Shown: positions 1-54,754 of the stretch, piece after piece
Layout of the letters: every line of letters begins with the position of its first letter
Numbering within the stretch: position 1 is the first letter of the stretch
DNA from: Candidatus Dojkabacteria bacterium UBA2022
Lineage (GTDB): Bacteria > Patescibacteriota > Dojkabacteria > SC72
Length of the DNA: 54,754 nucleotides
Direction: 5' to 3'
Assembly: GCA_002335495.1 (NCBI GenBank)
Contig: DDBW01000010.1
Span: 1-54,754, forward strand
Position numbers and translations under genes: made by a program
The notes under the pieces: model-generated
Told to the model about the DNA's origin: nothing
Databases searched by the model: none
Seen by the model: the letters and a program-made list of their open reading frames with translations, nothing else

Positions 1-13
1 GCTCTTCCGATCT
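1..13. other. Sequencing adapter remnant (GCTCTTCCGATCT) at contig end
   Basis: The first 13 nt are identical to the 3' end of the Illumina TruSeq adapter, so this is not biological sequence. Confidence 0.8.
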
Positions 14-15
14 TA

Positions 16-465
16 TCTAAGTTCAACCCGCAGATAATCAGCCAGAATGAAAATACTCTTGATGTCTTGATAGATGGGGTAAAGGTTTCATTTCTGGAAT
101 ACAAATACAAAATGAATTCTCCCTTAAAAACTTTCGAGGGAGTAAACGTTGCGGATATTATAGACATTGCATGCATGAAATTAACAGCAGTTTCCTCAAG
201 GGGTTCGAAGAAAGATTTTATTGATCTATATTTCATTCTTCAGCAATACCCACTTGAGTATTTACTTGAGCAGTTCAAGAGTAAGTATGTGGGAGTACAG
301 TATAGTATAAAACATATACTGAAATCTCTGATATACTTTGAAGACGCAGAGCAAGATCCAGAGGTAGACTATCTGAACGGAGAAGGGGTTAGTTGGGATT
401 TAGTAAAAAGTAAAATAGTCGAAATAACTGAAGATTACTTAAAAGGCATACAATCAGAGATATGA
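16..465 (+). CDS. AbiEii/DUF1814-type nucleotidyltransferase toxin, C-terminal part; 5' end cut by contig edge
   Basis: Frame 1 is open from nt 1, with no stop before the TTG at 67 used by the ORF track, so the gene is truncated. The block CMKLTAVSSRGSKKDFIDLYFIL resembles the conserved K..A...R...KD..DL block of AbiEii-family toxins. TGA stop at 463-465. Confidence 0.55.
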   Translation, partial: SKFNPQIISQNENTLDVLIDGVKVSFLEYKYKMNSPLKTFEGVNVADIIDIACMKLTAVSSRGSKKDFIDLYFILQQYPLEYLLEQFKSKYVGVQYSIKHILKSLIYFEDAEQDPEVDYLNGEGVSWDLVKSKIVEITEDYLKGIQSEI

Positions 466-1073
466 GAGGTAACTATATAAAGAGGCTCAATACGAGCAAG
501 AAAGTTTTAAGTATACTTACGCTGAGCGACTTTAGTACATGGTCCAGTGCAAACTTAACCGGAGTAATATTTACCCTATTTGCGCTAGAACACATTAAGG
601 ATGCAACGATAACGGATGTGGGATTCTCATCTCTGCTTTTCTTGAGCGTGAGCGCTATTTTAAATATTCCTCTTGGAAGGCTTCTTGATAGAACAAGAGG
701 TTTTCTTGATGAGAATTATGTACTTGTAGCATCATCAGTTGTACGAGGAGGTGCTTTGATTCTCCTGGCATTTTCAACCCAGCTTTGGCAATTGTACCTG
801 CTGCAGGCGATACTTGGTGTAGCAAGATCTATGAACTACGTATCCTGGAGAGTACTTTTCAGTAAGTTCTTGGATCCTAAGCATGTTGCAGAGCAGTGGA
901 GCGTATATGACTCAATTATTGCAATTGGGCTTGGATTTGCAGCTTTAATTGGAGGATATCTTGGAGATAACTTCCCATATACCTATGTTATTTTCATAGC
1001 AGGGGTAGTTACAATTATTGGAGGGGTATTCCCACTGTTTATACATAAAGAGATCAAAGAGACGGTACAGTAA
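462..1073 (+). CDS. Half-size (about 6 TM) MFS-like membrane protein
   Basis: The 203-aa product is mostly hydrophobic helices. GRLLDRTRG resembles MFS motif A (G..DR.GR). The ATG overlaps the upstream stop (ATGA at 462-465). Confidence 0.5.
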   Translation: MRGNYIKRLNTSKKVLSILTLSDFSTWSSANLTGVIFTLFALEHIKDATITDVGFSSLLFLSVSAILNIPLGRLLDRTRGFLDENYVLVASSVVRGGALILLAFSTQLWQLYLLQAILGVARSMNYVSWRVLFSKFLDPKHVAEQWSVYDSIIAIGLGFAALIGGYLGDNFPYTYVIFIAGVVTIIGGVFPLFIHKEIKETVQ

Positions 1074-1093
1074 TTTGGCTGTATTATTTAAAT

Positions 1094-1972
1094 ATGAAAA
1101 TATCTAGAGCATACTTTCTTCCTATAGCACTTCTTCTGTTTATTTTTGCATCTCTAATCGTTGCATATGTATATTTCGGGTTTGATTTTGTTAAATGGAA
1201 TGAGAAGGGGAGGGTGATTGAAACAGAGCAGAAAGATGATGGGAAGGTTCCTGATTCTCAGTCAGAGTTGCCTAAGCCCAATCCTCCGGAAGAGCCTAAA
1301 AAAGAGGAGCCTCCTGTGGTTCCGGCAAAGCCAACAAATCCTAATCCTCCTTCAACAAAGAATTGGTGGGAATATCCAACTAATATAAAAAATGTTTCTA
1401 AATCAGGAGACGATTTACTGGTTTTGGTGAATAAGGAGTATAGGCTGCCATCAAACTATGCTCCAAAGGACCTAGTACTGGCTGAAACGAGTGGTACTAG
1501 GGTAAAGGCAAAAGGATCATACTATGTAAGGTCTGTTGTAATTGAGGATCTTAAGGGGCTTGCAGCCCAGGCAAAAAAGGATGGGGTAGATATATCAGTT
1601 ATTTCTGCATACAGATCATATAGTACCCAGGCGAGTACATATCAGTATTGGGTTAACTATAATAACGGGTGTGTGAGTTGTGCGGATAAAATTTCTGCGC
1701 GTCCTGGGCATAGTCAGCATCAGTTAGGAACTGCAATAGATTTTAGTAGTAGTGAGATAGGGGATAGGTTGGGGAGTGAGTTTGATGGTACAAAGGCAAG
1801 TGCATGGTTACTTGCAAATGGATGGAGGTATGGGTTTGTAATAGCATATCCAAAAGGTTATGAGAGTGTAACTGGCTATAGTCATGAGAGTTGGCACTAC
1901 AGATATATTGGGAAAGCGAATGCGGCTAGTATGAAAAGTAGCGGGGAGATATTGGAGGTGTGGTTGAGGTAA
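1094..1972 (+). CDS. VanY/peptidase M15B D-alanyl-D-alanine carboxypeptidase, N-terminal TM anchor and Pro-rich linker
   Basis: Motifs SAYRSYSTQ, PGHSQHQLGTAIDF and ESWHYRYIG match the Zn-ligand and catalytic blocks of VanY-type enzymes. Confidence 0.85.
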   Translation: MKISRAYFLPIALLLFIFASLIVAYVYFGFDFVKWNEKGRVIETEQKDDGKVPDSQSELPKPNPPEEPKKEEPPVVPAKPTNPNPPSTKNWWEYPTNIKNVSKSGDDLLVLVNKEYRLPSNYAPKDLVLAETSGTRVKAKGSYYVRSVVIEDLKGLAAQAKKDGVDISVISAYRSYSTQASTYQYWVNYNNGCVSCADKISARPGHSQHQLGTAIDFSSSEIGDRLGSEFDGTKASAWLLANGWRYGFVIAYPKGYESVTGYSHESWHYRYIGKANAASMKSSGEILEVWLR

Positions 1973-2053
1973 CGGTTGCATAACCCATTTTAACAGTTCC
2001 AAGATAAATGAAGATTATGTATAATAGCGACATAAATTTGAATCATATAGATC

Positions 2054-2377
2054 ATGGTACAAATAATTGGCAAAGAAAGAGAAGGACAAGAAGATATCAT
2101 ACTTGAAGAAAATGCTACATATAAAATAACTCAGGGGACTGTTGTTGCGTTTGAATATGATTTTGATGGAATAACCGAGATTGCAAAGAACAAAACCGAA
2201 CTGGGAGAGGGAGCTGTTTTTGAGGTAGTAAATTCGGATTACTCCGAAGAGTATGAACTGATGGATGGTAGTGGGAAAAGTGTAAACGGTATTCTTGTCA
2301 GCATTGAGTTTGATATGTATATACTACTAGATGGGGATTATACTTTAGAACAAATACCAGGAGGCGACTTATTCTAA
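2054..2377 (+). CDS. Hypothetical acidic protein (107 aa)
   Basis: ORF only; no motif recognised. It converges on the next gene with a 4-nt overlap. Confidence 0.45.
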   Translation: MVQIIGKEREGQEDIILEENATYKITQGTVVAFEYDFDGITEIAKNKTELGEGAVFEVVNSDYSEEYELMDGSGKSVNGILVSIEFDMYILLDGDYTLEQIPGGDLF

Positions 2378-3273
2378 ATAGGTAAATTAATATCTGCCTT
2401 CCTTACCTTAACAATCTTCATCATACCGTTACTCAATCGTTTATCCACGGCTGCATATCCATATTCCAAAGCAGGACCTTCCATTGCGTCGAGTTTATTT
2501 AAAATATCACGACGACTTTTGATATATCCAAGAGTACCAGTTATCATTGATGCTCCGACAGCAATTACCTTATCCATATTTATTGATGGGGAAGGAGGTA
2601 GTAAATTTAAGGTTATAAGTGGGCCTATGAATCCACCTAAGAGGACAGGCGAGGCCTTCAAGAGAGTAGAGATCACGTCCTTTATACTCGAGAATCCATT
2701 TTGTTTCGCATGTTTTAGTTCATGTGCCATAACTTCCATAACGCCAGTGCGAAATGCGAACTTATTCAGCTTACTTAAAATATCTAGCCTTTGATCAATT
2801 GGGGCATTCAAAAGTATATCGTCAAGCCTATCAGCGTGAACATCTTTTATAATCGAGTATCCCAGTTCCTGTTTATCAGGGATCCTTATCTCATTAATGC
2901 CTTCTCCCATATGCTTACATAAGTCATCGTATATTTTCTGACCGTAGATTCTCACAACTCTTTTACCGTTTTCCATCCACGCTTTGCACACTCCCATTGT
3001 TCGATCAGTTCTTTTATCTATATCTATTAGATCAGTAATAGGAGAGAAAAGTGAAGATTCAGAAAACTCATCTATTCCATCGCCAGCAATCTCAACTCGT
3101 ATTTTTGCAATTTCATCAGGGGCAATCTCTAAATCAGACCCAAGAAACTGAGCTAACTCTTCAGTGTCGATATCTATAAAATAGGGGAGATTTGGGGTAC
3201 CAAACTCACCAATGTGAACAATCTCAGGGAGTTTTCTTTCTTTTTCAGTATATTGGGAAATTCCTTCCGTCAT
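2374..3273 (-). CDS. HExxH protein with hydrophobic hairpin after the motif (putative M48/M56-style membrane Zn-metalloprotease)
   Basis: MAHELKH (HExxH) is followed by two hydrophobic segments (LLKASPVLLGGFIGPLITLNLL; VIAVGASMITGTLGYI) and then EGPALE. There is no signal peptide. Confidence 0.5.
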   Translation of the reverse strand: MTEGISQYTEKERKLPEIVHIGEFGTPNLPYFIDIDTEELAQFLGSDLEIAPDEIAKIRVEIAGDGIDEFSESSLFSPITDLIDIDKRTDRTMGVCKAWMENGKRVVRIYGQKIYDDLCKHMGEGINEIRIPDKQELGYSIIKDVHADRLDDILLNAPIDQRLDILSKLNKFAFRTGVMEVMAHELKHAKQNGFSSIKDVISTLLKASPVLLGGFIGPLITLNLLPPSPSINMDKVIAVGASMITGTLGYIKSRRDILNKLDAMEGPALEYGYAAVDKRLSNGMMKIVKVRKADINLPI

Positions 3274-3391
3274 TATAGAAATAATCTATACGAAGAAAGT
3301 TGTTTTTACAAGGAAGTTTAAAAATACTTATTAGTTATATTTCTTTCTACATAATAAATACAAGATATTTTCTTATATTCAATATGCAGAA

Positions 3392-3406
3392 AGCAGTGAA
3401 GATGAA
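3392..3406. repeat. Left arm of perfect 15-bp inverted repeat (AGCAGTGAAGATGAA) flanking GC-rich cassette
   Basis: The exact reverse complement lies at 4340-4354. Confidence 0.7.
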
Positions 3407-3419
3407 GAAGGTCGAGTAA

Positions 3420-3451
3420 GCCACCACGGCATATGTATTAGCCGTGGTGGC
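3420..3451 (-). terminator. GC-rich hairpin downstream of the lipoprotein gene
   Basis: gccaccacggc / 10-nt loop / gccgtggtggc gives an 11-bp perfect stem, 15 nt past the stop at 3466. The U-tract on the minus strand is weak. Confidence 0.55.
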
Positions 3452-3465
3452 ACTCTCTTCAATTT

Positions 3466-4212
3466 TTAATGCTGCAATAAATCGCGGATGGTAACCCACT
3501 CCTTCTGCGCCTGAGCGCGGAATTCACGAGAATCCCATTCAACGATCATACAACCACCTCCAGAAGGTGCGCTTGGTAATTGCTTACCGATAATTTCAGC
3601 GACCTGAAAGTTCATGCCCCACCAGGCTTCATCAATCCCCAATGCAGGGTGAAGCGGTGCATATCCATGCGAACAATGGATAGATACGTATGAGGACATC
3701 GAACTGAACATGCTGGAAGAGATTGTGTCGCCGTTGCCGAAACGAACACGAACATGAGAGCGATACGGAGAGCCATCCATCGTGAGAAACTTCTCAAGAG
3801 TAAGGCTATTCGGATCGCAGATATCGGCACGACCGTCTTGCACATCGGTTGCTTCGTATAACCACTGAGGGCCAACGGCATTACCGACTTCGTCACAGAC
3901 AACATCATTACTGACAACAGTCTGGGACGGTAACACTACCGGGGTGGCACTCGCAGCCGACACAGGCACCGGAGTTTCATTGACAGGAGTAGATCCAGGT
4001 TGTAAACCCGAGCCTGCCCATAAAGCGGTTACGGTTTGTTCGACCGAGACAGCTTGCTGGGTACCTGCGATTTGCGTTTGAGCCATTTGAACTTCGTTGA
4101 GAGGTTCGGCTACAGGAGAATCATCACCTAAGCACGCGCTCACGAACAAAGCCAAGATGATTCCCAAAACGCTAAGGACAAAAATGTTAGAGCGGTAGAA
4201 CGGTTGTTTCAT
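3466..4212 (-). CDS. Predicted lipoprotein of unknown function in a GC-rich insert (248 aa)
   Basis: Taking the start at internal Met31 (ATG at 4212) gives MKQPFYRSNIFVLSVLGIILALFVSAC, a signal peptide with lipobox VSAC. The mature part has four further Cys. G+C is clearly above the flanks. Confidence 0.7.
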   Translation of the reverse strand: MKQPFYRSNIFVLSVLGIILALFVSACLGDDSPVAEPLNEVQMAQTQIAGTQQAVSVEQTVTALWAGSGLQPGSTPVNETPVPVSAASATPVVLPSQTVVSNDVVCDEVGNAVGPQWLYEATDVQDGRADICDPNSLTLEKFLTMDGSPYRSHVRVRFGNGDTISSSMFSSMSSYVSIHCSHGYAPLHPALGIDEAWWGMNFQVAEIIGKQLPSAPSGGGCMIVEWDSREFRAQAQKEWVTIRDLLQH

Positions 4213-4339
4213 TTCAATCTCCATTTCTTTTTGATCGTCGAGGTCTTCTTCGACGTTGATACAATACAAACTACTGTTAACAAGTAGTCTAAATAGTATC
4301 AACGCCTGTTAGAAATCGACGTTAGAAAAGGGGGAAACA

Positions 4340-4354
4340 TTCATCTTCACTGCT
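4340..4354. repeat. Right arm of 15-bp inverted repeat (TTCATCTTCACTGCT)
   Basis: Reverse complement of 3392-3406. Confidence 0.7.
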
Positions 4355-4477
4355 ATAACCTACAGTAATTGGAATAAAACCATACTGTAAGTATTTTTAA
4401 AGAACAGTCTAAATTAAATTAGACTATACCTCACGTGCATTATACTAAAAAGGGAAATATTTGTAAACTATAGGGTA

Positions 4478-5581
4478 TTATTTGAATAATGGAATACTCA
4501 CAGCTTCTTTAAAAGCTTTGAGACTATTGTACGAACTATTCACACTCCAGTTAATACCAGGATGAGTAGGGTCACTCTTATTTTCCAAAGTGATAATACC
4601 AACCAACCTTGGGTTATCCTGCATCATACGAATACATTCTGAAATCCATTCATCCTTAAGACCACCCCTCTCTGTAGAACCAAACTCAACAACAATTACA
4701 GGACGATCTATAGAACGAATTACACTGTACTGTTTAATATACTGCTCATCACACCTCTTCCATCTTCTATCACTAGGATTACCATCGGCTCCATGATTTA
4801 GAACTGTAAGACCAAGATAGTCTACATAGGTATCACCAGGATAGTATCTCAATGTTGTATCAGGCCAGAACATAACAGGGTTCCACATATACCTAACATT
4901 AAGGGCTCCTTCTTCTCTAAATATATCAACAATTCTTTGATATGCCTTCACATAGGCTTCAGGTCGTCCTTGCCATGGATACCAACTCTGTTCACCAGGA
5001 AAGGTAGACTGCTCATGACCGAACCTAAGAATATATAGAGACCCAAATGCTCTAGAAGCTCGAGCCCATTCTCTTATATACTCATCATGAAGACCTACTG
5101 ATATAGCTTCTAAACTATACTTAGTATCAATCAATGTGGGGTTCTTAAAATCTCTTTTCCAAGGTTCCCAAGTTACTATTGGAACAATATCTCTTTTATC
5201 AAGTTCATTTAGCAAGGCAGAAGGAAACTCTTTATCGAAATCATCCCAAGCTCTAAAAAGCAAAACAAACTGAAGACGATGACCTATTAGATTTTGATAC
5301 TTATCAATCTCGGAAACCTTAGTTTCATCAAAAAGTCCGAAAATGTAAGCTCCAAGACCAATTCTACCCAGGGGGTTAAGAGTAATATCGGGGTCGGTAA
5401 TAATAGGGGAGTCTGGGGTTCCAGTATTAACAGTAGTTAATCCACTTATTAAAAGAATCTCTGATTCAATTTTCCCAACAATGGAGTAGAATCTATCTGG
5501 ACCTAAAAATCTGTAGGTAAGCAGGATAGTGAAAAGGGCAACAACAATTGTGAATAGGAACCTGTATCTATTGCTATCCAT
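4478..5581 (-). CDS. Membrane-anchored clan GH-A glycoside hydrolase (GH26-like)
   Basis: There is an N-terminal TM helix. LRFGHEQS (acid/base HE) and VIVVEFGS (nucleophile EFG) have the spacing and pattern of GH26/GH5-type (beta/alpha)8 hydrolases. Confidence 0.55.
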   Translation of the reverse strand: MDSNRYRFLFTIVVALFTILLTYRFLGPDRFYSIVGKIESEILLISGLTTVNTGTPDSPIITDPDITLNPLGRIGLGAYIFGLFDETKVSEIDKYQNLIGHRLQFVLLFRAWDDFDKEFPSALLNELDKRDIVPIVTWEPWKRDFKNPTLIDTKYSLEAISVGLHDEYIREWARASRAFGSLYILRFGHEQSTFPGEQSWYPWQGRPEAYVKAYQRIVDIFREEGALNVRYMWNPVMFWPDTTLRYYPGDTYVDYLGLTVLNHGADGNPSDRRWKRCDEQYIKQYSVIRSIDRPVIVVEFGSTERGGLKDEWISECIRMMQDNPRLVGIITLENKSDPTHPGINWSVNSSYNSLKAFKEAVSIPLFK

Positions 5582-5657
5582 ATTACTATAGGTTGTTTTA
5601 AGTCTAAAATAGAGGTATAATTAAAGGCTAAATGATAATAACATATTTTATTGTTAG

Positions 5658-7229
5658 ATGAAGAATTTAGAAACAAGAACAATTGGATTGATACTATTGA
5701 TCAGCGGGGCTCTATACTTGAGCTGGGTCGTTGCACATATAAATACGCAGCACCTATGGTTCTCATTATTCTCACTGCTAATATCTGTATTCAGTGTAAT
5801 TTCAAGTATCCTTCTTGTTATAAACAACTGGTCATGGAAAAGACCGGTTATACATAAACTGGCTCACGGTAATGAGCCAAAGGTTGGAATTATTATCCCT
5901 ACATGGAGCGAAGATCCAAAATTAGTGCAAAGTGTAGCCAAGTCAGTATTGGCGCAGGACTACCCATTAGAAAAAATTGTACTTGTTATATCAGACGACG
6001 CTAGAAACGAGGAGCTAGAAGCCCTTACCTATCAATTAATGAACCAGTATCCTACAGCTAGCATCATATATCATACCCCTCCTAAAAAGGGAGATCCTTT
6101 GAGAAAAGGAGAGGGTAAAGCAGGTAATTTGAACTCAGCTTTAGAATTATTAAGCAGAGATCCAAGTATTCACTTTATAGAAACTAGAGATGCTGATGAC
6201 TTTGTTGTAGATAAGAACTTCTTAAGAATCGTTACCGCCCATCTCGTTAGAGATGAGAAACTTGCCTTTGTTCAAACAATAAAGAAGTCAAAAGTAAATG
6301 CGAATGATTCGTTCTCAAACAACGAGACTCTCTTCTACCACAGTTTGATGCTTTCAAAGAACGCAGCTAATGCAGTATTCCCTTGTGGATCAGGATTGCT
6401 ATGGAGAAAGGAAGCACTACTAGATATAGATGGATTCCCAAGCTGGAACTTGGTAGAAGACTTCCAATCAGGACTTGAGGCATTAAGAAGAGGGTGGAAA
6501 GGGGAGTTCGTTCCAATAGTTGGAGCATATACTAAAACCCCTCCTGAAGATATACCTAATGTATACAAACAGAGAGGAACATGGGCGGCAGATTCATTAA
6601 GATTGATGTTCTATTTAAATAAGAAGGGGTTAACATTAAGACAGAAGCTACATTTTATAGAACCCGGTTGGTTCTATATATTCTCAGGTGCATACTTCTT
6701 ATCAGGCCTTATACCTGTCATAACATTGATGTACGGAATTCTACCTGTAACTCAAGGTGGTTTTGACTACTTTATTAATGTAACTCCATATATATTATCA
6801 ACATACCTATTCTTACTCTCTCTTGATAGGAAACAAGGGGTAGGGCATAGGGATATAATGAATACCATAAGACTCGGCTTCCAACTCGGACCCGTATACT
6901 TTGGAAGCTTAATTAGAACCCTCATCTATGGAAAGCACAGAAAACCAGCATATAGATTAACAAGAAAATATAACAGACCTGGTATATACTTTGGTAAGAC
7001 ATTTACTCAAACCTTGATGACTGCATTGCTTATCTATGCAACGTACATCCACATAATGAACGCAGGAGGCGATATCACAAAAATAAACCTCTCTACACTA
7101 CCATGGGCCCTTACCCACATATACTTCCTTGGAGGAATGTTTAGACTTAGCGTTTACAAGTTTAATCCATTCAGATTGATTGGTGAAAACATTGGCCTTA
7201 TTCCTAAAACCAAACAAGCTTACCAATAG
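5658..7229 (+). CDS. Processive family-2 glycosyltransferase (cellulose/chitin-synthase-like polysaccharide synthase)
   Basis: IIIPTWSEDP, VISDD, RDADDF (DxD), VEDFQSG (xED) and QRGTW (Q-x-x-R-W type) occur in order, flanked by N- and C-terminal TM helices. Confidence 0.85.
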   Translation: MKNLETRTIGLILLISGALYLSWVVAHINTQHLWFSLFSLLISVFSVISSILLVINNWSWKRPVIHKLAHGNEPKVGIIIPTWSEDPKLVQSVAKSVLAQDYPLEKIVLVISDDARNEELEALTYQLMNQYPTASIIYHTPPKKGDPLRKGEGKAGNLNSALELLSRDPSIHFIETRDADDFVVDKNFLRIVTAHLVRDEKLAFVQTIKKSKVNANDSFSNNETLFYHSLMLSKNAANAVFPCGSGLLWRKEALLDIDGFPSWNLVEDFQSGLEALRRGWKGEFVPIVGAYTKTPPEDIPNVYKQRGTWAADSLRLMFYLNKKGLTLRQKLHFIEPGWFYIFSGAYFLSGLIPVITLMYGILPVTQGGFDYFINVTPYILSTYLFLLSLDRKQGVGHRDIMNTIRLGFQLGPVYFGSLIRTLIYGKHRKPAYRLTRKYNRPGIYFGKTFTQTLMTALLIYATYIHIMNAGGDITKINLSTLPWALTHIYFLGGMFRLSVYKFNPFRLIGENIGLIPKTKQAYQ

Positions 7230-7246
7230 AAAGTTCTAGATATTTA

Positions 7247-8413
7247 TTAAGCAGCGAGGGGAAGTGCTACAGCAGAGCTACCTGCCATATTCTTTTTGTT
7301 TGAATTACTTCCAGCATCAAACCCTCGTACTTTATCAATGATAGTCCATGTAAATGGTTGGTATCCGTAGGCATGATCCATGTAGGCTTGATTACCATCC
7401 TTAAGATCCCCGAAGGTTGTCATAGAGAAACCTTTACGTGCAAGATAGTCAACAAGAACCATCTGCGAAAAGTATGCGGAAGATTCATCCACTATATTTG
7501 CATAATAACCGTCACCGATCCAGGAGTCTTTATTCCTAGACGAAACGTACGAAGCGACATGAGCAACAACAGCAGGGAGCATAAACCATGGATTTACCCC
7601 TATTGCGAGCAATGTAGATGCAATTGTGACTCCGGATAGCATCATTCTCTGTAAGATAAACTTAACCCTTCTATTAATTAACTCAGGATTCTTAGCATGT
7701 ACATCCATATGAATTGCCTCGTGAGCAAGCGCACCTGCCGGAGTATTAATACCTTTAGTGCCTCCCGCATTAACCTTCCAGAAAGCTGCATCTCTAAGAT
7801 AGACATCCTTAGTATCAGTATTCGCAATTGTTAGTGGAGTAGCGGGATTTAATACGTATGCAAACCAGTGAGCTTTATGATAGTAAAGATCTCCAGACTT
7901 CATTAATGATGTAACATCAAAGGTGTTTCCACCCTGACCTCTTTGTAATATTTTAGGAATACTAACACCTTTGGCATTTGAACTTTTACCTTTAACATCA
8001 AAAACTACATCAACGGTGTCACCACCTAATACTTCGTAGTTAACTCTCAGATAACGACCATTAAATGAAGCCTTAAAATCTTTAGTATCAAAGGTCTTAA
8101 ACATTCCTTTAATATGTCTTTTAATCTCTGGATTTTCTGCAATAATCGCATTTTTGTCCATCCTGGAAATATCCTGAAGTTCAATATCAAACAAATCATC
8201 ACTATCTTCTAGTTTCTGCTCATTAAAATACTCTTTTGGTTCAAGCGCAGGTGTGATAACTCTTTCTGAGTATGTCTCAACAATATCATGGACAGGAGGA
8301 ATTGAATCTGAGACAAATTGTTGATCGATTCCTTTTGGTACGGCCCAATTCTTGCGAACATCTTCCCATCCCTGGGAAACAGCCATATTTGTAGTTTGCG
8401 AGGTATTAATCAT
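7247..8413 (-). CDS. HExxH protein with hydrophobic hairpin after the motif (putative membrane Zn-metalloprotease)
   Basis: LAHEAIHMDVH is followed by LSGVTIASTLLAIGV and FMLPAVVAHVASYV, then VDESSAY. This is the same layout as the 2374-3273 product. Confidence 0.5.
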   Translation of the reverse strand: MINTSQTTNMAVSQGWEDVRKNWAVPKGIDQQFVSDSIPPVHDIVETYSERVITPALEPKEYFNEQKLEDSDDLFDIELQDISRMDKNAIIAENPEIKRHIKGMFKTFDTKDFKASFNGRYLRVNYEVLGGDTVDVVFDVKGKSSNAKGVSIPKILQRGQGGNTFDVTSLMKSGDLYYHKAHWFAYVLNPATPLTIANTDTKDVYLRDAAFWKVNAGGTKGINTPAGALAHEAIHMDVHAKNPELINRRVKFILQRMMLSGVTIASTLLAIGVNPWFMLPAVVAHVASYVSSRNKDSWIGDGYYANIVDESSAYFSQMVLVDYLARKGFSMTTFGDLKDGNQAYMDHAYGYQPFTWTIIDKVRGFDAGSNSNKKNMAGSSAVALPLAA

Positions 8414-8473
8414 AGCCTATTATACCCTATAGTACTATCAATTTAAAGTATTTCACTATAAGGCTAAAAGTTA

Positions 8474-8502
8474 TTGACACTACACTAGGAAAGTGATTTT
8501 AT
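8474..8502 (+). promoter_or_regulatory. Candidate sigma70-type promoter for the 8539-18664 operon
   Basis: TTGACA (8474-8479), a 17-nt spacer, then TTTTAT (8497-8502). The -10 element is imperfect. Confidence 0.3.
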
Positions 8503-8538
8503 GTATAAGGGTTATAATAAATTTTTGACGACTGCCAA

Positions 8539-8880
8539 ATGGATTTACAACAATTAAACGAAGTGTTAAATCAGTTAGAAACCTACTTAGAATCAGCTTC
8601 AGAGGAGAGTATAAAGGAAGAGAATAAGGTATTTGTATACTCTGAAATTTCGAACTTAAGAGTTAATCCAACTCCTGAACACTTACAAACATTTATGGAA
8701 ACCTTAGGCCAGTACTTATACCTTCCTAAACAAGAAGTAATGAGCGAACCTCCAGTTATGGATCAGACACCTGCCGTGATGCCAGCAGTGACATCCCCAA
8801 CCGATGAAGACCAGAGGAAAATAGAGGAATTAGTTGCGAGTTTAAAGGCGTTGAGAAACACTTCTGAAGAGCCTGCATAA
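8539..8880 (+). CDS. Small acidic hypothetical protein (113 aa)
   Basis: E/D-rich ORF with no TM helix or signal peptide; first gene of the co-directional cluster. Confidence 0.55.
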   Translation: MDLQQLNEVLNQLETYLESASEESIKEENKVFVYSEISNLRVNPTPEHLQTFMETLGQYLYLPKQEVMSEPPVMDQTPAVMPAVTSPTDEDQRKIEELVASLKALRNTSEEPA

Positions 8881-8946
8881 GCAGATTGCACTTGAATATA
8901 AAGCTATGTATATTATTAATTGAATTAAATAAAAAAGAGAAGGTTT

Positions 8947-9426
8947 ATGAATAACTCTACAATATCTATTCTCGCTCAAGACTTGTTCAAGTTACTTGAT
9001 ATGGATGCCCTAGAAGCATCTGAAAAGGAGTTATTCCTAAGCGATTTCCTTAAAACGGTATCTAGATATTTCTTCCAAGAGAAGCTTGGAAAGGTTCTTT
9101 CCGCACAGGAGAAAGAGACACTAGCAACCAAATACGAATCATTGGACCAGGAAAACATATACGCACTGATGGAAGAGATGTCTAACAGAATTGAAAACGT
9201 AGAAGAGTTATATACGGAGGCGTTGGTATATGTAAAATCTCAGGTTGTTAAAGATTTCTATAAAGATAAAGTAGGTATGTTAGAGAAGTTGGTCGCAGAA
9301 GAGGAGGATGTAACAGTGAAGCAAAACCTCAGCTTTATGTTGAGCCTAGCCAAAAAGAAACTAGATTTTGCCTTGAATGAAAGGTACGATCAAATAATTA
9401 ACATATCTAATACAGAAGAAATATGA
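8947..9426 (+). CDS. Small acidic helical hypothetical protein (159 aa)
   Basis: Its stop overlaps the start of the giant gene (ATGA at 9423-9426). Confidence 0.6.
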   Translation: MNNSTISILAQDLFKLLDMDALEASEKELFLSDFLKTVSRYFFQEKLGKVLSAQEKETLATKYESLDQENIYALMEEMSNRIENVEELYTEALVYVKSQVVKDFYKDKVGMLEKLVAEEEDVTVKQNLSFMLSLAKKKLDFALNERYDQIINISNTEEI

Positions 9427-12400
9427 ACATGTCATCAGCACAGGGGGGGGAAAACAGTTCAGGAGTACCTTCATCATGGATACCTATAGAAGCCTTAAAT
9501 AATGCAGAGGCTGTTCAAAAATCACCTGGAGAGATGAGGGACTCTCTGCAAGCTTTAATGGATAAACTCGATAAGATCGGGGGTATGAACCCGACGGAAC
9601 TAGCTCAGAAATTCATCGGATTGCTGGATATGCTTGATAAAAATCAGGGTGAAAAACCTCCTGTAGAAATGCCACTCCTCGAAGAATCAAAAGATGTTAA
9701 GAAAGAAAATGGGAAGCTAGTAATTGAAGTCAAAGACCCAACCGTTACAGGGGAATTCGTAGGAAGCAATGGAAAATCCAAAGCGGAAGAGCTATTTATG
9801 GCTCTCACCAATAAGACAGAGGTAAAGACGGATCCAAAGCAAAATGCAACAAAACTAGATGTAGTTGCTGTTGTTCCTGTTGGCGGAAAGAATTCCAAAG
9901 TTGATATGGAGGTTGGCTTTAAACAAACTGCTAAAGGTCCTAAGGATGAAGGAGCTGGAACTGACGAGCTATCATTCGCTCCCCTGAATAAAGATGGCAA
10001 ACCTGATAACAGTAGAAGAATAGTGGTAAAGATTGAAAGAGGTCAAAATCCAAATGGTGTTCCCCAAACAAAAGTATTTCTTGAAATTGCACAACCAAAA
10101 GACCAATATAAACTCGGTGCTGACATTGGTGAGTTCGCCCAGAATGGTGAAGAGCTAGCAAATATTGAGAATGCCCTCCGAAGTCTAAGTGGTAAAAACG
10201 ACCCTTCATCTGAATTTATTAGAGGACAGATGATAGCCAGAAGAGATGCTATTCAACAAAGTATGGAGAAATCTGGAGTAAAAGAAGTAAAAGTAGATAA
10301 AGATAAGCAAACAAGAGAAGATTTAGCAAAAGTAGTCGGACTACTAAATGTCAAAAAAGGTGACATCCGATTATCACAAGATCCTGCAGCTCCACTTAAT
10401 GATGCCAATAAAGCTCAACTTAGTGCAATTGATGCTGTAAGGAAAGTTCTTGATATACCTGGTCAGCTTACAAATCCAAAGAGAAAACAGGAAAGTCGTG
10501 AAGCTGAAGCACCAGAAGCTGGATTATCAGACTTCTTGAGACAGTTACAGAAAGAACCTAACTTAAATGGGAACCCGCAACCAGCTAGAAACCCAGGAGA
10601 AGCAACCCCAGCAGCTCAACGGAAAACCGAGACAACAACCCAAGCAGAACCAGGAGTACAAACAGCTGAGGCAAAAGCCTTAAGAGAGAAGTCAAAAGAA
10701 GAATTGGTGGCAGAGTTTGATAAAGAGTTAGATGGTTTGAAGAAACTTAATGAAGAGAAGAGTAATCTTGAGACTAAGATTGCTGAACTCAAGAAGGCAG
10801 GAACTGAGGTACTATCAAAGGAAGACAAAGAAAAACTAACAGCACTTGAGAAAGAGCTAAAAGAAACTTCTGAAAAAATAGAAATCGTTAAAACCCTATC
10901 AGACCTAGGATTACTAAACTTCAAATCAGAAAAAGCAAGGACTCAGATAGGGACAGAAGTTATTAGCCCAGAAGACCTTGCTAACCTATCTCTAGCTAGA
11001 CTCTATGCACTTCTTGATGCTAATGCCACAGCACTTGCAAAGGAGATTGAGAAAGATAAAACAAAGGATCAGGCTAAAGTAGATAGACTTGCCAAGATAA
11101 AGTCTATAGCAGACTTTATGCTCAATACATCCAACGGCACTCATAAAAAATTCACAGATAAGGAATTCAAAGACCAGAAGGGTGTTGATGTTGTACTAGC
11201 ATGGTTGAATCAGTCACTAGAAAAGACAAACGACAACATAAAACCATTTAAGGATAAAGAAGCCGCAGGTAACGAGAAGGCAGCACTTAATGAGACTCAG
11301 ATTAAAGAACTTGAAGCCCAACTTGCAGAGGTAAACAAGAAGATCGCAGAATCAGAAACTAGAGCTCAGGCAATAATTGCCGCGCTAGCAGGTAAAATGG
11401 GAACAGAAGAGTGGCTACTACTAACTCAAAGACTTAACGATGCTCACGGAGGTAAATTTGAAGGGAAAGGGCCTGAAGTACCAGCTCAAGCAGAAGCCCA
11501 AGCTAATGCAGCTATCGCTGCAAATTGCCTACGAAAGATTGATCTAGACTTAGAACAGAGAGCGGAGCCAGAAACCTCAAAGGTAAAGAAATTCTTCAAG
11601 AGAGCCGCAGAGGTATTAACATCGGTATTCGGAGGTATCGCAGCAAGAACAGCCGTTAAAGCGATTGTAGTTGGTGCTCTAGGAATGACCCTCGGTGGAC
11701 CAGCAGGTCTTCTTGTAGGTGGTCTCGCAGGAGCTCTCGCAGGTGGAGCATCAAGCGCGATCTTCGGAACATGGATGCACTATAAAGTATTCCATAACGA
11801 TAAGATGCACGCTGTATATGCTGAAAATGCAAATCCAGGAAAAATGGATATCTTTAGGGGCAAGATCTATGAGAAAGCCAATGAAATATATGAGACACCA
11901 CAGAGAATTAAGAACATTGCCGCTGTATATAACAGTATTGTTTCAGGACAACTACAACCAAATCAACTAAACGATGAACAGAAGAAAGCTGTAATGGGAG
12001 TAGTTAAGGACTCAAGATTCATGAAATTAACAACCAACTACATTGGTGTTAACGGTCTAGGACTTGGAAACGACCTATTCAAAGCAGCCGATGGCAAAGG
12101 AATTGCTATCGAGGATGGATTAAGAGACTTTGCGACCAGATTTGATAACTTTGTAAATGCAGCTATTAATTCGAATCAGATCGCACAAGCAGATGTTGAA
12201 TCAACGCTTAAGAGTGCTGATGATGACGCTAAAGCTAAAGTTGATCAGGTAATTACCTCTGCATCATGGACTAAGTTCTTCAAGGGAGCTTTGATCGGTG
12301 GTGTATCAGGCTTCTTGGCGCAAGGAATCAGCAACGCACTCGAAGGACAAACCTTCTGGGGTGGTGAAGTTATAAATGCAGATTCAACAACAGCTGTAGC

Positions 12401-14690
12401 AGCAGATACAACTCTAACACCAGAACAGGTAACGGACTTAAATAAGGAAGTTGCTGAGATTGCTCAGAAGCATGGAGCTGAACAGGTACAGTTCCTTAAA
12501 GATACATACAACTTAACAGATGATCAGACTGCAGAGCTTCTTAAAGGATTCGATGCAAATGGAGATGGTATGTTTGCAGGTAACGAAATTGTTCAACTAC
12601 AAGCAAATCTTGATCAACAGTTTGGAATCGTAATTCCTAATGCAGAGGCCGCAACTACGATGACTGGCAATTGGGAAGCTCCATTCAATGGAACTCTCGG
12701 TAAAGAGCTACCAAGTGAATGGACTGAGACATGGACTAAAGGAATATACAGTGTAGGTAGAGGCCATAACTTCGCAGGAGCTGAGTTCAGTTTGAACGGA
12801 ACTCCAGGAGTTGGTGGAGACCACTATGCATTAGCAAAAGCTTTGCAGTATATGTCACATAATGTACCTGCAGAGAACATGAATACAGAGGAAGCCGGAA
12901 TAATGGTATCTCATCTATACGGAACTCTCCTTACGGAATCGGGTTCACAGATGAGTGATGCTCAGATTGCAGAATTTGCAGGAAGAGTAGCAGAGAGATA
13001 TGCAGGAACTGAATTTGATATGTCTGGATTATTTGTACCAGGAGGAGCTACTGAAACGATAACTACAACCGTAACTGAAGGAACTAGTGTAGACGGTCTC
13101 TTGATGCCTTGGTACGCAGCAGTGAACGAAACTCAATCATTGGTAAATACAATGATTGGTGAGAATGCACCAGGAGTAGCGGGTGGAGTAGCTAACAAAG
13201 TTGGTGACTTTATAGTTGAATCAACAAGAAAGGTGTCTGAACTTGGAACAACAGGTGCACTAGCAGGAATGGGTATTTCTATGTGGGCTGCTAATATGTA
13301 CACACCAGAGAATAGAGAGTTTGGACAGAGGACTGATGAACAGAAGAAAGATCAGGGAACTGGTGGCAATACAGGGCAGGGTGGAGCAACAACAGGTGGA
13401 CAGCAAACACCTCCAAATAATACAGGTACTCCTCAAGCACCAACAGGAGCAGGACAACAGACGACAGAGCAGGGAGGACCAAAACCAGCAGATAATAATC
13501 CAACAAATGGAGTACCAGGAGCAAGTCCAGTACAGCCAGTAGCAGCAACCGTAGGAGCAACTAACGCGAATCAAGTACCAGGTGGAGTAGGTATTAAACC
13601 TCTTACGTCACAAGGATATGAAATTTCGACGAATGTAACAACAGGTAGACTAATTGCACCATCACAAACATGGAGAGAGCAGTCCGGCCAACTTAGTGAA
13701 TTTGCACTAAACCACGGTAAGCTTAATGCGCTGAGAGTGGTGGGAGCTAAACTTGCCAGTGGTCTTTGGGAAGCTTCAACCGCATTGGTAAGAGGAAGGA
13801 ATCCATTCAAGAATCAATTAAATCAAGAGATTATTAATAGCGTAAAGGTTAATAACTCTCTAGCAGTCCTTGATACAAAGAACAATCAAGTTGTTGAAAG
13901 TAGGTTTAACGTAGCAGGTTTAAGAGCTGATGAAATGGAACAAGCCGTAGGTCAACAGATTATCAATATGAAAGAGGATATTCGAGGAATGCTTAAAGGA
14001 TATATCAAACAAGCTCTTAATATTGAATTCGGAAATGGAGCGAATACATTAACTGTTGCAGAAGGTAGGGATCAAGTACATCCTTCCGATAACGAAGCCC
14101 TTAAGCTCTTCTTAAGAGAGAACAAGGACACCAAGATTAATGATGAGATGGTGGACGCGTTCATGAACTTGATGATTATTCTTAACGACCCAAATAACTA
14201 TAATCAAAACGCAAGTAAATTAAATACTAAGGGTCAAGCAGAGTTTGAAGCAATTGCACAATTGATGCTTGATAGAGAGAAGCAGTGGTATGCAATACTT
14301 CCAGGTAAAGCAAGTGCAAAGATCAATACGGAGTATAGAGGAATGCCATTAGTAGTATCAGACGCAATAATCAGATCAGCTTTGGAGCTATCAGGATTCA
14401 AACTAACTGACGAGATGAGAAAATCCGCTCAGTACTTTACAAACATTGATCAAATGAGTCGAAGCGCTGGCTACTTAGATCCAAAGGGAGGATTCTTCAA
14501 CGCATTACAAGCAATAAGACACTCTCAAGAGATTAGGGGAGGAAGATTAGGAACTCCTGTAGCAAGAGTCGAGGGAACGCCAGTACAGCAGGTACAAGCC
14601 AATGAAACAGACCCAGTTCCTCCAACAATAAATCTAGTATGGGACGAAAGAGCTACCAAACCAACTGGCGCAAGGCGAGTTATAGTCTAG
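9423..14690 (+). CDS. Giant 1755-aa protein: coiled coils, Gly-zipper TM hairpin, EF-hand loop, Q/G/T/P low-complexity linker
   Basis: A single uninterrupted ORF. Heptad-like K/E-rich stretches fall at about 10680-10900 and 11280-11400. The hydrophobic hairpin IVVGALGMTLGGPAGLLVGGLAGALAGGASSAIFG lies at about 11600-11790. DANGDGMFAGNE (12552-12587) fits the EF-hand loop consensus. A low-complexity region spans about 13330-13590. There is no Sec signal. Confidence 0.85.
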   Translation: MNMSSAQGGENSSGVPSSWIPIEALNNAEAVQKSPGEMRDSLQALMDKLDKIGGMNPTELAQKFIGLLDMLDKNQGEKPPVEMPLLEESKDVKKENGKLVIEVKDPTVTGEFVGSNGKSKAEELFMALTNKTEVKTDPKQNATKLDVVAVVPVGGKNSKVDMEVGFKQTAKGPKDEGAGTDELSFAPLNKDGKPDNSRRIVVKIERGQNPNGVPQTKVFLEIAQPKDQYKLGADIGEFAQNGEELANIENALRSLSGKNDPSSEFIRGQMIARRDAIQQSMEKSGVKEVKVDKDKQTREDLAKVVGLLNVKKGDIRLSQDPAAPLNDANKAQLSAIDAVRKVLDIPGQLTNPKRKQESREAEAPEAGLSDFLRQLQKEPNLNGNPQPARNPGEATPAAQRKTETTTQAEPGVQTAEAKALREKSKEELVAEFDKELDGLKKLNEEKSNLETKIAELKKAGTEVLSKEDKEKLTALEKELKETSEKIEIVKTLSDLGLLNFKSEKARTQIGTEVISPEDLANLSLARLYALLDANATALAKEIEKDKTKDQAKVDRLAKIKSIADFMLNTSNGTHKKFTDKEFKDQKGVDVVLAWLNQSLEKTNDNIKPFKDKEAAGNEKAALNETQIKELEAQLAEVNKKIAESETRAQAIIAALAGKMGTEEWLLLTQRLNDAHGGKFEGKGPEVPAQAEAQANAAIAANCLRKIDLDLEQRAEPETSKVKKFFKRAAEVLTSVFGGIAARTAVKAIVVGALGMTLGGPAGLLVGGLAGALAGGASSAIFGTWMHYKVFHNDKMHAVYAENANPGKMDIFRGKIYEKANEIYETPQRIKNIAAVYNSIVSGQLQPNQLNDEQKKAVMGVVKDSRFMKLTTNYIGVNGLGLGNDLFKAADGKGIAIEDGLRDFATRFDNFVNAAINSNQIAQADVESTLKSADDDAKAKVDQVITSASWTKFFKGALIGGVSGFLAQGISNALEGQTFWGGEVINADSTTAVAADTTLTPEQVTDLNKEVAEIAQKHGAEQVQFLKDTYNLTDDQTAELLKGFDANGDGMFAGNEIVQLQANLDQQFGIVIPNAEAATTMTGNWEAPFNGTLGKELPSEWTETWTKGIYSVGRGHNFAGAEFSLNGTPGVGGDHYALAKALQYMSHNVPAENMNTEEAGIMVSHLYGTLLTESGSQMSDAQIAEFAGRVAERYAGTEFDMSGLFVPGGATETITTTVTEGTSVDGLLMPWYAAVNETQSLVNTMIGENAPGVAGGVANKVGDFIVESTRKVSELGTTGALAGMGISMWAANMYTPENREFGQRTDEQKKDQGTGGNTGQGGATTGGQQTPPNNTGTPQAPTGAGQQTTEQGGPKPADNNPTNGVPGASPVQPVAATVGATNANQVPGGVGIKPLTSQGYEISTNVTTGRLIAPSQTWREQSGQLSEFALNHGKLNALRVVGAKLASGLWEASTALVRGRNPFKNQLNQEIINSVKVNNSLAVLDTKNNQVVESRFNVAGLRADEMEQAVGQQIINMKEDIRGMLKGYIKQALNIEFGNGANTLTVAEGRDQVHPSDNEALKLFLRENKDTKINDEMVDAFMNLMIILNDPNNYNQNASKLNTKGQAEFEAIAQLMLDREKQWYAILPGKASAKINTEYRGMPLVVSDAIIRSALELSGFKLTDEMRKSAQYFTNIDQMSRSAGYLDPKGGFFNALQAIRHSQEIRGGRLGTPVARVEGTPVQQVQANETDPVPPTINLVWDERATKPTGARRVIV

Positions 14691-14724
14691 AGAGAAGTAA
14701 GAGTAGTAACAATACTGGGTAGTA

Positions 14725-14753
14725 TTGACCTAAATAACAACCTATAGTATAAT
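14725..14753 (+). promoter_or_regulatory. Near-consensus sigma70 promoter upstream of GC-rich ORF
   Basis: TTGACC (14725-14730), a 17-nt spacer, then TATAAT (14748-14753). Confidence 0.45.
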
Positions 14754-14803
14754 ACAACTAAGATATTTTGATATATCTTGGCTCTTTTAGAACCTCAGGT
14801 TTA

Positions 14804-14851
14804 GTATCATACTAACAACTTTGATTGCCCCCAGAATTGTTAGTATGATGC
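14804..14851 (+). promoter_or_regulatory. Long hairpin in the 5' leader of the GC-rich ORF
   Basis: ATCATACTAACAA (14806-14818) pairs with TTGTTAGTATGAT (14837-14849). Two more pairs extend the stem, and the loop is 18 nt. Confidence 0.45.
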
Positions 14852-14899
14852 CATTGGCATCTTTGTATCCACCCTTTCAATTTGACATAGGAGGTCAAA

Positions 14900-15358
14900 A
14901 TGGGTTTTTTCGATTTTCTCAAGAAGCAAGGTACGGAAAGTGCTACAGTTCGTGCAGCTCGCGCATCCGGAGGGAATGTAAGCGGTTACGTTGTATGCGT
15001 AAACCTCTTGGATGATGCACTCACGGCAGCGGCAGCAGCATCAGGAATTCGTTTCCGCCCTGGCGCAAGAGAGCGTATTCGTGCAGCTCTGCGTGCAGAG
15101 ATTTCCGCTGAAGGAACTGATCAGGTCGTGCTCAATCAGACCCTCAGAACCATCATGACGGAAATGTTTCAGCAGGGAAATCCTGTTCCTTCGATGCCAA
15201 GTGCTTTTACGCCCTCACCTGCCATTCCTCCCGGATACCAACTTGTCCCTTTGGCTACTCAAGTAGCAACTCCTCCCCCCCCCGCAATGGTATGGGAAGA
15301 AGAAACAAAGGAAGAACAAGGTCCGGAAAAGAAAAGCAAGAAAGCCAAGAAGGTGTAA
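14900..15358 (+). CDS. GC-rich hypothetical protein (152 aa), Ala/Pro-rich with Lys-rich tail
   Basis: A GGAGG Shine-Dalgarno sits 6 nt before the ATG. Codon usage is visibly GC-shifted compared with the neighbours. Confidence 0.6.
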   Translation: MGFFDFLKKQGTESATVRAARASGGNVSGYVVCVNLLDDALTAAAAASGIRFRPGARERIRAALRAEISAEGTDQVVLNQTLRTIMTEMFQQGNPVPSMPSAFTPSPAIPPGYQLVPLATQVATPPPPAMVWEEETKEEQGPEKKSKKAKKV

Positions 15359-15370
15359 TGCCACAACCTG

Positions 15371-15417
15371 AGGACCGGATGGTTGCAAAGATTTTATATC
15401 AGCAACCATTCGGTTCT
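15371..15417 (+). terminator. 16-bp stem hairpin after the GC-rich ORF
   Basis: 15371-15386 pairs with 15402-15417 (two G-U pairs), with a 15-nt loop. A moderately U-rich tail follows. Confidence 0.5.
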
Positions 15418-15480
15418 CTACTTGTTTACACAAGTAACCCTAAATGTTATCTTGTATAAGAAAGTTAAGAACCGAAATAA

Positions 15481-16737
15481 ATGAAGCCCACTAGAGAAAA
15501 GAATGCCCCTTCGTATCACGTAGATGTTCTTGGTTATAATGCAAACGTCGTAGAGGATGGACCAAGCATGACCAACAATAACTCAAGACCTTTAGGGGCA
15601 GGAGGAGAAGCAAAAGTTAAACACTACAGAGTGCATGATGAAGAAGGTGTCACACACGACAGGGCAATAAAGATTTTTCATCCACCATTCACGAGATTAG
15701 CTGAGAATAATCAACTAATCGAACTACAACCCAGTGATTTACCTCAAAACGAATTGGGAATCGAACTCAGTAAACCTGCCTATATTGTGGCATCTAATGC
15801 CCGATTTTGTGGCAATATTCATAATCCACAAAAGATAAAAAGTATAATCAATAGCAATGAAGATAAGTTACGAGATTTGGGAATCCAGGCATACCACCTT
15901 CGACAGCTACAAGAATCGTTTGGCAGCACTAGTGAAATAAATACACAGGGGTTTTTAAATTTTTTAAGATTTCGAGCGCAGCAAGTAGGAGACTTTGCGG
16001 CTTTGCAAAGGATTCCGCCAAGAATAGACATGCCAAAAGACTACGATCAGGGAATGATCCAAGCCATGAATAAAATGGCAAGATGGGCTAGCAAAAACTT
16101 TCCAAACCTAATGATTCCAAAACAACTTTTTCCGGAATTTTTACAGTTCGGAGTACTTGATGAAAGATATGGTGAAGATGCAGGAAAGTTTTATGTTGTG
16201 ATGGAGTATGTACCAGAGACCCTTACCTCGAAAATTGAGACCGGACTGTCAACAATTGAACGCTCAAATCTAAACGCAGGTGCAAGCATGGAAGACCCAT
16301 CAGGAATCGTAAGTGCAGTTACGCATATAATAAATTCTCAATTACCTATGCACAAACTTACTCAATTACAAACGGTAATTCAAATTATTCACTCTTTTGG
16401 ATTCGTATTCGGAGATTTAAAAAGAGGAAATATAGGATTCTTGAAGGATGGAAATATAACTCTACTTGATCCAAGTTCAATGATTAGGATTGGTACGATA
16501 CAGGATTTTGCTACAGAAGAATTTTTGCCAGAAGACCAACAAGCCCTAATGCGATTTGGACAACTCAGAGGAAAGCCGGACAATGACATTTACGCCTTAA
16601 ACCTGATTTTACAAAAGGTGAAACAAGATATGGCGAGAAGCTTACAATTGGGAATGGGATTTGATAAAGTTATAAAGGATGAGGATAAATCACACGAGAC
16701 AGCGACATTTAGAGCTAAACTTTTAAGAAACTTATAA
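15481..16737 (+). CDS. Atypical eukaryotic-like Ser/Thr protein kinase-fold protein
   Basis: G39-A-G41-G-E-A44-K-V46 (GxGxxGxV-like), A-I-K64, hinge-like VVMEYV, G-D312-L-K-R-G-N317 (DLKxxN), and D330-P-S exactly 18 residues after D312 at the DFG position. About 150 extra residues lie between K64 and the catalytic loop. Confidence 0.6.
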   Translation: MKPTREKNAPSYHVDVLGYNANVVEDGPSMTNNNSRPLGAGGEAKVKHYRVHDEEGVTHDRAIKIFHPPFTRLAENNQLIELQPSDLPQNELGIELSKPAYIVASNARFCGNIHNPQKIKSIINSNEDKLRDLGIQAYHLRQLQESFGSTSEINTQGFLNFLRFRAQQVGDFAALQRIPPRIDMPKDYDQGMIQAMNKMARWASKNFPNLMIPKQLFPEFLQFGVLDERYGEDAGKFYVVMEYVPETLTSKIETGLSTIERSNLNAGASMEDPSGIVSAVTHIINSQLPMHKLTQLQTVIQIIHSFGFVFGDLKRGNIGFLKDGNITLLDPSSMIRIGTIQDFATEEFLPEDQQALMRFGQLRGKPDNDIYALNLILQKVKQDMARSLQLGMGFDKVIKDEDKSHETATFRAKLLRNL

Positions 16738-16738
16738 C

Positions 16739-18664
16739 ATGGGACTCGGCCTTAAAATTGAAAACTTCTTCCTCTCTGGAGATGCAAGACTTGCACTGCA
16801 GAAAAGGGTGGATGCAAGTCCCGAACAAGATATTGATACTCTCTCAAAGTTCAATAAAGCAAAATCAGAAAAACTTCCATTGAAGGATACATTTGGGAAC
16901 CTTGAAATACCAGCATACGAAGTTACTACAAACATACCCAGTACAACAAAGGGAAAGCATCTGGGGATAATTCAAATACATCCAAATGGAGAAGAGGAGC
17001 TACCATACCAAAGCATAGGTTTTGATCCTGAACGTGATCCAACTCCTAGGGAAAAACTAAAAGGAGGGGGAGCGAAGGTAATAGATATCTCGATGAAAGG
17101 ATGTAGGATTATAGGTATAAACCGCCCAGCAATTGGAGCTCAACATCCAGTACAGGATGCAAGTGGAGTAACTTTCTATCGATCAAAGGGCGGAGACATA
17201 CATATTGGATTACATGTCTGCGATGGTAATACTGGTCTAGAGATTTCAGAAGATGAGCTAAGTCCATCACAAAAAGACAAGTATATTAAAACGAAAAGAT
17301 ACGATAAAACTTCTGTCAAAATTATTGGGGAGTCAGAGTATTACTCCACTCGAGGGGCACGAAACAGCTCGAGATCAATTCTAGAAGGGAGTGCAAATGC
17401 AGCTAGGTTTCTTGTTAATCACTTTGTAGAGGAGAGACAGGAAATGGGAATAGAAACTCCAAAGGGAGGTTCTACCTTACAGGCTACAAGGTTAGTAATC
17501 GGCAAAAAAAATATGTTAATAGATGCCACATGCCTTGGAGTAGACTCAAGGACAGCACCTAATGGAGTAGGAGACTTAGGTTATATGGCATTGGTAACAA
17601 AAGAAAAGGGGATAGAAATGATAGACATCCAGGGTAATTCGGAATTTGACTTATCCCATGACCCAGTCAGGTCAAGGTATGGTTTCGATATAATTCAACC
17701 TACTATTCAGACTGAGGTCAGTAAGGGAATATTTATAATAACAACCGATGGATTTAAACTGGATGATAACGGAATTAAAAAGCTTACTCAAGTAGTTAAT
17801 AACCCCGATTCCGCAGAAAGAGTTCGTCAATTACAAAATAAGGATCTACTTACAGAGATTTTTGGAGCAAGTTATGACGATGGAACATGTTGGATAGTAA
17901 TGTCAACTGAGAATAGTCCTAACGCTATTACTAGAAGACAAGAACGGGCTATGCAAGTGGAGACCACTAGCAGTGAAATCATTAAAAACTTAGATGCGAT
18001 AAAGGAACAAAGTAAGACATTTTTAAAAATAAACTATGCAGAGGTATCAACAGAAGTAGAAGAGTTTGAAAGATTACTTAGGGCGAAAACGAGCCCCTCT
18101 GATAAAATGCAAGGACTTCAAACTAGGTATGAACATATTTCAGGAACCCTCAAAGAGATGGTGGATCTTGAGCTAACTGTCGCCAGAATTGAGGCGCAGA
18201 TTAACCTTATACATGTAACTGATACGATAACAAATAACCTAACTAATTACCAAGTTGACGACCGCCTTGCCGGCTTTCTAAGACTACTTTATACTGATAA
18301 ACCTGGCAGTATACCTAAAAAAGTCTCCAACCCTAAGGATAGAGAAGTTTTAGCTAATATAATAAACGTTCTGGAAGTAAATAGTATAATTGAATTTAAA
18401 GGTAAATCAGGGAAGGAAATTCTGGAAAACTTTAGGAAAACAGGCGACAGTGACTCACTCAAACAGCTTATTGGTAGAATTAAAAACAGACCAAGCTCAG
18501 ACTCGATTGAGTTAGTAATACAAGCAACAAAAAATGGTGGTAAATCTAAAAAATCCATTACAGCAAGTCATAGAGAGACCTCAAAAGCATTATTTGATTC
18601 TGCAAGTAGCAAACTATCTGAACTTGAGAGGCAAATACAGGCGATGAGAGAGACTAAGATTTGA
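16739..18664 (+). CDS. PPM/PP2C-like phosphatase domain fused to C-terminal coiled-coil region
   Basis: In order: VQDAS; HVC-D162-GNTG (xxDGxGG); GGSTLQATRLVIG...CLGV-D269-SR (GTT...GDSR); IITT-D337-GF (SDGL); Y-D380-D381-GTCWIVM (DNiTvvv). The ATG lies 1 nt after the kinase stop. Confidence 0.5.
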   Translation: MGLGLKIENFFLSGDARLALQKRVDASPEQDIDTLSKFNKAKSEKLPLKDTFGNLEIPAYEVTTNIPSTTKGKHLGIIQIHPNGEEELPYQSIGFDPERDPTPREKLKGGGAKVIDISMKGCRIIGINRPAIGAQHPVQDASGVTFYRSKGGDIHIGLHVCDGNTGLEISEDELSPSQKDKYIKTKRYDKTSVKIIGESEYYSTRGARNSSRSILEGSANAARFLVNHFVEERQEMGIETPKGGSTLQATRLVIGKKNMLIDATCLGVDSRTAPNGVGDLGYMALVTKEKGIEMIDIQGNSEFDLSHDPVRSRYGFDIIQPTIQTEVSKGIFIITTDGFKLDDNGIKKLTQVVNNPDSAERVRQLQNKDLLTEIFGASYDDGTCWIVMSTENSPNAITRRQERAMQVETTSSEIIKNLDAIKEQSKTFLKINYAEVSTEVEEFERLLRAKTSPSDKMQGLQTRYEHISGTLKEMVDLELTVARIEAQINLIHVTDTITNNLTNYQVDDRLAGFLRLLYTDKPGSIPKKVSNPKDREVLANIINVLEVNSIIEFKGKSGKEILENFRKTGDSDSLKQLIGRIKNRPSSDSIELVIQATKNGGKSKKSITASHRETSKALFDSASSKLSELERQIQAMRETKI

Positions 18665-18841
18665 CAAGGTGAGTTCACATTATTTAATTTGGGAAAATAA
18701 ATAGCATAATGAAACTCTGGTCTGTAGGTAGGATGGGAACTTGAACAGGACCTAGAATCTCAGTAACACCAACTTCTTCTTGTTGCCCGATACCTAATAG
18801 ACTCATATACAATGTATAACATATAACAGTAGCCGTTTCAC

Positions 18842-20164
18842 CTACTTCAACGGATGCTTCTCTTTATGCACTTCCTGTGCAAACCTATCCGATGCATGTA
18901 CGTATCTAGTAGTGGTATTCAAACTCTCGTGACCCAGTAGAACCTGAATAGCCGCAGGACTAGCTCCATTTTCAGCTAAATAAGTTGCAAAACCGTGCCT
19001 TAAACTATGCGCAGAAGTTGGAACAAGAATACCTAATCTTCTTCTATAATTTGCAATACACTCCTGAAAATAGTTCGTAGATAATCTCGCATTATCCTGT
19101 TTAGATCTACTTCCGCTGAAAGGAATAAACAGGGCAGGGGAGGAAAACCTATTTAAATACCCACTCTTCCTATACTCCTCAACCGCCCTCACATACTTCC
19201 ATCGATGATCCATACCACCAACCAAATCAATATTTAAACCCTGTTTTTCTTCTATTCCCCCAGATGTTTCACGAACCGTAGTAATATGATTCAACCTTAC
19301 CTCTAAGTATTTATCCAGCCAATCTATAGCCCTAGGCGTTAAATATACAAACCTTTCCTTTTTCCCTTTACCTTTAATAAACAGCTTACCATCCAAGTTA
19401 ATCTGATCCAAATTCAAGTTTATTAACTCTGAAATACGCATACCTGTAGAAAAAAGAAGCTCCATCATAGCTCTATTACGAATCCCAACCTCACGATCAT
19501 GCTCAAACTCTAATGGAGATTCAATTAACCTCACAAGATCTTCCAATTCAGCCACCTGAGACTTCTTACGATCAGCCTTAATCAGTTTAATAGCATCAGG
19601 CGGAATTGGAACTTCAATATCTCTGTCTATTAAAAATTTCAAGTAAGATCTCAAAGCACTCAACATACGATTTACACTACGAGCATCCAAACCATTCTCA
19701 GATCGACTCGATGCATTCTTAGGCTTCCCATATATTCCCAGTGACCCGAACACCTTGCGATACACGTCATCCAGGAACTTACCCTTAAACTCAGTACTTT
19801 CCAAACTTCCCCCAGGTGTTGTTACAGCCCCCTGAGTACTATCGTGCGTTCTAGACCCCTCAGAGCCCTTCGAGGTATCTTTTGTCGTACCTAAGCCGTT
19901 TTTCAAGTATCTAACCCTCAAATTATCCAAATCTGTCAGATGATCTCCATTCCTTAAGTACCCTTTATACAATGTAATGGTCTCTTTATCTATCTTCTCA
20001 AAATCCCGACCGTTAACATCTATAAAAACGGCAAAGATACTCAAGTCACGTGCATAGTTAAGTACAGTTTGCATACTGTAATTGTTATTCTGAAGCTCAA
20101 GCAAGAAGGAATCCTGAATAGGTAGTTTAGGAATAGCCTCGTTGACAGTTTTTTGATTAGACAT
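18842..20164 (-). CDS. Tyrosine recombinase (XerC/XerD-integrase family) with about 100-aa insertion after the N-terminal domain
   Basis: GMRISEL (Arg), HSLRHGFAT (H-x-x-R), LLGHESL and TRYVH (catalytic Tyr) are present. A Ser/Thr/Gly-rich insert spans aa 90-165. Confidence 0.85.
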   Translation of the reverse strand: MSNQKTVNEAIPKLPIQDSFLLELQNNNYSMQTVLNYARDLSIFAVFIDVNGRDFEKIDKETITLYKGYLRNGDHLTDLDNLRVRYLKNGLGTTKDTSKGSEGSRTHDSTQGAVTTPGGSLESTEFKGKFLDDVYRKVFGSLGIYGKPKNASSRSENGLDARSVNRMLSALRSYLKFLIDRDIEVPIPPDAIKLIKADRKKSQVAELEDLVRLIESPLEFEHDREVGIRNRAMMELLFSTGMRISELINLNLDQINLDGKLFIKGKGKKERFVYLTPRAIDWLDKYLEVRLNHITTVRETSGGIEEKQGLNIDLVGGMDHRWKYVRAVEEYRKSGYLNRFSSPALFIPFSGSRSKQDNARLSTNYFQECIANYRRRLGILVPTSAHSLRHGFATYLAENGASPAAIQVLLGHESLNTTTRYVHASDRFAQEVHKEKHPLK

Positions 20165-20305
20165 AGGAGTAGGGGGCTAAAATTTTAAATTCCCAGGTAT
20201 ATTGGAAAATATCCTTAATATATAAATAAAAAGAGGAGTATCTACTATCCAAATGTATTTCCATACTTAAATATACATTAATTTAGAATTAATAAAAATG
20301 GCTTT

Positions 20306-20589
20306 AATAGAGCACTCTTCCACTTTTAAACATACCTTACCGCATATAAGGGCGATTATACTCGGCAATATATTACATTAAATATAGATCCAATTCAAGA
20401 ATAGAGCACCCTCTCCTAATATGTATACAAATACTAATTAATACTGATAATTCTAAATCTACATTTATTTAATTACATAAAAATATATCGGAATAGCAAG
20501 AAATAGTGGAGTACTCCCCCAAAGGGTTATCCACATAAATTACTACAGGATATATTTACTATAGGATGATATTAGCACTCCCCCTCCCC
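20306..20589 (+). repeat. Four same-orientation copies of an A(A/T)TAG..AG(C/T)AC-pyrimidine-tract motif
   Basis: AATAGAGCACTCTTCC (20306-20321), AATAGAGCACCCTCTCC (20400-20416), AATAGTGGAGTACTCCCCC (20502-20520) and ATTAGCACTCCCCCTCCCC (20571-20589), all inside a 457-bp AT-rich spacer upstream of the recombinase. Confidence 0.5.
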
Positions 20590-20621
20590 TTTGCTTATCG
20601 TAACATGAAAATTTTGAATTC

Positions 20622-21431
20622 CTAAATTACAAAAGCCGCTACAAATATTGCTGTAATAAAGAAAATGTACTGTAGAATTGTAAAAGGCGTTAACATATTC
20701 CTCTGCTTTTTAGTAATAATCTCGAGAGCAACAAATGCCCCTATCGTAGGCGCCAACGCTATAACCTCATGAGACTGTGAAACAATGGCAGTAGAGATGA
20801 ACATTGATAACATAAACAGCAATACTAAAATAGTATACTCCCCTAACCTCTCTTTACCAAGATCCATATGCTTTAAATGGAAAAATACTAATGAGAAAAA
20901 AGCAAAAGCCAGAATCAGAGTTGTAGGTATGATATCCAGGTTACCATCTAACAGTCCTAATGCTAGAAAGAAGGTGGCGATAAGAGTGGCAAGGAAAGAA
21001 ACAGTACGAGCCGCCTGTATAAGAGGAATCTCTTTTACGGTCGCGACATTAAATACATTAGACATTAAAAATACAACATAGGTACCAATAAAGAGAAGAA
21101 TCAGCATACCAACTAGGATTAATATCTCATACACCCTCCCTACTCTCCTAAAGAAGAACATTTCAAGAAAGATAACTTCCGACATAATAAACATCGCACT
21201 TTGTGGCAAAATGTAGAGGAGAGAATGCAACGTCACCTGAAACTTAAATGCCCATATAAGACCAACATATGCCACCGCAAAGTACACTAAAGATCTAAGT
21301 AAAACAACTATTGGGTTAACAATATCAGTAGTCTGGGTAACTTTGAATATAAGAATAGATATAGAGATAATAAGCGCAAGCGTGAGGATCCTACCTTTCT
21401 TTACATTATCGACTGTTGTTGGAATTTCCAT
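20622..21431 (-). CDS. Polytopic membrane protein, unknown function (about 8 TM)
   Basis: Hydrophobic throughout. It starts 2 nt after the ruvB stop and is probably co-transcribed. Confidence 0.6.
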   Translation of the reverse strand: MEIPTTVDNVKKGRILTLALIISISILIFKVTQTTDIVNPIVVLLRSLVYFAVAYVGLIWAFKFQVTLHSLLYILPQSAMFIMSEVIFLEMFFFRRVGRVYEILILVGMLILLFIGTYVVFLMSNVFNVATVKEIPLIQAARTVSFLATLIATFFLALGLLDGNLDIIPTTLILAFAFFSLVFFHLKHMDLGKERLGEYTILVLLFMLSMFISTAIVSQSHEVIALAPTIGAFVALEIITKKQRNMLTPFTILQYIFFITAIFVAAFVI

Positions 21432-21433
21432 CT

Positions 21434-22486
21434 TTATATTATAGAACTTAATCCAAGAATCTCAATGGCGTGCTTTAAACCTCTCTCTGTAAGAACCCTT
21501 CCTCGAGAAGTTCTCTGCAATAAACCGCATTTCATTAAGAAAGGCTCGTAGACAGCCTCCACAGTATTCACATCCTCTGAAATGGCTGCGGCCAAAGTAG
21601 ATAAACCAACTGGTCCCCCATTATAGTTGTTATATATAGAAGATAATATTTTCCTATCTATCTCTTCCAACCCCATTTCATCAACCCCCAAAAGATCCAA
21701 AGCCTTAGAAGTGGTATCAAAATCAAGATGGGAAGTTAAAACCTCTCCCTCAGCGTAATCCCTCACTCTTTTTAGAAGACGAATTGCAACACGAGCAGTT
21801 CCTCTAGATCTTTTGGCAATCTCCATCAAAGCTTTATCCTCATATCCAACCTCCCACAATCCACACGCCCTCTTAAGAATTAAAGTTAAGTCGTCCTCAC
21901 CAAAATATTCCAAGCGCTGGATTAAACCGAAACGATCCCTCATTGGTGAACTAATTTTACCAATCTGGGTAGTAGCACCTACTAATGTAAAAGGCTCAAG
22001 AGTAAGACGGATAGTCTTAGCAGAAGGCCCCTTACCCATAACGATATCAATCGCCCTATCCTCCATAGCTGGATATAAAATCTCCTCTACAGTTCTAGGA
22101 ATTCTATGTATTTCATCTATAAAAAGAAGGTCATTAGCCTTTAAATTGGTTAGTATCGCCGCAAGATCCCCAGGCCTTTCTATCGCAGGACCCGAAGTTA
22201 TACGAAGGGAGGCTCCGATTTCATTAGCCAGAGCTATCGCAAAAGTAGTCTTACCAAGCCCAGGAGGACCGTAGAAGAGAATATGGTCGAGGACCTCTCC
22301 TCTTCTCTTTGTTGAATTAATCATCATTCTCAATTTACGTTTTTCGCTCTCCCTGCCAACAATATCATCTATTTTAGAAGGACGAATTGACTGCTCTGCA
22401 GGTGCAGGATCAGAAGCAACAACAACAGGCTCAACAACTCGTTGAGTTTTCTGTTTTTTATAACCATCTTTACTCGATTCAATCAC
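21434..22486 (-). CDS. ruvB: Holliday junction branch migration ATPase RuvB
   Basis: GPPGLGKTT (Walker A), LFIDEIHR (Walker B) and the RuvB C-terminal winged helix are present. It overlaps ruvA by 4 nt. Confidence 0.95.
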   Translation of the reverse strand: MIESSKDGYKKQKTQRVVEPVVVASDPAPAEQSIRPSKIDDIVGRESEKRKLRMMINSTKRRGEVLDHILFYGPPGLGKTTFAIALANEIGASLRITSGPAIERPGDLAAILTNLKANDLLFIDEIHRIPRTVEEILYPAMEDRAIDIVMGKGPSAKTIRLTLEPFTLVGATTQIGKISSPMRDRFGLIQRLEYFGEDDLTLILKRACGLWEVGYEDKALMEIAKRSRGTARVAIRLLKRVRDYAEGEVLTSHLDFDTTSKALDLLGVDEMGLEEIDRKILSSIYNNYNGGPVGLSTLAAAISEDVNTVEAVYEPFLMKCGLLQRTSRGRVLTERGLKHAIEILGLSSII

Positions 22487-23082
22487 GAGGATTTAAGTAC
22501 TAATTTAATAAGTTCCTCTACAGAATAATCCTGCTCCTTCAAAATGTCCTTAGCGGCGTCAGAATAAGCTTTAAGCGAATCCCCTGAAAATCCTAAGGAT
22601 TTTAGGGCCTGACTAAGCTCGTCCAAAGTGTGCTTCTTTTCATCCCCGGCTATACCTTCTACCATAATACCCAAAGCGTCCACTTTATTGCTTAGTTCTA
22701 TTACTATTTTTTGCGCCCCTTTCTGCCCCAAACCTGAAACCTTCCCTAGAGCTTTATAATCTCCAGATGTTAAAATTTCATATATCTCCCCTACTGAGTA
22801 AATAGAAAATATAGCCATCGCAATCTTAGGCCCAATACCTGATACAGAAATCAGCATTTCAAATACCTTACGCTCCTCTATAGATCGAAACCCATACAAG
22901 GTTTGACTATCCTCTCGTACAACTAACAAGGTATGAAAAACGACCTCGTTACCGACGATATAATTCAAAAGTCTGGATACAACAACCTGATACCCTATAC
23001 CATTATTTAACAAAACATCCACAAGCTGATACCTATCCTGAGCCTCTACAGCAATAATTTTTCCCTGTATATATGAAATCAT
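22483..23082 (-). CDS. ruvA: Holliday junction DNA-binding protein RuvA
   Basis: MISYIQGKI start, HhH motif VSGIGPKIAMAI, and position in the operon. Confidence 0.9.
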   Translation of the reverse strand: MISYIQGKIIAVEAQDRYQLVDVLLNNGIGYQVVVSRLLNYIVGNEVVFHTLLVVREDSQTLYGFRSIEERKVFEMLISVSGIGPKIAMAIFSIYSVGEIYEILTSGDYKALGKVSGLGQKGAQKIVIELSNKVDALGIMVEGIAGDEKKHTLDELSQALKSLGFSGDSLKAYSDAAKDILKEQDYSVEELIKLVLKSS

Positions 23083-23100
23083 ATAAGTATAGTATAAAGG

Positions 23101-23589
23101 TTATTTACCCAATATACCATCCATTTTTAGAGAATTGTAGCAACATACCGCGGCAGCAATAGCATCGGCGGCATCATCAGGTTTTGGAAGATGTTTTAAG
23201 TCCAGCAACTTCTTAACATTCTCCTGCACCTGCCTTTTATCCGCCCTACCACTTCCGGTAATCGCACTTTTAATTTGAGGAGGAGTGTACTGGTGAATTG
23301 CTAGGTGATTTTGTTGCATAACAAGCATGCAAACTCCCCTCGCCTCACCTACAGCCATGGCTGTCTTAACATTATTAGTAAAAAGAAGAATTTCAATAGA
23401 AGCAGCATCAGGTTTAAATACGTTAACTATGTTCTGCAAATCCTCGTAAATTTCCTGAAGTCTAAAGCTGTTAGCTATCCCCGAGTTTGTTGATATAACA
23501 CCAAAATCGACAGCCTTAATACCATTATCAAAATCAACAACTGCCCACCCAGTAGTTGCAAGTCCAGGATCAATTCCTAAAATACGCAT
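23101..23589 (-). CDS. ruvC: Crossover junction endodeoxyribonuclease RuvC
   Basis: MRILGIDPGLATTGWAV, with the conserved acidic residues and typical length. Confidence 0.9.
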   Translation of the reverse strand: MRILGIDPGLATTGWAVVDFDNGIKAVDFGVISTNSGIANSFRLQEIYEDLQNIVNVFKPDAASIEILLFTNNVKTAMAVGEARGVCMLVMQQNHLAIHQYTPPQIKSAITGSGRADKRQVQENVKKLLDLKHLPKPDDAADAIAAAVCCYNSLKMDGILGK

Positions 23590-23620
23590 ACGAATGAATA
23601 AAATATTAGATCAGAGCAAA

Positions 23621-24391
23621 CTAATCTTCAAGGTCTGTCCATACTTCTTGAACATCGTCATAATCTTCAAGAGTTTCCAAAGCCTTTACAACCTTCTCCA
23701 TATCCTCATCAGAAATTTTCTTAGTCATCTTAGGGAGTTTAACCAATTTTGCCGTAGTAACAACGTAACCTAAAGCAATAACAGCATCCCTAACCTTTGC
23801 TAAATCTTTGTATTCACAATACAATTCTAGAACATGATCCTCATTCACCTCAATATCCTGTATACCTTGAATATCCATTAACATCATCATTACATCCTCA
23901 GTATTTTCGGCCACAAAATAATCTTCTTCTCCAAACTTTTCAGACTTTACCATCTTCCCAGGTTTTACAGCTACAAAACCTTTAGTTTCAAAGTTCCAAG
24001 AAACAGATCCCATATCTCCAAGGGTACCTCCAAAATCTGAAAAGATTGTTCTTAATTCTGAAACAACCCTATTGGTATTATCCGTAAGAACATCAACGAT
24101 AATAGCGACTCCAGCAGGGCCAAAACCTTCATAAGAAGCCTCTGAGTATTGCACTCCTTCTGCGTTTCCGGTTCCTTTATCAATCGCTTTCTGAATGTTC
24201 TCAGCAGGAAATCCCTCTTCCTTTGCTTGTGCTACATATAATCTAAGGTTAGGATTCATATTAACATCCCCACCTCCCTGACGAGCAGCGTGGGTAATTA
24301 ATTGAGAGAGCTTAGAAAATATCTTTCCCTTCTTGGCATCATTGATTGCCTTCTTATGCTTAATTGTAGACCATTTACTGTGTCCTGACAT
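23621..24391 (-). CDS. yebC: YebC/PmpR family DNA-binding regulator
   Basis: MSGHSKWSTIKHKKA N-terminus and the classic yebC-ruvCAB synteny. Confidence 0.9.
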   Translation of the reverse strand: MSGHSKWSTIKHKKAINDAKKGKIFSKLSQLITHAARQGGGDVNMNPNLRLYVAQAKEEGFPAENIQKAIDKGTGNAEGVQYSEASYEGFGPAGVAIIVDVLTDNTNRVVSELRTIFSDFGGTLGDMGSVSWNFETKGFVAVKPGKMVKSEKFGEEDYFVAENTEDVMMMLMDIQGIQDIEVNEDHVLELYCEYKDLAKVRDAVIALGYVVTTAKLVKLPKMTKKISDEDMEKVVKALETLEDYDDVQEVWTDLED

Positions 24392-24475
24392 AACAGCTGT
24401 ATTGTACCACAGGTTTGAATGACAAGTGAATATAAATATAGGGTCATAAGGGGAATTCAGATACTAGTTCATAAA

Positions 24476-26980
24476 CTAGAGATTTCCCCCCGGAACAATT
24501 ATAGGAGATGTTACAACCTTATGCGAATCCCCCTTAGCGGATCCCTCTGTTACAGGAGCCTCTTTCGCAGACCTATTCCCCTTCTCACTATATTTCTGCT
24601 CACTCCATCTCTTAATCTTATCCTCAATAACTGATTGGTCAGCACTATATTTCTCACGGGAGGCAGCAATTATCTTCTCTTTATTTCCAAACTTCTGGAA
24701 TCTCGTATCCAGGGATTTAGCACTAAATGGCTTTGAAGTCATACCGTTAATACACAACTTCACATACATCGAATGAGCCTCTAAGGAAACCAAATCCTCT
24801 GCCGAGAAAATAGGCGCAAATTCATTAGCGAGAATGGAAGCATCAGACTGACTCACTACAAATGAGGCTAAAGTCCCAACATTACCGAAGATAGCCTGAC
24901 GAACAGTTAAAGGAATTTGATCTATATACTGGTTAGTCATTGTAAGGTTAAGTTTAAACTTTCTTGCTTCTGATAGAATTTTGGCAAAGGAGTCTGTAGC
25001 AAAGTTCTGAAACTCATCAACATAGAGGTAGAAGTCACGTCGCTGATCTATAGGAGTATCAACACGCTCCATCGCGGTTGACTGCAAACGAGTAATCAAC
25101 ATGCCTCCGAGTAACGCAGAGCTTTCCTCTCCTAACTTTCCTTGAGCTAGGTTGACCAGAAGAATCTTTCCAGAGTCCATAACATCCCTCAGGTTAAAGG
25201 ACGACTTAACCTGCCCGACAATATTTCTCATTACAGCAGAAGATATAAACCTACCAACCTTGTTTTGGATTGGGGCAACGGCTTCAGAAACCAACTTTGA
25301 GTTCTGAGACATCTGAGCAAACTCCTCTTCCCAGAATTTATACAAGATAGGGTCTTTAACCTGCTTAAGAATAAACTTTCGATAGTTCCGATCATTCAAC
25401 AATCGCATTACAGATAGGATTGTAGTTCCTTGCGCTTCAAGAGCGGTTGCAATCGTGTTGGTAAGAATATACTGCAATCTTGGTCCCCAAGAATCAAACT
25501 GCTTCTTGAACACCTCCACAACACCATCTGCAACGAGGTCTCGCTGTGATGAATCACTCATCTCCAGCAAATTGAAACCTATTGGATACCTTACATCCGC
25601 AGGATCGAAATATATAACATCATCAATACGCTCAGGAGGAATAAAATCCAATAGTTCATCAACCGCCTCCCCGTGAGGATCTATAAAACAGGCTCCGTGA
25701 CCAGCAAGAACATCAGCAACAAACATGTTTTTGAAAACTGTAGACTTACCTACTCCGGTTTTTCCGAGTAAATAGAAATGTCTTCTTCTATCATCCTTTT
25801 TAATTCCAAACTCAATCTTTTTACCACGGTAATCTGTATGAGCAAAAGCATTTACCCCAGGAGTACCAGCAAGGGGCAGATCCATAGGTGGCTCAGCCTT
25901 CCTCGCCCTACTCCACATTATATTAGGAGTTTCCACAGTTACATTTGGTAGGTGATAAACAGAAGCTAGTTCCTCAATATTCAAAATATCCTCAGGCTCA
26001 GACTCAAGCTTTCTTTTAAGGTAATCATTATAAATCTGTTGAGCAGGAACCGTTGGGGAGGAGTGAACAAAGCTATTTAAATGCGCGGTAGTGAACTGTT
26101 TGAAACTTGCAACTAAATCTCTGAGAATCTGCTCAGACCTAGTTTGATCCGGAGACTTAGAAATAATTCTAATTCCAACTTCAAAACCAAGCTTCAACAT
26201 CTTCAACTCAACCTGATTAAGCTCTTCCTGCTGTCCTGGAGCAAGCTTGACCACCTCTTTACCTCCACTCTTGCCATCAGTACTTGTTTGCATCGCCTTG
26301 GAAATTCCCTTAAAAATATTCACAAGCACCTCACCAATACTACCTGCAGAAGATTTCCCTTCTTTAACATCGGTAATATATTTTTTGGACTCTTCCTGCC
26401 AGTAGTTAGCAACTGGACGGAGATTAAATTGTATCCAAGCCTCTTCTCCAAGCTTTAAATCCGAGATTGCACTTGTTATAGCAGCTAGAGGATCTACATC
26501 AAAGTTTCTAAAGGTTTTAATTGGAAATATATAGCTCTTATCAAGTTCAATCACGCCCGTGCTTACAAAAGTCTGGGCATCTCTTGGAATCTGAGTATAA
26601 TCCTGCACATAACGGATCTCTGCATTTGGATACTGAGCATAGATCTGACCTTCTACAAACTCTGCTAAATGCCCAGGAACTACAGTATAGAAACGAATTC
26701 CCCCTTCTGCTCCCGATACAATTTCAAAGGAGACTAAATCCAAAGATTTCTTTGCGTCTCTCAAAATACCATGCAAGGAAGCAAACATCTGCTCTGCGGC
26801 CAAAGGAGTTTTATCGTTCTCTCTAGGGACAAGAATCTGGAGAATCTGAGGATTGCGAATCTCCTCAAAAACCTTCACCCCGTCAGGCTTCTTTGCAAAC
26901 GTAAATACAAACAGTACAAAGATGATCGAGATTATAAGTATAACTAATATTGCTCCTGCCATAGTGTTTAATAATATCAA
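24476..26980 (-). CDS. Membrane-anchored TraD/VirD4-like (FtsK/HerA superfamily) P-loop ATPase
   Basis: N-terminal TM helix, LLGKTGVGKST (Walker A) and FYLYVDEFQNF (Walker B), with a C-terminal FKLNLTMTNQY block typical of T4SS coupling-protein-like ATPases. Confidence 0.7.
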   Translation of the reverse strand: MILLNTMAGAILVILIISIIFVLFVFTFAKKPDGVKVFEEIRNPQILQILVPRENDKTPLAAEQMFASLHGILRDAKKSLDLVSFEIVSGAEGGIRFYTVVPGHLAEFVEGQIYAQYPNAEIRYVQDYTQIPRDAQTFVSTGVIELDKSYIFPIKTFRNFDVDPLAAITSAISDLKLGEEAWIQFNLRPVANYWQEESKKYITDVKEGKSSAGSIGEVLVNIFKGISKAMQTSTDGKSGGKEVVKLAPGQQEELNQVELKMLKLGFEVGIRIISKSPDQTRSEQILRDLVASFKQFTTAHLNSFVHSSPTVPAQQIYNDYLKRKLESEPEDILNIEELASVYHLPNVTVETPNIMWSRARKAEPPMDLPLAGTPGVNAFAHTDYRGKKIEFGIKKDDRRRHFYLLGKTGVGKSTVFKNMFVADVLAGHGACFIDPHGEAVDELLDFIPPERIDDVIYFDPADVRYPIGFNLLEMSDSSQRDLVADGVVEVFKKQFDSWGPRLQYILTNTIATALEAQGTTILSVMRLLNDRNYRKFILKQVKDPILYKFWEEEFAQMSQNSKLVSEAVAPIQNKVGRFISSAVMRNIVGQVKSSFNLRDVMDSGKILLVNLAQGKLGEESSALLGGMLITRLQSTAMERVDTPIDQRRDFYLYVDEFQNFATDSFAKILSEARKFKLNLTMTNQYIDQIPLTVRQAIFGNVGTLASFVVSQSDASILANEFAPIFSAEDLVSLEAHSMYVKLCINGMTSKPFSAKSLDTRFQKFGNKEKIIAASREKYSADQSVIEDKIKRWSEQKYSEKGNRSAKEAPVTEGSAKGDSHKVVTSPIIVPGGNL

Positions 26981-26999
26981 TAGTTTGGAAAGGTTTAAA

Positions 27000-28235
27000 C
27001 TACCTCCAACGAAGTTCTTTCTCCTTATCCTTCCCTAGTATAACAATTATATCTCCTGTTGTAATGAAGTCAGGCCTACCTTCTATAATCTCGCACTGAT
27101 CACACACCAAATCTTCAACACTATCGAAGGACTCTGCAAAACGCTCCGGATGAGATACATATATTGTAGTCTTATCAAACTCAGTTGGTGAGTTATCATA
27201 TCTAACAACTTTAACCCCGTAATTATAGACTTTTCTAGCATATCTAGATGCTAAACCGGGAATTCCACTACCATTATATACCTCAACTTTCGCCTGCTCC
27301 TTCTCAACAGATCGAGACCTAACTATATTAAAGTTATCCTGAATTACCTTATCGTACTCACTATAATTAACGGTTAAAACCTCCCTACCGTTATCAGCGT
27401 TGTAAGTACGAAAGAGTCCGGGCTGACTCAAGTCAACCATAACAACATCCCCCGCTCTAAAAATCATTTTCATTGAGTACAACTCACTCATAATAGACAT
27501 GGAGGAAACGTTTGTATCAAGACTTTCAACATACTTTTCCCAAGATTTAGATTTAGCAATCGTTTTCGTATAACTAAAGTGATCAACCAGTGAGTTAATG
27601 AATAAGGCGGCATCAGATATCTCAACCGGATTTTTATAATTCTCCTTATAACTCAATGCGGTGTATTCTGAAGGATCTCCATAAAGGTCGGTTAGATACT
27701 TCAAGGCAGTAGCATCTACCCAAAAATAATTCTCAACTGTGAAGCCAGTCATATTTCCAATCTGCCAGATCACATACTCAACACTTCTATCAGGGTTGAT
27801 TAGATCCCCTGCATATTCAAGATCAGACAACGGCAGAGAAGATCTGAAAAGGTCGTTAGGATCATCGATATATACCCCAGGAGGGATATAAAAAACTACG
27901 GTCTGAGCAAGATTATCATTACTAATTACAAGCCAAGCCCCGGCAATTCTATTTTCTACTGGAGATTTGATTACGAAAAGAGTGCTTGAAAGGTCTTTAC
28001 GTTCCTTTAACAGCTCTAATTTAGAATCACAAAGCGAACATCTCGAATCGGCAGTAACAAACCTCTCCCCTATTATATACGCGGAATACAACGTATAAAG
28101 AGCTAGAGTGGCTATAACAAATCTCAGAACAAGCTTCATCCATCTGAATATCGTCGAGGTTGAATTTTTCTTTTTTGCGAATGTCGTGACACGGGAAGCA
28201 CCGGCAAACATCCTTCGGCTTCGGACAGATTTCAT
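27000..28235 (-). CDS. LCP-like (LytR/CpsA/Psr) protein with LytR_C domain
   Basis: N-terminal TM helix. The C-terminal VEVYNGSGIPGLASRYARKV...VVRYDN matches the LytR_C pattern. The LCP core is divergent. Confidence 0.6.
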   Translation of the reverse strand: MKSVRSRRMFAGASRVTTFAKKKNSTSTIFRWMKLVLRFVIATLALYTLYSAYIIGERFVTADSRCSLCDSKLELLKERKDLSSTLFVIKSPVENRIAGAWLVISNDNLAQTVVFYIPPGVYIDDPNDLFRSSLPLSDLEYAGDLINPDRSVEYVIWQIGNMTGFTVENYFWVDATALKYLTDLYGDPSEYTALSYKENYKNPVEISDAALFINSLVDHFSYTKTIAKSKSWEKYVESLDTNVSSMSIMSELYSMKMIFRAGDVVMVDLSQPGLFRTYNADNGREVLTVNYSEYDKVIQDNFNIVRSRSVEKEQAKVEVYNGSGIPGLASRYARKVYNYGVKVVRYDNSPTEFDKTTIYVSHPERFAESFDSVEDLVCDQCEIIEGRPDFITTGDIIVILGKDKEKELRWR

Positions 28236-28602
28236 ACTAATATATTACATTAATTTCAGGTGAGTTAGTAGATTGCATATAAAGCCACTATAACTATACC
28301 TATAAGACTTACAAGCCCTTCCAAAAGCAAGCTTTCACTCTCAAAAACAGAATCAACTCTGAAGCCACCTAATCTCGACCATGTTACGAGAGGCTAACGT
28401 AAAATAAACCTAAAAAAGAAATTTACTCCTAGTCCGCCAAAGAAACTCCCCCCTGACCTTGTGGGTACCAACTTTCGTTCAATAGACCTTACGAGACGTT
28501 CAATTGTATTACTCGGGATATTCACTGACTAAATAAGACATTTTTACGTAAGAGGCATTTAACATCGACTATATGGCAGAATAGAGATTTAGACCTAGTA
28601 CA

Positions 28603-29631
28603 TTAGACTATACGCCATTGTCTTTTTACTCCAGGCGATACTTCTAGCCCAAGCAAAATTGCTTCGAGTTCTAATGCGTCCCGATCTCCAACTCCTGATG
28701 AACCGTAAAGAGAATCTCCTATAATTGAAACCCCAAGGAACTTTAAACTTGCCCTAATCTGATGCATACGCCCTGTTTCAATTTTTATTAAAACGCTTCC
28801 ATCTTCAATTCTTAGAATATAAGACATTGCACTTTTATATGTAGAATCAACCTGAAACTGTGAAAATCTCATCTTCTGACGATTTCTAGAATCTCTACCA
28901 ATATACCCAGCCAATTCATACCAACCCTTAGGGTTGTATTTATTCTTTTCAAGCTCTCTAATTACATCTTCTACATTTCCGTTAAATCTAGGCACCTTAG
29001 GGCTCATATCTCCAATTACAGAAGCCCTATACACTTTTACCACCTTATGTTCTTCAAACTGTTTTTTGAGAAAGAGCTGTGTTTCAAGATTCTTTGCGAT
29101 AATCATTAACCCTGAAACCCCTTTATCTAACCTGTGTACAATACCAGCCCTTTCAACCCTCTCATCGTACTCCCCTTTGCCTTCAAGATACCCTTTCACG
29201 TAGTTAGCCAAGGTTCCCTTCCAATTCCCCTCGCCTGGGTGGACCACAATGCCTTTAGGTTTATTTATAACCATCCAATCGTCGCTCTCTTCAATAATAG
29301 TTAAAACGCCATTCTCAGACACTAAAGAAGATCTCTCATCTAAACCTACCTGCATACTATCAATTAAGGATTTAATATCTACCAAAACAACATCCCCAAC
29401 CTTAACCTTATACCCTTTCTTCTGAGATTCTCCATTAACGGTTACTAAGCCTAAGTATTTCAAAATCTGAGAGCGATTGAAAATAGGTCTAATAGCACTT
29501 GGAATATATTCAGAAAGCTTATCAAGCAGAAATACATCTAACCTCTCCCCTTCCCAAACCGAATCGACAATTAATGAAATGTTATCTGTATTACTCACTC
29601 TATTTCTTCTTAACCTTAACAATACTACCAA
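28603..29631 (-). CDS. rluD: RluA/RluD-family 23S rRNA pseudouridine synthase
   Basis: S4-like N-terminus (GERLDVFL), HRLDKGVSGLMIIAK (catalytic Asp) and GRMHQIRA. A GTG at 29598 would remove the 32-nt overlap with the upstream gene. Confidence 0.85.
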   Translation of the reverse strand: MVVLLRLRRNRVSNTDNISLIVDSVWEGERLDVFLLDKLSEYIPSAIRPIFNRSQILKYLGLVTVNGESQKKGYKVKVGDVVLVDIKSLIDSMQVGLDERSSLVSENGVLTIIEESDDWMVINKPKGIVVHPGEGNWKGTLANYVKGYLEGKGEYDERVERAGIVHRLDKGVSGLMIIAKNLETQLFLKKQFEEHKVVKVYRASVIGDMSPKVPRFNGNVEDVIRELEKNKYNPKGWYELAGYIGRDSRNRQKMRFSQFQVDSTYKSAMSYILRIEDGSVLIKIETGRMHQIRASLKFLGVSIIGDSLYGSSGVGDRDALELEAILLGLEVSPGVKRQWRIV

Positions 29632-30436
29632 CCTTTGGAAGCTTTGGAGTGCGGGCTACGGTGTCCAATACAATATTTTTTCTCTGCATATCAGCTATAA
29701 AAGTCCACGTAGATATCAACATAAATACAATTAATGAGTATAGATTATACCTGTCTACCTGTGTAATCTGACTTAGAAGCAAGGAAAGAAGAATAAAGGT
29801 GTTTGAGAGAACAAAATATCCAAAGTACAGTATGAATATGGACTTCTCATACATGTCCTGGTTACCTTTAAATCTCTGCTTAACTAAACGATGAAGAATA
29901 AGGTAAAGAAGATATATGCCTATAACCACAGCACCCTGTCTAACAATAATATCGCTATCTCCCAAAAGTCCTGTGACTATAAGAGAGGCACCCAACATAA
30001 CCGTTCCGGAGATTGTGATAACCCCTATCATCTCCCTCCATCTCCATTTTTTGATATAGGTAGAAACTATGAAGCCGACGATCGTAAATGCCGCATACAT
30101 ACTAATAAATAAGAACCCACCATCCCATATTTTCATATATTTCCAAGGAAGGAGTCTGAAATAGTAGATACCGTCAGAGTACTTCTCGTAAGGAACCACA
30201 GACCAGACCAAGCCTTCAAAATCTCCAGGATTAGACAAAATATATGAGAACCTTCCCCAAATAATGGTAACTAACAAAGTTAGAAAAAATACGTCAAAAA
30301 CAGAATTACGATCTTTGCGAGTAGAATGAGATTCAGACCAAAATATATACATTCCAATTATCGCGAAAACAACAAGACTGGGAATGAATCCAAAAGAAGA
30401 AAGGGCATTTTGCAACGTACTTACAATTTCACTCAC
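29600..30436 (-). CDS. Polytopic membrane protein, possibly Lgt-like (prolipoprotein diacylglyceryl transferase)
   Basis: About 7 TM helices. IWGRFSYIL and KIWDGGFLF weakly resemble the Lgt GR..N and W.GGL blocks. Confidence 0.4.
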   Translation of the reverse strand: MSEIVSTLQNALSSFGFIPSLVVFAIIGMYIFWSESHSTRKDRNSVFDVFFLTLLVTIIWGRFSYILSNPGDFEGLVWSVVPYEKYSDGIYYFRLLPWKYMKIWDGGFLFISMYAAFTIVGFIVSTYIKKWRWREMIGVITISGTVMLGASLIVTGLLGDSDIIVRQGAVVIGIYLLYLILHRLVKQRFKGNQDMYEKSIFILYFGYFVLSNTFILLSLLLSQITQVDRYNLYSLIVFMLISTWTFIADMQRKNIVLDTVARTPKLPKVGSIVKVKKK

Positions 30437-30441
30437 GTTTA

Positions 30442-31104
30442 TTATTTCTTCTTATTTTTAGATTTCTTCTGCTTCTTCTTACTCTTTTTGGAAGAAGTAT
30501 CTTTTATAACAGAAGCAACAACTTTATCTTTAACAGGAGCAGCAGCCCTCTTAGCGTCAACTTTAACTTTGTACTCATTATATTTTCTACTTACAAATTC
30601 CCTGAAAGATTCGTACCGAATCTGCTTAATAACGACAGGTGTAAAAGAACTGTTTACGTCTCCACAAAATGGACATCTCTTCCACTTTTTATCAATATTA
30701 ACACCGCACTTTGAACACTTAACCTTAACTTCATTATCGCAGTTAGGGCAGAATACAAACCCAGGCTGCAACATCACTCCACACTTCTCACAATCCTGCA
30801 AATCAGCAGTTTCATACATGAGATACCTTCTTTCAAGGTCACTCCAATACTGCTCCTGCAATGTCATCTTAGGCCTAAGAATGAGGTATATGATAAGTCC
30901 AGGAATATTACCAAAGAGAACAATAATTACAGATAATAATCGTGGCAAAAACTTCTCTGTTCGCTCAGATGCATCAAACCAAACCCATGCAACAACAACT
31001 AACCAAAATACAACTAATAAACCAGAAGCATATTTAAGCACCATATCGAAATCCACCTTACCCAAGCCTTCTAAAAAGTCTAATACTGATTTCTCTAAAT
31101 CCAT
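30442..31104 (-). CDS. Membrane protein with PLDc_N-like N-terminus and double zinc ribbon, Lys-rich tail
   Basis: VVVAWVWFDASER, then CEKCG...CPNC and CSKCG...CPFCG. Confidence 0.7.
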   Translation of the reverse strand: MDLEKSVLDFLEGLGKVDFDMVLKYASGLLVVFWLVVVAWVWFDASERTEKFLPRLLSVIIVLFGNIPGLIIYLILRPKMTLQEQYWSDLERRYLMYETADLQDCEKCGVMLQPGFVFCPNCDNEVKVKCSKCGVNIDKKWKRCPFCGDVNSSFTPVVIKQIRYESFREFVSRKYNEYKVKVDAKRAAAPVKDKVVASVIKDTSSKKSKKKQKKSKNKKK

Positions 31105-31130
31105 AGGTGGTACGTTAATAAATTATTACC

Positions 31131-31217
31131 TGGTGGTCGAGGAGGGAATTGAACCCTCACGCTATTGCTAGCATGGGATTTTGAGTCCCACGTGTCTGCC
31201 AGTTCCACCACTCGACC
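31131..31217 (-). tRNA. tRNA-Leu (anticodon CAA), CCA encoded
   Basis: Hand-folded 87-nt cloverleaf: acceptor GGTCGAG/CTCGACC, anticodon stem TGGGA/TCCCA with loop CTCAAAA, a 15-nt variable arm, T arm GAGGG-TTCAATT-CCCTC, then discriminator A and CCA. Confidence 0.85.
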
Positions 31218-31239
31218 CTGAGTGATTATACTATCAAAT

Positions 31240-32571
31240 TTAGGATTTGTCCCCCTTATTCTCTCTATATAAATTCTTATAAGATGCGATATTTTTTACG
31301 AATGCCATCTCAATATCTCCTGTAGGACCATTTCTATGCTTTGCAATAATAATATCAGCAATACCTTTTCTTTCAGTATCAGGATTATATGTTTCTTCTC
31401 TATCGATAAAGATAACTACGTCAGCATCCTGTTCAATGGAACCTGAGTCTCTTAGGTCCGAAAGCTGAGGTCTTCTTGAGTTTCTACTCTCAACTGCACG
31501 AGATAACTGAGAAAGAGCAATAACTGGAACATTGAGCTCTCTGGCAATATTCTTTAAACCTTGAGAAATCTCTGCAACCTCCTGAGTCCTCCCCTCTTTA
31601 CTACTTCCATGCAATAACTGAAGGTAATCAACGATGATAATATCGATTCCTCTTTCCAATGCAACTCTTCTTGCCTTGGTTCTAATCTCGTTAATATGCT
31701 GACCTGGAGTATCATCAATGAGAATAGTGGACTCGGCAAGTTCACCCATGGCAACGGCTAATCTCTCAAACATCTCATCATTAAGTTTTCCAGTCCTGGT
31801 ATCCCAAAACGACACTTCAGCTTGCATACCAAGCAAACGATCAAGAATTTGTGTATTGGACATTTCTAAGGAGAAAATTAGAGCCTTATTCTTATTCTGT
31901 ACGGCAACACTCTTTAATAAGCTCAGAGCAAAAGCTGTTTTACCCACAGATGGACGTGCCGCAAGAATGATTAAATCAGACGGCTGAAAACCACCAATAA
32001 CATTATCTAAATCCCTGAAACCAGAAGGAATTCCTAAATAAGTACCTTCCCGTTCAGCTCTCTCGGCTCTCTCATAAGCATCTTTCAGCAAGTCCTTGAT
32101 ATGTACGAAGTTGGTCTTAACTCCAGTTTGAGCAACATTAAAAATCAGCTTCTCAGATTTATCTACAACCTCTTTAAGGGGTATACTCTCATCAAAACTA
32201 AGCTCTGTAATTTCAGAAGCGGATGTAATAAGTCCTCGCCTTACCGAGTTATCTTTGACGATCTCTCCATACTCTTCAACATGCGCTGAGGTAGGAACCA
32301 TATTAACCAGATCCGTAAGATAGGTACGTCCTCCAATCTTTGATAACTCTTTTTTAGTCTTAAGCTTGTTAGTTAGAGTTACAATATCAATTGGCAAGCC
32401 CTCTTCAAAAAGCTCAACAATATTCTGAAAAATGATGGCATGTCTCTGGTCGTAAAAGTGCTCAGCCTTCATCCAACCCGCAACATTTATAACAGCCTCT
32501 TTATCCAACAGCATCGCCCCAAGAACAGATTGTTCAGCTTCAAGGTTCTGTGGAGGAATTTTCTGGACCAT
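31240..32571 (-). CDS. dnaB: Replicative DNA helicase DnaB
   Basis: PPQNLEAEQSVLG N-terminus, ARPSVGKTAFAL (Walker A) and IIIVDYLQLL. No intein. Confidence 0.95.
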   Translation of the reverse strand: MVQKIPPQNLEAEQSVLGAMLLDKEAVINVAGWMKAEHFYDQRHAIIFQNIVELFEEGLPIDIVTLTNKLKTKKELSKIGGRTYLTDLVNMVPTSAHVEEYGEIVKDNSVRRGLITSASEITELSFDESIPLKEVVDKSEKLIFNVAQTGVKTNFVHIKDLLKDAYERAERAEREGTYLGIPSGFRDLDNVIGGFQPSDLIILAARPSVGKTAFALSLLKSVAVQNKNKALIFSLEMSNTQILDRLLGMQAEVSFWDTRTGKLNDEMFERLAVAMGELAESTILIDDTPGQHINEIRTKARRVALERGIDIIIVDYLQLLHGSSKEGRTQEVAEISQGLKNIARELNVPVIALSQLSRAVESRNSRRPQLSDLRDSGSIEQDADVVIFIDREETYNPDTERKGIADIIIAKHRNGPTGDIEMAFVKNIASYKNLYRENKGDKS

Positions 32572-32597
32572 ATATTAGTGCTCCTAATAAAATATAA

Positions 32598-33200
32598 TTA
32601 CTTAGACTCCAAGAATACGACTCGCATAGCTCTCTCCTCTGCCTCTGGTTTACTTTCAACTTTCAACATTTTTTCTGTTGTTGCAGTGGTGTATCCAAAG
32701 GTTTTAACAAAATCTTCCTTCGATTTGCTCCCAGGAGCATCAGTTCCAAAGGGAACGAGGATAACCGGTTCAACTTTAGATATAATCTCCTGAATTGTGT
32801 CATAAGAAGGAAAATCTTCACCATCCGAATACGGCAGAAGGAGAACATCTACATCTCCCAAATCTCTAAGCTGTTTAACATCAATATTTTTACTCCCAAA
32901 ACCAATATAGACAATACGGATTAAATCGTAATCGATTACATAGTGAACTCCTGAGATTGGTCTTTGAACCATTAGTCCCGCTATCTCATACTCTCCGGGA
33001 CTACTTATTTCAAAAACCTTCTCACGATTTACAGGTTTAATATCAAGAGCAGTAGCCTCCAAACGGCTATTAATGACTACATCCGCCTCACTCGATAACC
33101 CTTTAACTCCGGATGCTTTTGCGGAAGCAAGATCTGTAACAGTAACTAAACCGTCAGTAGTAAACGTGAAAGAAGTATTACCGTTATAACGTATCTTCAT
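32598..33200 (-). CDS. Hypothetical protein, possibly degenerate MBL-fold
   Basis: The start is moved to internal Met40 (MKIRYNGNTSFTF) to avoid overlapping the sortase. The strand/loop pattern resembles Lactamase_B_2-type proteins, but there is no HxHxDH. Confidence 0.45.
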   Translation of the reverse strand: MKIRYNGNTSFTFTTDGLVTVTDLASAKASGVKGLSSEADVVINSRLEATALDIKPVNREKVFEISSPGEYEIAGLMVQRPISGVHYVIDYDLIRIVYIGFGSKNIDVKQLRDLGDVDVLLLPYSDGEDFPSYDTIQEIISKVEPVILVPFGTDAPGSKSKEDFVKTFGYTTATTEKMLKVESKPEAEERAMRVVFLESK

Positions 33201-33250
33201 AGCAGGTAGTAAACAATTAAAATATTTCTCTGAGATAGTATACCAAAGAG

Positions 33251-33742
33251 TTAACGAATACTCACTAGCTCTCCAACCACAACATATCGATAAATAGGGT
33301 TGAAAATTGGATAGCATGTATAAAGGGTAATCAAAGCCTTTCCCGAGATAGTTGCTTCAATACCTACTTCAGAGCTCTCAACAACAGAATTCCTTACAAC
33401 TTCATACACATATTGAACACCCTTGTATTTCAAGTAAATTTCATCCCCCTCCTCTACTCGACTCAGATAGAAAAAAGGAGGGGGAATATACCTGCCGTAA
33501 TCGATACTATGCCCGACGATTACAACGTTGGAACTGTTATTCCGAGGGTAACCTGAATAACGCATATGGGTAAGGCCCTGCCTACTCAACGAATCTCTAT
33601 CCCTTTCCACCTCCTCAGCCAGTCCAATGCTTGGGATTTGAAGATACATAAAACTAAAGTCATTAGAATCAGTCGATTGAAGACCTCTTACAAGCCCCGT
33701 CTCCTGCCCTGCGTCACGCTTTTGCACACCAGAGATATACAA
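33251..33742 (-). CDS. Sortase-family transpeptidase; true N-terminus probably lies upstream of the called TTG
   Basis: VVIVGHS (His), LITLYTCYP (TLxTC Cys) and a downstream Arg. The in-frame sequence upstream (33743-33829) encodes a TM helix but has no ATG/GTG/TTG. Confidence 0.75.
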   Translation of the reverse strand: MYISGVQKRDAGQETGLVRGLQSTDSNDFSFMYLQIPSIGLAEEVERDRDSLSRQGLTHMRYSGYPRNNSSNVVIVGHSIDYGRYIPPPFFYLSRVEEGDEIYLKYKGVQYVYEVVRNSVVESSEVGIEATISGKALITLYTCYPIFNPIYRYVVVGELVSIR

Positions 33743-33812
33743 CTCACCGTAAAGAAACGGAAAAAGTAGGTAGAAAAGAGTAATTATTAGAATTAAACGA
33801 ATTATGCGTATA

Positions 33813-34040
33813 CTATTTAAGCATTGAAACTACAGAATCAAGCTGTGCCATCAAGGCATTTTTCATATCACTCTTGATTAGTTCAAGTTTAGTACTTTGA
33901 AGTGAACTAATTATGGCCTCAATCTGAATAAGGATCTTCTGAGTATCCTCACCATTCTCAACAAGCTTTTCAACCCCTCTCACCTGCCCTTCAATCCTGT
34001 GCAATCTATCCTGAATTGTAGAAGGTCCTTTCTTTGCCAT
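33813..34040 (-). CDS. CsoR/RcnR/FrmR-family (DUF156) repressor, Cys-less variant
   Basis: DRLHRIEGQVRGVEKLVE matches the family signature. The 75-aa protein contains no Cys and only one His. Confidence 0.75.
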   Translation of the reverse strand: MAKKGPSTIQDRLHRIEGQVRGVEKLVENGEDTQKILIQIEAIISSLQSTKLELIKSDMKNALMAQLDSVVSMLK

Positions 34041-34079
34041 AATATTCGTTAATTATCTAAGTAATACCGAGAATATATC

Positions 34080-34095
34080 ATACCCCCACAGGTAT
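34080..34095. promoter_or_regulatory. Candidate CsoR-type operator ATACC-N6-GGTAT
   Basis: ATACCCCCACAGGTAT lies 40-55 nt upstream of the repressor start. C-tract inverted repeats of this kind are the known operator style of the family. Confidence 0.4.
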
Positions 34096-34253
34096 CACAA
34101 CCCCAGTTACAAGCCCATAATTCCGTATCAGCAGACCTATCAGAACAATTATATATAAATATCCAATACACCCTCGAAACTGATATACTTTAAACAGTGG
34201 AAATAGATAGAAACCTCCCCCAATCCACCCATACTTAAATTTAGAAAAAAAGA

Positions 34254-34283
34254 TTAGACAATCCCACCCCCATCTGTTATAAT
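34254..34283 (+). promoter_or_regulatory. Candidate promoter for rpmE
   Basis: TTAGAC (34254-34259), an 18-nt spacer, then TATAAT (34278-34283). The ATG is only 9 nt downstream and there is no Shine-Dalgarno. Confidence 0.35.
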
Positions 34284-34292
34284 CCCAAAGCT

Positions 34293-34619
34293 ATGAAAAA
34301 GAATATACATCCAAAATACAATCACAATATAAAAGTAACTTGCTCATGCGGAAACATATTTGAGACAGGTTCTATTCTTTCAGAAATCAATACTGAGCTT
34401 TGCTCCAACTGTCACCCATTCTTTACAGGTGAACAGAAAATTGTAGACACTGCAAACTTGGTTTCCAAGTATGAAGAGCGACAGAAGAAAGCAGATGCAA
34501 TGTCCTTCAGGAGCAAGAAAGAGAAGATGGCAGCAAGAAAAGCAAAGGTCCAGTCTCAGACTTCATCTTCAACAGGTGGATTGACCCTCAAGGATATGCT
34601 CGCAAGTATATCTAAGTAG
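34293..34619 (+). CDS. rpmE: 50S ribosomal protein L31 (Cys-containing type) with basic C-terminal extension
   Basis: MKKNIHPKY..., then CSCG...CSNCHPFFTG. Confidence 0.9.
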   Translation: MKKNIHPKYNHNIKVTCSCGNIFETGSILSEINTELCSNCHPFFTGEQKIVDTANLVSKYEERQKKADAMSFRSKKEKMAARKAKVQSQTSSSTGGLTLKDMLASISK

Positions 34620-34637
34620 ATAACCCCCAAACACAAT

Positions 34638-35780
34638 ATGCTATCTGTAGACGTAAAAACTATAGAGAAAGAGCTTCATCTCGATTCAATAACATCCCAC
34701 AAGGAAGAACTTGAGAAAACCCTATCCAATCCTAACGCAATTGTTGGAAATATTGGAGAAGTTGCCGCGGAGCTATCATACTACACCAATCTCCATACCC
34801 TCTCCCTTAAACTCGCAAAAAAACTTTCCGACTATAAAGAGAATCAGGAAATTTTAAGCCAAGGGGCTAGTAATGAGCTGTTTGAAATATCAATCAACGA
34901 AAAAGATGAGATTGAAACTGAACTAGAGAACATATACCACACCCGACTACAACTTGAAATCGAGCACGAATTGGGAGATCCGGACGATAGTAGATCTGTA
35001 ATACTGGAAGTAAGAGCGGGAGCAGGAGGAGAGGAAGCCGCTCTCTTTGCCGCAGACCTATACAGAATGTATTCACAGTACGGATTAAACCGTGGATGGG
35101 CTATAGAGGTAATTGACAGCAGCGTAAGCGATAACGGTGGATACAAGGAAGTTATAGCACATATCAAGGGTAACAACGTATATAAAACCCTTAAATATGA
35201 AAGCGGTGTGCATAGAGTACAAAGAATCCCTTCTACAGAATCATCAGGAAGAATTCACACCTCAACCGCATCCGTAGCGATCATGCCTGAGGCAAGAGAC
35301 ATCGACATACAAATAGACCCACAGGACCTTAGAATAGACGTAATGAGAGCCACAGGAGCTGGAGGACAGAACGTAAACCGAACTGACTCTGCAGTTAGAA
35401 TCACTCACCTACCCTCCGGGATCGTAGTAAGCTGCCAGGAAACAAAGCATCAAGACCAAAACAAAGAAAAAGCCATGGCTATACTCAGATCCAGACTGTA
35501 CGAGAAGAAAAAACAGGAAGAGGATGAAAAGAGAGCAAAGATGCGTTCCTCACAGATTGGAAACTCCATGAGAGCTGAGAAAATACGAACATATAATTTC
35601 CCACAGGGAAGAATAACTGACCATAGAGTTAAAATTTCTTGGTTCAATATAGATTCTGTAATGTCGGGGGAAATTGAAGGACTCCTCGAAGATATACGAA
35701 TTGCCATTCAAAAAATGGAGTTAGAGAAAATGCTTAAACAGAAAGAAAATGACTCTAGAACAGCTGAAAATCGTCAGTAA
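34638..35780 (+). CDS. prfA: Peptide chain release factor 1
   Basis: GAGGQNVN (GGQ) and RIPSTESSGRIHTS (P-x-T type tripeptide), in the typical rpmE-prfA-prmC order. Confidence 0.95.
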   Translation: MLSVDVKTIEKELHLDSITSHKEELEKTLSNPNAIVGNIGEVAAELSYYTNLHTLSLKLAKKLSDYKENQEILSQGASNELFEISINEKDEIETELENIYHTRLQLEIEHELGDPDDSRSVILEVRAGAGGEEAALFAADLYRMYSQYGLNRGWAIEVIDSSVSDNGGYKEVIAHIKGNNVYKTLKYESGVHRVQRIPSTESSGRIHTSTASVAIMPEARDIDIQIDPQDLRIDVMRATGAGGQNVNRTDSAVRITHLPSGIVVSCQETKHQDQNKEKAMAILRSRLYEKKKQEEDEKRAKMRSSQIGNSMRAEKIRTYNFPQGRITDHRVKISWFNIDSVMSGEIEGLLEDIRIAIQKMELEKMLKQKENDSRTAENRQ

Positions 35781-36567
35781 AGTACAAAAACACCTAGATC
35801 AAATCCCCTATCCCGACTCATATCGAATTGCGAGGGAGATTGTATCCCACTATAACAACACCATACCTGAAATTGAGAAAGCTCTCAAAAGGCTAAGTAA
35901 TAATGAGCCATGGGAATATATAAAGGAAGAGGCTGAGTTTATGGGCAGAGGCTTCAAAGTAACTAGGGAAACTTTAATTCCACGCTTAGAAACCGAAGAG
36001 TTGGTAAGGCATATAACCAAAACCGTAGACACCTATCCCAATATCGATAAAATTATTGATGTAGGAACAGGAAGCGGAGCAATTATTGCAACCATAGCAT
36101 TGAATATAGAGAGGAAGAGTATATCCTTCGTAGGCACAGATATAAATCGGGAAACGCTAAGGATTGCACAACATAACCTTGAGAATCTAAATTTAGAGAA
36201 AAAAGTAGAACTTAAATTAACAAATCTCATAGAGGGAATTGAAATAACAGAGAGAACTCTGATAGTAGCCAATCTCCCCTATATTCCAACTTCAGATTAC
36301 AATAAACTAGATTCATCCGTGAAAGATTACGAGCCCCAAAGAGCCTTAGAGGGAGGAGACGACGGGATGAAATATATAAAAGAGTTGATCGAACAGATTA
36401 AAACATCTCCACATAAACCTCTGGCAATATATTTAGAAATAGACCCTACTCAAGCCCCCTATTTACTGAAAGCGATGAGTCAGTTAGGCGAAGTTTTGTA
36501 TAAAACCGAGTCTATAAAAGATTTCAAAGACAATATTCGATTTATATCCGCCATTAAGATCACTTAG
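35749..36567 (+). CDS. prmC: Release-factor glutamine N5-methyltransferase PrmC
   Basis: VGTGSGAI (SAM binding) and NLPYIP (NPPY variant). Overlaps prfA by 32 nt. Confidence 0.85.
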   Translation: MTLEQLKIVSKVQKHLDQIPYPDSYRIAREIVSHYNNTIPEIEKALKRLSNNEPWEYIKEEAEFMGRGFKVTRETLIPRLETEELVRHITKTVDTYPNIDKIIDVGTGSGAIIATIALNIERKSISFVGTDINRETLRIAQHNLENLNLEKKVELKLTNLIEGIEITERTLIVANLPYIPTSDYNKLDSSVKDYEPQRALEGGDDGMKYIKELIEQIKTSPHKPLAIYLEIDPTQAPYLLKAMSQLGEVLYKTESIKDFKDNIRFISAIKIT

Positions 36568-37672
36568 CTTCTTCGAGTTTCAATTTCATTTCAAGGGTCT
36601 TTCCAGCTCTCCAAACCTTCAAGTTAACCTCCTGCCCTACTTCAAGTCCCTGAACCACGGTTGCGAGAGATTTATTCATCTTTTTATCGTTGATAAAGGT
36701 AATAATATCACCTTTCTTTAATCCCGCCTTTGATGCAGGGCTATCAGCAACCACTCTTACAACAAGAGCCCCTGCTACTACATTTTTATAGTACAAGGCA
36801 GCCTCCTCTGAAATCATCTGATACTCAACTCCAATATAAGGCCTAATAAATTTGCCGTATTTTCTATACTCCTCTACCCTACTCTTAACTACATTTATAG
36901 GTAGAGCAAAAGATATATTATCCGCCCCTGCGGTTGTAGCAAAGTTAACACCAATTACCTCTCCCGAACTATTAATTAAAGGACCACCAGAATTTCCAGG
37001 ATTGATAGCAGCATCTGTTTGAATCACATCATAGTATTCTTTCGTAGTAGCTCCCCAGAAGTCATCAGTGGTGCTAACAGATCGATTGAGACCGCTAATA
37101 ACCCCGGTGGTGACACTACCTGCGTAGTCACCCAGAGGAGTACCTATTGCTATTACCAACTGTCCAGCAACTAATGAATCTGAATCACCAAATTTGAGGG
37201 ATGGAAGATCTTTACCCTCAACCTTAAGTACGGCTATATCATTTACAGAGTCAACAAGAATATCTTTAACAGGATATTCCTTACCCTCAGAAGTTATAAC
37301 CTTATACTCAGCACTCGAATTAGAAACAACATGTTGATTTGTAACAATAATACCTGAAGAGTCAGCAATAAATCCGGTACCAATATTGTTATTTGTATCT
37401 ACAATACCCTCTCCCGGCTTAAACTCCATCTGACTCACCGCGATACTCACAACCGTAGGCATAGTCTTCTTTACCACATCTATAACAACACTTTCCTCAC
37501 TCTTTACAATGGTCTTTGTTTCCACAGTATTACTCCCACCCTCTTTTAACCCTTCAATCCATCCAGATACTTTGGGAGAAACCAAACGCCCAACGATAAT
37601 GAGTATAGATATCACGACAACGACTCCAACTACTATAAGTACACTTTTTAATAAAGTTTTCTTCATATACAC
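36560..37672 (-). CDS. htrA: HtrA/DegP-family serine protease with PDZ domain
   Basis: N-terminal TM helix; TNQHVV (His), DIAVLKV (Asp), GNSGGPL (Ser); C-terminal PDZ domain (GLKKGDIITFIND). Confidence 0.9.
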   Translation of the reverse strand: MYMKKTLLKSVLIVVGVVVVISILIIVGRLVSPKVSGWIEGLKEGGSNTVETKTIVKSEESVVIDVVKKTMPTVVSIAVSQMEFKPGEGIVDTNNNIGTGFIADSSGIIVTNQHVVSNSSAEYKVITSEGKEYPVKDILVDSVNDIAVLKVEGKDLPSLKFGDSDSLVAGQLVIAIGTPLGDYAGSVTTGVISGLNRSVSTTDDFWGATTKEYYDVIQTDAAINPGNSGGPLINSSGEVIGVNFATTAGADNISFALPINVVKSRVEEYRKYGKFIRPYIGVEYQMISEEAALYYKNVVAGALVVRVVADSPASKAGLKKGDIITFINDKKMNKSLATVVQGLEVGQEVNLKVWRAGKTLEMKLKLEEAK

Positions 37673-37683
37673 TAAAACTAAAA

Positions 37684-38946
37684 TTATTTAATATTTTTAG
37701 TTACTTGTTTAATTGCCTCATCTAGCTGAGAATCCTTTCCAGCCTTGAAATCCTCATCAGTAATTTCAATAACAGTATTTGGCTTAATTGGGTTATCTCT
37801 GTTTAACCATTTTCCGTCAGGAAGCAACCATTTGAGAATAGTAATATGGATACTTGATCCTCCACTAAGAGGAATGACTGTCTGCGCAGTACCCTTTCCA
37901 TAAGTTTCTTCACCAACAACCTTAGCTCTATCATTCAACTGTAAAGCGCCTGAAAGAATTTCAGATGCGGATGCACTACCAGAGTTAACAAGAACGATTA
38001 CAGGGATATTTAATAACTTACCTTTTCGGGAGACCTTGAACTCCTGCACCTTTCCTACCCTATTTTCCTGCTTTGAAACAACCTTACCTTTTGGTAAAAA
38101 TTCTTCAGCGGCATAAATAGCAGCATCAAAGTATCCACCAGGATTTCCTCTTAGATCCAAAACTACACCTTTAGCCTTGGATTTAACAATCTCATCTACT
38201 GCCTTATCCCAATTTTTACTCCACTCCATCATTGAAGAGTCAGTAAATCTTGAAACCTTGAGAATCTTAACATCTTTATTTGTACTATCCTTAACTTCAA
38301 TACTAGGAACAGTTATCTGTCCTCGAGTAATCTCAATATCAACAGTCTTATTTTCACCTGGATGCAAAACAGTTAAAGTGACTTTAGTACCGGCTTCACC
38401 TCTTATTTTCTGTACAATCTCATAGATAGTTTCGGAAGGAAGAATATCTTTACCATCTACCTTCAAAATAACATCTCTTGGCCTTATTCCAGCTTTCTGA
38501 GCAGGCGAACCCTCAATCGGAGATATTACAATAATCTGACCGTTATCATATCCAAGCTCCGCTCCAATACCTTCAAATAGTTTCCCTTCATTTGAATCAT
38601 TGAAAGACTCGGTTTCCTCAGGGTCTAAAAAGACAGTTGCAGGGTCATCAAGGGAATTAACAAGGCCCTTGATACTTCCATAAAACATCTTTTCATAATC
38701 AATCTTCTCTTCAGCAACATACGTATCTGAAAGAGTATCCCAGATATCCCAGAATAGATCGAAATTTATATTTTCAATCTGCCTATCTTTATCACCTGTT
38801 ATTAAAGGGGTATCCTTTAGATTGAGCCCCCCTCCGTCAAAGAGTCTCCCTACAGAAAAGCCTACAACAAACGTACAGATTACTAAAATTACGCTCCCAA
38901 TTCCCTTGTACACCTTACTCTGGTTTCGCATGCTAAATTCAATCAA
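37684..38946 (-). CDS. ctpA: S41 carboxy-terminal processing peptidase
   Basis: PDZ domain (AGIRPRDVILKVDG), DLRGNPGGY, and SGSASASEI (catalytic Ser). Confidence 0.9.
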   Translation of the reverse strand: MIEFSMRNQSKVYKGIGSVILVICTFVVGFSVGRLFDGGGLNLKDTPLITGDKDRQIENINFDLFWDIWDTLSDTYVAEEKIDYEKMFYGSIKGLVNSLDDPATVFLDPEETESFNDSNEGKLFEGIGAELGYDNGQIIVISPIEGSPAQKAGIRPRDVILKVDGKDILPSETIYEIVQKIRGEAGTKVTLTVLHPGENKTVDIEITRGQITVPSIEVKDSTNKDVKILKVSRFTDSSMMEWSKNWDKAVDEIVKSKAKGVVLDLRGNPGGYFDAAIYAAEEFLPKGKVVSKQENRVGKVQEFKVSRKGKLLNIPVIVLVNSGSASASEILSGALQLNDRAKVVGEETYGKGTAQTVIPLSGGSSIHITILKWLLPDGKWLNRDNPIKPNTVIEITDEDFKAGKDSQLDEAIKQVTKNIK

Positions 38947-38998
38947 GTTAATTATAAATACTATCCAACATTATATGAACTCTAGGTGAAGCTGACAA

Positions 38999-40048
38999 CT
39001 ACAGCTGTACAGGTAGCAAAATCGTTGAAGAGACAAAGGATCTACGACCGTCTTCAAACTCAATTGAAACCATATTTTCATCAGTATTCACATCCAAGAC
39101 TCTTGCAAGTGCCCTAAAGTTTTCACTATCGACCACCCTAACATACATTCCAACCCGAAGCTCTGAAATAAAGGTATCATTAATCTCAATTGGATTTTTT
39201 GTTAGATACCTCCCTTTATCAGGCCAGACAATAGTGTTTTGAGTTAAATCAACACTACAAAAAGAATCTTTCATCCCTTTTGCAATCTCTACATACTCCT
39301 TAGGATATGGGATATGCCCAAATCCTCCTATTATACCGACAGCAAACGGTAAAGAGGCAAAATCCTGATAATCCATAGAGTACACCATTACATACTCTGC
39401 GCCTCTTTTGTAAATCTCTTTCAACAGCTCAGGATATGCAAACCTACCAGCATAGACGATACAACCCTTATAATCATCCTCTAAGTTCTTATCTACATAA
39501 ACCGAGGAACCGTCTCCAACCACCTTAAAGTTCCCCACTCTTACATTTTTATACTCATTAGGCTTCTCATGATAGTTATCTGTAAGAAGAGGCAACTTCC
39601 ATACAAGAGTCTCAATGCTCAAGCCATTTGTTAAATCAACATCCAGCACTCTTCCAAATGATTCGCAGTAATACTCTTCAGAAGTACTTTCACTCAATAT
39701 ATCTACAAAACCTTTGTCTATGCGATTTAGATTAAGAATCCCATCTTCTCCTGCATATAATCTTTTAATAGAGAGTCCCCCAGCTACCATCTTCTCGGCC
39801 AGAACTTCCCCTTTAAGAACATACTCCCCATTTAACCTAACAATATAATCTTTAGCGTCCTCAATTTTAACTCCGAGTTCAGTTGGGATAAAAGAGCTAC
39901 TAATAATTTTCTTAGCCGTTTTAACAAAAAGAACATCCCCTGGATGTACAGAATCACCCTTTTTTACCTTTGTCTGTACATGCCCTTCAAAAGGGATTAA
40001 CAATCGATAACTAGGTTGTCGGTATAGTAATCTAGATAATTGAAACAT
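38999..40048 (-). CDS. Hypothetical protein (349 aa) with N-terminal barrel-sandwich-like segment
   Basis: KVKKGDSVHPGDVLF resembles lipoyl/hybrid-barrel motifs; the rest is not recognised. Its start overlaps the end of the upstream gene (40032-41369) by 17 nt. Confidence 0.55.
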   Translation of the reverse strand: MFQLSRLLYRQPSYRLLIPFEGHVQTKVKKGDSVHPGDVLFVKTAKKIISSSFIPTELGVKIEDAKDYIVRLNGEYVLKGEVLAEKMVAGGLSIKRLYAGEDGILNLNRIDKGFVDILSESTSEEYYCESFGRVLDVDLTNGLSIETLVWKLPLLTDNYHEKPNEYKNVRVGNFKVVGDGSSVYVDKNLEDDYKGCIVYAGRFAYPELLKEIYKRGAEYVMVYSMDYQDFASLPFAVGIIGGFGHIPYPKEYVEIAKGMKDSFCSVDLTQNTIVWPDKGRYLTKNPIEINDTFISELRVGMYVRVVDSENFRALARVLDVNTDENMVSIEFEDGRRSFVSSTILLPVQL

Positions 40049-41369
40049 TGAACCACTCTCTCATTTTAATGTGATTGCTCTTGGCATCAGGGCCGTAAAC
40101 AATTGGCCGATATCTGCTATCTATAATAATACTTTTATATTTCTTTTTGCCAAGAATGAGATTATAGTCAAATTCCGAGTATAAGCTACTGTCTTTTATA
40201 AATTTACCCGTTATCTCTGCTGCCTCAAAATCAGTACTTAAAACAATTTGAGATATTTCATCAGACAAAGCATATACGCTCTTCTCCCCTCCTCTATCAT
40301 CCCTAATATCGGCGGAGAATATAACTCTTTTTCGTTCTCCAGATTTTGCGACATCTGGAAGAAGCAGATGATCATAACGAGAAGCAAAATCAGCAAATTC
40401 AGCAAGAAAACCTGCCTTAGCAATTCCTTCGGCGTATATTTTTCCAAGGGTATAAAGGGAGAGCGTACTATCAACCACCATATCAACAGAGTCATTAAGT
40501 TCAAGCCCATCGATCACTGAGAGAAGAAGTTCAGAGAATTCTAACTGGGAAATAACATCGCCTGTAACCAGCAAAAGAGTACTATATTTCATATCCCCCA
40601 CCCCGTCAAAATCACCTTTATGATCATTACGAATTGTAAGAGTTTGCAGGGTCGAAACAGATCGAACAAGATCTCTTAGTACAGGAGAAGAACTAAATTT
40701 CTTCTCTCCAAGAATATAATTAGCCCACATATTACCTAATCTAGCGCTTGGCGTCTCATACTGTAAAAAGGCTTTAACTCGAGGCGAGTCTACAACATCA
40801 ATCACCCTCCAATCATTTCCAAGCTCCACCTTACCATGCTTAAAGCTATAACCACCTGAATGAGTCTCATTTAACTTTCTAGTAACAATATCTCTTCGAA
40901 GACGATATATATAAGTATTTTCCAGGTCAACATCTAAGAGGAGAACATCCTCATATCCTAGCTTATTGGCAATCCCAATCAAGAGGTCTTGAATATAGTT
41001 ATTATCAATACTCAATATAGATATATCCTTAGAAACTCCTCTTATAGTTTCTAACATATCCTTCTTATTGTAGTATCTGCCATCGATGTAGAAATTAAGG
41101 CCATCAAGTCCAAAACCTTCGTTTGCCAAAGGCATTACTTCATCTGAGTGAGGTCGGAAAAGTTGCCAATCCCACATCTTAGAAAGAGAGTCCAGATACG
41201 TACGTATAAATTTGGAATCTAATGATAATGGAAGTGGAGAGGTACTATCGGAAAGGACGTAATGACGACCAATTGTGTAATCTGTATAAACAAGTTTGGA
41301 CACCAGGCGGTCGTGACTCACCTCTACAAGCAGTTGGGCAGATTTTTCAAGATTTGGCAGTTTTAACAC
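40032..41369 (-). CDS. Hypothetical protein (445 aa), possibly a degenerate actin-like (ASKHA) fold
   Basis: LLVEVSHD..., LLLDVDLENTYIY and LLLVTGDV occur at spacings reminiscent of the phosphate-1, phosphate-2 and adenosine motifs, but the Gly residues are not conserved. Confidence 0.5.
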   Translation of the reverse strand: MLKLPNLEKSAQLLVEVSHDRLVSKLVYTDYTIGRHYVLSDSTSPLPLSLDSKFIRTYLDSLSKMWDWQLFRPHSDEVMPLANEGFGLDGLNFYIDGRYYNKKDMLETIRGVSKDISILSIDNNYIQDLLIGIANKLGYEDVLLLDVDLENTYIYRLRRDIVTRKLNETHSGGYSFKHGKVELGNDWRVIDVVDSPRVKAFLQYETPSARLGNMWANYILGEKKFSSSPVLRDLVRSVSTLQTLTIRNDHKGDFDGVGDMKYSTLLLVTGDVISQLEFSELLLSVIDGLELNDSVDMVVDSTLSLYTLGKIYAEGIAKAGFLAEFADFASRYDHLLLPDVAKSGERKRVIFSADIRDDRGGEKSVYALSDEISQIVLSTDFEAAEITGKFIKDSSLYSEFDYNLILGKKKYKSIIIDSRYRPIVYGPDAKSNHIKMREWFNVSII

Positions 41370-41434
41370 AAAAGTAGTACGTATTTAATACTACATCAAT
41401 TTACACGAAATTGATTATATTTTCAACAAAAGAT

Positions 41435-41791
41435 TTACTCAGTTGCTACGTATGGAAGCAATGCCATATACCTGGCTCGCTTTGCAGCATTAGTAATCTG
41501 TCTCTGGTGGTAGTTACATACCCCAGACTTTTCAGTAGCAATAATTTTTCCCCTTACAGAAGTAAACTTCTTAAGCTGATAAACATCCTTGTAAGAAACA
41601 GATTTAACACCTGATTCACAAAGAGGACACTTGAGGTTAAGAACAATCTTTCTTCTTCTCTTCTGCTTTTTCTTTCCGTAATTTGAAGTTGTTTCAGTCT
41701 CATCAGATGCAATTGCTTTATCATCAAATACATCATCTAATGTAGGAGCAACTCCTGCTACTGCGTCTACTTTTTTCTCAATTTCTGCCAT
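41435..41791 (-). CDS. rpsR: 30S ribosomal protein S18 with about 45-aa N-terminal extension
   Basis: CPLCESG..VSYKDVYQLKKF...GKI......G.C..HQRQITNAAKRARYMALLPY. Confidence 0.85.
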   Translation of the reverse strand: MAEIEKKVDAVAGVAPTLDDVFDDKAIASDETETTSNYGKKKQKRRRKIVLNLKCPLCESGVKSVSYKDVYQLKKFTSVRGKIIATEKSGVCNYHQRQITNAAKRARYMALLPYVATE

Positions 41792-41811
41792 TTCTATATT
41801 ATAAATTCATA

Positions 41812-42309
41812 TTAAAAAGGTAAGTCTGCGAGAGGATCCTCGTCAGCCTTGTTATCATCAGAAGCATCATCGTTAGAAACCTTTGATGACTTGCGTGGCT
41901 GAGTGCCTTCTGATGCACCCATTTCTTCAGAAACAACTCCAGAGTCGGCACCAGTTCCGGCTCCCTTGCGTCCCTTGTCATCCAAAAGAATCATATCTTC
42001 AACTCTAACCTCAGTCTTATACTTTGTTCCACCTGCTTCATCCTGCCATGATCTAGTAGTTAACGATCCTTGTACATAAACCTTCATTCCCTTTGCAAGA
42101 AGTTGATTACAGATCTCTGCCATCTTATTCCAGGCAACTACATTGTGAAATTCTGTAGACTCCTCTACTTCACCTTCCTGATTCTTCCAAGATTTGTTAG
42201 TTGCAATGCCAAATGTAACAACAGGAGTTCCATTTCCTGTGTATCTTAATTCAGGATCCCTTGTTAGGTTACCTATCAATTGAACTAAGTTTAAAGACCT
42301 TGCTGACAT
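41812..42309 (-). CDS. ssb: Single-stranded DNA-binding protein
   Basis: OB-fold N-terminus (LNLVQLIGNLTRDPELRYT), a Gly/Ser-rich linker and an acidic tip ending DLPF. Confidence 0.9.
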   Translation of the reverse strand: MSARSLNLVQLIGNLTRDPELRYTGNGTPVVTFGIATNKSWKNQEGEVEESTEFHNVVAWNKMAEICNQLLAKGMKVYVQGSLTTRSWQDEAGGTKYKTEVRVEDMILLDDKGRKGAGTGADSGVVSEEMGASEGTQPRKSSKVSNDDASDDNKADEDPLADLPF

Positions 42310-42371
42310 CTCTTAAAAATAATAATTTAACTTATGTACAATATACAACCGTAAGATTAATTCAGAATGAA

Positions 42372-42710
42372 CTATACCTCAACTTCCAACTCTTTCTTCT
42401 TAATTCCTTTCCCAACTAACTCTGGATGCTCAACAACTGAAATCATGAATCTCAAAATTTCACCCTTAAGACCAAGCTTTCTCTTTAACTCTGCAACAGC
42501 AGAAGCTTCCATCTGGAAGTTATAAACAATGTAATATCCCTCATCATGTCCTTTAATCTTGTAAGCAAGATATCTCTTTCCCCATACATCAACATCATTA
42601 ACAGAACCATTAGCAGCTTTAATATAATCAGTCATCTCTTTATGAAGTGCTTTTCTAACATCATCAGGTAACAAAGGTTTCAAAGCAACCATCATTTCGT
42701 AGAACTTCAT
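42372..42710 (-). CDS. rpsF: 30S ribosomal protein S6
   Basis: The start is chosen at Met11 (MKFYEMMVALKP), which matches the usual S6 N-terminus. The ORF track extends to a TTG at 42740. rpsF-ssb-rpsR synteny supports the call. Confidence 0.85.
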   Translation of the reverse strand: MKFYEMMVALKPLLPDDVRKALHKEMTDYIKAANGSVNDVDVWGKRYLAYKIKGHDEGYYIVYNFQMEASAVAELKRKLGLKGEILRFMISVVEHPELVGKGIKKKELEVEV

Positions 42711-42820
42711 GTTTAAATCTCGCTTAGCCATACTTAACAACTATAATTTAATATTAATACCAAAGGCGATAGGATTGTATCAGAAAATGATTAGATATGG
42801 AAGTAGAATCAAGGTAATTT

Positions 42821-43972
42821 CTAATTTGAGTACACTATCATATAATCCCCATCCTGGATCACGTACTCTTTACCAACATTTTTAACCGCCCCAGCCTCTT
42901 TTGCCTTATTCCACCCGCCTAATTCAAGCATACGATTAACATTAACGACCTCCGCTGTAATAAAGCCCTTTGCAAGGTCGGTATGAATCACGCCCGCTGC
43001 GTCCCTAGCACTAGCTCCGGCCTCAACAGTCCAAGCATTAACCTCTTTCTCACTTCCAGTATAGAAGGTAACAAGGTTTAATCTTTTATATGCAGTGGCA
43101 ATAATATCCTCCATCATCACAGGAGTTTTATCCAAAAGAGCAATATACTCCGCCTTCTCATCCTCATTCATATCAGAAAGCTCACCAATCATCTTTACAT
43201 CACCCTGAACAACATAATCCCTATCTTCTTGAGGGAGCTGCTCTTTAAAGGCCATCACCCATTCTTCTCTCTCCACCTCATCCATCCCCTCCCGGATGTT
43301 AAGTAGGTACATTCCCTTTTTATTGCTAAGCAACCAGAGTTCCTGCATGAAAGCCTTTTCTTCATCATTCATAGGCATATTCACAACCATCTTCCCTTCT
43401 CCCATCCACTCCATAGCCCTCTCCAAAACCCCTATCCCCAAAGACAACTCGGGGGTCATTCCTGATCTGGAGTTCTTCTTAAGTTCACCTAGCTTCTTCT
43501 CAATAGTCTCAACATCCTTAAGAATTAGCTCGGATTGAACAATAGCAAGGTCTTCGAAAGGAGACACCCTATTGTATACATGCACAATATTCTCACTTTT
43601 AAATGCTCTTAGGACATAGAGGATTACATCAACCTCTCTAATATGGGACAGAAACTGATTACCCAACCCTTCACCTTTAGACGCACCTTTTACCAACCCA
43701 GCAATATCAACAAAAGTTATTGCTGAAGGAACTTTTTTATTTGCAGAAAAAAATGTATTCAAACTTTCGAGACGTTTATCGGGAACAACTACCACACCAA
43801 CATTCTTATCGATCGTAGTAAAAGGAAAGTTCTCCGCTGGAACAAGATTCTTTGTGAGAGAGTTGAAAAGCGATGACTTACCTGCGTTTGGCAAGCCAAC
43901 AATTCCAATAGATAACGAATGCGACCTAACAACTCCCATATATTTATGTATAATATAATCTAATGATTCCAA
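42821..43972 (-). CDS. ychF: Ribosome-binding ATPase YchF
   Basis: IGIVGLPNAGKSSLFN (G1), FVDIAGLVKGAS (G3) and a C-terminal TGS-like domain. The start may instead be Met12 (43939). Confidence 0.9.
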   Translation of the reverse strand: MESLDYIIHKYMGVVRSHSLSIGIVGLPNAGKSSLFNSLTKNLVPAENFPFTTIDKNVGVVVVPDKRLESLNTFFSANKKVPSAITFVDIAGLVKGASKGEGLGNQFLSHIREVDVILYVLRAFKSENIVHVYNRVSPFEDLAIVQSELILKDVETIEKKLGELKKNSRSGMTPELSLGIGVLERAMEWMGEGKMVVNMPMNDEEKAFMQELWLLSNKKGMYLLNIREGMDEVEREEWVMAFKEQLPQEDRDYVVQGDVKMIGELSDMNEDEKAEYIALLDKTPVMMEDIIATAYKRLNLVTFYTGSEKEVNAWTVEAGASARDAAGVIHTDLAKGFITAEVVNVNRMLELGGWNKAKEAGAVKNVGKEYVIQDGDYMIVYSN

Positions 43973-43984
43973 TTATACATCAGA

Positions 43985-45847
43985 ATGAAGATAATTAAAG
44001 CTATTCTAGTAACAATTTTCCTGTCGACCACCCTTCTCTCAACTCCCCTACCCGCTCTCGCCGCACAGGAGGATTTCATAATATCCAGCGACATTGAAGT
44101 TAAATATGCATACCCTGACGAATATGTAGAGGTATCTGAGAAGTACACTATTGATATAAACAATCCTGACTACTTCTACCGCACAGGATTAGAGCAAACC
44201 TTCTTTATACCTGATTACGGATCGGGCAGAGACAAAAATGCTGAACGAGCATATAAAAGAAATTCTATTAAAGTTGTAGACAGCAGCAATATTGAACTCT
44301 CGTATAAACTTCTTGAAACCGCAGACGGAATTGAGCTCCGAACAAACACCTCATCAATGATAGATAGCGACAACACATACTCAATAATTGTAACCTACAA
44401 AACCCACGACCTAATAAGCTTGAACGGCAATATTTCAAACGTCTACATACCTGGACTCCCTAAAAATACCAAATTCATAGCTAAGGAAGGAAAATTTGGA
44501 CTAGATGTCAGATACAACTTCTCTGCGACACTAATTACAAACAAGAACATTCCTGAGATATCACATACTCAACCAAAAAGTATAAAGATTTCAGATACAG
44601 GATCAGTCTACAAATTCACAGTGCCAACCGAAGATCGTTTAGGAAAAAATTCCTGGATACAGATAGGCACTAACCAATACTACTACTTCCGCATTGAGCA
44701 GGAAGCCAAACAAACCGACATGGTAACCCCACCTGTAATAACCGATATTACTGACCTGGCCTCTTCAAACATATACAAAATTGCCCTCCCAAGAGAGTAC
44801 GAAGAAACCCGGCAAACTACATATATCAAAAGCATAAATCCCGAACCGTACAAGATAGAGCGAGATATTGAGGGTAATATTTTTGCGCTCTTCAAAATCC
44901 CCGCCAATGCAGATAAAAAGATAGTTATAGAAGGTTACATTTCACAATCCAAAGACTCAATCAAAAATCAGAAACAGATCCCAAACACTCCCCTTGGTGA
45001 ATATATGACATCAATCAATGACGATCCTAAGCTTGAGAAGTATCTAAAAGCCGAGAAGTATTGGGAGAGCAACGACCCCACGATACAAAAAATTGCACAG
45101 GAATTAGCAGCAGGCACTACTACAATCTCGGAGTTAGTAAGGAAGGACTACGAGTATGTAGTCGAAAAGTTCAACTACAGTTATGAGAAACTTGCAGGAG
45201 ATAATATTAGACTAGGGGCAAAAGCTGCTCTAGCAGGCGGACCTACTATTTGTATGGAATACTCTGATGCTCTAACCGCAATCCTAAGAGCTCAAGGGAT
45301 ACCTGCCAGAATTGCTATTGGTTACGGAAACGACCCTACAGGGGCTGAGAATAAAATCTCAAACATAGAACCCGTATCTCAGGAGATAGCCCATCAATGG
45401 ACTCAGGTCTGGATTCCTAATTTTGGCTGGTTATCAGTAGACCCTACTTGGGGAGAGTCTGAGCGTGAGTATATTGGGAGCGATTTGGACCACATTCTTT
45501 GGTACGCAATAGGATCCTTTGAAGAGAAGATTGCCGATACTTCGGTATACACAGCAGATAATATTTCAAGCCAAAACATTGGAGAATACAAGATATTTCT
45601 CCAAGCTTTAAGTGAAGATGCTTTTTCCAAGGTTGAGGGAATTCAAGAGGCTTCAAAGCTAATTAACAAGTATGAAAATGTTGAGACCTTCGATATCGAC
45701 TTTACCTTAAGAACAAGCATGCTGGGACGCCTTTTAGTCTATATAATACCCGCATTAACCGCTTTTACAGGGGTATTCATATTAACGATAATAATAAGAG
45801 TTGCGATTAGGAAATTTCGAGAATTTTCTCCAAATCAAGTACAGTAA
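43985..45847 (+). CDS. Secreted, C-terminally anchored transglutaminase-like domain protein
   Basis: Signal peptide (ending ALAAQE), a Cys-His-Asp core (ICMEYSDA, HQWTQVW, SVDPTWG) and a C-terminal TM helix. Confidence 0.8.
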   Translation: MKIIKAILVTIFLSTTLLSTPLPALAAQEDFIISSDIEVKYAYPDEYVEVSEKYTIDINNPDYFYRTGLEQTFFIPDYGSGRDKNAERAYKRNSIKVVDSSNIELSYKLLETADGIELRTNTSSMIDSDNTYSIIVTYKTHDLISLNGNISNVYIPGLPKNTKFIAKEGKFGLDVRYNFSATLITNKNIPEISHTQPKSIKISDTGSVYKFTVPTEDRLGKNSWIQIGTNQYYYFRIEQEAKQTDMVTPPVITDITDLASSNIYKIALPREYEETRQTTYIKSINPEPYKIERDIEGNIFALFKIPANADKKIVIEGYISQSKDSIKNQKQIPNTPLGEYMTSINDDPKLEKYLKAEKYWESNDPTIQKIAQELAAGTTTISELVRKDYEYVVEKFNYSYEKLAGDNIRLGAKAALAGGPTICMEYSDALTAILRAQGIPARIAIGYGNDPTGAENKISNIEPVSQEIAHQWTQVWIPNFGWLSVDPTWGESEREYIGSDLDHILWYAIGSFEEKIADTSVYTADNISSQNIGEYKIFLQALSEDAFSKVEGIQEASKLINKYENVETFDIDFTLRTSMLGRLLVYIIPALTAFTGVFILTIIIRVAIRKFREFSPNQVQ

Positions 45848-47309
45848 GGGCATTATCAATTCTTGACTGGGACGAGGTATAAAGAGTTATGAGTTTATCC
45901 CCCTTCTTAATCTTGTCCCCAGCTACTTTGTGCACATATATTCCAGCCTCCTTAACGACCGGAGTACCTAGATACTTTGTAACTTTCCTAACCTCGCGGT
46001 TATTCCACATCTTGATAGTTCCATCTTTTTCACTTAGAACGTCATGAGTATACTCCCCCAGTTTGATATCTCCAATTTCAACTTCCTTTGTAGCTCCTTG
46101 TGCAAATGCAATCTCCCAGAATTTCTTTTTAGCATCACCGCTTTCAAGGAAAGATCTAGCAAGCGCTTCTCCCCTACCCTTTGGAGCCACATCACACAAC
46201 TCAAATAGCTGACCCGCCATATCAACAATAGTATTCTCAAGATCAATAGATCTTTCTGAATCCTGGCTTAAAAGCTTAAGCACCTCAATCATCTCAAGGT
46301 TAGGACCAATTCCATTTCCATCTAGGTTTTTAATATTTCTAACATAGAAAACCGACTTAATTCCGACAGCATTAAAGAGCTTTTGGAAACCTTTCTTAAT
46401 CATATCAACATCCTCTATATTTTGAACCTTAGTTCCTTTACCATGCGGGATATCAATAATTACATGAGTAATTCCCATTGCAATCTTTTTTGCCACAATA
46501 CTCACCAGCAACTTCTGATACGATTCCAAGTGAATAACTCTTTCGACATGAATTAGGACATCATCGGCAGGAGCAAGATCCAACGCCCCACCCCAAACCA
46601 TACACGCCCCAGTCTTCTTTACGGTGTCCATAATCTCATCGTTATTCAAGCTGACAGGCATAACAACCTCAAGGATATCTGAAGTACCGGCAGGAGTGGT
46701 GATAGCTCTTGTAGAGGTATTAGGAACTATCAAACCTCCACATGCCAAAATGGGTACGATTACAGGGGTAATAGCCTTTCCTGCGACCCCTCCGATAGAG
46801 TGTTTATCTGCAACAATGCCACCTTTTCCTAGATGAGAAAAATCCAACTTAAGACCAGAATTTGCCATTCCTTCCGTCATCCACTGAACCTCCTCCTCAT
46901 CAAAACCTGGATTGAAAAAAGTACTCATGAAATATGCAACCTCTGTCATTCCAATCTTCCTACTCCCCATATCCTGCATGATCTGGTACAACTGGTCCTT
47001 ATTCAGCTTGTTTCCCAACATTTTCTTCTTGATATGCTCTATCGATTCAGAGGGCGTTATTAACTGAACAAGAGACATAGTATCGTTAACAATTTCAAAC
47101 TTCATCCAGATGTCTCTATATATACCAACCGAACCTATCTCTATAGCTGAGTCGGTTACACTTGCTCTCACATTAAGAGTTATATCCCCCATCGATAACT
47201 CAACCAGATCTCCATCATAAATCCCCTCTCTTAAAGCATCCGTCGTATGCAGAAGGATATAGAAATCATCACCGTTATCAATATCAACTTTCTTAACTCT
47301 CAAGTACAT
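45807..47309 (-). CDS. AMP phosphorylase (archaeal-type thymidine phosphorylase family, about 500 aa with extra N-terminal domain)
   Basis: The N-terminal domain (MYLRVKKVDIDNG...) precedes a thymidine phosphorylase core (HSIGGVAGKAITPVIVPI). Length and neighbour fit AMPpase better than the 430-aa bacterial DeoA. Confidence 0.75.
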   Translation of the reverse strand: MYLRVKKVDIDNGDDFYILLHTTDALREGIYDGDLVELSMGDITLNVRASVTDSAIEIGSVGIYRDIWMKFEIVNDTMSLVQLITPSESIEHIKKKMLGNKLNKDQLYQIMQDMGSRKIGMTEVAYFMSTFFNPGFDEEEVQWMTEGMANSGLKLDFSHLGKGGIVADKHSIGGVAGKAITPVIVPILACGGLIVPNTSTRAITTPAGTSDILEVVMPVSLNNDEIMDTVKKTGACMVWGGALDLAPADDVLIHVERVIHLESYQKLLVSIVAKKIAMGITHVIIDIPHGKGTKVQNIEDVDMIKKGFQKLFNAVGIKSVFYVRNIKNLDGNGIGPNLEMIEVLKLLSQDSERSIDLENTIVDMAGQLFELCDVAPKGRGEALARSFLESGDAKKKFWEIAFAQGATKEVEIGDIKLGEYTHDVLSEKDGTIKMWNNREVRKVTKYLGTPVVKEAGIYVHKVAGDKIKKGDKLITLYTSSQSRIDNALTVLDLEKILEIS

Positions 47310-47327
47310 CTGTTAAAGTATAAAAAA

Positions 47328-48281
47328 TTAAAATACCCAGCCGTAATTTTCTCGTAAGACTCGCACAACATCTTCAGGTTTAACTAATCCAAACTCCGTA
47401 AGAAAACCCGCAACAAACTGCTTGTTTATAAAATCAAAGGCAGGATTAAACATCTTGAGCCCTTTTGGAGCTTCAGGCCATAATTCATCGGACTCTCTAA
47501 CCTCAATTTCAACTGATTGATAAGCACTAGCAGGATTCACTTTAAGCAGAGGAGTTACAACATACACAGGAATATTTGCGTAGTAAGAGGCCAAACCAAT
47601 CCCCCAGCTTCCAACCTTATTTACAAAGTCACCGTGAATAGTAATCTCGTCGGCACCCAAAAAGACACTTTGAACAGGAAATCCAGCTCGACCAATTATG
47701 TAAGTCTCAGCGGCACTATCAGCAATCAAAGTTGTGTCTAAACCTTTATCCAAAAGGTTAGCCGCTGTAATTCGGCCCTGGAATAAAGGCCTCGTTTCAG
47801 TACAGACAACTTTAAAGCCTTCTTTGCCTTTTGCCATTTCGTATATTAATCTCTCAGCGGTCGAGGAGTGACAGTGGGTAAATGCATAATGGGTATCGGT
47901 AAATAACGAGAGATTCTTTTGAACAATCTGCTCCTTTGAATCCCTTATCATTCCCAAGTACTCATCACATAAGGAGATCAAAATCTGTCGAATCTCGTTT
48001 GAATCGGTAGGGCTATGATATTTGACTTTAAAAAAGTAGTTCAGGAATTTTAATCCGTTCTGGGCAAGAGGCTCATTCGGTCTAGCATACGCCAGTTTAC
48101 TCCCTACACTCATAGCCTTTTCAAAAATATCACTATCCAAGTTTGACCCGATATTTTGCAAGTATATTTTAATTCCCTCAAAGGTAGCTATGGCTACGTT
48201 GGTTGCACCCTGAATTTTAATAGATTTGATATCCTTAAGAATATCTTCAATATTTTGGTATTTATACTTATCAAAACTCAT
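47328..48281 (-). CDS. Ribose-1,5-bisphosphate isomerase (eIF-2B alpha/beta/delta-like family)
   Basis: IKIQGATNVAIA N-terminus and VCTETRPLFQGR family motif, directly downstream of the AMPpase. Confidence 0.75.
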   Translation of the reverse strand: MSFDKYKYQNIEDILKDIKSIKIQGATNVAIATFEGIKIYLQNIGSNLDSDIFEKAMSVGSKLAYARPNEPLAQNGLKFLNYFFKVKYHSPTDSNEIRQILISLCDEYLGMIRDSKEQIVQKNLSLFTDTHYAFTHCHSSTAERLIYEMAKGKEGFKVVCTETRPLFQGRITAANLLDKGLDTTLIADSAAETYIIGRAGFPVQSVFLGADEITIHGDFVNKVGSWGIGLASYYANIPVYVVTPLLKVNPASAYQSVEIEVRESDELWPEAPKGLKMFNPAFDFINKQFVAGFLTEFGLVKPEDVVRVLRENYGWVF

Positions 48282-48286
48282 AATGA

Positions 48287-49720
48287 CTACTCTAAAGTTA
48301 CAACCTCATTTAAAGATGGGACATGAGTATCAACAGACAACTCCTCCTTCATAGTATCTGCAAACTCCTGAGCGACATCAGCCTCTCCGTGTACCATGAA
48401 AACTCTCCTCGGAGTGTGACCGAAACCTCTCAACCAGTACCGCAGGTCATTTTGATCTGCATGCGCAGAGAAACCTCCCAATGTATGCACTTGAGCTCGG
48501 ACCTCCATTCTTTTACCTTTAATGTATACCTCAGGTTCACCATCAACAATCTTTCGACCCAAAGTCCCCTCTACCTGATACCCTACAAATACTATGCTTG
48601 TGCGAGAGCTACCTATATTATTCTCGAGATGATGGAGAATTCTTCCCCCTGTACACATACCGCTACCAGCAATAATAATACACCCTCTTTTATCTATCAG
48701 ACGCTTTGAATCCTCTGCAGATTCCGTCTCGTGGAATCCTGCAAAATGGAATGGATCATCACCCTTTTCAAGTAATCGCTGAGCGTCTTCATCGTAAAAG
48801 TTTGGAAACTGCCGGAAGATTTTAACAGTTTCGGATGCCATAGGACTATCCAAGTAAACTGGCATATCAGCAAGCAATCGGTTTTCAAAGAAAAGGTTCA
48901 ACTCGTAGATAATCTCCTGAGCTCTTTCAATCGCAAAAGAAGGAATAAGAACATTACCACCTCGTTGCTGAGTATCCTTAAGGATAGATAGGAACTCCAA
49001 CAAAGTCTCGTCTTTATTTCGATGAGTTCTGTTTCCGTAAGTAGACTCAACAATTACATAGTCTGCTTCTCTAACTAAATCAGGGTCTTTTACAATTCTC
49101 TGTCCGGACTGTCCAAGGTCGCCTGAAAACACAACCTTTCGAGTTCTTCCGTCCCCGTTAGTCAACCAGAATTCGAACATTGCAGAGCCTAAAATATGCC
49201 CTGCATCTCTCATTCTGAATTCGACCCCGTTTCTAAAGTCAACAGAATCACCGTATGGGTAGACATCAAAATATGTCATAAGTTCATTCACATCATCAGT
49301 GGTATACATTGGGGGTCTAACCTCATGATTACCGTATCCCCTCTCACCGTAACCACCGTTCCCTCCATTTCCATTCTTTGGTTTTGCTGACCATCTTTTA
49401 TACTCTTCTTCCTGAAGACCAGCTGCGTCAAGCAATACAATTCTGGCAATATCCCTTGAAGGCTGAGTCGTTATAATCCTACCCTTGAAACCCTGCTTTA
49501 CAAGCAGTGGTAACCTTCCGCAGTGATCAAAGTGACCATGGGTTAGAAATACATAATCGAGCTCGGCGGGATTAAATGGGAAAGGCTCGTAGTTAAGATC
49601 ATCAAGTTCTTTCGTCCCCTGAAAAGCTCCGCAGTCAACTATAAATTTTATTTTACCAGTATCTACGTAAAAACAAGAACCCGTAACAGTCTTAGCTCCA
49701 CCACAGAATTGCAACTTCAT
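48287..49720 (-). CDS. MBL-fold beta-CASP family ribonuclease (CPSF-like)
   Basis: LTHGHFDHCG (HxHxDH), downstream beta-CASP Asp/His motifs, and a C-terminal GFSAHAD block. Confidence 0.85.
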   Translation of the reverse strand: MKLQFCGGAKTVTGSCFYVDTGKIKFIVDCGAFQGTKELDDLNYEPFPFNPAELDYVFLTHGHFDHCGRLPLLVKQGFKGRIITTQPSRDIARIVLLDAAGLQEEEYKRWSAKPKNGNGGNGGYGERGYGNHEVRPPMYTTDDVNELMTYFDVYPYGDSVDFRNGVEFRMRDAGHILGSAMFEFWLTNGDGRTRKVVFSGDLGQSGQRIVKDPDLVREADYVIVESTYGNRTHRNKDETLLEFLSILKDTQQRGGNVLIPSFAIERAQEIIYELNLFFENRLLADMPVYLDSPMASETVKIFRQFPNFYDEDAQRLLEKGDDPFHFAGFHETESAEDSKRLIDKRGCIIIAGSGMCTGGRILHHLENNIGSSRTSIVFVGYQVEGTLGRKIVDGEPEVYIKGKRMEVRAQVHTLGGFSAHADQNDLRYWLRGFGHTPRRVFMVHGEADVAQEFADTMKEELSVDTHVPSLNEVVTLE

Positions 49721-49787
49721 GAATCTTGGGCAGTAATATTATATGTTCAATAGTACCAAGAGATTATATATGTGACAAGCCAAGCCA

Positions 49788-51203
49788 CTAGATCTCTCGA
49801 GATAGTTCCAAAAGGGTCTCTTTTTGATTGAGCATGGGATCATCAATAACCTTTTCGAGCAAGGCTTTCAACTTCCTTCCGACCTCAGGTCCTGAGAAGC
49901 CTAGCGCCTGCAGATCGTTACCATTGATTTTTAAATCAGTCACTTTCAAGGCCATATCTTTGCTCCTGACTTCAGATATACGAATCTGCAACTGGGCTAT
50001 CTCTTCAGGTTTGAAACCTGTCATCGGATTAGAAGATGCATCCGCAATACGAAGAGAAAAAAGGTCTTCAAGATTTTCCTCCCCCACTCTAGCTATAAAT
50101 CTACGAACTGCAGAATCTGACCACTCCTTATCTTTAAGTTTCTGTTGATCCTCCTCGCTCATTCCATCTTCATAATGAGGGTAGTAGAACATATGATTCT
50201 TAACTAGATTAACCACCTTTTTAATCTCATGCTTAGAAAACCTTAGTCTTGTCATTATTGTTTCAGTCATAGCAGCCCCCTCAGTATCATGCCCATAAAA
50301 GTGACCATCTCCCATATCTTTTCTTGGTTTCCCGATATCGTGAAGCAAAGCTGCAAGCTTAATTCGATCTGGTGCAACGTCACAGGTTTTCAAGCTGTGA
50401 TAGTACACATCATCGGCATGAAATTTCCTCTGTACAACTCCATACCCTTCTAATAGTTCAGGCATAAACAGTTCAAGGAGACCAGTTTTTCTCATAAGCT
50501 CAATCCCAATAGATGGCTTGCTTGAATTCAAAAGCATCTTCATAAATTCGTCACGAACTCTCTCCATAGAGACCTGGGCTGCAACGGGAAGAGATTGTGA
50601 GATAGCCTTTAAGGTCTCCTCCTCAATATCGAAACCCAATTGGGCGGCCATACGACACGCCTTATAAGCACGTAAACCATCCTCCTTGAACCTTTCCAAA
50701 GGAGTTCCCACAGCCCGAACAACTTTCAAACCAAGATCTCTCATGCCATCAAATGGATCATAAACCTCCCACTCTTTTTCAACATTGGCACCATCAAGAG
50801 AGTCAGAGGAGAGATCCAACGCCATGGCATTAAATGTAAAGTCCCTACGACCGAGGTCCTGGTCAATCTCCTTTATGAACGTAACTTTGGTTGGCCATCT
50901 GCCGTCAACATATCCTTCTTCACTTCTAAAAGTAGTAACTTGCACCTCCATGTTTTCCCCATTCTCATCAGGAACAATAGCTGACACCATTCCAAAACGC
51001 ATACCTGTAGCAACTGATTTGGGGAAGATGTGCAACATTTCTTCAGGAGTTGCATCAGTAGCAAGATCGTAGTCGTCAGGGATAATTCCCAAGACTACAT
51101 CTCGGAGAGCACCTCCAACGAGATAGCATTGATAACCTTCTTTTAAAAGCATCCTTGCAACCTTCTGTACATAATCGGGTATTAAAAATTTCACTTTTTC
51201 CAT
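49788..51203 (-). CDS. cca: CCA-adding tRNA nucleotidyltransferase with HD domain
   Basis: GGALRD, DYDLAT (class II NTase) and LLHDIGKP (HD). Confidence 0.85.
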   Translation of the reverse strand: MEKVKFLIPDYVQKVARMLLKEGYQCYLVGGALRDVVLGIIPDDYDLATDATPEEMLHIFPKSVATGMRFGMVSAIVPDENGENMEVQVTTFRSEEGYVDGRWPTKVTFIKEIDQDLGRRDFTFNAMALDLSSDSLDGANVEKEWEVYDPFDGMRDLGLKVVRAVGTPLERFKEDGLRAYKACRMAAQLGFDIEEETLKAISQSLPVAAQVSMERVRDEFMKMLLNSSKPSIGIELMRKTGLLELFMPELLEGYGVVQRKFHADDVYYHSLKTCDVAPDRIKLAALLHDIGKPRKDMGDGHFYGHDTEGAAMTETIMTRLRFSKHEIKKVVNLVKNHMFYYPHYEDGMSEEDQQKLKDKEWSDSAVRRFIARVGEENLEDLFSLRIADASSNPMTGFKPEEIAQLQIRISEVRSKDMALKVTDLKINGNDLQALGFSGPEVGRKLKALLEKVIDDPMLNQKETLLELSREI

Positions 51204-51256
51204 ATCGCTATTCTATCTGTATATTCACTCTAACACAACTTCTGATATACTGAGTT

Positions 51257-52318
51257 ATGAGAAATTTCTTTAATGTTGTAAGAGTCATTTTAACTATCCC
51301 CCTTTTCATACTTCTAGCCATCGTCCTTATTCTCTCCCCTCTTCTAATTTCGCTCAAATTCACAGTATTTAACGCAGACTACATCAAAAACATAGTAGGA
51401 AACGAAAAAACTCTTCAAATAGTTGAGGATAACGTTTTCAAGAACACCGAGGAAGAAGGGGCGAAACTTATTGAAGATATGATTTTTGGAGATACAACAT
51501 TCCTAAAAAATACCCTCTATCAAGGGATCGACAATGTATTTATCTGGCTAGAGAGGGATACCGACCAAATATCTGTAACAGCAGATAGAAATGAGGCTGA
51601 AAATAAATATCTGGGTATTGCGTACGATCGTATGGAGCAAGAGATTCAGAAAGAACTGGGTAAAAATGTAGATCTCTCTAAAGTTCCCCTGTGTAAAAAA
51701 AATCTTAGCAATGAAGAGCTTAAAATTCGATTTATCGATGGAGTTCCCTGTCTTCCTGTAGATTTAAAAACAGCGGTTAACGAAAGCTTTAAAGAATTAG
51801 GTTTAAATCCAAATGAAGATACGATAACTCTTTTCTCAGTACCTAAAGAGAATTTAACGCAGCTGGATCTGCTTCGAACAGTATATTGGATAATCGAGAA
51901 TTCCATTGCACTAACAATCGGAACCATTCTCTCACTCTTAGTACTCATTGTTATTATTTCACCAAAGACCACAACAGGATACATACTATCGGGAATTTTC
52001 ACATTAATAATCTCAACAGCAAACCTAGCAATCTTTTCATATATTCCATATTTCAAGGTTGACGATCTATTAAAGAGAGTTAATGTTGAAAGGAATGAAA
52101 TATCAGAAGAGATTATTAGAGAGGCATATGAGAACGTATTTAGCAAAATTATTTTGGACATTGGTGAAATAGGTAGAAATGTATCACTCTATATTCTTAC
52201 TTCTTCGGTATTAATAATCGCGACATATATTGCATATAGAGTAGTTAGCAAGAAGAAAGAAACTAAAGAAACTTCTCAATCTACGACCGAAGAAAGAACG
52301 AAACCTAAGAGTAAATAA
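51257..52318 (+). CDS. Hypothetical membrane protein (N-terminal TM helix, C-terminal TM cluster, basic tail)
   Basis: ORF and hydrophobicity pattern only. Confidence 0.55.
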   Translation: MRNFFNVVRVILTIPLFILLAIVLILSPLLISLKFTVFNADYIKNIVGNEKTLQIVEDNVFKNTEEEGAKLIEDMIFGDTTFLKNTLYQGIDNVFIWLERDTDQISVTADRNEAENKYLGIAYDRMEQEIQKELGKNVDLSKVPLCKKNLSNEELKIRFIDGVPCLPVDLKTAVNESFKELGLNPNEDTITLFSVPKENLTQLDLLRTVYWIIENSIALTIGTILSLLVLIVIISPKTTTGYILSGIFTLIISTANLAIFSYIPYFKVDDLLKRVNVERNEISEEIIREAYENVFSKIILDIGEIGRNVSLYILTSSVLIIATYIAYRVVSKKKETKETSQSTTEERTKPKSK

Positions 52319-52376
52319 CGCACCTCAAACAATAGCCTTAGACTTACCGCCTTACCCTATAGTATAACGTTCCCTT

Positions 52377-53102
52377 ATGAGAACAGGGTTAATAAATCTA
52401 TCATTAATAACAGCAATAACATTAAGTGGCTGCGGCACCGCATCTAAAGAGGGCAGTCCACTCCAAGAGCATGCAATGCAGGCTGCACAACAAACAGCAG
52501 AAGAGGCAGGAGTTTGTCCTGTAGGAACATCATACAATGTTCAATACGCAAGCGGTCTAAATGGTAATTCGAAAACCGGACCAAGTCCATTTGATGGAAG
52601 GTTGAGAATATTAATGATGAACTACGATGATTCAATTTTTCAGCATGACGCATCACTCCATGAAGTACTCCACTATTGTCACGATCTCTACTACTCAGAA
52701 TCCTACCCTACCCCGATACCTACGTATAAAGGGAAAGTTGTTAAAGCACTAGGCTTTCTGCAAATTTATGAGAATGGAGATTATGACCCAATAATTGAAG
52801 AAGCGTATGCGTATTATATGGTACCTGAGATAAGAGACACATGGGAATCTGGGCCTGAATCAAATTACACAATAGGTAATTACAACCTAGCTAGGTTTAT
52901 GGAGGCTATAGTATTCGATACCAATAACATTAATCCTTCGAAAATGACATTAAGCCAATTCATGTATGCTGTATTCCTTAAACCAATGGACACTCATCCT
53001 GAACTACTTTCGGAAATGACGAGAATTATGCACGAGGTTCATGATGGAGTAATATCGATTGACGATGCCATGTATTACATATACTGGTTAAGAGGACAGT
53101 AG
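52377..53102 (+). CDS. Predicted lipoprotein with HExxH motif (putative secreted Zn-metallopeptidase)
   Basis: Signal peptide plus lipobox (ITLSGC), SLHEVLHYCHD (HExxH), and a downstream IIEEAYAYY as a possible third ligand. Confidence 0.5.
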   Translation: MRTGLINLSLITAITLSGCGTASKEGSPLQEHAMQAAQQTAEEAGVCPVGTSYNVQYASGLNGNSKTGPSPFDGRLRILMMNYDDSIFQHDASLHEVLHYCHDLYYSESYPTPIPTYKGKVVKALGFLQIYENGDYDPIIEEAYAYYMVPEIRDTWESGPESNYTIGNYNLARFMEAIVFDTNNINPSKMTLSQFMYAVFLKPMDTHPELLSEMTRIMHEVHDGVISIDDAMYYIYWLRGQ

Positions 53103-53130
53103 GTAAATCTAAGTCGTGACCTTAAATATT

Positions 53131-53139
53131 TGATATAAT
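53131..53139 (+). promoter_or_regulatory. Extended -10 element TGATATAAT
   Basis: Matches TGnTATAAT exactly. The ATG of the next gene is only 7 nt downstream, with no Shine-Dalgarno. Confidence 0.3.
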
Positions 53140-53146
53140 TTCCATA

Positions 53147-53902
53147 ATGATGGGAGCATTCGGACAGCCAAACAGTAGTAGTGGAATAAATGAAGCATCG
53201 ATAGCTGGAATAAATAATGCAAGACGAGAGTTCGGAGATCTGCCTTATCCAGTAGCTGATTTTGTACCTATCTCACCAGAATATCCAATAGATAACCCTA
53301 TTGAACGATTAAAAGATGTGCTTATAGCTCATGCACCAGAGCTATTTCATCACCAAACAGATGCGGAAAGTTGCTATAGCCATAGTATTATCCACGCCCT
53401 AGAGGTGATAGCTTTCTTACAAGATAAAAGTGAAGGCCTATCTCTCCCCCATCCCCGATTACTCCATGAAGCAATACCAAAAGAATATAAAGATCCAAGG
53501 ACAGGTATGATAACTTCAAGCAAAGCAGATTCGATCGGGTTTATGACACAGGTGATTAAAAGGTTTGCAAGTGTAGAAAACAAACTGGAAATCGATTTGA
53601 GCACCCTTCATAATAGCAGGCAACAGTTACAACAAGAGTTAAGAATAGGTAACATTGCAATCGTCATCATACCTAATAGTGTGCACGCGGTAGTGGCTTT
53701 AAAAGCGAATGAAGACGGAACCCTCGTATGTATAGACTCATTAAGTGCCACACTCATAAAGAACTATAATATAAGCGAGATTGATCCAGCCTCGACAGTA
53801 ATGATTTCACCGCATAAGAGGTTGTCTCGAACTACTCTGTCTGTGACTCCTGAAAACTCAACATCAAAGGTGAGGATCATAAGGTCTAACGAAAAAATAT
53901 AA
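53147..53902 (+). CDS. Hypothetical protein with papain-like (clan CA, C39-like) Cys-His-Asp arrangement
   Basis: Q70 lies six residues before C76 (QTDAESCYSHS). H180 sits in a beta-strand-like NSVHAVVAL, and D197 follows 17 residues later (VCIDSL). Confidence 0.45.
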   Translation: MMGAFGQPNSSSGINEASIAGINNARREFGDLPYPVADFVPISPEYPIDNPIERLKDVLIAHAPELFHHQTDAESCYSHSIIHALEVIAFLQDKSEGLSLPHPRLLHEAIPKEYKDPRTGMITSSKADSIGFMTQVIKRFASVENKLEIDLSTLHNSRQQLQQELRIGNIAIVIIPNSVHAVVALKANEDGTLVCIDSLSATLIKNYNISEIDPASTVMISPHKRLSRTTLSVTPENSTSKVRIIRSNEKI

Positions 53903-53931
53903 GGCTGTTTAAAATTTGACAGATAAATATT

Positions 53932-54672
53932 CTAAAAAACAGCCTCCAAAGATGGCTGTGGGAGTATATACGCCTGAAGAATCATTTTTTTTCTTTCATC
54001 CAATGATTTAGGAAGCGGATACTGATAGTTTGAACCTTGTATTGGTTTCAAACTCGAGGGATAGACTAGAATTACAGGAAAAATATCCCCGACACTTGTT
54101 CCGTCGCTATGCATATTTTGCATCATAGGCAACAATCCCGAGAAAGCGTAGCCAGAAACATGTGGCGGCAGTTCATTTAACATAAGGTTGGAATCGCTGA
54201 TCTGATCCGCAAGAAAAGGAGTATCCCTCTCAATTCCGAGTTCAAGTATTTGCCTTATATCAAGGACCTCAGCATTCGTATCTTTAAAGCTAAGCCTCAC
54301 CGGGTTATTGAGAGATGCCTTTACACCCCTTAGGAGAGCATGAGGATTATTTGCCTGAATAATATGAACTAAAGGATCGATAATCTGAACATACCTCAAT
54401 TTATTTATGACTTTTGTGAATGGATGAGTGATATTTGAGACGTCGGGCAAATAGGAGGTAATCCTAATATCAAATGACCGTAACCTTTCAATTTCGATTT
54501 GGGAAGGTACAATCAAGGGTAATGCTTCCCCTTCCCCATTCACTAAGGTATCGAACCGTTCTTTTGACGATTCAACAGAAAGAGGATATAGCTTAGGAGT
54601 ATGTGCAGAAAGCCCCTCACCATAATGAATACCTGGATTACCCATGGCATCGTTACCTAAAGAACTGAACAT
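53932..54672 (-). CDS. Hypothetical protein (246 aa)
   Basis: ORF only; no motif recognised. Confidence 0.5.
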   Translation of the reverse strand: MFSSLGNDAMGNPGIHYGEGLSAHTPKLYPLSVESSKERFDTLVNGEGEALPLIVPSQIEIERLRSFDIRITSYLPDVSNITHPFTKVINKLRYVQIIDPLVHIIQANNPHALLRGVKASLNNPVRLSFKDTNAEVLDIRQILELGIERDTPFLADQISDSNLMLNELPPHVSGYAFSGLLPMMQNMHSDGTSVGDIFPVILVYPSSLKPIQGSNYQYPLPKSLDERKKMILQAYILPQPSLEAVF

Positions 54673-54728
54673 AAAAAGATAATACTATTTCCAGATTAAA
54701 ATGACTAGAAAGATAAATGAAATGAAGT

Positions 54729-54754
54729 TGGCGGAGAGGGAGGGATTCGAACCC
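54729..54754 (-). tRNA. Partial tRNA (3' part only, cut by window end), possibly tRNA-Ser
   Basis: The reverse complement reads GGGTTCGAATCCCTC-CCTCTCC-G-CCA: T loop and stem, a 7-nt acceptor strand, discriminator G and encoded CCA. An acceptor of GGAGAGG with discriminator G is typical of Ser. Confidence 0.55.

Follow-up and report, generated by a model that had tools for sequence, protein, structure and literature searches.

The locus at positions 8,539-18,664 of the window (the whole contig DDBW01000010.1 of Candidatus Dojkabacteria bacterium UBA2022, 54,754 nt) is an accessory set of genes, fast-evolving and confined to Candidatus Dojkabacteria (WS6; small, uncultured CPR bacteria), in which genes for a divergent Ser/Thr protein kinase and a predicted PPM/PP2C phosphatase follow the gene for a 1755-aa protein (the giant). 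This site is hypervariable and lies between cell-envelope genes and a conserved Xer-RuvBAC block. We tentatively propose, with a probability of about 0.45, that the kinase and phosphatase belong to a cytoplasmic cassette exerting phospho-control over a membrane-anchored scaffold, cassette and scaffold being encoded in separately promoted units. All six same-strand open reading frames of the locus are real; they are not due to chance: L015, an independent genome, encodes an orthologue of each, with the order preserved. The ATGA shared by the p159 stop and the giant start (9423-9426) and the single nucleotide between kinase and phosphatase genes (TAA c ATG, 16735-16741) can be read directly in the sequence. 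The preliminary description had called the genes tightly packed, and this applies to these two junctions but not to p152, which is set off from its neighbours by gaps of 210 and 123 bp, both with conserved regulatory signals. Its account of the flanks was accurate, with an HExxH protein gene and a tyrosine recombinase gene both on the minus strand, and so was the absence of a Sec signal: a hydrophobicity scan revealed no hydrophobic N-terminal segment in any of the six products.

Features of the locus and its flanks (positions in the window; pNNN, small proteins named after their length).
Feature	Position	Strand	Basis or remark
HExxH protein, 388 aa	7247..8413	-	HEAIH motif; hydrophobic hairpin C-terminal of the motif
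p113, 113 aa	8539..8880	+	ORF call; small acidic protein
p159, 159 aa	8947..9426	+	ORF call; small acidic protein
Giant, 1755 aa	9423..14690	+	ORF call
Basic stretch, then Gly-zipper hairpin (giant aa 724-787)	11592..11783	+	FFKRAAEVLTSVFGG...GGPAGLLVGGLAGALAGGASSAIFGTWMHY; most conserved part of the module
EF-hand-like loop (giant D1044-E1055)	12552..12587	+	DANGDGMFAGNE; L015 equivalent DVNGNGILEGTE
Putative sigma-70-type promoter of the p152 unit	14725..14753	+	TTGACC-17-TATAAT, 11/12; between giant and p152
Long hairpin in the ~140-nt 5' leader of p152	14806..14849	+	Inverted repeat I7
Very stable hairpin directly 3' of the p152 stop, terminator- or attenuator-like	15370..15418	+	Folding
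p152, 152 aa	14900..15358	+	ORF call
Kinase, 418 aa	15481..16737	+	ORF call; divergent Hanks-type (ePK-fold) Ser/Thr kinase
Phosphatase, 641 aa	16739..18664	+	ORF call; PPM/PP2C fold
PPM/PP2C-fold domain (phosphatase about aa 110-390)	17066-17908	+	AF2 model
Tyrosine recombinase	18842-20164	-	Pfam Phage_integrase, 4e-33

Judged by homology, modelled fold and catalytic residues, the 418-aa protein is a genuine but divergent Hanks-type Ser/Thr kinase. Residues G41, K64 (11/13), D312, N317, D331 and D369 are invariant or nearly so in its family, which comprises 13 cluster representatives among 1.84 billion. The family profile matched 246 kinases in PDB (PKA, 1.5e-6) in an alignment covering the G-loop, VAIK, hinge, DLKxxN, DFG-equivalent and APE-equivalent motifs, and one family member scores 2.4e-7 against Pkinase. 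Furthermore, the AF2 model (pLDDT 85.5, pTM 0.83) retrieved 501 PDB chains at E<=1e-3 with Foldseek, and among the matches listed all were protein kinases or LanKC kinase domains. The earlier designation of this protein as an atypical Ser/Thr kinase was therefore borne out by profile, model and structure search alike.

The 641-aa product is modelled with a PPM/PP2C fold whose metal-binding motifs are intact, and is thus a predicted phosphatase, as had been suggested. Its family is even smaller (8 cluster representatives among 1.84 billion). The PPM domain is preceded by an N-terminal beta region with a VTTN motif and followed by a domain of long helices (about aa 410-641). Residues H136, D140, D162-G163, G243, T246, D337-G338 and D380-D381 are invariant, as are the motifs QDA, DGNT, GGSTAQ, TxDGF and DDGT, which lie at strand ends in positions matching PP2C motifs I, II, V, VIII and XI. 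No sequence-profile match was obtained in Pfam (PP2C and SpoIIE models included) or in PDB. However, with the AF2 model, which was built from 8 sequences (pLDDT 80-94 in the core, 67.6 for the whole protein), the best 40+ Foldseek matches were all PPM phosphatases (6ihu, 1e-6, TMt 0.62), and the matches include PP2Calpha, PstP, Stp1 and SidD.

The PrkC/PrpC, PknB/PstP and StkP/PhpP systems likewise have an ePK-fold kinase and a PP2C-fold phosphatase encoded side by side in tight coupling, and the G-loop, VAIK Lys, DLKxxN, DFG-position Asp and four acidic metal-binding motifs are common to these pairs and the one in the window. Classical pairs usually have the order phosphatase-kinase, whereas here the kinase comes first. 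In contrast to PrkC-type enzymes, the kinase is devoid of transmembrane segments and of sensor domains, PASTA included; a helical insert of ~120 aa is present, and the classical HRD and DFG are replaced by FGD and DPS. The phosphatase differs from PrpC-type enzymes in being undetectable by profiles and in having the VTTN beta region and a helical tail of ~230 aa; both families are tiny by comparison. As hydrophobic segments, transmembrane segments and signal peptides are absent from kinase, phosphatase and p152, all three are probably cytoplasmic.

p152, encoded by the first gene of this signalling cassette (ribosome-binding site AGGAGG), has the motif MGFFDFLKK at its N-terminus, a helical central part and a tail rich in Pro and Ala. 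Its L015 orthologue has 139 aa (28% identity, E 9e-5); small genes of similar build precede the kinase gene in L016, L017, L018 and L006, although their sequence similarity is weak. The promoter upstream of p152 has a counterpart at the equivalent position in L015 (TTGACA-18-TATAAT, 12/12 consensus), with an identical 17-nt block ACCTATAGTATAATACA in the promoter region, and similar promoters stand 5' of the small gene in L017 and L006, i.e., in at least four lineages in total. The p152 leader folds with z = -3.5 (-3.4 in L015), and the hairpin behind the p152 stop (MFE -39.8 kcal/mol, z = -6.2) recurs in L015 with z = -6.2, followed there by UUUUGUGUUU. The N-terminus of p152 is amphipathic and its tail Pro-rich, and the protein is probably produced in excess, because its gene combines a strong promoter with a terminator-like hairpin after the stop codon. 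Since this conserved promoter and this stable hairpin divide the region, the sequence suggests two or three transcription units (the giant unit, the small gene and the kinase-phosphatase pair) instead of the single ten-kb operon proposed previously. Note that promoters and terminators were called by consensus and folding predictions, and transcription may read through from the giant gene.

The giant is acidic and Cys-poor, and is rich in coiled-coil-like sequence in its N-terminal ~700 aa. It has no signal peptide. A single stretch is strongly hydrophobic (Kyte-Doolittle peak at about aa 735-781), and two further Gly-rich segments are too weakly hydrophobic to be assigned; a linker rich in G/T/Q/P (about aa 1300-1400) leads to the C-terminal domain. 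A single further family member turned up (L015/L016, 37% identity across 1722 aa); a word-index search of 5.8 billion proteins yielded no relatives, and Pfam, PDB, phage and plasmid searches no match. Conservation is concentrated in the hairpin and in the segment aa 1100-1300: identity to L015 is 87-90% for aa 701-800 but about 25-35% in the termini and about 30% in the protein outside the hairpin. The Gly-zipper hairpin, preceded by its basic patch, most likely anchors the giant in the bacterium's own cytoplasmic membrane with the coiled-coil N-terminal part in the cytoplasm, a topology predicted solely from Kyte-Doolittle hydrophobicity and the positive-inside rule.

Three further proteins accompany the giant. 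The acidity described for p113 and p159 is evident from their composition (D+E 21, K+R 8, and D+E 31 vs K+R 19, respectively). Their L015 orthologues have 115 aa (36% identity, E 3e-19) and 153 aa (44% identity, E 1e-38), and p159 weakly resembles the product of a 146-aa gene that precedes the giant gene of L003 (phmmer 1e-4, hhalign P 0.002). Family database searches gave no match for p113. p113 and p159 are most likely stoichiometric partners of the giant or chaperone-like proteins. The HExxH protein, without match in Pfam or PDB, has an L015 orthologue of 385 aa (24% identity, E 1e-17) with conserved HExxH and downstream Glu, whose gene is co-directional with the module and lies 65 bp upstream of the p113 orthologue. 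The HExxH gene is thus a co-conserved part of the module and not a mere neighbour.

In the proposed mechanism, one unit would comprise the HExxH membrane protein, p113, p159 and the giant, and the other, p152 followed by the soluble kinase and phosphatase, would be a self-contained reversible-phosphorylation cassette. Kinase and phosphatase would toggle the phosphorylation of the cytoplasm-exposed parts of the giant and/or of p152, and the phosphorylation state may in turn govern assembly or stability of the membrane-associated scaffold. The giant and p152 are candidate substrates only, and any link to host attachment would be equally conjectural. The model is drawn by analogy with Mycoplasma pneumoniae, a reduced-genome bacterium in which PrkC/PrpC affect the phosphorylation of the HMW cytadherence proteins of the attachment organelle, these substrates being membrane-located structural proteins of very large size, with coiled-coil and acidic/Pro-rich sequence (PMC4923136). 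Similarly, the pair in the window adjoins genes for a coiled-coil membrane protein of 1755 aa and for a small Pro-rich protein, but its proteins have no sequence relationship to the Mycoplasma system. In Mycoplasma, the kinase genes are not known to lie beside those for HMW proteins as at this locus, and we know of no attachment organelle in Dojkabacteria.

Co-occurrence in the same order, which had been put forward as a check, was found for the whole set including the HExxH gene in L015, a distant Dojkabacteria genome, where it likewise lies beside Xer–RuvBAC. Module proteins are 24–44% identical between the two (kinase 35%, 641-aa protein 28%), compared with 61–67% for housekeeping neighbours (RuvB 67%). 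A kinase gene followed by a PPM-family gene was present in every locus examined for it (the window, L015/16, L014, L017, L018, L020, L021 and, as a weaker case, L006), and the cassette adjoins a large orphan protein and Xer in the window, L015/16, L021 and probably L006. The earlier suggestion of a self-contained module nevertheless does not hold: L014 and L020 possess the small-gene/kinase/PPM cassette, flanked by glycosyltransferases, without this giant family in the flanking sequence available (in L014, 2.5 kb on the upstream side), and in L021 the cassette stands beside an unrelated small-plus-large orphan pair. The site is hypervariable because closer relatives (L003, L004, L009) hold unrelated giants and small acidic partners there, i.e., a small acidic gene, an acidic Gly-zipper giant of ~1,200-1,800 aa and another small acidic gene; neither kinase nor PPM genes were found in the 21-kb loci fetched from them. 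The association of cassette and giant could reflect merely shared residence in a variable region (cf. L014, L020).

These distributions bear on an unlikely alternative, in which the kinase and phosphatase are a general cytoplasmic signalling pair (e.g., for cell-envelope or division control) merely sharing a recombination-prone site by Xer with unrelated neighbours. The cassette's own conserved promoter, its occurrence without the giant and the giants without kinase or PPM would all agree with this. However, the order giant, small gene, kinase, PPM, Xer was kept between the window and L015 in spite of a RuvB divergence to 67%, and probably in L006 too, and L021 again combines the cassette with a small-plus-large orphan pair by Xer.

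Also unlikely, and slightly more so, is a host-contact module, as read in the preliminary description, or an effector module, in which the giant would be exported by a non-Sec route and its hairpin would enter the membrane of a partner cell, or the protein would form a surface fibre; p113 and p159 would be secretion chaperones, and kinase and phosphatase would gate export or be co-delivered as effectors. Small acidic genes of ~150 aa directly upstream of, and translationally coupled to, a protein combining coiled coils with a hydrophobic hairpin are indeed reminiscent of T3SS translocators and their class II chaperones (IpgC-IpaB, SycD-YopB; small proteins of ~150-160 aa) and of chlamydial Inc. 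The analogy is architectural only: the window has no T3SS, p113 and p159 have no TPR or chaperone family match, and the giant is 3-4 times larger. The same layout with unrelated sequences in L003, L004 and L009 would fit arms-race diversification, and module proteins evolve far faster than housekeeping neighbours, but the giant changes fastest in its coiled-coil or low-complexity termini, sequence of a kind that drifts rapidly anyway. SidD, a PPM-fold effector, is among the structural matches of the phosphatase. In another CPR bacterium, Vampirococcus lugosii, proteins of >1,400 aa with predicted membrane location have been proposed as host-attachment factors acting in host recognition (PMC8080830). 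The giant shares with them the size, the predicted membrane location and the reduced CPR genome, but lacks their WD40, PKD, integrin and fibronectin domains as well as a signal peptide, and a kinase/PPM cassette is associated with it. The only recognisable secretion component in the window was a conserved TrwB-like ATPase within housekeeping synteny. Dojkabacteria are also not known to be episymbionts, which counts against a host-contact function.

It is highly improbable that the giant is a pore-forming, bacteriocin-like toxin that permeabilises membranes, with the HExxH protein serving either to process it or to confer immunity and the small proteins acting as antitoxin-like partners. The extreme conservation of its GxxxG-rich hydrophobic hairpin GGPAGLLVGGLAGALAGGASSAIFG and the co-conserved HExxH membrane protein would suit such a role, and the hairpin resembles C19orf12-like, Gly-zipper_OmpA/YMGG and class IIc bacteriocin sequences; however, these matches are all far below threshold (best, C19orf12, E 0.0013, 19 bits vs a cutoff of 30). 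Moreover, a leaderless coiled-coil protein of 1755 aa with an embedded hairpin is unlike known bacteriocins, an export ABC transporter and a recognisable immunity gene are both absent, and PADLOC and PHROGs yielded nothing of this kind.

The adjoining convergent recombinase was considered as a mobile-element integrase and rejected as such; it is a chromosomal XerC/D-like enzyme (NCBIfam 7.6e-54), and the synteny RuvCAB-269aa-Xer was conserved in every Dojkabacteria locus fetched, regardless of downstream content. A mobile-element or prophage-remnant cargo, with the giant possibly a tape-measure-like protein, is largely refuted in spite of this recombinase and of the differing site content among genomes: no flanking direct repeats or phage head/tail genes were found, the recombinase is the sole PHROG match, viral contigs, phage records and plasmid records contain no module matches, and the neighbours are VanY, GH26, GT2, RuvABC, YebC and LytR_C. 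A non-prophage origin, conserved neighbourhood and the expected folds all agree with the preliminary description. The EF-hand-like loop of the giant, with sub-threshold EF-hand Pfam matches in both orthologues, has an equivalent in L015.

The six plus-strand ORFs lie exactly where the preliminary description had placed them (see table), and the finer features of the layout recorded there hold as well. The TGA stop of p159 overlaps the ATG of the giant gene (9419-9432, gaaatATGAacatg), and the kinase and phosphatase genes are separated by 1 nt (TAAcATG at 16735-16741); both p113 and p159 are acidic, and none of the six products has a signal-peptide-like N-terminus. When these products and both flanking proteins were compared with Pfam, NCBIfam, PHROGs and PADLOC, the tyrosine recombinase alone gave a significant match. 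In a word-index search of 5.8 billion clusters, the kinase, the 641-aa protein and the giant each retrieved themselves only, and a single-sequence PDB search returned nothing for the 641-aa protein, the giant or the HExxH protein. Relatives surfaced only in an exhaustive HMMER search of 1.84 billion cluster representatives, with the concatenated kinase and 641-aa sequences as the query. The six genes form a real, conserved and lineage-specific set.

Features of the window and of related loci (identities are those to the corresponding window protein)
Feature	Position	Strand	Length (aa)	Remarks
HExxH protein	7247-8413	-	388	left neighbour; HEAIH
p113	8539-8880	+	113	ORF
p159	8947-9426	+	159	ORF
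giant	9423-14690	+	1755	ORF
p152 promoter, predicted	14725-14753	+		TTGACC-17-TATAAT, 11/12; between giant and p152
p152 leader hairpin	14806-14849			18-bp arms
p152	14900-15358	+	152	ORF
hairpin directly after p152 stop	15370-15418			17-bp stem, z -6.2
kinase	15481-16737	+	418	ORF
PPM protein	16739-18664	+	641	ORF
tyrosine recombinase	18842-20164	-		right neighbour, convergent; Pfam 4e-33, NCBIfam XerD/XerC 1e-53
L015 HExxH orthologue	1846-3003	+	385	24% identity, E 1e-17; HExxH retained
L015 p113 orthologue			115	36% identity
L015 p159 orthologue			153	44% identity
L015 giant orthologue			1742	37% identity over 1722 aa
L015 p152 orthologue			139	28% identity
L015 kinase orthologue				35% identity
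L015 PPM orthologue				28% identity
L004/L009 genes downstream of Xer			163/160, 1783/1739, 147/148
L003 genes downstream of Xer			146, 1171, 526
L010 genes downstream of Xer			1518, 160, 942
L021 genes at Xer			132 and 1124 (third and fourth)	kinase, PPM, 132 aa, 1124 aa, then Xer

By sequence and fold, the 418-aa protein is a bona fide but divergent Ser/Thr-type Hanks kinase, in agreement with its first designation as an atypical Ser/Thr kinase. Its AF2 model is a bilobal ePK fold (pLDDT 85.5, pTM 0.83) that matches 501 PDB chains in Foldseek at E<=1e-3, and the best 50 of these comprise only protein kinases and LanKC kinase domains (TMt about 0.45-0.50). Twelve relatives were recovered in the exhaustive HMMER search (E 1e-62 to 1e-4). 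In the resulting 13-member alignment, G41 of the Gly-rich loop (LGAGGEAKV) is invariant, the beta3 Lys (K64 in AIK) is present in 11 members, and the catalytic loop FGDLKRGN contains the invariant D312 and N317, the latter at least 90% conserved. All 13 members possess an Asp at the DFG position (LLDPS in the window protein; the register is shifted by one residue in three of them), D369 is conserved as well, and LPE stands in place of APE. Because HRD is replaced by FGD and DFG by DPS, the enzyme is a non-RD, atypical kinase. The family profile matched 246 distinct kinase sequences of the PDB at E<=0.01; the alignment to the best of them, PKA (1.5e-6), spans the G-loop/VAIK, the hinge (VMEYVP), DLKxxN and the DFG and APE positions. 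The single sequence gave weak catalytic-loop matches only in the PDB, and its match to the LanL kinase domain was likewise confined to a weak catalytic-loop similarity (2.6e-4). In the profile searches suggested in the preliminary description as a check on both enzymes, the kinase stayed below the Pfam threshold: the Pkinase model (PF00069) scored 14.1 bits (E 0.032) against a gathering cutoff of 31.7, 30.9 bits (E 2.4e-7) in the best family member, and matched below threshold in 4 of the 13 members. The N-lobe carries a helical insert of about 120 aa (roughly aa 89-215), and no TM segment or sensor domain was found in the protein. The Lys in DLKxxN is an established rule for Ser/Thr specificity, and it is from this residue only that such specificity is predicted here. 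In two distant members (P0017 and P0018), the beta3 Lys is absent (VIGIG, VLALM) and the catalytic Asp is kept; these proteins may be pseudokinases or use another Lys.

The 641-aa protein is a predicted PPM-fold phosphatase. It has seven relatives (3e-27 to 5e-5, exhaustive HMMER search), and the AF2 core built from the 8-sequence alignment (aa 90-390) is a PPM beta-sandwich with pLDDT 80-94. All of the best 40+ PDB matches of this model in Foldseek are PPM proteins, led by the bacterial Stp1-type 6ihu (E 1e-6, TMt 0.62) and including PP2Calpha (1a6q), PstP (2cm1), PPM1B, plant PP2Cs and SidD. Invariant in the 8-member family are H136 and D140 (HPVQDA), D162-G163 (CDGNTG), G243/T246 (GGSTLQ), D337-G338 (TTDGF) and D380-D381 (YDDGT), each located at the strand end expected from the DSSP assignment of the model. 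The PP2C motifs are ED (I), DGHGG (II), GSTA (V), DG (VIII) and DN (XI), and we take the family invariants to correspond to them one to one. The PP2C-like phosphatase proposed at the outset is therefore recovered in fold and metal-binding motifs. The sequence models gave no such signal: Pfam PP2C, PP2C_2 and SpoIIE matched none of nine family members, even at E<=1. As the family profile gave no PPM match among PDB sequences either, the assignment is one by fold and motifs only. The N-terminal part is a beta region in which a VTTN motif is invariant, and a long-helix domain of about 230 aa forms the C-terminal part. SidD is a PPM-fold deAMPylase, and the 641-aa protein may similarly perform other chemistry on the PPM fold, e.g., deAMPylation of the SidD type.

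The kinase and PPM genes form a strictly conserved pair. As anticipated in the preliminary description, the two families co-occur in the same order, the kinase preceding the PPM gene at every locus recovered: hmmsearch located a PPM-family gene directly after the kinase in the window, L015/L016, L014, L017, L018, L020 and L021. In L006 the kinase is followed by a 693-aa gene that is colinear with the 641-aa protein and in which all five motifs are retained, and in one further locus by a gene of at least 599 aa in the PPM position. Wherever the contig extends far enough, a small gene (139-229 aa) is located ahead of the kinase; the products begin with a shared MAGFF/MGFFDFLKK-like motif, are helical in the middle and end in a Pro/Ala/Met-rich tail, and their similarity is weak. 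The full module is present in L015 (122-kb contig), in the order GT2, 385, 115, 153, 1742 and 139 aa, kinase, PPM, 534 aa, Xer-266-RuvBAC-YebC. This is a distant relative, with 67% (RuvB), 61% (RuvC) and 67% (Xer) identity to the window in housekeeping proteins. The closest relatives are L003, L004 and L008 (RuvB 80-82%); the genes adjoining Xer in L003 and L004 differ from those of the window, and the L008 contig stops within Xer. In L015 the HExxH membrane-protein gene is co-directional with the p113 orthologue and lies 65 bp ahead of it, whereas in the window its orientation is the opposite one; this one gene is inverted, the rest of the module being colinear. The additional 534-aa gene of L015 (13210-14814, between PPM and Xer) is absent from the window, and the sole family signal of its product is weak and adenylate-kinase-like (E 0.18).

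The locus had been described as one ten-kb operon. This view is not supported, as consensus and folding predictions point to an internal promoter and a hairpin after a stop codon, both conserved. At the position of the predicted p152 promoter, L015 carries TTGACA-18-TATAAT (12/12), and a 17-nt block across the -10 region (ACCTATAGTATAATACA) is identical in the two loci, which is striking against about 30% protein identity on both sides. Predicted promoters followed by a long leader are also found ahead of the small gene in L017 (TTGACA...CATAGTATAAT) and L006 (TTGACA-17-TATAAT). The p152 leader folds better than its shuffles (z -3.5 in the window, -3.4 in L015) and may be a translational control element, judging from the two to four sequences compared. 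Promoter and leader together (14725-14899) show conservation with L015 at the DNA level, and in the MFE folds of the ~140-nt leader a conserved GCTCTTTTA box pairs with the AGGAGG ribosome-binding site. The hairpin after p152 has an equally stable counterpart in L015 (9897-9955, z -6.2), which is followed by a U-run, UUUUGUGUUU. A hairpin of this appearance may serve as a terminator or attenuator and would thereby allow an excess of p152 over kinase and phosphatase. The 210-bp and 123-bp gaps around p152 are preserved as gaps. These predictions argue for a giant unit, p152 and a kinase-PPM unit, with possible read-through, rather than a single operon.

The giant contains a single strongly hydrophobic stretch (about aa 735-781). 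The first 700 aa and the last 450 aa are 25-35% identical to the L015 orthologue; identity rises to about 50% at aa 800-1000, about 60% at 1100-1300 and 87-90% at 701-800. The near-identical core (NCLRKIDLDLEQRAEPETSKVKKFFKRAAEVLTSVFGGIAARTAVKAIVVGALGMTLGGPAGLLVGGLAGALAGGASSAIFGTWMHYKVFHNDK) consists of a basic patch and a Gly-zipper hairpin of about 60 aa; weaker conserved Gly-rich segments are found at about aa 946-975 (again starting with KFFKGA) and aa 1273-1295. An EF-hand-like loop, DANGDGMFAGNE (aa 1044-1055, 12552-12587; DVNGNGILEGTE in L015), looks canonical and of the Ca2+-binding type, and Pfam EF-hand matches to it are sub-threshold. Four fragments of the giant and its L015 orthologue gave, at E<=10, only sub-threshold Gly-zipper, EF-hand and coiled-coil noise. 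Scans of metagenome and viral contigs with the giant alignment yielded no relatives, and tblastn of aa 701-1300 no matches in phages and plasmids. As the protein lacks a signal peptide and the hairpin is bordered on either side by positive residues, the simplest topology would be anchoring in the inner membrane through this hairpin, the N-terminal coiled-coil part lying in the cytoplasm.

The site beside Xer is chromosomal, non-phage and hypervariable. The proteins of 940-1,780 aa that occupy it in L003, L004, L009, L010 and L021 differ from one another and are mutually unrelated, except that the giants of L004 and L009 are homologous (2e-123). In phmmer none of the large proteins of L003, L004/L009, L010 and L021 was detectably similar to the window giant. 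A profile comparison (hhalign) of the window-type giant with the L003, L004/L009 and L010 (1518 aa) giants gave a best P of 0.012, confined to the hydrophobic hairpin. As no significant similarity was found, we claim shared architecture and not homology between the giant types. Among the Xer-adjacent proteins, the largest (about 1,500-1,800 aa) have a clearly acidic character. All of them contain few Cys residues or none, and no signal-peptide-like sequence is apparent at the N-termini inspected. The L004/L009 and window-type giants frequently show coiled-coil-like stretches. In the L004 and L009 giants, basic residues precede Gly-rich hydrophobic hairpins, a feature not seen in the L010 or L021 large proteins. 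Small acidic genes flank the large ones, and p159 is weakly similar to the 146-aa partner in L003 (1e-4; hhalign P 0.002). The upstream and downstream small partners of L004/L009 look like distant paralogues (hhalign 5.6e-5); beyond these two pairs, the small-partner comparisons gave no signal.

Both enzymes belong to known kinds, of which they are new and very divergent variants. The giant and its partners are orphans whose architecture is suggestive and whose comparative pattern is of interest. In the mechanism that we infer, the soluble kinase and phosphatase would target the membrane-anchored giant and/or p152 from the cytoplasmic side, with p159 and p113 as presumed partners of the giant. 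Functionally, the closest analogy is PrkC/PrpC of Mycoplasma pneumoniae, which control the large cytadherence proteins of this organism (PMC4923136). In a broader and speculative reading, to which as a whole we assign a probability of roughly 0.15, the Xer-adjacent giants and their small partners would constitute an unrecognised membrane-insertion or cell-contact apparatus, e.g., a translocon-like device directed towards a host cell that operates without a known secretion system. The giants would then form a rapidly diversifying family of families (~1,200-1,800 aa, acidic, no signal peptide) at a fixed xer-adjacent site, each with a basic-flanked Gly-zipper hairpin and dedicated small acidic partners, and in certain lineages a private and highly divergent Ser/Thr kinase/PPM pair, under its own structured-leader regulation, would act as the switch.

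A serious alternative is that the giant and the cassette of small gene, kinase and PPM gene only happen to lie side by side within a variable region: L014 and L020 carry the cassette without a giant, and the designation of the locus as a self-contained module has to be given up on the same grounds. The full module in L015 retains the giant and the cassette in the order seen in the window. A host-contact role, considered plausible at the outset, is possible; giant membrane proteins were proposed as attachment factors in another CPR bacterium (PMC8080830). No secretion signal or apparatus supports such a role here. Neither p113, p159 nor the giant matched T3SS-like chaperones or translocators in Pfam or NCBIfam, and the scan of the window genes turned up no T3SS gene. 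Should a role of the giant in host contact be borne out, the module would open a way into CPR episymbiosis. CPR bacteria represent a large share of bacterial diversity, and their signalling, envelope and contact-site organisation are almost uncharted. The Hanks-type kinase, with its large helical insert, and the PPM protein, which all current sequence models miss, extend the sequence space of both folds, and both families are candidates for addition to family databases. The varied Gly-zipper giants beside Xer point to a fast-evolving, lineage-specific membrane structure, and the locus yields candidate phospho-regulated structural proteins in an uncultured phylum.

Readings of the locus as a mobile element or a known defence system found no support. 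JGI metagenome contigs (3300006417) contain a sequence identical to the window; the longest of them is 341 kb. A recombinase scan of species-representative genomes returned Dojkabacteria (WS6) MAGs, and also MAGs labelled uncultured Saccharibacteria, at 52-82% identity; YebC-RuvC-RuvA-RuvB-269aa-Xer is syntenic in all, usually with a TrwB-like 830-aa ATPase ahead. The convergent tyrosine recombinase noted earlier is present; given this synteny it is the chromosomal Xer rather than the integrase of an element. Other neighbours in the window are MFS, VanY, GH26, GT2, LytR_C and pseudouridine synthase genes. A prophage tail or tape-measure origin, for which phage tail or head genes in the surroundings would have spoken, was rejected: no phage structural genes are present around the module, and PHROGs matched the recombinase only. 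An integrative element was rejected in the absence of att-like flanking repeats and with the recombinase being the syntenic Xer, and known anti-phage defence because PADLOC gave sub-threshold PD-T4-6 kinase-domain matches only (E 0.006-0.04). In the searches with the giant, viral, phage and plasmid collections contained no matches, and no tandem repeats were detected. The window Xer (440 aa) has an ~80-aa insertion between its SAM-like N-terminal matches (aa 18-73 and 153-181), and that of L010 a still larger one (628-aa ORF). The 457-bp gap upstream of xer (20165-20621) contains an imperfect 39-nt inverted repeat (20253-20291/20448-20486). The TrwB/VirD4-like ATPase of the window (834 aa, 24476-26980; DUF8128 and TrwB_AAD_bind) shares 83-85% identity with its counterparts in the closest relatives and, owing to its fixed synteny with YebC-RuvCAB, behaves as a housekeeping rather than a conjugative protein.

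Follow-up and report, generated by a model that had tools for sequence, protein, structure and literature searches.

A giant Dojkabacteria protein with a conserved Gly-zipper core, an EF-hand and a small upstream partner: a candidate four-helix membrane protein

Comparison with described systems

The type III translocators YopB/IpaB/SseC and the chlamydial Inc proteins combine coiled coil with an internal hydrophobic hairpin, carry no Sec signal, and have a small acidic protein encoded immediately upstream. In the Inc proteins, which intracellular Chlamydiae secrete by a type III-dependent route, the hydrophobic domain is bilobed and spans about 40-60 residues. Gly/Ala-rich helix-turn-helix hairpins with repeated GxxxG are found in small proteins, such as the C19orf12-like family (PF20721) and SlyB / Rick_17kDa. 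The EF-hand proteins, among them calmodulin and the Pfam families EF-hand_1/5/6/7, contain a 12-residue loop with flanking helices, and EF-hands usually occur in pairs. In STIM1, a eukaryotic ER calcium sensor, a non-cytoplasmic EF-hand is coupled across the membrane to long coiled coils and a disordered tail in the cytoplasm.

The protein P0001 resembles each of these in part. It is encoded in the window (the whole 54,754-nucleotide stretch of DNA analysed) at positions 9423-14690; here and below, all features lie on the + strand. The gene is an open, intact reading frame of 1,755 amino acid residues and takes up 0.6% of the 0.8-Mb genome of an ultra-small uncultured Dojkabacteria-type bacterium. 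Every feature that the first-pass annotation had listed within this frame was found in its place. The signal peptide is indeed absent, since the N-terminus is not hydrophobic (maximum Kyte-Doolittle mean over 19 residues, KD19, of 0.39 in residues 1-100). The likeness to translocators and Inc proteins had been described as architectural only, and it can be kept in that form. However, P0001 is 3-10 times larger than these proteins, and the organism encoding it is a Patescibacterium and not a diderm pathogen. The Gly-zipper hairpin families also differ from it, as its hairpin is central in 1,755 residues and is accompanied by two more helices and large arms. Unlike typical EF-hand proteins, P0001 has one EF-hand, placed in an acidic domain between predicted membrane helices of a giant. 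STIM1 is a loose functional analogy: it is not homologous to P0001, has a single membrane helix, combines its EF-hand in an EF-SAM pair and carries a signal peptide.

Family and database searches

Searched with the family profile, a library of 1.84 billion representatives yielded 14 true relatives, all from Patescibacteria/Dojkabacteria. Literature searches found no description of the family. The P0001 family is undescribed and restricted to Dojkabacteria. The relatives range from 1,202 to 2,462 residues with the core in the middle; the 1,202-residue member is truncated where its contig ends, and the others have at least 1,249 residues. The identity between P0001 and the full-length homologue P0002 is 37-39%, with about 80% in the helices and juxtamembrane parts and 20-31% in the arms.

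When P0001 and its neighbours were compared with Pfam, NCBIfam, PHROGs and PADLOC, no match of P0001 passed a cut-off, and at E<0.1 in Pfam/NCBIfam only weak C19orf12 and weak HtdO matches were seen. The C19orf12 match (PF20721) has an E-value of 0.0014 and scores 18.9 bits where the cut-off is 30; it occurs in one of the 15 members. The only Pfam matches in the 14 full-length relatives, ZapB, TolA_bind_tri and DUF4164, were each seen in a single member and are coiled-coil noise; no toxin or enzyme domain was found. When the PDB was searched by sequence, P0001 alone had no match and the family profile matched calmodulin-type EF-hands only. Models of the core and of the C-terminal domain were used for fold searches. 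The best E-values of the two Foldseek runs against the PDB were 0.29 and 0.52, which are noise, and the wide VIA-align searches gave best Z-scores of 7.0 and 6.1, in the range that the tool calls common for helical models. SlyB is among the noise-level structural matches (Z 6.3, 23% identity over 62 residues). The ESM Atlas search by shape reached a TM of at most 0.23 by query, and the Atlas feature search with the core reached a best score of 0.78, again noise. A known family was looked for, tape measure and SMC-like proteins included, and none could be assigned. There was no PHROG match and no SMC or tape-measure Pfam match in P0001 or its relatives, and fold searches with the models, which start after residue 680, gave only noise-level helical matches.

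The membrane core

The core consists, in order, of a basic helix with a Gly-zipper hairpin, a helical domain of about 160 residues, helix 3, the acidic EF-hand domain and helix 4. The first unit (residues 715-785, nucleotides 11565-11777) begins with the basic juxtamembrane helix KVKKFFKR. The bilobed hydrophobic segment that follows (residues ~731-785, nucleotides ~11613-11777) forms two lobes around a GGPAG turn; its KD19 peaks at 1.86, Gly makes up 24% of its residues, and GxxxG occurs five times. The identity to P0002 is 81% over residues 715-830, compared with 26-31% in the arms. Helices 2 and 3 are separated by the conserved helical domain (residues 786-948, nucleotides 11778-12266), which carries an HY-x-x-F-H ... 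E-N motif at its start; Y787, F790, E801 and T871 are invariant or near-invariant. Residues ~791-950 (model residues ~111-270) have pLDDT of 75-94, and no other part of the AlphaFold model is of high confidence. The mean pLDDT of this core model is 59, and the membrane helices themselves are of low confidence.

Two additional hydrophobic segments correspond to helices 3 and 4. Helix 3 (residues 949-974, nucleotides 12267-12344) is Gly-rich, with a KD value of 1.2 and the motif K-G-A-x-I-G-G-x-x-G; K954, G955, G959 and G963 are invariant or near-invariant. Helix 4 (residues 1273-1293, nucleotides 13239-13301) is weakly hydrophobic and Gly-rich, and is followed by a Y-x-P-E/D motif. The identity to P0002 is 80% both in residues 946-980 and in residues 1271-1300. 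Across the family the KD values are weak, 0.3-1.9 for helix 3 and 0.4-1.9 for helix 4. All four helices are only marginally hydrophobic: a simple additive translocon scale puts them at +0.4 to +12 kcal/mol. As all four score positive on this scale, autonomous Sec insertion is not assured. SecY is present in the genome.

The distribution of charge is consistent among the 15 members. Segments rich in K/R lie ahead of helices 1 and 3 and behind helix 2, and the stretch from helix 3 to helix 4 is acidic. There are 1-6 K/R per ~20 residues ahead of helix 1 (4-6 in 12 of the 15). The helix 2-3 domain has a net charge of about 0 and 13-24 K/R in every member, and the helix 3-4 domain has a net charge of -9 to -83 in all 15, the putative cytoplasmic flanks being K/R-rich. 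This family-wide pattern fits the positive-inside rule, which suggests insertion in the producer's own membrane. Our preferred reading, to which we give somewhat less than an even chance, is that P0001 may reside in the membrane of the cell that makes it, as a four-helix protein, and form a two-gene module with a helical partner of ~160 residues.

According to this proposal, the N-terminal arm of ~730 residues, comprising the variable and K/E-rich regions, would remain cytoplasmic. The basic amphipathic helix would lead into a tight Gly-zipper hairpin dipping into the membrane and back, and the conserved domain of residues 786-948 would lie on the inner, cytoplasmic face. Helix 3 would cross outward, and the acidic domain of ~300 residues with its one EF-hand would stand outside, where calcium is plentiful. 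Helix 4 would return, and the disordered linker and the 365-residue domain would end in the cytoplasm, so that this predicted topology leaves both long arms cytoplasmic. The helices and their flanks are the best-conserved parts of the protein, and they therefore probably do more than anchor it, through Gly-zipper packing, self-association or contact with a membrane component.

It could also be proposed that only the Gly-zipper hairpin enters the membrane and that P0001 is a coiled-coil cytoskeletal or division scaffold, with helices 3 and 4 soluble or peripheral and amphipathic and the EF-hand acting as a cytoplasmic calcium sensor. We regard this as quite unlikely. The sharp acidic switch falls exactly between helices 3 and 4 throughout the family and speaks against it, although the weak hydrophobicity of these two helices would suit it. 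The long K/E-rich helical regions and the Xer recombinase, HerA/FtsK-like ATPase and RuvABC found nearby would also agree with such a scaffold. However, conservation is ~80% in helices 3 and 4, which contain Gly-zipper motifs, and the module is missing in most relatives, a misfit for a core division factor.

The acidic domain and the EF-hand

Helices 3 and 4 enclose the acidic domain (residues 975-1272, nucleotides 12345-13238), which has a net charge of -26 and is predicted to face outside. It contains a single EF-hand helix-loop-helix (residues ~1031-1066, nucleotides 12513-12620), recognised by comparing the family profile with calmodulin. The loop DANGDGMFAGNE (residues 1044-1055) is located exactly at nucleotides 12552-12587 and is canonical, with D1, N3, D5, G6, a hydrophobic residue at position 8 and E12. 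The pattern D-x-[DNS]-x-[DNS]-G-x-[ILVF]-x-x-x-E was found in 104 of 20,000 shuffles of P0001 (0.5%). The loop is canonical in eight of the 15 members, near-canonical in two more and degenerate in about one third of the relatives; Glu at position 12 is invariant in the 15 sequences.

The family profile matches calmodulins with an E-value of 3.4e-6, at EF-hands 3-4, in a textbook E-helix/loop/F-helix alignment, and it drew ~70 multi-EF-hand proteins from the 1.84-billion library; single sequences fall under the Pfam EF-hand cut-offs. In the AlphaFold model the loop is flanked by helices at model residues 353-363 and 373-387 with pLDDT of 64-79. P0001 has one recognisable EF-hand motif, and the relative G007 has a second loop ~45 residues downstream. 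The canonical loop makes P0001 a candidate calcium-binding protein. Our best guess for its role is an envelope-linked scaffold or transducer, in which a calcium-dependent outside domain would be coupled to large, fast-evolving cytoplasmic platforms, in a strain-variable island of genes for cell-surface glycans.

The arms, linker and C-terminal domain

The N-terminal variable region (residues 1-420, nucleotides 9423-10682) has no hydrophobic stretch, is 26% identical to P0002 and is probably cytoplasmic. In the relatives the sequence N-terminal to the core ranges from ~360 to ~1,500 residues. The K/E heptad-like stretches of the first-pass annotation lie in residues 421-700 (nucleotides 10683-11522), a K/E/A/L-rich helical region by composition (K 14.6%, E 13.2%, A 13.2%, L 12.1%, P 1.4%) with 29% identity to P0002, in which a crude heptad heuristic flags two segments, 426-466 and 616-655.

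The low-complexity Q/G/T/P linker is located at residues 1301-1390 (nucleotides 13323-13592; G 22%, T 16%, Q 13%, P 12%) and is 21% identical to P0002. The C-terminal domain that follows it (nucleotides 13593-14687) had been estimated at ~390 residues; both linker and domain are present, but the domain has 365 residues. It is common to only part of the family, with 28-36% identity to P0002, P0006, P0011, P0013 and the G007 fragment, and a search for a stand-alone homologue found none. Its model has a pLDDT of 54, and fold searches with it gave no match.

The partner gene and possible secretion

The partner gene (8947-9426) codes for an acidic, all-helical protein of 159 residues with neither a membrane helix nor a signal peptide. 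Its TGA stop overlaps the ATG of the giant gene (ATGA); to judge from the sequence, the two genes are translationally coupled. In all eight loci for which DNA is available, a homologue of the partner (phmmer E 1e-12 to 3e-35) lies directly upstream of the giant, and the partner is found in each of the five giant-bearing genomes of the class. The ESM Atlas model of the partner has a pTM of 0.82, and a word-index search with the partner alone returned only itself. The partner and seven orthologues gave nothing meaningful when TPR signals, as in class II chaperones of the LcrH/SycD type, or those of other chaperones were sought (TPR_6 at E 0.36 in one of the eight). A relation to Wzz/PCP proteins was considered and dropped, as a TM of 0.57 between the Atlas model and Wzz helical domains and the weak matches to WzzE and Wzc are too weak.

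The arrangement of the two genes raises the question of whether P0001 could be a secreted or contact-delivered effector inserting in the membrane of a host organism, which we consider unlikely. In such a case the acidic partner would keep the signal-less giant soluble, export would proceed perhaps via VirB4/VirD4-like ATPases, and the helices would insert post-translationally. The absence of a signal peptide, the translationally coupled small acidic helical partner and the marginal hydrophobicity of all helices are in accord with this, the last being a property described for exported membrane-inserting proteins. The partner, however, has no TPR or CesT-type signal, and the positive-inside pattern is kept family-wide. 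Outside the window the genome encodes a VirB4-like ATPase, and the window itself contains a gene for a TrwB-like ATPase, but the latter is a conserved neighbour also in genomes lacking the giant. VirB4/VirD4-like ATPases are common in these bacteria.

The 94%-complete genome was also searched for secretion parts. The type III gate FHIPEP (SctV/FlhA) was not found in it and was detected in control genomes, although a genome that is not complete falls short of proving absence; for type VII no WXG100 was found, only a single, single-domain FtsK-type ATPase, and this route was rejected. P0001 and its 14 relatives also have no match to the family models of YopB/IpaB/SseC. The helices are the most conserved parts, whereas the supposed host-facing arms have no recognisable domain, and no toxin or enzyme domain was found in the relatives. 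That the pair is distributed patchily and exchanged like a cassette among close relatives, as is typical of interaction genes, does favour an effector, as does its fast evolution. The hint of a secreted pore-forming translocator or inclusion-membrane effector in the first-pass annotation gained no support from secretion parts, partner or flank charges.

The locus and the type B giants

Envelope genes are found in every locus (VanY, sortase, GT2, GT-C of AftD-like type and LytR_C), with PP2C+FHA in one locus. The giant-partner pair sits in a strain-variable envelope island, linked to the glycan genes by position only. The giant module is patchy, absent from most relatives' genomes, and the pair evolves fast; in one genome of the same genus a different giant and partner pair occupies the same position. 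Such a patchy, replaceable distribution would be unexpected for a mostly cytoplasmic giant and counts against the resident membrane protein that we prefer.

This distribution within a variable island would also suit a Gly-zipper channel in the cell's own membrane serving phage defence or suicide, a gated and perhaps calcium-dependent pore opened by the cytoplasmic arms on infection. Gly-zipper motifs, typical of homo-oligomeric channels, occur in the conserved helices, and the membrane core is the conserved part. Still, PADLOC and PHROG searches gave no match, no nuclease, NTPase, other effector or sensor domain was found, and no defence genes were recognised among the neighbours; we regard such a channel as very improbable.

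In other genera the same Xer-adjacent spot is occupied by type B giants of 1,299-1,783 residues, each with its own partner of ~160 residues. The similarity of type B to the P0001 family is not detectable by HMMER, but hhalign gives a probability of 85% and an E-value of 5.8e-6 over 166 columns, covering the WK motif, the Gly hairpin and the next helices. The two families share the small-then-giant gene order, the position and a calcium-type loop, which in type B is D-x-D-G-D-G; they differ in that type B has extra C-terminal helices and partners with no detectable similarity to that of P0001. A giant of 1,171 residues in genome G001 could not be tied to either family.

The constant upstream partner of ~160 residues, the strain-variable locus and the second giant family at the same spot go beyond the first-pass annotation. 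The giant is new in the sense that current families cannot classify it, not in that of a demonstrated new mechanism. It is conceivable, but decidedly doubtful, that the small partner and giant, together with the type B relatives, represent a new kind of device by which episymbiotic CPR bacteria interact with hosts, the marginally hydrophobic Gly-zipper helices of the chaperoned, signal-less giant inserting in the membrane of the partner organism as a calcium-dependent conduit or anchor. If so, strain-to-strain cassette swapping would set host specificity. Much of bacterial diversity belongs to the Patescibacteria, whose envelope organisation and host attachment are mostly obscure. A large gene in a lineage-only family, swapped as a cassette between close relatives, suggests a costly, useful and niche-specific function. 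The conserved membrane core, the EF-hand, the obligate partner and the defined variable locus offer experimental handles.

A mobile island was considered and rejected, as the tyrosine recombinase is of the conserved Xer type (61 of 66 family genomes, 50-83% identity over the matched stretch) and no other mobility gene is nearby. The promoter and terminator scan was no better than shuffles. The downstream kinase-like and 'PP2C-like' genes were rejected as core of the module, since only the closest relative has them and other loci have Trans_reg_C. The first gene of the same-strand run (8539-8880) codes for an acidic protein of 113 residues, which matches only a 115-residue gene of G009 by blastp and phmmer; it is probably not core either, because it is common only to the closest relative.

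Sequence features and structure models

The open reading frame at window positions 9423-14690 (+) is unbroken, and its product, P0001, has 1,755 amino acid residues. The features that the first-pass annotation had described in this intact frame all lie where it placed them. The N-terminus is not hydrophobic (maximum KD19 of 0.39 in residues 1-100), in agreement with the proposed lack of a signal peptide. Residues 421-700, described as K/E-rich and heptad-like, are rich in Lys, Glu, Ala and Leu with proline nearly absent, and a crude heptad heuristic flags residues 426-466 and 616-655. The bilobed Gly/Ala-rich hydrophobic segment is found at residues 731-785; its KD19 peaks at 1.86, Gly makes up 24% of it and the GxxxG motif occurs in it five times. 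The two further hydrophobic stretches, residues 949-974 and 1273-1293, are weaker. The EF-hand loop DANGDGMFAGNE matches its pattern at nt 12552-12587; the same pattern occurs in 0.5% of shuffles. The Q/G/T/P linker is located at residues 1301-1390 as expected, while the C-terminal domain that follows has 365 residues instead of the roughly 390 claimed.

The model of the P0001 core has a mean pLDDT of 59. The domain between helices 2 and 3 (residues ~791-950) is helical with pLDDT of 75-94, and the EF-hand region reaches 61-79. The membrane helices are of low confidence in the AlphaFold model, and the model of the C-terminal domain is poor (pLDDT 54). In fold searches, Foldseek against the PDB, VIA-align (48,161 chains) and the ESM Atlas returned only matches at the noise level expected of helical models.

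Relatives and conservation of the giant family

No match to P0001 was found in Pfam, NCBIfam, PHROG, PADLOC or the PDB. A word-index search returned one full-length homologue, P0002 (1,742 residues, 37% identity). When 1.84 billion representatives were searched exhaustively with a profile built from the alignment of the family core, only 14 proteins proved to be true relatives (E 3e-18 to 4e-278); those with a named source belong to "Patescibacteria group bacterium" or "Candidatus Dojkabacteria bacterium". The 14 proteins range from 1,202 to 2,462 residues, the shortest ending at a contig end, and the core is in the middle of each protein. About 70 additional weak matches are multi-EF-hand proteins aligned at the EF-hand positions only. 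A Pfam scan of 14 family proteins (12 relatives, a near-identical copy of the giant from genome G039, and P0001) gave no domain at E<=0.001 apart from coiled-coil noise.

Identity between P0001 and P0002 is low in four regions (N-terminal region 26%, helical region 29%, linker 21%, C-terminal domain 31%) and increases to about 80% in the juxtamembrane and hairpin section (residues 715-830), helix 3 (946-980) and helix 4 (1271-1300). The residues invariant or nearly so among 15 sequences are Gly774 in helix 2; Tyr787, Phe790 and Glu801 directly past it; Thr871; Lys954, Gly955, Gly959 and Gly963 in helix 3; and Gly1049 and Glu1055 in the EF-hand loop. This concentration of conservation in the helices and their flanks argues that the function of the family centres on its membrane helices, which are probably more than a mere anchor.

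The family profile matches the EF-hands of calmodulin with E 3.4e-6, and its consensus has the E-helix, loop and F-helix of a textbook EF-hand. Of the 15 members, 8 have a canonical loop and two more a near-canonical one; in the others the loop is degenerate, but the glutamate at loop position 12 is invariant in all. Only one EF-hand is recognisable, and calcium binding is predicted from sequence.

The partner gene and the variable island

A gene for an acidic, all-helical protein of about 160 residues is found directly upstream of the giant gene in all eight loci for which DNA is available; in the P0001 locus its stop codon overlaps the start codon of the giant. Among 221 surveyed genomes of the class, the giant family occurs in five, all with the partner, which is also present in one further genome where the contig stops 310 bp past it. 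The Atlas model of the partner is confident (pTM 0.82), and searches found no family for it.

The pair lies among envelope genes, namely VanY (window 1094-1972), sortase, GT2, a ~1,200-residue GT-C (AftD-like) and LytR_C, and on its far side are a Xer-type recombinase (window 18842-20164), RuvABC, YebC and a HerA/TrwB-like ATPase. The giant operon shares window 2054-18664 with a GH26-like gene and with the genes of a cellulose-synthase-like GT2 and an HExxH membrane protein.

The giant family was not found in either genome of the same genus. In one of these, G001 (locus L014), the whole ~16.6-kb VanY-Xer stretch (window 2054-18664) is replaced although the flanking proteins are still 82-86% identical: its Xer is ~82-83% and its MFS protein 86% identical to the window counterparts. 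The ~16 kb between VanY and Xer in G001 have no blastp match to the window. This G001 stretch carries a gene for a 146-residue protein that is remotely homologous to the partner (hhalign probability 87%, E 3.8e-6), and then one for a signal-less protein of 1,171 residues with Gly-rich hydrophobic hairpins, for which no link to either giant family was found.

The second of these families, type B, occupies the Xer-adjacent position in four other genera. Its members are signal-less, have 1,299-1,783 residues and each have their own partner of ~160 residues (L015, 10123-15967; L030, 11312-17038; L025, 1377-6516; L016, 2173-6576). The similarity to the P0001 family is remote (hhalign probability 85%, E 5.8e-6) and confined to a WK motif, the Gly hairpin and the following helices; type B also carries a calcium-type loop of the form D-x-D-G-D-G (DLDGDG-type). 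No such giant is present within ~19 kb of Xer in 14 of the 21 surveyed loci, and one more locus, in G216 (1,132 residues), is counted apart as unclassified. From the patchy occurrence, the replacement in G001 and the presence of type B at the same place, giant and partner are an accessory, cassette-like module within a flexible envelope island, neither core genes nor a classical mobile element.

Proposed membrane topology and possible function

The ~20 residues ahead of helix 1 contain 4-6 Lys/Arg in most of the 15 members (range 1-6), the stretch past helix 2 contains 1-9 and the stretch ahead of helix 3 contains 2-5. Helices 3 and 4 enclose a domain that is strongly acidic in all 15, with a net charge from -9 to -83 (-26 in P0001). 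Together with the lack of a signal peptide and the ~730-residue N-terminal arm, this charge pattern fits a path with the N-terminus inside, the hairpin returning inside, helix 3 going out, helix 4 coming in and the C-terminus inside. The acidic EF-hand domain would then be outside the cell. A caveat to this path is that all four helices of P0001 have positive values, +0.4 to +12 kcal/mol, when the Hessa translocon scale is applied in a simple additive form; they are marginally hydrophobic Gly-zipper helices.

The marginal hydrophobicity, the chaperone-like small partner and the patchy distribution of the module are in keeping with the secreted translocator hinted at in the first-pass annotation. 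This idea appears unlikely, as no export system was found in the genome, which was searched for a type III gate and WXG100 proteins, and the conserved positive-inside pattern runs counter to it. The likeliest reading, which we propose tentatively, is that P0001 is a resident membrane protein: its four helices would stay in the membrane, and together with its partner it may serve the envelope as a scaffold or transducer whose outside domain is predicted to be calcium-dependent. A cytoplasmic scaffold with only the hairpin in the membrane is rather doubtful, and a defence or suicide channel is quite improbable.

Neighbouring genes and the organism

The two genes downstream of the giant, coding for a kinase-like protein of 418 residues (window 15481-16737) and a protein of 641 residues (window 16739-18664), have counterparts only in the closest relative, G009. 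The kinase signals of the former are weak (Pkinase E 0.03; kinase part of LanL E 2.6e-4; PKC-theta and YabT in the PDB, E 0.1-0.4), and the latter has no PP2C match at E<0.1. Other loci have a Trans_reg_C protein or a true PP2C+FHA protein at this position. The latter, 760 residues long, is directly past the giant gene of a Dojkabacteria relative (L009, 16821-19103), a hint that Ser/Thr phospho-signalling adjoins some family members.

Homologues of the 388-residue HExxH protein (window 7247-8413, (-)) adjoin the module in G009 (387 residues) and L010 (423 residues) with 24% identity, and this protein may therefore travel with the type A module, that of P0001 and its relatives. The gene of the 834-residue HerA/TrwB-like ATPase (window 24476-26980, (-); relatives match DUF8128) keeps its place beside YebC-RuvCAB-Xer in relatives with a type A giant, and it resembles a core gene more than a component of a conjugation system. 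Between the 3' end of the giant gene and a 152-residue ORF, the site TTGACC-17-TATAAT (14725-14753) resembles a near-consensus sigma-70-type promoter with 11 of 12 matches, in a scan that as a whole is not above shuffles.

The assembly comprises 816 kb in 22 contigs and is 94% complete. The window holds nucleoside/RuBisCO-pathway genes typical of the group, a pathway described for Dojkabacteria in PMC5113843. The AMP-phosphorylase-like and IF-2B-type (ribose-1,5-bisphosphate isomerase-like) genes are adjacent at window 45807-48281 (-), a signature of this pathway in CPR.
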